A DNA stretch of 22,424 nt from an uncultured Ignavibacteriales bacterium. Lineage in GTDB: Bacteria; Zixibacteria; MSB-5A5; GN15; JAAZOE01. Each line of letters starts with the position of its first letter. Within the stretch, counting starts at the first letter, position 1. The notes below the pieces were generated by a model. That model was not told where the DNA came from. It did no database searches and saw only the letters and a list, made by a program, of their open reading frames with translations. Position numbers and translations under genes: made by a program. The stretch lies in NCBI GenBank assembly GCA_964611355.1, contig CAZSYD010000006.1, positions 62,001 through 84,424 of the forward strand, in the 5' to 3' direction. Positions 1 to 22,424 of this stretch are shown here, piece after piece.

Positions 1-1
1 C

Positions 2-106
2 AAAGTTCTGGGATGGCTTGTGGCAATAGCGATATTCGTCGGGTACTCCGTTATACCGGCGGCAACTCTGTTGAAGATCATCAAACTACCGGAAGGAGTG
101 CTCTGA
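2..106 (+). CDS. sdhC: 3' end of succinate dehydrogenase/fumarate reductase cytochrome b subunit (partial, begins upstream of window)
   Basis: Frame 2 reads [38 protein letters not shown] (TGA 104-106). This is a hydrophobic TM helix with the G-[FY]-x-x-I-P ending typical of b558-family SdhC. It stops 1 nt before the sdhA ATG. Not in the supplied ORF track. Confidence 0.75.
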
Positions 107-107
107 T

Positions 108-2021
108 ATGAAGCTTGAGTCGAAAGTTCCATCCGGTCCGCTCGCCGAGAAATGGGATAAACACCGCTTCGAGATGAAGCTGGTCAACCCAGCCAACAAG
201 CGCAAATACAGTGCTATCGTAGTCGGTACGGGCCTGGCCGGCGCATCGACGGCCGCCTCGATGGCCGAACTCGGCTACAACGTAAAGGCCTTCTGTTTCC
301 AGGACAGTCCCCGACGGGCGCACTCCATCGGCGCGCAGGGGGGAATTAATGCAGCCAAAAACTACCAGAACGATGGCGATTCCATCTGGCGCTTGTTCTT
401 CGATACGATCAAGGGGGGAGATTTCCGCTCGCGAGAAGCCAACACATACCGCTTGGCGCAAGTGTCGGTCGATATCATAGACCAGTGCGCCGCTCAGGGG
501 GTGCCGTTTGCGCGCGAATACGGCGGCACACTGGCCAACCGTTCCTTTGGGGGAGCCCAGGTATCGCGCACATTCTATGCTCGCGGGCAGACCGGACAGC
601 AGTTGTTGTTAGGTGCCTACTCAGCACTCCAGCGCCAGATCGGCCTTGGAAAAGTGCATATGTTCCCCCGCACCGAGATGCTTGATCTCGTGCTGATTGA
701 CGGTCACGCTAAGGGAATTGTCGTGCGCGACCTCGTAACAGGTAAAATCAGTTCGCACGCCGCCGATGCCGTCGTATTGGCCACCGGCGGATACGCACGG
801 GTGTTTAACCTTTCTACGATGGGCCTGGGATGCAACGTCACCGCTATCTATCAAGCCTATAAGAGAGGAGCGCTCTTTGCCAATCCGTGTTTTACCCAGA
901 TACATCCTACTTGCATCCCGCACACGGGAGACTATCAGTCGAAGCTTACCCTGATGTCCGAGTCATTGCGCAACGACGGCCGTATCTGGGTGCCCAGGAA
1001 TAAGGGCGACAAGCGCCTGCCCGGAGAAATCCCAGAAGAAGAACGCGATTACTATCTGGAACGAAAATATCCCAGTTTCGGTAACCTTGCCCCCCGCGAT
1101 ATTTCATCGCGCTCCGCCAAGGAGGTCTGTGATGATGGATGCGGAGTTGGTTCATCCGGATATAGTGTGTACCTGGACTTCGCCGAAGCTATTGAGCGCT
1201 TGGGTCGAGAGGTGATTACCGAACGATATGGAAATCTCTTTGAAATGTACCATCTCATAACCGATGAAGACCCTTACAAGGTCCCAATGCGCATATATCC
1301 AGCCGCCCATTATGCTATGGGCGGGTTATGGGTCGATTACAATCTGATGAGCAATATTCCCGGCCTCCATGTTATCGGCGAGGCCAACTTCTCTGACCAC
1401 GGTGCCAACCGCCTGGGAGCTTCGGCTTTGATGCAAGGGTTGGCCGACGGTTATTTCGTCCTGCCGTATACGATTGGCGACTACTTCGCCCGGGTAGGGG
1501 CACAGAGTATCTCTACCGACCGCTCCGAGTTTGGCGAGGCCGAAGAAGCCGTCGCCGCGCGCATAAAGAAACTTCTGTCGGTTAACGGCGAACGCACGGT
1601 CGACTCTTTCCACAAGGCGCTGGGTGAAATAATGTGGGAGAAAGCCGGCATGGCCCGCAACGAAACCGACTTGAAAGAAGCGGTCGAACAGATTACGGCG
1701 CTGAGGAATGAATTCTGGCAGAATGTCAGGGTTATAGGGAGCACTAACGAAATGAACCAGACGCTGGAGAAAGCGGGCCGCGTGGCTGATTTCCTCGAGT
1801 TCGCCGAGATCTTCTGCTATGACGCTCTCAACCGGGAAGAGTCCTGCGGCGCTCACTTCCGCGAGGAGTATCAGACTGAAGATGGAGAAGCCCTGCGCAA
1901 CGACAAGAAGTTCGCATACGTCGCCGCATGGGAATACAAGGGCGATGGTGTCAAACCGGAACTGCATAAGGAGGAGCTCGAGTTTGAGAATGTTGAGCTG
2001 ACAACAAGGAGCTACAAATAA
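108..2021 (+). CDS. sdhA: Succinate dehydrogenase/fumarate reductase flavoprotein subunit
   Basis: FAD-binding VVGTGLAG, covalent-FAD His in [60 protein letters not shown]-like GGAAGGAG at 91-98. Confidence 0.97.
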
Positions 2022-2764
2022 TGAATCTAACACTACGAGTCTGGCGTCAGAAGAACGCCCAGGATAAAGGCCGCCTGGAAACCTACCAGGCAAACGATAT
2101 CAACAAGGACATGTCGTTCCTGGAGATGCTCGACGTGGTGAACGAGGAACTGGTCAAGAAAGGCATCGAGCCGATTCACTTCGACCATGACTGCCGCGAA
2201 GGAATCTGTGGTGCCTGTTCGCTGGTGATAAACGGCATCGCCCACGGCGGGAAGAAGGGTTGCACCACCTGCGAGCTTCGTATGCGCAATTTCAAGGACG
2301 GCGATACCATCGCGATTGAACCTTTCCGCGCCAAGGCCTTTCCGGTCGTCAGGGACCTGATGGTCGACCGCTCTGCCCTGGATCGGGTCATGCAGGCGGG
2401 GGGTTTTGTTTCAGTTAACACCGGAGGCACCCCCGACGCCAATGCCATCCCTATCCATAAGGACGTCGCCGAAACAGCAATGGACGCCGCCGCCTGCGTC
2501 GGCTGCGGCGCCTGCGTGGCAGCCTGCAAAAACGCCTCGGCCATGCTTTTTGTTTCAGCCAAAGTGGGACACCTTGATACTCTCCCACAGGGAAAAGTGG
2601 AGGCCCACGAACGGGTCAGGAAGATGGTGGCCCGGATGGATGCGGAGGGCTTTGGCAACTGCACCAATTATTTTGAATGCGAGGCGGTCTGTCCAAAGGA
2701 GATCAGCATCAAGTTTATTGCCAAGCTGAACCGGGAACGGATGAAGGCGGCAATTACGAGATAG
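2021..2764 (+). CDS. sdhB: Succinate dehydrogenase/fumarate reductase iron-sulfur subunit
   Basis: [2Fe-2S] motif CREGICGAC...C, [4Fe-4S] motif [11 protein letters not shown], [3Fe-4S] motif [17 protein letters not shown] stop/start overlap with sdhA. Confidence 0.97.
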
Positions 2765-2781
2765 GCGTAGTTTACATAACC

Positions 2782-2801
2782 GGCGGATATTCACATCCGC
2801 C
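2782..2801 (+). terminator. Stem-loop downstream of sdhB (possible terminator or 3' stabilising hairpin)
   Basis: Perfect 7-bp stem GGCGGAT-attcac-ATCCGCC 17 nt after the sdhB stop. No clear poly-U tract follows. Confidence 0.45.
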
Positions 2802-2912
2802 TAAATTCATTAACGCGACAGTTGCGGACATCTGCCGTACGCAAAAACTCCCGATTTATCTCTTGAAGTCACCAAGAAGACCTTGATGAAATTGGCAAAC
2901 CGTTATAAATCC

Positions 2913-2947
2913 TTGACATAAAAGAGAAATCCCTTATATATATAGGG
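2913..2947 (+). promoter_or_regulatory. Putative sigma70 promoter for the 3029 peptidase gene
   Basis: Perfect TTGACA at 2913-2918, followed 16-18 nt later by a TATATATATA run that sits inside the near-palindrome CCCTTATATATATAGGG (2931-2947). Strong SD AGGAGGT at 3017-3023. Confidence 0.5.
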
Positions 2948-3028
2948 TATAAACAAACTCAATATACATCTCGTACCGCCACTATAATCTAACCTGCGGT
3001 AAATAGCGACTGCATTAGGAGGTACACT

Positions 3029-4876
3029 ATGGCATCGTCAGCTTCATCGAAAAGCAAATATACCGGGCCCGGCATCCGCTGGGGACTGTTTGTTCTGATT
3101 ATTATTTCAATTCTTTTAGCTCCCGGGAATAAACAACTTGTTAAAGCGGACGGAGATAATGAAGATACCGTAATAAGATCAATGAATCTGGCCGGAGAGA
3201 AAAACCCTCTTGGTATCCGGGTAACCCGATGGCCCGAAGCGGCCGGCGGCGAGCCGATCACCTACGAGGAATGGAAGGCCAAAGTCGGTCAACCCGGCCC
3301 TTTTACCATCGAACTGGTCAAAAGGCAGGAGCCACAGGCAAGCGCAAAAGATATCAAGCCGTTTTACATTATCGTCAATGACGCTTTGCAAGGCGGCATT
3401 CAGGCTTCTCTTGACCAATATATGCTCGACCTTGCCTATGACAATTATCTGGTTGAACTTTACGCCACTTCCGGCGGCACCTGCGAAGATTTACGCCAGT
3501 TTTTCCAGAATAAATATAACAATGAAGGTCTGGTTGGCGCCATCCTGATTGGCAATTTACCTATCGCCTGGTACGAGACATTTGATTGCTGGGAGGATAC
3601 GCCGCACGAGTATTTCCCCTGTGATCTCTACTACATGGATATGGACGGCACCTGGATAGATAACAATACCAATGACATGTTTGACGAACATACCGGCGAC
3701 GTCACCCCGGAAATTTATATCGGACGATTATGGGCCTCGACGTTGACATACATGGGCGCAACCGAACCGGACCTGCTCCAAAATTACTTTAATAAAAATC
3801 ATCTTTATCGAACGGGTCAGATGACCCTGTCTGATCGGGCTTTGCTTTATATTGACGACGACTGGGAAACCTCGGGCGAATGGTGGAGCGAAAACGTCGG
3901 CCTAGCCTATGACGACCGGACTTTAGTTAATGACCCGAATACCACCATAGCGAGCGACTATAAAGACCGGCTACCCCAAAACTACGAACTGATCCAACTG
4001 GCCGCTCATTCCAGCCCGACGGTGCACTGGTTCAAAATTCCTCCCGACGTCTGGCATAGTACCGTTGACTATGAGGAAATGGTTCAGGCTGACCCGGTAG
4101 CCCTTTTCTACAACCTGTTTGCCTGTTCCAATGCTCACTTTGCTCAGCCGAACTACATGGCAGGCTGGTATATTTTCTGCCAGACCTATGGACTAATCGC
4201 CATCGGCAGCACCAAGACCGGATCGATGTTGAACTTCGAATATTTCTATCAGCCGCTCGGAGAAAACAAAACCTTTGGCCAATCATTCGCCGACTGGTTT
4301 GCGGCCATAGGAGCGGATGGTTTTCAGGATTGGGAAATCTGCTGGTTTTACGGGATGACGCTTTGCGGCGATCCGACTCTCAGCCTTGATATGTCGCACG
4401 CCCCCTATGAAATCACTATAAGCGTCCCTGATTTGCCGGATGGTGTATATTACGAGGAGTACAACGCCGCCCTGTCCGCCGCCGGAGGCACGCCTCCCTA
4501 TAGCTGGCAAATTGCGACGGGATCTTTGCCGGACGGTCTTGAACTTGATGCCGAAACCGGCATTATTTCGGGTATTCCCCTCGCCAAGGGGATTTTTGAC
4601 GCCGAGGTCTGCGTCTGCGATACCGCTGCGTCGCCGCGCGCCGATACGGCCGCTATCCAAATAAGTATCACCTGCGTCTGTGGCGATCCCAACGGCGACA
4701 AATCGATAAACCTTGCCGACACCGTCTATCTTATCAATTTCATCTTCCATAACGGCTCCGCTCCCGACCCGATGAAGGCCGGCGATGCCAATTGCGATAT
4801 TTCCGTAAATATTGCCGATGCGGTATTTCTCTTGAACTTTATATTTCATCAGGGACCGGAACCGCTTTGTCCCTGA
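3029..4876 (+). CDS. Secreted C25 (gingipain-family) cysteine peptidase with putative Ig (He_PIG-like) domain and C-terminal dockerin
   Basis: Signal-peptide-like N-terminus (..WGLFVLIIISILLAPG..VKA). C25 motifs GAILIGNLP, CDLYYMDMDG, PEIYIGRL. Catalytic dyad candidates AAHSS (His 4007-4009) and LFACSN (Cys 4124-4126), then LCGDPTL. He_PIG-like GGTPPYSW...LPDGLELD...G.ISG.P. Duplicated Ca-binding dockerin loops at 4679-4873. Confidence 0.85.
   Translation: MASSASSKSKYTGPGIRWGLFVLIIISILLAPGNKQLVKADGDNEDTVIRSMNLAGEKNPLGIRVTRWPEAAGGEPITYEEWKAKVGQPGPFTIELVKRQEPQASAKDIKPFYIIVNDALQGGIQASLDQYMLDLAYDNYLVELYATSGGTCEDLRQFFQNKYNNEGLVGAILIGNLPIAWYETFDCWEDTPHEYFPCDLYYMDMDGTWIDNNTNDMFDEHTGDVTPEIYIGRLWASTLTYMGATEPDLLQNYFNKNHLYRTGQMTLSDRALLYIDDDWETSGEWWSENVGLAYDDRTLVNDPNTTIASDYKDRLPQNYELIQLAAHSSPTVHWFKIPPDVWHSTVDYEEMVQADPVALFYNLFACSNAHFAQPNYMAGWYIFCQTYGLIAIGSTKTGSMLNFEYFYQPLGENKTFGQSFADWFAAIGADGFQDWEICWFYGMTLCGDPTLSLDMSHAPYEITISVPDLPDGVYYEEYNAALSAAGGTPPYSWQIATGSLPDGLELDAETGIISGIPLAKGIFDAEVCVCDTAASPRADTAAIQISITCVCGDPNGDKSINLADTVYLINFIFHNGSAPDPMKAGDANCDISVNIADAVFLLNFIFHQGPEPLCP
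4679..4873 (+). repeat. Dockerin type I-like domain, copy 1 of a dispersed 65-aa module (others at 7791-7985, 12390-12584, 15037-15231)
   Basis: GDxNxDxxxNxxDxVxxxNxxF segment duplicated within each copy. The four copies align without gaps and end at the stop codon. Confidence 0.9.
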
Positions 4877-4992
4877 TGTGGGGAAATAAGGAGATCGAAT
4901 TTCAGCACCGGCGAAAAACCGGCCTTTCTGTATTGGTTTCCAAATCCTATCGCCCGGCTAAAATTAAAATCAGAAAAGGCCGAAATATAGTA

Positions 4993-5020
4993 TTGACGAC
5001 AGAAGCAAATTGTGTATTTT
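4993..5020 (+). promoter_or_regulatory. Possible sigma70 promoter for the M14 gene
   Basis: TTGACG-N16-TATTTT about 90 nt upstream of ATG 5112. SD-like AAGGTGAG at 5101-5108. Confidence 0.35.
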
Positions 5021-5111
5021 ATGATTGGAGCGGGTTAGTTGTCGAAAAAGAAAAATACCGGCCGCCCCGAAACCAACCGTCATACCAGCGCTTATCGTTC
5101 AAGGTGAGTAA

Positions 5112-7988
5112 ATGAAAAAACTGGCCATCCTTCTTGGTATCTTGATCATTATTCTCACAACTAACCTGCTGTCAGCAAATTCCGAGACTTATTTCAAGTT
5201 TCAGATTAAGTCTCGAAATGAACTGGAAAAGCTCACAAAAATCGTCTCAATAGATAACGTGGACAGCCTGACCGTCTATGCCTATGGCGCCGACGAACAA
5301 TTAACCGATCTCGAAAATCTCGGATATACATACACGGTTCTGCCTCACCCCGGGACACTGATAGTACCCCGAATGGCCGCCGGCAAAGAGGCGAAAATAT
5401 GGGATTACTACCCGACCTACGGTGAATATGTCGATTCGATGTATCAATTTGAGACCGACCATCCTGCCCTTTGCAAAACCTACGATATAGGTTTATCCGT
5501 TCAGGGCCGCTCGATTCTTTTTGTGAAGATATCGGATAACGTCGACCTGGAAGAGGATGAGCCGGAGGTAATGTATACCAGCACCATGCACGGTGACGAA
5601 ACCGTCGGATATATATCGATGCTGAGGCTCATTGACTATCTATTGACCAACTATGGCAGCGATTCGCTGGTTACCCGCCTTATCGATAGCTGTGAAATCT
5701 GGATTAATCCTCTGGCCAACCCGGATGGAACTTACAGGTCCGGCGATCATACCGTCGCCGGCGCAATTCGACTAAACGCCAATTACGTCGATTTAAATCG
5801 CAATTTCCCCGACCCGGAAGACGGACAACATCCGGATAATAAGCCCTGGCAGCCGGAAACGGTGGCGATGATGAATTTTGCCGGAGATCATTCATTTAAT
5901 ATTTCGGCTAATTTCCACAGCGGTGCTGAGGTTGTCAATTATCCGTGGGATACATGGGCTCGGCTGCATGTCGATAACGACTGGTTTATCGATATCAGCC
6001 GCGCCTACGCCGATTCGGCCCAGTATTTCAGCCCGGCCGGATATATGACCGATCTTAATAACGGTATCACCAACGGCTACGCCTGGTACACCATTACCGG
6101 CGGCCGTCAGGATTATATGAATTACTGGCACGGTTGCCGGGAAGTTACCATCGAACTTTCCCATACAAAGCTTTTACCGGAAGATTCGCTCGACGATCAC
6201 TGGAATTACAATAGAGCTTCTTTTCTAAATTATCTGGAAAATGGCCTTTACGGCATCCGGGGGGTTGTCACCGACGCGATAACGGGCGACCCTGTATTTG
6301 CCGCTGTAACCGTCGATGGTCACGACAGCGACCTCGACAGCTCCCGTGTCTTCACCGATCCCGACGTGGGCGACCATCACCGAATGATTCTGGCCGGTAC
6401 CTATGACCTGACCTTTACCGCCGCCGGTCATTATCCGAAGACGGTAACATCCATAGTTGTTGTCGATGAAACGTCCACGAGAGTTGACGTAACCCTCGAT
6501 CCTCTTCCGGAAGAACCGAATTTGCAGTTTGCTTCCCATGATGCCGGCATGGTTGACCCGGGAGACAATGTCTCCATGCTGATTACCCTTGAAAATGAGG
6601 GCGCCGGCGACGCCGTCAATGTTTCCGCCACGCTTGAGACAGACGACCCATATATAAACATCACGCAAAATTACTCGGCTTATCCCGATATCGTCAAGCT
6701 GGGAGGTATGGAAACATCGCTAAGCAACTACGAATTTACTATTTTGCCCACCTGTCCTTTTAGTCATCTGACCGAATTCAGCCTGGTTATTTCCGCGGAT
6801 GGCGGCTATGTTGACACCGTCGAATTTTCTATTGCCGTCGGCCTGTTCGTGGAGGATTTCGAAAGCGGCGATTTCGCCGGTCTTCCCTGGGAAATGGGCG
6901 GAACCGCCGAATGGACAATCACTTCATTCAATCCCTATGAAGGCTCCTTCAGCGCCAAATCCGGCGCCATTGACCATAATCAGTATTCGTGGATCACGGT
7001 CGATCTTGAAGTCGCTCAGCCGGGCACGCTCTCGTTTTATTACCGGGTATCCTCTGAGATTGACGATTATCTGAGTTTCCATATCGACGGCGTCGAAAAA
7101 GACACCTGGTCGGGAGAAGTCGCCTGGAGTTCCGCCAGCTATCCTGTTGAGGCCGGTTCGCGCACTTTTACCTGGGCATATATCAAGGATCAATCCATGT
7201 CCGGCGGCAGCGATTGCGCCTGGATTGATCTGATCGTCTTTCCCCTGCTGACCTCATCGGTTTCAATCAGCACTATATCACTTCCCGACTGGACGGCCGG
7301 ACATCCGTACTCCCGGGAACTGGAAGCCGTGAACGGTATCGGTGAATTGAACTGGTCGGATAAAAACGGCGAATTAGGCGGAACCGGCCTGACTCTGTCG
7401 AATGAGGGTATTCTATCCGGAATCCCAACCGCCCCGGGTCCTATATCGTTTACCGCTGCGGTAACTGACCACGGGGGCGGCCTCGACGAAAAACCGTTCA
7501 ACTTTACAATAAATCCGACCCTAACGATAACCACAGCTTCCCTGCCGGACGGCGGCGTCGGTTCGATGTATCAGCAACAGCTTGAAGCGACCGGCGGTAC
7601 GGGAACAAGAACATGGAACGATAAAAACGGCGACCTTGCCGGGACCGACTTTGCGCTCTCACAAGACGGCGTTCTCTCGGGAATGCCAACAGTATCAGGC
7701 GTTATAGGCTTCACTGCTCAGGTTCAGGATTTCATAGGCAGCGCCGATGAGGCCTATCTCAGTTTCGAAATCGCTGACCTGCCTTATATCTGCGGGGACG
7801 CCAATGGCGATGAAATGGTCAATATCGGGGATGCCGTCTTTATCTGCTGCTATGTCTTCAGGGATGGCCCGGCCCCAGATCCGCTCGAATCCGGAGACGC
7901 GAATTGCGACGACTCGGTAAATATCGGCGACGCCGTGTACATAGTGAACTACGTTTTCAAAGACGGCCCGGCACCCTGCTGCCCATAG
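5112..7988 (+). CDS. Secreted M14 (subfamily B, CPD/CPE/CPG70-like) zinc carboxypeptidase with transthyretin-like, Ig-like, jelly-roll and 2x He_PIG-like domains and C-terminal dockerin
   Basis: Signal peptide MKKLAILLGILIIILTTNLLSA. Zn ligands HGDE (5589) and NFHSG (5916). Motifs NPDG, DLNRNFPD, QPET, VNYPWD, GITNGYAWY, GGRQD, catalytic TIELS (Glu 6153). Regulatory-like domain beginning GIRGVVTD. Dockerin at 7791-7985. Confidence 0.92.
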   Translation: MKKLAILLGILIIILTTNLLSANSETYFKFQIKSRNELEKLTKIVSIDNVDSLTVYAYGADEQLTDLENLGYTYTVLPHPGTLIVPRMAAGKEAKIWDYYPTYGEYVDSMYQFETDHPALCKTYDIGLSVQGRSILFVKISDNVDLEEDEPEVMYTSTMHGDETVGYISMLRLIDYLLTNYGSDSLVTRLIDSCEIWINPLANPDGTYRSGDHTVAGAIRLNANYVDLNRNFPDPEDGQHPDNKPWQPETVAMMNFAGDHSFNISANFHSGAEVVNYPWDTWARLHVDNDWFIDISRAYADSAQYFSPAGYMTDLNNGITNGYAWYTITGGRQDYMNYWHGCREVTIELSHTKLLPEDSLDDHWNYNRASFLNYLENGLYGIRGVVTDAITGDPVFAAVTVDGHDSDLDSSRVFTDPDVGDHHRMILAGTYDLTFTAAGHYPKTVTSIVVVDETSTRVDVTLDPLPEEPNLQFASHDAGMVDPGDNVSMLITLENEGAGDAVNVSATLETDDPYINITQNYSAYPDIVKLGGMETSLSNYEFTILPTCPFSHLTEFSLVISADGGYVDTVEFSIAVGLFVEDFESGDFAGLPWEMGGTAEWTITSFNPYEGSFSAKSGAIDHNQYSWITVDLEVAQPGTLSFYYRVSSEIDDYLSFHIDGVEKDTWSGEVAWSSASYPVEAGSRTFTWAYIKDQSMSGGSDCAWIDLIVFPLLTSSVSISTISLPDWTAGHPYSRELEAVNGIGELNWSDKNGELGGTGLTLSNEGILSGIPTAPGPISFTAAVTDHGGGLDEKPFNFTINPTLTITTASLPDGGVGSMYQQQLEATGGTGTRTWNDKNGDLAGTDFALSQDGVLSGMPTVSGVIGFTAQVQDFIGSADEAYLSFEIADLPYICGDANGDEMVNIGDAVFICCYVFRDGPAPDPLESGDANCDDSVNIGDAVYIVNYVFKDGPAPCCP

Positions 7989-8227
7989 AGTACAATTTAT
8001 CGGACAGATATATGCAAACAAGGCGACAATTAAATTGTAAATAATATCGGTGTATTCGATTTCAATATCTCCTAACGTTTAACCAACTTGAGTAATATAA
8101 TTAATTATCCAATATCATGTAACATTTGCTGTTACCGAATGCATCAATTTATAATAATATTACTGCTTTGGAACTTAGAGTCTTATAAGCAAGACTAAAG
8201 CAGTCTACGTTATGGTTAAATATTTGC

Positions 8228-8255
8228 TTTACATTTTCCGATAATTCGTTATAAT
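8228..8255 (+). promoter_or_regulatory. Putative sigma70 promoter for the Kgp-like peptidase gene
   Basis: TTTACA (8228-8233)-N16-TATAAT (8250-8255) within a strongly AT-rich intergenic region. Confidence 0.55.
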
Positions 8256-8384
8256 GGAATAGAATAATAATCCCCACCAGGCTTACTTTTATATACCAGC
8301 CTGGCCAATGGATCTTTGGGTTTGAAAAACAGGAATATGAAATCCATGGAATCTTACGGTAAGGATAAGACTGGGAAAAATCGC

Positions 8385-11300
8385 ATGGCGACATTCAGGT
8401 ACACTGTATCGATTGTCTTGCTATTATTAACCTTTGGCATAACCGCCGGTTTGGCGTCCGATAACCTTGAAGTTAAAACGGTGCGACTCTCCGACTCGCC
8501 GACAAATGTAAATGTTTTTGACAGAAGCGATGCCGGTCTCAGGATACGAATCGAGATCGGTTCGCTTGACTTTATTCCGGTGGCAACCAAGACTGGCGAC
8601 TTTATCCTGACAACAACCAAGGGACTGACAAGATCGCACCGGATCGGCGAACCGAACGTGCCGATTGCCAACCGCCTGCTTTCTATCCCCTATGGCAGCG
8701 AGTTGACGGTGGAGGTGGAAGATTATACGGTCGAAGAAATATCGCTGGCCGACTACGGCCTGACCTCTCCCCTTATACCGGTTCAGCCCTCTCTGAGCAA
8801 ATCGCAGTCGGCGGAAGAGGTTCCCTTTGAATTCAACGACGCCATATATAAAGAAGACCGTTATTATTCCCTTCCGCTGGGTGCTTCCAAAATCATCGGC
8901 GTTATGCGTTCGCTCCGTCTCGGCATGGTAACGGTGGCGCCGGTGCAGTACAACCCTATTAAAAATAGTCTTCGCATTTACAAGGAGATAACGGTTCGGA
9001 TCAGGTTTGAAAATGCCGATTGGCAGGAGACCTATTCTAAATGGTCGGAGAGCTACTCGCCGTTTTTCGAATCGGTTTACGGCCGCATCTCAAATTATCA
9101 AAGCATTGCCTCAACTCAGGATGACCTTACGCAATACCCGGTCAAGTATGTCATTGTTGCCGACCGGATGTTCGAAACGCAGTTGCAACCCTTTATCGAG
9201 TGGAAAACCAAAAAAGGGTTCACGGTTGTCACGGCCTACACCGATGAAATCGGCTCAACCAGCCTAGCCATAAAGAACTACCTGCAAAATCTTTATAATT
9301 CCGGAACTCCGGAAGATCCCGCGCCGTCTTTTGTTCTGCTGGTAGGCGACGACCAGCAGATACCGGCCTTTTATTTCGGAGGTCATAAGACCGATCTTTA
9401 CTTTTGCGAGTTCACCGGCGATACCCTGCCGGAGATATATTACGGCCGCTTCTCTGCGTTGAATACGTCACAGCTCCAGCCGCAGATAGATAAAACGCTC
9501 GAATATGAAAAATATGAAATGCCTGATCCCGATTATCTGGGCGAGGTGACGATGGTCTCCGGAGTCGATATTTATCATGCTTCGACCTACGGCAATGGTC
9601 AGATCAACTACGGCACCAGTCTTTATTTCAATGCGGCGCATGGGATATATCCGCATGTCTGGCTGTATCCCGAATCCGGTGAGCCCGGCGTAACCGACTC
9701 CATAATTCAGATAATAAATGACGGCATCGGATTTACCAATTATACCGCTCATTGCAACCACAACGGATGGGGCAACCCCGCCTTCAATACTTCCCATATT
9801 AACAACGACCTCACTAATATCCACAAATACCTGCTCGGAATAGGCAACTGCTGCGAATCGAACACCTTTGGCGATAATTACGGGGAGAATCCCTGTTTCG
9901 GTGAAGTCTGGCTGCAGGCGGAAAACAAGGGCGGCATAGGTTACATCGGCGGAACCGACGGTACTTACTGGGATGAAGACTACTGGTGGGGAGTCGGCTA
10001 TGGTCCCATCGTCGGCACCGGCCCGACTTACGAACAGACCGGCCTTGGCGCCTATGACGGCGTTTTCCATGACCACGATGAGCCGGTTAATCAACATTAC
10101 GTGGCCAACGCGGCGATTATATTCTGCGGCAACCTGGCCGTCACCGAGTCGGGCAGCGACCATACGGAATATTACTGGGAAATTTACACCTTGATGGGTG
10201 ACCCGGCGGTCATGACTTATATGGGCATCCCTTCCGAAAACAATGTTTCATATCCCGACATAATCATTGTTATGGACTCGCTGGCCGTGATTTCCGCCAA
10301 TCCGGGATCGTATGTCGGCCTGTCTATGAATGGAGAACTTCATGGTCAGGCGTATATAGGGCCATCCGGAACCGTTGAGATGAAATTCACGCCTTTTATC
10401 GAAGCAGGCGATGCCGATATCGTTATCACTGCCCAAAACAGGATACCCCATATATCTACCATTGCGGTAACTCCGCCGACATATCCTTTCCTCGTTTATG
10501 ACGACAACCAGGTGGATGATATCGCAGGCGGGAACGGCAACGGCGTGGTCGATCCCGGCGAAAATATCGTTCTTGGAATGCAGATTAAAAACATCGGGGC
10601 CGGTGACGCTATGGACGTCAATGCGACACTGTCTGCCACAGATACGTATATAACGATCATCGATAGTATTGAGTTTTTTGGAAATATACCGGGCGAAGAC
10701 GGCACCGTTAATATCGCCGACGCCTTTACTTTTGACGTTGCCGTTAATATCCCTGATCTCCATGAAATATCGTTTACGCTAACCATGACCGACGTCAAAG
10801 ACAGCGTCTGGTCGGATGATTTCAGTATAACGGCTCACGCTCCGGTTCTGGAATATCTGTCCCTTGAAATAAATGACGCCGCCGGAAACGCCGACGGTTA
10901 TCTCGATCCGGGCGAGACGGCCGAATTGGTATTTACCCTCCGGAATAACGGCACCGGCCAGGCGGATAACCTGACCGCCGTTCTCGGCGAAAACGATCCA
11001 TACATCACGGTAGATGATGGAAACGGCTGGTTCGGCTCAATCCTTCCCGACGGCGGGCTGGCTGATAATTCCACCGACCTTTTTATTGTTTCGGCCGACC
11101 TTTCCTGCCCGCTTGGAAATAAGGTATCTTTCAATCTTGATATTTCAGGCGATAATGGCTTTTCGACCGGTCTGAATGCCGATTTGGAAATCGGCAGACG
11201 AGTTGACTTCCATTACGACGATTTCTCGTTCGACCAGGGTTGGGAAGGCTTGAGCGGCCCGGGCGAATGGACTATAGACACCGCAATGGGAGGTATCGGC

Positions 11301-12587
11301 AACGACGGCGTTGGCGGACCCGATCCGGCCGAGGATCACAGCCCCTCAACCGATAATAAAGTTCTTGGAAATGACCTTGCCGGTGGATTGGGCGGCGACT
11401 ATAGCAGCGGCCTGAGCACTGCCTACTGGGTTACCTCGCCGATTATCGACTGTTCCCATTTCAATGGCGTTATGCTGAATTTCTACCGCTGGCTGGGAGT
11501 TCAGAGTAATAATATAGATCATGCCAGACTGCAGGCTTATGACGGAAGCGACTGGATAATAATCTTTGAAAACGGCGTGGAGACATTGGACGAAACCGCC
11601 TGGAGTCTGCAGGAATATGACATGTCGGCTATAGCCGACAGCAACTCCGATTTTCGCCTTCGCTTTGGATTGGGACCGACCAACGATTATTCGAATTACT
11701 GTGGCTGGAACATAGATGACTTGATTCTCAAGGGATATGGCCGGCAAAAGTCCGGGCAGATTTCGTTTGAGTTCTTACCCCTGATCGACAGTCTCGTTTC
11801 CGGAGAAATCGTCGATGACACGCTGAGGATACATAACCTCAGCACTGAAGATACTCTTTTGATTCAATTCGACCCGCCGGTTGAACCCTGGCTTAGTTGC
11901 TCCGGCGAGCAGCTTTACATCGCGCCTCTCGAAAGTTATGATATGGTAGTAACGATTAACGCAACCGATATGGATCCGGGTGATAATTTCGGCTTTTTGA
12001 CCTATACGTCAAACGATTACCGGCACAAATCGGGCGGCGTCGAGGTATTGCTCCATATTTACTCGCCGCAGATTAACATTCCCGCGGAATCGGTGGTCAA
12101 GTCGCTTGAAGAAAACGGGCAGGCCGACCGATTTATAGAGATAAACAATCTCGGTTCCGGCCTTCTGGAGTTTGAGGCTGTTGCGGAAATGTTTGAGGGC
12201 CAGCAGGCGAACTGGTTATCAGTGCTGCCGGGCAGCGGGACAATCGAACCCGGCCAGTCAGATTCCCTGACGGCAGGCTTCGACGCCGCCACGCTGGAGC
12301 TTGGCCAATATACAGGCCGGATTACGGTTACCAGTAATGATCCCGTCACGCCATCGTGGGTTGTTCCGATAACGTTGAAAGTAATAGTCTGCGGCGATGC
12401 TAATGGTGATGAAAACGTCAATACCGCCGACGCGGTTTACCTCACGAACTATATTTTCCATAATGGTCCAGCGCCGGATCCGATTGAAGCCGGCGACACC
12501 AACGGTGACGGATCGGTCAATTTGGCTGACGCCGTTTATATCATCAACTACGTTTTCAACGAAGGACCGGCCCCGCTTTGTCCGTAA
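8385..12587 (+). CDS. Secreted Lys-gingipain (Kgp)-like C25 cysteine peptidase: propeptide, catalytic domain, C25_C Ig, two CARDB/NEW3-like domains, jelly-roll domain, two BACON-like domains, dockerin
   Basis: Start moved from the TTG at 8316 to the in-frame ATG at 8385, which gives a normal signal peptide (MATFRYTVSIVLLLLTFGITAGLA). Propeptide GEPNVP, P.QPSLSKS, VAPVQYNP. Catalytic domain FIEWKTKKGF, FVLLVGD, PEIYYGRFSA, KTLEYEKY, NYTAHC (His 9750), IGNCCE (Cys 9852), YWDEDYWWGVG, YYWEIYTLMGDP. Dockerin at 12390-12584. Confidence 0.92.
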   Translation: MATFRYTVSIVLLLLTFGITAGLASDNLEVKTVRLSDSPTNVNVFDRSDAGLRIRIEIGSLDFIPVATKTGDFILTTTKGLTRSHRIGEPNVPIANRLLSIPYGSELTVEVEDYTVEEISLADYGLTSPLIPVQPSLSKSQSAEEVPFEFNDAIYKEDRYYSLPLGASKIIGVMRSLRLGMVTVAPVQYNPIKNSLRIYKEITVRIRFENADWQETYSKWSESYSPFFESVYGRISNYQSIASTQDDLTQYPVKYVIVADRMFETQLQPFIEWKTKKGFTVVTAYTDEIGSTSLAIKNYLQNLYNSGTPEDPAPSFVLLVGDDQQIPAFYFGGHKTDLYFCEFTGDTLPEIYYGRFSALNTSQLQPQIDKTLEYEKYEMPDPDYLGEVTMVSGVDIYHASTYGNGQINYGTSLYFNAAHGIYPHVWLYPESGEPGVTDSIIQIINDGIGFTNYTAHCNHNGWGNPAFNTSHINNDLTNIHKYLLGIGNCCESNTFGDNYGENPCFGEVWLQAENKGGIGYIGGTDGTYWDEDYWWGVGYGPIVGTGPTYEQTGLGAYDGVFHDHDEPVNQHYVANAAIIFCGNLAVTESGSDHTEYYWEIYTLMGDPAVMTYMGIPSENNVSYPDIIIVMDSLAVISANPGSYVGLSMNGELHGQAYIGPSGTVEMKFTPFIEAGDADIVITAQNRIPHISTIAVTPPTYPFLVYDDNQVDDIAGGNGNGVVDPGENIVLGMQIKNIGAGDAMDVNATLSATDTYITIIDSIEFFGNIPGEDGTVNIADAFTFDVAVNIPDLHEISFTLTMTDVKDSVWSDDFSITAHAPVLEYLSLEINDAAGNADGYLDPGETAELVFTLRNNGTGQADNLTAVLGENDPYITVDDGNGWFGSILPDGGLADNSTDLFIVSADLSCPLGNKVSFNLDISGDNGFSTGLNADLEIGRRVDFHYDDFSFDQGWEGLSGPGEWTIDTAMGGIGNDGVGGPDPAEDHSPSTDNKVLGNDLAGGLGGDYSSGLSTAYWVTSPIIDCSHFNGVMLNFYRWLGVQSNNIDHARLQAYDGSDWIIIFENGVETLDETAWSLQEYDMSAIADSNSDFRLRFGLGPTNDYSNYCGWNIDDLILKGYGRQKSGQISFEFLPLIDSLVSGEIVDDTLRIHNLSTEDTLLIQFDPPVEPWLSCSGEQLYIAPLESYDMVVTINATDMDPGDNFGFLTYTSNDYRHKSGGVEVLLHIYSPQINIPAESVVKSLEENGQADRFIEINNLGSGLLEFEAVAEMFEGQQANWLSVLPGSGTIEPGQSDSLTAGFDAATLELGQYTGRITVTSNDPVTPSWVVPITLKVIVCGDANGDENVNTADAVYLTNYIFHNGPAPDPIEAGDTNGDGSVNLADAVYIINYVFNEGPAPLCP

Positions 12588-12699
12588 CGGCACAACTGAA
12601 GAAGATTGTCGCCTTGAGACAATATATCAGTCGACAGGGGAAAAGTACTGTAGTCATATAGTTATACTGACCCGTTCGCGTTCCAATAGAGGCAGATAA

Positions 12700-15234
12700 A
12701 TGAGGAAAGCAAGACTACTGCTTAACGTCTCGATTGTCCTGATAGTGGCGTGTATCTTCCGGGTGTCCGCGATTGGCGCCGAAGATTCAATACCAAAGGC
12801 CGAGAAACCGCTTTATATAACCAGGTCAATCTCCCCTTCCGCGCAAGCCGGGATATTAATCAGGTCCGAAAAAGGCGAATCAGGGTTCGAGAAACATGCA
12901 AAGAATTCCTTTTCGGCCGGCAGCCCTCATCGTATAGATAATCCTGAGGCACAAGCGTACTCAGCCCCGCCCAACGATAACTGTGCCGATGTTATCCCCG
13001 GCACATTGCCGATGGTTGTTACCGGCGATAACTCCTCAGCCACCAGTGACTGCGATCTGTTTCTCGACGGCGCAGAGGTTTGGGAAGCTTTTACCATCGA
13101 CGAAAAAATGGATGTAACCGTTGCCTATTGCGGCACCAGTCCGGCCTTCGAAGTGGTTTACACAATTCTGATTGAGGGCTGCCCCTGCGAAAAGCAGATC
13201 ATCGCTCACGTCGGTGATTGGGAAGAATGCGGCGACGGCAATATGACTCTTTATTTCTACGGCCTGAATCCGGGCACGTATTATATCCCGATTCTGGCAT
13301 CCCATCCTGACTTCTCAGATTATTATTTCACCGGGCCGTATGCAATCAGCATTACCGGCCAGCCGTGGCAGGAACGTTACTGCGAGGCCGACGTCGCTAC
13401 CTGCGACGAATATATCAGCCGTGTTACCGTGGCTGAAATCGATAATGCATCCGGATGTACCGGATACGGCGACTACACCGACAAGGTAACCCTTATGGCC
13501 TGTAACGCCGGTTACCCTGTCACAATAGAAATAACCGGCGGCTACGCAGCCGACTATGGCGCCGTTTGGGTTGACTGGAATCAGGATCAGGATTTTGTGG
13601 ACGCCGGCGAAGCGATACCGCTCGACATCTGCTCCGGTATCGGTCCGTACACCGGCATCATTACCATCCCCGAAAACGCCGCCGAGGGCGAAACCCGAAT
13701 GAGAATTCGCCTGAACTATGCTTCCCCGCCTGAACCATGCGGCGTAACCTCATACGGTGAAGTCGAAGATTATACCGTAAGCGTCGGCGGCGACCCATCA
13801 TATTTGACTATTGATCCCGATATTGTCGATCTCGGCTGGGTTATTCCCGGTTTCACCGGAGAAGAAAAACTGGTCTTCGGAGCCACCGGACAAAATTCCG
13901 TCTATTTCTCGATTGGTATTGTGTATGGCGGCAAAGAAAGCGTCGGCGGCGGCTGGAGTGAACCGGCTCTTCGCGTAAGTCCCTTCGACAATAATGGGCA
14001 TGTTCCGGTCGAAGGCAAATCGAAAAGCCGGCTTCTGTCTGAGGGTTTCGAAGACGGCATCATTCCCCCGGCGGACTGGACAACGATCGTAAATAACAAT
14101 TACACCTGGGGAATTGCAGCCGACGATCCTTACGAAGGCAATTTCTACGCCGTCTGTAAATATGACGAAACCCAAACGAGCATGCAAAATGAATGGCTTA
14201 TCAGTCCGGCTCTTGATTTTAGCGGCGAAGAATACCTGCTCGATTTCTGGTGGAACGGCAGCTATTATCATTCCGTTGAAAGAGAAAGATGCACTCTTTC
14301 GGTCTGGATTTCTTTGGACGGCGGAAACTCCTGGAATATGAAATTGTGGGACAACCTGCAATTCGGGCTTTTTGAAGACTGGCAGTGGAATAATACAGTC
14401 ATTGATCTGTCCTCGTTTGCGGATGAAAGTAACCTTAAGATCGCTTTTGTCTACACGGGCGATGACGGCGCCGCTTTTGCCATAGACGCCGTAGGCGTCA
14501 GCCCTGTTCCTGTCCCCTGGCTGCGCGTCGAACCATGGCTGGGCAGGGTGCCGCCTTATGGCAATCTGCCGGTAACCGTAACCGGATATACAAACGACCT
14601 CGAACTCGGTTCATATAATGCCGAGTTGATTATTACCCATACCGGCGGTTCGGCCAAGGGAGAAACCAGGCTCCCGGTATCGATGTCCATCGGCGTGGCC
14701 GAATGGGTAACGATAATGCCCGAACCGATGTATGCTCTTTTCGCTTATGAAAGCGAGCCTATACCCGGTTGCGCATACATCCATTCCTCGGCCCTGCCCG
14801 AAGGTTATCTTACAACGGATATAAATACATCATCAGTAACGATCAATACGACTCTCGGTCCGACGGGATCGGAATTTATCGGCGATGTTCTGGCGTTTGA
14901 CATCGATGCCCGCGGTTTTGTAGCTACCTATTCGCTTCTGTGGGATACTCTCGAGGTGGCCTACACCGTCTCAGGTGAATTTACCGACGGCGTGGCGTTT
15001 GCGCTTGATTTCACGGTCGATTTCATCGGCTACACAGCCGGCGACGCCAACCTGGACGGCAAAGCAAACCTCTCTGATGTCGTTTTTATTTCCGCTTATA
15101 TATTTCTGGGAGGGTCAGCGCCCGGGGTTTTGGAGACTGCTGACGCCAACTGTGACGGCCAGGTGGATATCTGCGACATGGTCTATTTAACCAACTTCAT
15201 CTTTCACAATGGCCCGCTTCCATGCCACCAGTAG
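12700..15234 (+). CDS. Secreted non-catalytic modular protein: PPNDNC-type Cys-rich domain, GEVED domain, cleaved-adhesin/choice-of-anchor-J-like jelly roll, BACON-like Ig, C-terminal dockerin
   Basis: Signal peptide; GAGG SD at 12689-12692. GEVED signature EYISRVT...[15 protein letters not shown]...TRMRIR...GEVEDY (13756-13773). EGFEDG..P.DW...[10 protein letters not shown]...IDAV jelly roll. Dockerin at 15037-15231. No catalytic motif recognised. Confidence 0.85.
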
Positions 15235-15257
15235 CGATTAGAAACAAGAATTCAATC

Positions 15258-15286
15258 AAAACCGGTCGCAACAGGTCGGTTTTTTT
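15258..15286 (+). terminator. Rho-independent terminator after the dockerin gene cluster (possibly bidirectional)
   Basis: AAAACCGGTC-gcaaca-GGTCGGTTTTTTT: stem with two G-U pairs and a T7 tract, lying between convergent genes. Confidence 0.75.
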
Positions 15287-15307
15287 GCGCATAAATCCAT
15301 TAAGTCG

Positions 15308-15802
15308 TTACCGTCCCTTTTCGAGGTAAAAGCCAAGGTATTTTCTTCCTTTTTCCGTCAAATCATAATAAGTATGATTACGATGTTTGATCCATTTCCC
15401 TTTAGCTATGCCTTTACGGTATCGAATCATCTTCGGAGCCACGCGTTGAAGAAGGCCCAAACCGCGAAGCTTATCATGTCTGTCAAAGACCGTTTGCCTG
15501 TCGATATGCAAAATCACGGCCACCTCCAATGAATAATCGACGCCAAGCTGCCGGTGATGATCGAGGATCCGGAAATCGACCTCGTCCAGTTTCCGATAAT
15601 CGTCATCAGGGCAAAACTCCTCGCCCGCCAGAATATCATCCCATTCGAGAATAATCAGGCGCTTGGGATCAACCTTGGCAAGGTTGCCGCAATCGGTCTT
15701 GTGGACTTTTATAAAATTGTCGTGACTGTAATAGCCGGTAATCGGATCGCCCGGTTTCGGCTTGCAGCAGTCGGCCGCAATATAATCATGTTTCAATCGC
15801 AT
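15308..15802 (-). CDS. RelA/SpoT-type zinc-finger (ZFD/CC) domain fused to a DUF2250-like winged helix-turn-helix
   Basis: N-half ADCCKPKPGDPITGY...IKVHKTDC.NL...PKRLIILEW matches the RelA CCxPxPGDxIxG...VHxxDC...PERxxxxxW motif. C-half ILDHH..GVDY...L..LGLLQR...HTYYDLTEKG matches DUF2250 as I recall it. The start is either ATG 15802 (used here) or ATG 15850. Confidence 0.8.
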   Translation of the reverse strand: MRLKHDYIAADCCKPKPGDPITGYYSHDNFIKVHKTDCGNLAKVDPKRLIILEWDDILAGEEFCPDDDYRKLDEVDFRILDHHRQLGVDYSLEVAVILHIDRQTVFDRHDKLRGLGLLQRVAPKMIRYRKGIAKGKWIKHRNHTYYDLTEKGRKYLGFYLEKGR

Positions 15803-15883
15803 GATTTGAACATGTCGAATTGGATTTCTACAGGATAAAAAAGCCGCCATTAAATCTTAAATCGCCGCTAATTACCAAATCGA

Positions 15884-17296
15884 CTATATGTTGTAATACA
15901 TTTCAAATTCAAACGGCGTCGGCCGAATCCTTATTTCAACAACCTCTTTACGCTTGAGTTCAATCCAGTTCTCCAGTAAATCCTCGGTAAAGACGCCGGC
16001 TTCCAGAAGATATTTATAGTCCTTTTCCAGTGCGTTGAGAGCTTTATTCAGCGACGTCGGCAATTTATGGATTCTGACCAGTTCCTCAGGAGACATCCGG
16101 TCAACGTTTTTGTCCAGCGGCAGACCGGGATCGATTTTTTTCCTGATGCCGTCAATGCCGGCCATCAGCATGGCGGCGTACGCCAGATATGGATTCATGG
16201 TGCCGTCAGGCGGACGGAACTCGAAACGCATCATTTTGGGGTCAAGTTGATAGCCGGGGATGCGGATACAGGCGGTGCGGTTGCCGACCGAATAGGTGCC
16301 AGCTACCGGCGCCTCGAAGCCGGGCACCAGTCGTTTGAATGAATTCGTCGACGGATTGGAGAAAGTCAGAATCGAATCGACGTGCTCTAAAAGCCCGCCT
16401 ATATAATACAGGCCGATTTTGGAAAACTTATGCGGGCCTTTTCTGTCATAGAAAAGAGAACCCTTGCTATCGGCCAGGTATTGATGTACATGCAAACCCG
16501 AGCCCGGTTCGTTGAAAAGCGGTTTGGGCATAAACGTGGCCGACTTTTTCATTCGGAAACACTGGTTTTTAACGAAGTATTTAACCAGCATAGTCTGATC
16601 GGCCATTTTGGAAAGCGGCGCAAATTTAATCTCGATCTCATGCTGACCTCCGCCGCCGACTTCGTGGTGATGATACTTCAGTTCTATTCCGATTTCGGCC
16701 AGCATCGATGATATTGCCGAGCGCAAATTGTAGGTACGATCCATTGGCGGCGCAGCATGATACCCCTTTTTATACGGAATTTTATAGCCTAAGCATTCTT
16801 CGTCATCGGTGGCGTTCTGTTCCGCTTCGATTGAATCGATATAATAAAAGGCGCTTGCCGGGCCCTGGAAAAAATTTACCTTGTCAAAAACGTAGAACTC
16901 GAATTCCGGCCCGATAATCGCTTTGGCGCCTTTTACAATCTTGTGCAGGTATTTTTCGGCGTCGGCGCTGACCCGGCGCGGATTGCGCGAATAGGGAGTT
17001 ACTTTTTGCCCAACTTCAAAAATGTCGCAGATGAATGAAATGGTGGGACGCTCAAAAAATGGATCGATACAAGCAGTATCGAGATCGGGGATGGCAATCA
17101 TATCTCCCCGCTCGATTGATAAAAAACCCGGCAGCGCGGAGCCGTCAAATCCAATTCCATTAGTCAACAGAGCCTGATTTAGAGCTGATATCGGCAGGGT
17201 AATATGATGCCAGCTACCGAGCAGGTCTGAAAACTTTACGTCGATATACTCAACTTTCTTTTCCCGGGCATACTTCTTTATCTTATCCAGGCCCAT
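15884..17296 (-). CDS. glnA: Type I glutamine synthetase (GSI-beta-like length and insertion)
   Basis: GFDGS, GPEFEFY, HHHEV, QHEI, ATFMPKP, GSGLHVHQ, NSFKRLVPGFEAP, NRTACIRIP, RFEFRPPD, NPYLAYAAMLMAGIDGI, RPTPFEF. SD GGAAGGAGAAGG upstream on the minus strand. Confidence 0.93.
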   Translation of the reverse strand: MGLDKIKKYAREKKVEYIDVKFSDLLGSWHHITLPISALNQALLTNGIGFDGSALPGFLSIERGDMIAIPDLDTACIDPFFERPTISFICDIFEVGQKVTPYSRNPRRVSADAEKYLHKIVKGAKAIIGPEFEFYVFDKVNFFQGPASAFYYIDSIEAEQNATDDEECLGYKIPYKKGYHAAPPMDRTYNLRSAISSMLAEIGIELKYHHHEVGGGGQHEIEIKFAPLSKMADQTMLVKYFVKNQCFRMKKSATFMPKPLFNEPGSGLHVHQYLADSKGSLFYDRKGPHKFSKIGLYYIGGLLEHVDSILTFSNPSTNSFKRLVPGFEAPVAGTYSVGNRTACIRIPGYQLDPKMMRFEFRPPDGTMNPYLAYAAMLMAGIDGIRKKIDPGLPLDKNVDRMSPEELVRIHKLPTSLNKALNALEKDYKYLLEAGVFTEDLLENWIELKRKEVVEIRIRPTPFEFEMYYNI

Positions 17297-17520
17297 TACC
17301 TTCTCCTTCCAAAAAATGAGAAAATCTTGATTCGATTATAAATTAATACAATTTCCATAGAAGGCAAGCGTATATAATCAGGCCCGTTAAGAATCTCCTT
17401 TTCTTTACCAACCCTGATATCAACGATTACCGTTTAAATTCTGTTGCATAATTCGGTGACGGCGGCCATTATACAGACAAACGTGAGAACCGGAGGATTG
17501 TCATAACGGATATTGCCATC

Positions 17521-18336
17521 ATGACCGAAGCCGATATCGGCTTTGCCGTATCAATGACCGACTATGAGCGCTGGGCGTATCTGGAAGATGACTTCAAACG
17601 ACTGATTAAGCTCAGCCCGGAAGGATGTTTCGTGGCGTGGGAGAATGATAAACGGATCGGCATGATTACTTCGGTTACGTATGCCGACTATGCCTTCCTT
17701 GGGTGCTTAATCGTCAGGAAGGAATATCGAGGCCGAAAAATCGGCGAAGCCCTGATACACCGGGCCATAGATCATCTACACGGCAGGAGCGTCCGGTGTA
17801 TTGAACTCGACGGGGTCTTCTCTGCGGCGTCTCTCTACCGCCGACTCGGTTTTAAGGATAAATACCTTTCGCTTCGGTTCGCCAGGTACCCTTCGGGGCG
17901 GGCGGAGCAGAAAAAGGAACCAGCCGGGAGTTGCTCACCTGAAGAATTGACATCTTTTGATTTTGCCCAAACCGGAATTAATCGAAAAGAACTGCTTAAT
18001 TGTTATTTCCCGGAATTTGCAAATTCATTATATGTTACCGGAAATAACCGACTGACCGGCTATGCCTTTGTTACACCCCGAAAGGGAGGATTCCTTAAGA
18101 TTGGCCCGATGGTCACAAAAAATAAAAAATCAGCCGGACAGATCTTATCCGATATCTTGAAAGATTACGGCGGAGGTACTATTGTTATCGGCGTGCCGGC
18201 GGTGAACACGGCTGCAACAACGATAATGCTGCGCATGGGTTTTATTCACGGCCCGCCCGCGCTCAGGATGTACCTCGGCGAAAAGCGCGATTACGAAACA
18301 TCAATCTACGGCATCGCCGCCGCCGATAAAGGCTAA
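17521..18336 (+). CDS. Two-domain GNAT N-acetyltransferase (YitH-like C-terminal domain)
   Basis: Acetyl-CoA motif IVRKEYRGRKIGEALI and LYRRLGF. Second domain with FD....G..R..LL, GY, IGP, VPAVN.AA, MGF, RMYLG. The true start may lie a few codons upstream. Confidence 0.88.
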   Translation: MTEADIGFAVSMTDYERWAYLEDDFKRLIKLSPEGCFVAWENDKRIGMITSVTYADYAFLGCLIVRKEYRGRKIGEALIHRAIDHLHGRSVRCIELDGVFSAASLYRRLGFKDKYLSLRFARYPSGRAEQKKEPAGSCSPEELTSFDFAQTGINRKELLNCYFPEFANSLYVTGNNRLTGYAFVTPRKGGFLKIGPMVTKNKKSAGQILSDILKDYGGGTIVIGVPAVNTAATTIMLRMGFIHGPPALRMYLGEKRDYETSIYGIAAADKG

Positions 18337-18377
18337 TATTATAACTTCGCAGAATTCCCAAAGCGTCTCACGTAAAT

Positions 18378-18410
18378 AAAAAGCCCCTCTCCGTTCGGAA
18401 AGGGGCTTTT
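18378..18410. terminator. Bidirectional rho-independent terminator between the GNAT gene and the large repeat-protein gene
   Basis: AAAAAGCCCCT-ctccgttcggaa-AGGGGCTTTT: 10-bp perfect inverted repeat with A/T tracts on both sides, between convergent stops at 18336 and 18431. Confidence 0.85.
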
Positions 18411-18430
18411 CAATTTCTAAATCGCCAAAC

Positions 18431-21400
18431 TTACTTCATCAGAAGCATTTTCCGGGTGGCTGTGAACCCGCCGGCTTTGGCCTTATAGAGGTAGATTCCC
18501 GAGGCCACGTTCCTGCCGCCGGCATCGGTGGCATCCCAATTTACTTCGACCGGGCCGGCCTCGGAATATCCCGTGTATTCCCTGATTATCTGGCCGGCGA
18601 TATTATAGATTGATATGGTCCATTCCGAAGCGACCGGCAGGTTCAGACTGATCGTCGTAACCGGATTAAACGGGTTGGGGTAGTTCTGACTCAGTTGGAA
18701 TCTGCCCGGTATATTCCTGGTCGAGACCGGCAGGACAGTGCCCTGATAGTCAGACACCTCGGCATTGACCAGGCTGGCCGTACCTTCGGCCGGGATCGTC
18801 ACCAGGATATCTTTGCCGGAAGCAATGGCATTGGAGCCGATATTGTAGATTAAAACCCGCAACTCGCTGCCGTCGAAGTTATGGGCCAATTCCATACCCT
18901 CGGCGCCGTTACCGGGTAGCGGATCACCGACCGTGCCTTCCACATGGAAGACCAGAAGCGCAGCACCGGCTCGGACATTGGTATTGTATTCAACCACTAA
19001 CCCGCCCGCAGATTCTATAGTAGTAATGTCGAATCGGCTGTCGGGAAACGGTTTGAGATAGGGTATGGCATCACCGGTGATTATACGGACCATATAAACC
19101 AGGTCAGCAACGGAAAGAGCAACGCCGTCGCCGTTAACCTCGGAAGCAGCGATTGAAGCTTCCACGTGGGAACCAAAAGCCTCCAAACCTTTAATAAAGT
19201 AATTGGTGTACATGACGGCGTCCGCGATCTCGTTCGACACCCCGTTCTGGTTGATGTCGCCCCGGTCGTCGATCGAATCCGCTGGGATAATGTCAATACC
19301 GCCGTTCCAGAATTCTATACAGCGGATAGGGACCACCTTGTAACCGGTTATACAGGAATCGGGGGCGCCGACAAACGGTATCCTGGCATCTTCCGGGAAT
19401 TGAACGTCGTCCTCCTCATCCCAGATCATATTGCCAAGATAATCAAGAATGGCCGAATCAAGATATAGATATTCGCCACTCACGTCAGAGATGCTGTTAT
19501 CGCTGCAGTCGCCCCAGAAAAAATAGACCGGGACGTACTGACCTTCAAAGGTACGGTCGCTTGTGACCAGGAATGTCATCCTGGCCAGTTCATGCGGATC
19601 GGTGTCAGGCGGGCCGAAGCAGGCCGGATGGTTCATGCCGTCAAACGTCTCGGCTATGGCGATGATCCGAACCAAGCCGGAAGGACAGGCGTCGCCACAA
19701 TTACCGACATCTCCGAAGCGATAAGTGAAGTACTCCCAGTCGCAATCCTCAAGCAACTGTCCTCTGGAAACTTCCGCCAGAGTCAGCGCCGAAGCGTCAT
19801 AGGCGATCAGGAAGTCGAAACCGCCCATACCGTTCATGCTGTTTTCCGTTGTAATGCTGACGCTTTCAAAATGACCCTGCAGGGTGCCGTGCGTCTTCTC
19901 GATCTTTATTGTCGGACATTGGGTGGTATGGATAATCTGGACGTTAACATTGGTAACACAGGTGTCGGCAGTGCCGCCTTTGGCCGAATTGCAATCGTCA
20001 ACGGCGATCAAATAAATCGTATTTACGCCCTCGACCGGCGTGAAGCAAACTTCGTTACCGTCGAGATAACCGTCCACGCCCTCAATATAGCAGTCGGCCA
20101 GGTTGCCGTCGGGGTCTTCGCAATAGAACCCGGACAGGCAAATCATACTGACCTGATCGTACAGGAAGATGGTCGTGTCGCCCTGGCAATGGGCTGACGG
20201 CGGTTGGTTATACGTAATGGTAATATTGACGGTTCCGCCACAGGTTGCGCCGCAATCGTCATGGCATTCAAACTCGGCGCTGTATACGCCTGTACCTGAA
20301 GTTGTAAACGTCCAGGTGCTGCCGTCAAAACTTCCCGGGCCGCTGACCTTGGTACAGCCGACCAGGTTATTGTCCACATCGGTCGCCGAAACCGGGAAGC
20401 TAAAGGTAGTATCATCGCAGACAAAATGGTTGGCATCATCCGGCAGGTTGCATACCGGCGAACTATTAAGGTCAATTGTTATATTGGTCTGGCAGACGTC
20501 GGTCTCGCCGCATTCGTCGGTACCCGTCAGGGTGATGGTGTTAATTCCTTCAACCGGAGTAAACGTCACCTGATCACCATTTAAGGTACCGTTGTCCACA
20601 TCACAGGAGGCCAAATTATTGTCAACATCGCTGCAACTAAAGCCTGAAATCGTTATCGGCGCAAGATTGCAGACAAAGAACGCCTGATCATCGGCGCAGG
20701 CAACCTGTGGCGGGCTGTTCAATACCACGGTAATCTGGGTCTGACAAACATCCGTTTCGTTACATTCGTCGGTCGCCGTTAAGGTAATGGTATTAAGTCC
20801 TTCTATCGGCGTAAAGGTCACTTCGTCGCCGGTCAGCGTACCGTTATCCACATTACACGAAACCATGTTGTCATCAGGATCGCTGCAACTGAAACCCTGA
20901 ATCGTAACGGGCGACAGGTCACAGACAAGCAACGTTTGATTTGTGGGACAGGAAGCCTGCGGCGGGCTGTTCAAAACAACGGTAATCTGAGTTTGGCAAA
21001 CGTCAGTCTCGTCGCATTCATCGGTCGCCGTCAAAGTAATTGTATTGAGGCCCTCAATCGGCGTAAAGGTAACTTGGTCGCCGGTTAAGGTACCGTTGTC
21101 AACCTCGCAGGAGGTCAAATTATTGTCAACATCGCTGCAACTGAAGCCCGAAATCGTTACGGGCGACAGGTCGCAAACAACTATTGTCTGATTTCCCGGA
21201 CAGGTGGCTTCAGGCGGGCTGTTCAATGCCACGGTAATTTGGGTCTGGCAGACATCCGTCTCGTTACATTCATCGGTTGCCGTGAGAGTAATCGTATTCA
21301 GACCTTCGACCGGCGTGAACGTGACCTCGTCACCAACCAGGGTGCCATTGTCGACCGTGCAGGAGGCCAGATTGTTGTCCGGGTCGCTGCAACTAAAGCC

Positions 21401-22423
21401 TGAAATCGTTATGGGCGACAGGTCGCAGACAAGCATCGTTTGATTTCCGGGGCAGGTTGCCACCGGCGGCTGGTTATCGTATTGAACCGTAACATTTGTC
21501 TGGCATTGGCCAATTTCCCCGCAGGCATCTGTCACCGTATAGGTAATCGTGTAAAGGCCGCCGTTGGTGGGCGTGAAGCAGACGTAACCGCCAGACAGCG
21601 TACCCAAGTCAACTGACTCATCCACGATATTGTTATCCGGGTCCGAAGCGCTGAACGGACCGACGCAGATTTCGCCGGGCGTACACGGGAAGGTGACCGT
21701 CGTATCTTCCGGACAGGATGCTACCGGCGGGCTGTTTGTTACGGTCACGTTAAACGTACAATCGGAGGTATTATTGGCCGCATCCGTCGCCGTACAGGTG
21801 ACAACCGTGGTCCCGCCGGAGAAAAACGTGCCTGATGGCGGGTTGCAGGATATCGTTACGCCGGGACAGTTATCCGTCGCCGTGGCGCTGAAGGTCACCG
21901 TCGCCCCGCAGGTACCCGCCTCGGTCGCCACCGTGATATCGCCTGGACATTGGGCTACCGGATTCTCGGTATCGTTAACGGTAACATTAAAAGTGCAAAT
22001 CCCCGTATTACTCGAAGCGTCAGTGGCGGTACATGTTACTACCGTCGTCCCTACCGGGAAAAACGTGCCTGACGGCGGATCGCAGGAAATCGTTACTCCT
22101 GGACAATTATCGGTAGCTGTGGCTGTAAATGTTACTACCGCCCCGCACTGACCGGCATCGTTGCCAACCGTAATATCGGCGGGACATTGAGCTACCGGAT
22201 CCTCAGTATCGTTAACAGTAATGTTAAAGGTACAGGTATTCGTACATTTATTACCGGAAGCGTCAGTGGCGGTACAGGTCACTATCGTCGTCCCCACAGG
22301 GAAGAATGAACCCGAAGCCGGATCGCAATCTATCGTCGCGCCCGGACAGTTATCGGTCGCCGTGGCAGCAAAGGTTACCACCGCTCCGCACTGACCGGGA
22401 TCGTTGCCAACTGTGATATCAGC
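18431..22423 (-). CDS. Large Cys-rich surface protein (5' truncated by window): HYR repeats, 84-aa cadherin/Ig-like repeats, cohesin-like domain, dockerin, Ig-like domain, FlgD-Ig/T9SS type-A-like C-terminal domain
   Basis: The frame stays open to the window edge (ADITVGNDPGQCGAV...), so GTG 22381 is not the start. HYR motif P...CP.DITV...ATATDNC...CDP.SG.FFPVGTT.VTCTATD...CTFNVTV. Cohesin-like GGFDFLIAYDASALT (about 19290-19910). Dockerin RGDINQNG...SEVNGDG (about 19070-19264). C-terminal FQLSQNYPNPFNP...IYNIAGQ...WD..D..G..VASGIYLYK...RKMLLMK (18434-18700). Confidence 0.9.
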   Translation of the reverse strand, partial: ADITVGNDPGQCGAVVTFAATATDNCPGATIDCDPASGSFFPVGTTIVTCTATDASGNKCTNTCTFNITVNDTEDPVAQCPADITVGNDAGQCGAVVTFTATATDNCPGVTISCDPPSGTFFPVGTTVVTCTATDASSNTGICTFNVTVNDTENPVAQCPGDITVATEAGTCGATVTFSATATDNCPGVTISCNPPSGTFFSGGTTVVTCTATDAANNTSDCTFNVTVTNSPPVASCPEDTTVTFPCTPGEICVGPFSASDPDNNIVDESVDLGTLSGGYVCFTPTNGGLYTITYTVTDACGEIGQCQTNVTVQYDNQPPVATCPGNQTMLVCDLSPITISGFSCSDPDNNLASCTVDNGTLVGDEVTFTPVEGLNTITLTATDECNETDVCQTQITVALNSPPEATCPGNQTIVVCDLSPVTISGFSCSDVDNNLTSCEVDNGTLTGDQVTFTPIEGLNTITLTATDECDETDVCQTQITVVLNSPPQASCPTNQTLLVCDLSPVTIQGFSCSDPDDNMVSCNVDNGTLTGDEVTFTPIEGLNTITLTATDECNETDVCQTQITVVLNSPPQVACADDQAFFVCNLAPITISGFSCSDVDNNLASCDVDNGTLNGDQVTFTPVEGINTITLTGTDECGETDVCQTNITIDLNSSPVCNLPDDANHFVCDDTTFSFPVSATDVDNNLVGCTKVSGPGSFDGSTWTFTTSGTGVYSAEFECHDDCGATCGGTVNITITYNQPPSAHCQGDTTIFLYDQVSMICLSGFYCEDPDGNLADCYIEGVDGYLDGNEVCFTPVEGVNTIYLIAVDDCNSAKGGTADTCVTNVNVQIIHTTQCPTIKIEKTHGTLQGHFESVSITTENSMNGMGGFDFLIAYDASALTLAEVSRGQLLEDCDWEYFTYRFGDVGNCGDACPSGLVRIIAIAETFDGMNHPACFGPPDTDPHELARMTFLVTSDRTFEGQYVPVYFFWGDCSDNSISDVSGEYLYLDSAILDYLGNMIWDEEDDVQFPEDARIPFVGAPDSCITGYKVVPIRCIEFWNGGIDIIPADSIDDRGDINQNGVSNEIADAVMYTNYFIKGLEAFGSHVEASIAASEVNGDGVALSVADLVYMVRIITGDAIPYLKPFPDSRFDITTIESAGGLVVEYNTNVRAGAALLVFHVEGTVGDPLPGNGAEGMELAHNFDGSELRVLIYNIGSNAIASGKDILVTIPAEGTASLVNAEVSDYQGTVLPVSTRNIPGRFQLSQNYPNPFNPVTTISLNLPVASEWTISIYNIAGQIIREYTGYSEAGPVEVNWDATDAGGRNVASGIYLYKAKAGGFTATRKMLLMK
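20468..21475 (-). repeat. Four tandem 252-bp (84-aa) intragenic repeats, flanked by three more divergent copies
   Basis: N[SQ]PP anchors recur at 20711, 20963, 21215 and 21467 (exact 252-bp period). Consensus NSPPxATCPxNQTxxVCDLSPxTISGFSCSDxDNNLxSCxVDNGTLxGDxVTFTPxEGLNTITLTATDECxETDVCQTQITV. Confidence 0.95.
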
Positions 22424-22424
22424 G
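21737..22424 (-). repeat. Tandem HYR-domain repeats (about 237 bp, 79 aa); about three copies visible, likely continuing beyond the window
   Basis: GCTACCGGAT anchor at 21954 and 22191 (237-bp period). Repeated DTExPVAQCPxDITV...ATATDNCPG. Confidence 0.92.

Follow-up and report, generated by a model that had tools for sequence, protein, structure and literature searches.

The window, that is, the whole stretch of 22,424 nt analysed here, carries a small gene directly after glnA on the same strand (Table 1). The ORF list of the window gives it as a minus-strand frame of 180 aa (15308..15850). Its homologues begin at the equivalent of M17 or three to four codons earlier, and the extension upstream of M17 overlaps a hairpin; therefore, the true start is probably M17, at position 15802, which would yield a protein of 164 aa. 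Among the 120 homologues listed in our protein search, lengths ranged from 161 to 212 aa (mostly 161–173), the best BLASTP alignments covered 86–98% of the 180-aa query, and the 16-codon N-terminal extension was unmatched. Residue numbers refer to the 164-aa form unless the 180-aa form is named. The identity of the upstream neighbour as a type I glutamine synthetase gene is supported by a score of 520.5 bits against the NCBIfam model (cut-off 429).

Table 1. Features of the small gene and its surroundings in the window
Feature	Position	Strand	Basis
Probable CDS, 164 aa: RIS/ZFD, acidic linker and DUF2250 wHTH	15308..15802	-	ORF list and homologue alignment from M17
16-codon extension of the longest ORF, probably untranslated	15803..15850	-	Unmatched in listed homologues; overlaps terminator-like hairpin
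RelA/SpoT RIS (ZFD) domain, residues 1–58	15629..15802	-	Sequence, invariant ligands, fold, PF28438
Codons of the putative ligands C12/C13; H34; C38	15764–15769; 15701–15703; 15689–15691	-	Alignment
Acidic linker, residues 59–72	15587..15628	-	Alignment of 41 rows
DUF2250 winged helix-turn-helix, residues 73–155	15338..15586	-	Pfam PF10007 and fold
Wing motif WIKHRNHTYY, W137–Y146	15365..15394	-	Invariant in 41/41 rows
Imperfect hairpin and U-run, weak terminator-like, between the glnA stop and the M17 start	15837..15869	-	RNA fold
12-nt inverted repeat, 10/12 complementary, 4-nt spacer, centred on the ATG at 15802	15787..15814	none	
glnA, type I glutamine synthetase, neighbour outside the unit	15884..17296	-	TIGR00653, Pfam Gln-synt_C and Gln-synt_N
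GNAT acetyltransferase, divergent from glnA	17521..18336	+	Pfam Acetyltransf_1, Acetyltransf_18
GEVED/dockerin protein gene, convergent with the small gene	12700..15234		Pfam

The N-terminal domain matches the RIS/ZFD of long RSH enzymes

Profile and sequence searches agree on the origin of the N-terminal half. The NCBIfam model TIGR00691 (spoT_relA) matched residues 18–72 of the 180-aa form with its positions 549–605 (E=8.2e-10). A phmmer search of the PDB returned only RSH zinc-finger regions (B. subtilis Rel, E. coli RelA, M. smegmatis Rsh and SpoT), among them the ZFDs of B. subtilis Rel (6htq_x 210–257, E=1.5e-5) and E. coli RelA (5kps_A 615–665, E=5.9e-5), and these two matches improved to E=3.5e-9 and E=1.2e-6, respectively, when a profile of the family was used as the query. 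RelA_RIS (PF28438) is precomputed on all 120 listed homologues and on 98% of the corresponding cluster of a protein atlas; the Pfam release used for our domain scan lacks this family, and its name is taken from Pfam 38.1 via the atlas. The putative Zn ligands C12, C13, H34 and C38, which align to C612, C613, H634 and C638 of RelA, were invariant in all 41 rows of the full-length alignment and all 40 rows of the N-domain alignment, alongside P15. This CC..H..C motif lies exactly where the initial annotation had placed it (residues 24–70 in 180-aa numbering, 15641–15781).

The N-terminal 62 residues were also modelled alone, from an alignment comprising the window's protein and those of 39 of 80 related loci. 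The resulting model (pLDDT 90.3) contains strands at residues 7–9, 21–25, 31–35 and 50–52 and a helix at residues 39–43, after the last cysteine. The first nine Foldseek matches were all ZFDs of long RSHs (RelA, Rel, SpoT and Rsh; TMq 0.65–0.70, rmsd 1.5–3.0 Å), and the E value jumped from 0.012 to 1.8 after the ninth. Likewise, an exhaustive VIA-wide search returned three RSH chains with Z scores of 6.5–6.7, the next chain scoring 2.9. The modelled N-terminal fold resembles RSH zinc fingers only. In structural alignments, the small protein is ~33–36% identical to the solved RelA, Rel, SpoT and Rsh chains. Identity to the ZFD of the genome's own Rel is 35% (17/48), indicating that the head is no recent copy of it.

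Comparison with 21 long RSH representatives revealed which parts of the domain are kept. The segment after the last cysteine has the length and the DC.N...R pattern found in most of them; in E. coli RelA, this helix is described as docking in the A-site finger's minor groove (PMC4974054). In contrast, the hairpin loop T-R-G-R-G of long RSHs reads S-H-D-N in the small protein, so that one conserved RSH surface is altered. The likeness is one of fold, ligand pattern and helix segment, whereas the architectures differ: the small protein lacks the HD, SYNTH, TGS, helical and ACT domains of RSHs, and the RIS, which is internal in RSHs (~585–660 in E. coli RelA) and precedes an ACT/RRM domain, is N-terminal here and precedes a wHTH. 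Pfam families for synthetase, hydrolase, TGS or ACT domains were absent from the 180-aa ORF at E ≤ 1, in line with the initial annotation, which had read the N-terminal half as a RelA-type ZFD free of these domains. With DUF2250 as the sole Pfam family at that threshold and Rel encoded elsewhere in the genome, we rejected the possibility that the small protein is itself a long RSH enzyme.

The C-terminal domain is a DUF2250-type winged helix

Pfam DUF2250 (PF10007) matched residues 89–171 of the 180-aa form with 52.3 bits (cut-off 24.4), which, together with the fold matches below, bears out the DUF2250-type wHTH proposed in the initial annotation; the wing sequence quoted there is also present in the ORF. 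The full-length protein was modelled with AlphaFold2, using a 41-row alignment of the window's protein and 40 homologues picked across two search lists (pLDDT 90.0, pTM 0.62). In this model, the acidic linker (block pLDDT 87–89) has no DSSP element until a short helix at residues 67–71. The C-terminal domain (~64–164) was closest to DNA-bound E. coli MarR (5h3r_A; Z 12.8, rmsd 1.3 Å over 80 residues), followed by BpsR (6pco_A, Z 12.6), the wHTH of Rio2 kinase (12.3), RosR (11.8), ArsR/SmtB (11.0) and PadR entries (10.4–10.9).

Membership of the MarR or PadR families was considered and rejected, the likeness being one of fold only: neither Pfam family was detected at E ≤ 1, and the NCBIfam PadR model PRK09416 gave E=0.12 and 12.6 bits against a cut-off of 112. 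The small protein shares a basic beta-hairpin wing with MarR, PadR and ArsR regulators, but its wing is unusually long, with ~23 residues between strands in the model, and it lacks the dimerisation helices that MarR has at both termini. It also carries a strand Y-Y-.-L-T-.-.-G, presumably typical of PadR-like wings. Within the wHTH, H83, D89, Y90, H109 and the ten residues W137–Y146 were invariant in 41/41 rows; with H140 and H143 of the wing, the invariant histidines number four. The wing core KH.NHTYY is also present in other DUF2250 architectures, and the single-domain DUF2250 members P0141 and P0142 have the H83, D-Y-S and H109 positions in common with the small protein.

In other proteins, DUF2250 stands alone, is repeated in tandem (in archaea) or is joined to HPPK or to a release factor's N-terminal part. 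The Pfam family comprises uncharacterised small wHTH proteins ‘conserved in archaea’, whereas the small protein is bacterial and confined to one phylum; the archaeal members examined are single or tandem and lack a RIS, which the small protein carries at its N-terminus. We found 10 archaeal loci with tandem DUF2250 and examined six, where the neighbours included NurA/HerA, an alpha/beta hydrolase, a ferritin and an F420 dehydrogenase. Judging from these architectures, DUF2250 looks like a general DNA-binding-type module, and the modelled fold and the habits of the family make the wHTH of the small protein look like one too. By analogy with other small wHTH regulators, it probably binds nucleic acid, most likely DNA.

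RIS–DUF2250 proteins form a conserved family confined to one phylum

A word-indexed protein search retrieved 274 matches at E ≤ 1e-3. The 120 of them that were listed all carry the PF28438 and PF10007 pair, and the named records among these 120 are assigned to Zixibacteria, GN15 or ‘FCB group’. An exhaustive search of representatives yielded 389 matches at E ≤ 1e-3, five of them at E ≤ 1e-30, and the full-length proteins fell into two 50% clusters (P0121 and P0122), which makes this a compact family. The protein atlas contains a cluster of 260 members automatically named ‘DUF2250/RelA/SpoT RIS domain-containing protein’; with the Pfam 38.1 domain pair, the architecture has therefore already been labelled automatically. 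Our literature search found neither a published function for the RIS–DUF2250 family nor a paper on a stand-alone RIS domain.

We then assessed how widely the gene is distributed across 285 genomes of the phylum. Matches at E ≤ 1e-5 were present in 237 genomes, and ~161 (counted from the table) reached E ≤ 1e-28; four genomes were intermediate, and the remaining 72 scored between 1e-5 and 1e-9, which is the level of the window's own Rel ZFD (7e-9 in pairwise BLASTP). The fusion noted in the initial annotation, for which a search of other genomes had been suggested, is thus recurrent. Strong matches were distributed over 11 of the 20 families of the phylum and were missing from f3, f6–f8, f11–f13, f18 and f20. 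The gene is absent from ~120 of the 285 genomes, whole families included, and is therefore not essential. According to the record names, the single phylum to which the family is confined is Zixibacteria; a genome with the gene usually has one copy.

The genome of the window also encodes an intact long RSH, as a 734-aa frame on a separate contig (C23) scoring 797.9 bits against TIGR00691, which settles the point, left open by the initial annotation, of whether a rel gene exists elsewhere. An intact long Rel was found in all six genomes with the small protein that were checked (the window's and five others). In these five, identity to the window's small protein was 66, 63, 61, 56 and 51%, and identity to its Rel was 78, 63, 61, 61 and 59%. 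The small protein is about as conserved as Rel.

To our knowledge, the RIS/ZFD is known only as an in-enzyme ribosome anchor, in every RSH characterised so far. We searched for other occurrences among representatives with a ZFD match, scanning 67 of the 150 listed, namely the short ones. Only RSH-type domains (ACT, TGS, RelA_AH_RIS, HD_4 and RelA_SpoT) were present in 58 of the 67, which look like RSH fragments; eight had no family at all, and one combined M20_dimer with RIS. Longer fused relatives were absent from 206 candidates, which is weak evidence, and a word search with residues 1–62 gave two candidates, both members of the RIS–DUF2250 family. Outside RSHs, the RIS recurred in these searches in the RIS–DUF2250 family only.

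The position beside glnA is peculiar to one lineage

The initial annotation had proposed that the small gene is co-transcribed with glnA, linking nitrogen assimilation to the stringent-response machinery, and had pointed to conservation of the adjacency as a check. The layout in the window is compatible with this idea: the gene comes next after glnA, in the same orientation, and the gap to the probable start is 81 nt. Of the range of 33–81 nt originally given for this gap, the upper figure holds with the start at 15802, while the lower one counts from the probably untranslated extension. The statement that no terminator is seen was too strong, as the gap contains an imperfect hairpin (15837–15869) of eight pairs with two G-G mismatches, followed by six U. 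This hairpin is missing from the list of our consensus scan, and read-through from glnA in the window is possible.

The distribution of the gene, however, argues against a functional link. We retrieved the best 80 of 262 relatives in species-level genomes, and glnA was present in the fetched upstream flank of 11 of these loci. In the other 69, it was absent from the fetched flank, although six of them hold <450 nt upstream and are only partly informative. In a quick maximum-likelihood tree, which left out three loci without a called gene, the glnA-linked rows all fell into one clade (26 of 78 rows, SH-aLRT 95), and this clade holds other gene contexts too. Where glnA lies directly upstream (eight loci), the gap contains a clean GC hairpin with a T-run in four (L006, L011, L030 and L055), a strong hairpin without a T-run in two (L004 and L078) and no hairpin in two (L022 and L044). 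A nitroreductase gene separates glnA from the small gene in three further loci (L019, L023 and L074). The GNAT gene beside glnA recurs in L019, L044 and L078. No Rfam family reached its gathering score across the whole window.

Conserved functional coupling to glnA is therefore not supported, and we read the adjacency as an accident of one lineage rather than as a functional operon. As a model, a regulator co-transcribed with glnA and coupling nitrogen assimilation to the stringent response retains the shared strand, the short gap, a hairpin weak enough to permit read-through and the 11 glnA-linked relatives. It is largely refuted by the distribution across the 80 loci, the single clade, the terminators in half of the eight gaps, the inserted nitroreductase, the lack of an Rfam element and, in other loci, a promoter-like box of the gene's own beside the start codon (see below); we regard it as very improbable. 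Setting the glnA neighbourhood aside as incidental removes a misleading lead.

Neighbours were counted in the 77 loci where a simple gene call found the small gene, and none of them is a conserved partner; ribosomal and translation genes, in particular, are not conserved beside it in these loci. The most frequent upstream neighbour was a divergent DUF819 membrane protein (38/77), and the most frequent contexts recorded downstream were a DUF4953 Met-zincin (27/77) and a nitroreductase (15/77). In eight loci, the gene is immediately preceded on its own strand by a different nitroreductase, with gaps of ~8–60 nt, and a thioredoxin gene is the downstream gene in L049, the same cluster being downstream in L052 and L081.

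Away from glnA, the gene stands by itself, and many of its upstream regions carry a promoter-like box. In 38 of the 81 regions examined, an exact TATATT or TATAAT hexamer ends 5–8 nt ahead of an in-frame start codon, compared with 0/81 at each of four shifted anchors. Given this position next to the start and the usual spacing between a -10 box and the transcription start site, we infer that the mRNA is leaderless or near-leaderless in TATATT-bearing loci. The window's own upstream region lacks such a box; a consensus scan of 15100–17700 gave two promoter-like sites against 4.5 expected, and one of the two, scoring only 9/12, lies on the minus strand just upstream of the small gene (15912..15883).

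An operator beyond the -10 box was not detected: in 38 dereplicated promoters aligned on TATATT, no further column exceeded 0.75 bits. Inverted repeats were likewise not enriched at the start, where the mean best score was 2.93, compared with 2.5–3.6 at five control offsets. The inverted repeat centred on the small gene's start codon in the window was examined and rejected, since no comparable repeat ranks at that position in the 80 loci; we estimate that chance alone would place about one repeat of this kind in the region scanned.

A tentative role as a ribosome-docking regulator

RelA is described as being anchored to the ribosome mainly by its RIS/ZFD (PMC4974054, PMC5829649 and PMC6719525), which holds it at the A-site finger and uS19 (PMC4974054, PMC5829649, PMC6719525 and PMC7797070). 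From this role, coupling of the small protein to the ribosome or to Rel is plausible. It would be a free-standing 164-aa regulator made of two nucleic-acid-binding or ribosome-binding modules, in which the wHTH would bind nucleic acid, most likely DNA, and the RIS head would act as it does in RelA, at the intersubunit bridge B1a of ribosomes whose A site is free. The state of the ribosome would then set the availability of the protein for DNA, or the protein would compete with Rel for the same site. Taken on its own, docking of the head at bridge B1a, between the 23S A-site finger and uS19, on ribosomes with a free A site comes close to an even chance by analogy with RelA. The reading that we place first, tentatively and at rather less than even chance, is that of a regulator that binds nucleic acid and docks on the ribosome through its RIS head.

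Several observations are consistent with such a regulator. They include the identity of the domains, the invariant ligands and wing, the retained DC.N...R pattern of the RNA-docking helix and the otherwise exclusive occurrence of the RIS in RSHs among the 67 representatives scanned. The order of a RIS followed by a C-terminal binding domain mirrors that of RIS and ACT/RRM in RSHs, conservation is near that of Rel across ~161/285 genomes, and DUF2250 is, by its architectures, a general DNA-binding-type module; rejection of the glnA link also leaves room for it. On the other hand, binding of Zn, ribosome and DNA is in each case inferred, the S-H-D-N loop replaces T-R-G-R-G, and neither a conserved ribosomal or translation neighbour nor a conserved operator accompanies the gene. 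Furthermore, archaeal tandem DUF2250 proteins and the release-factor fusions occur in varied, non-translational contexts, which fit ordinary transcription factors better than ribosome factors.

These contexts lead to an alternative in which the small protein is an ordinary dimeric wHTH transcription factor without any link to the ribosome, and the RIS-derived finger serves as a structural, dimerisation or zinc/thiol redox module. We consider this somewhat unlikely in itself and nearly as likely as a ribosome-docking regulator. The nearest fold matches of the wHTH are MarR, PadR and ArsR regulators bound to DNA, and archaeal operons of various kinds encode small DUF2250 proteins with one wHTH or a tandem of them. 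Cys3His zinc sites are well known as thiol switches, and some neighbours have a redox flavour (nitroreductases upstream in eight and downstream in 15 loci, and the thioredoxin cluster), although these loci come from related genomes and are hence no independent observations. Oligomerisation of RelA through its ZFD was proposed in older work cited in PMC6719525, but that study describes ZFD mutations as not behaving as a dimer model predicts, which weighs against the dimeric version. Our analysis of the related loci revealed no conserved operator, autoregulatory repeat or conserved target gene, and conservation at the level of Rel with a ten-residue invariant wing would be unusual for a niche regulator. 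If this alternative is correct, an RSH-derived zinc finger has been recruited as a sensor or dimerisation module, a more modest result.

The opposite possibility is a factor that acts on the ribosome only, with the RIS at the A-site finger and uS19 and the wing binding rRNA or tRNA in the place of ACT/RRM. Its effect would be a hibernation-like block of the A site or the exclusion of Rel, damping the stringent response. The RSH-type fold with its kept DC.N...R helix and the housekeeping-level conservation point in this direction, and winged helices can bind RNA, the Rio2 kinase wHTH being among the fold matches. In addition, the C-terminal region of RelA, when over-produced, is described as binding the ribosome and impairing translation (PMC6719525), and DUF2250 has been fused independently to the N-terminal part of a release factor in Desulfotomaculia. 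However, the closest fold relatives of the wHTH and its weak Pfam relatives are all DNA binders, the gene is missing from ~120 of the 285 genomes, so that it is not essential, and it has no translation-gene context. We therefore deem a ribosome-only factor quite unlikely. The remaining probability belongs to something else.

The RIS–DUF2250 family is conserved, unstudied and architecturally unusual. By keeping the RIS head and exchanging the enzyme for a winged helix, it offers a natural dissection with which to ask whether the RIS alone can find the A-site finger. Both the A-site finger and uS19 are conserved. The small protein is also a candidate ribosome-coupled regulator of a new kind, or a candidate Rel antagonist.

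DUF2250 behind other ribosome-factor domains

The release-factor fusions allow the ribosome-docking reading to be extended. DUF2250 might be a common output module for borrowed ribosome-factor heads, namely the RIS of RelA in Zixibacteria and the N-terminal domain of a release factor in Desulfotomaculia, with the Zixibacteria protein acting as a sensor of ribosome state. Such a sensor would park on bridge B1a of ribosomes whose A site is empty; either a change in translation would release it to DNA, or its occupancy of the Rel site would determine the threshold at which the stringent response sets in. This joint proposal strikes us as rather doubtful. If true, the small protein would be the first stand-alone RIS protein and would provide a direct protein link from ribosome occupancy to gene regulation, bypassing (p)ppGpp.

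We found PCRF–DUF2250 fusions at 11 loci, in Desulfotomaculia. As in the small protein, a piece of a ribosome-binding factor stands before the same wHTH, but the head domain is a different one and so is the phylum. In the six loci examined, the neighbours were varied and showed no translation link. PCRF scored above the Pfam cut-off in three of the four representatives; since this head is helical, part of the score could reflect coiled-coil composition.

In print, DUF2250 appears as an entry in a table of plasmid proteins.

Promoter-like boxes and gene neighbourhood

An exact TATATT or TATAAT box, ending 5-8 nt 5' of the RIS-DUF2250 start codon, was found in 38 out of 81 upstream regions, while none was present at any of four control anchors in the same 81 regions. 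These regions lie outside the window, upstream of the gene in related loci (L004-L083; for example, L020:3950-4000 and L027:3950-4000). Given this short distance between box and start codon, we suggest that the RIS-DUF2250 mRNA is leaderless in most lineages. Several of the boxes extend as TATATTTG, an extension that we take to be similar to the Bacteroidota-type -7 motif. In the window, the probable start codon is the centre of an imperfect inverted repeat, which is of the size expected by chance; among the related loci, no repeat comparable to it ranked at this codon.

In eight of these loci (L005, L007, L012, L014, L018, L019, L023 and L074), a gene encoding a 265-aa nitroreductase-family protein is located immediately 5' of the RIS-DUF2250 gene, on the same strand and separated by gaps of about 8-60 nt. 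The N-terminus of the L012 copy is hydrophobic. This linkage is tighter than that with glnA, and it is limited to the same clade.

The DUF2250 domain in other architectures

A translation-factor piece ahead of DUF2250 occurs in a second instance, in which the release-factor N-domain (PCRF) takes this place (proteins P0196, P0197, P0220 and P0230; loci L084-L094, with the match at about 3001-3640). The gene contexts of these loci are diverse. Separately, the representative library contains a 271-aa fusion protein (P0148) that joins DUF2250 to an HPPK (folate-pathway pyrophosphokinase) domain.

Four histidines of the wHTH, namely H83, H109, H140 and H143, are invariant and could form a metal or ligand site. 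P0141 and P0142, which consist of a single DUF2250 domain, share all four positions and the D-Y-S turn; these do not recur in the HPPK and PCRF fusions.

Two proteins of the representative library are variants of the RIS-DUF2250 family. P0137 (154 aa) comprises the RIS domain and the first wHTH helices followed by unrelated sequence, and P0139 (180 aa) has both halves, but interrupted. Frameshifted or chimeric metagenome calls are the probable explanation for these two proteins.

Other genes of the window

The remaining features include a run of large secreted-protein genes and a pair of succinate dehydrogenase/fumarate reductase subunit genes.

Features of the window and their coordinates
Feature	Position	Strand	Remarks
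Succinate dehydrogenase/fumarate reductase flavoprotein and iron-sulfur subunit genes	108-2764	+	One-base overlap
Large secreted-protein genes	3029-15234 and 18431-22381		In a run
Two Peptidase_C25 (gingipain-type) proteins	Within the run		One with propeptide and dockerin
M14 carboxypeptidase	Within the run		
GEVED/MAM/dockerin protein	Within the run		
HYR/Ig protein	Within the run		With Por_Secre_tail (type IX secretion sorting domain)
wHTH with the four invariant histidines	15338-15586	-	
Inverted repeat, 12 nt	15787-15814		10/12 complementary
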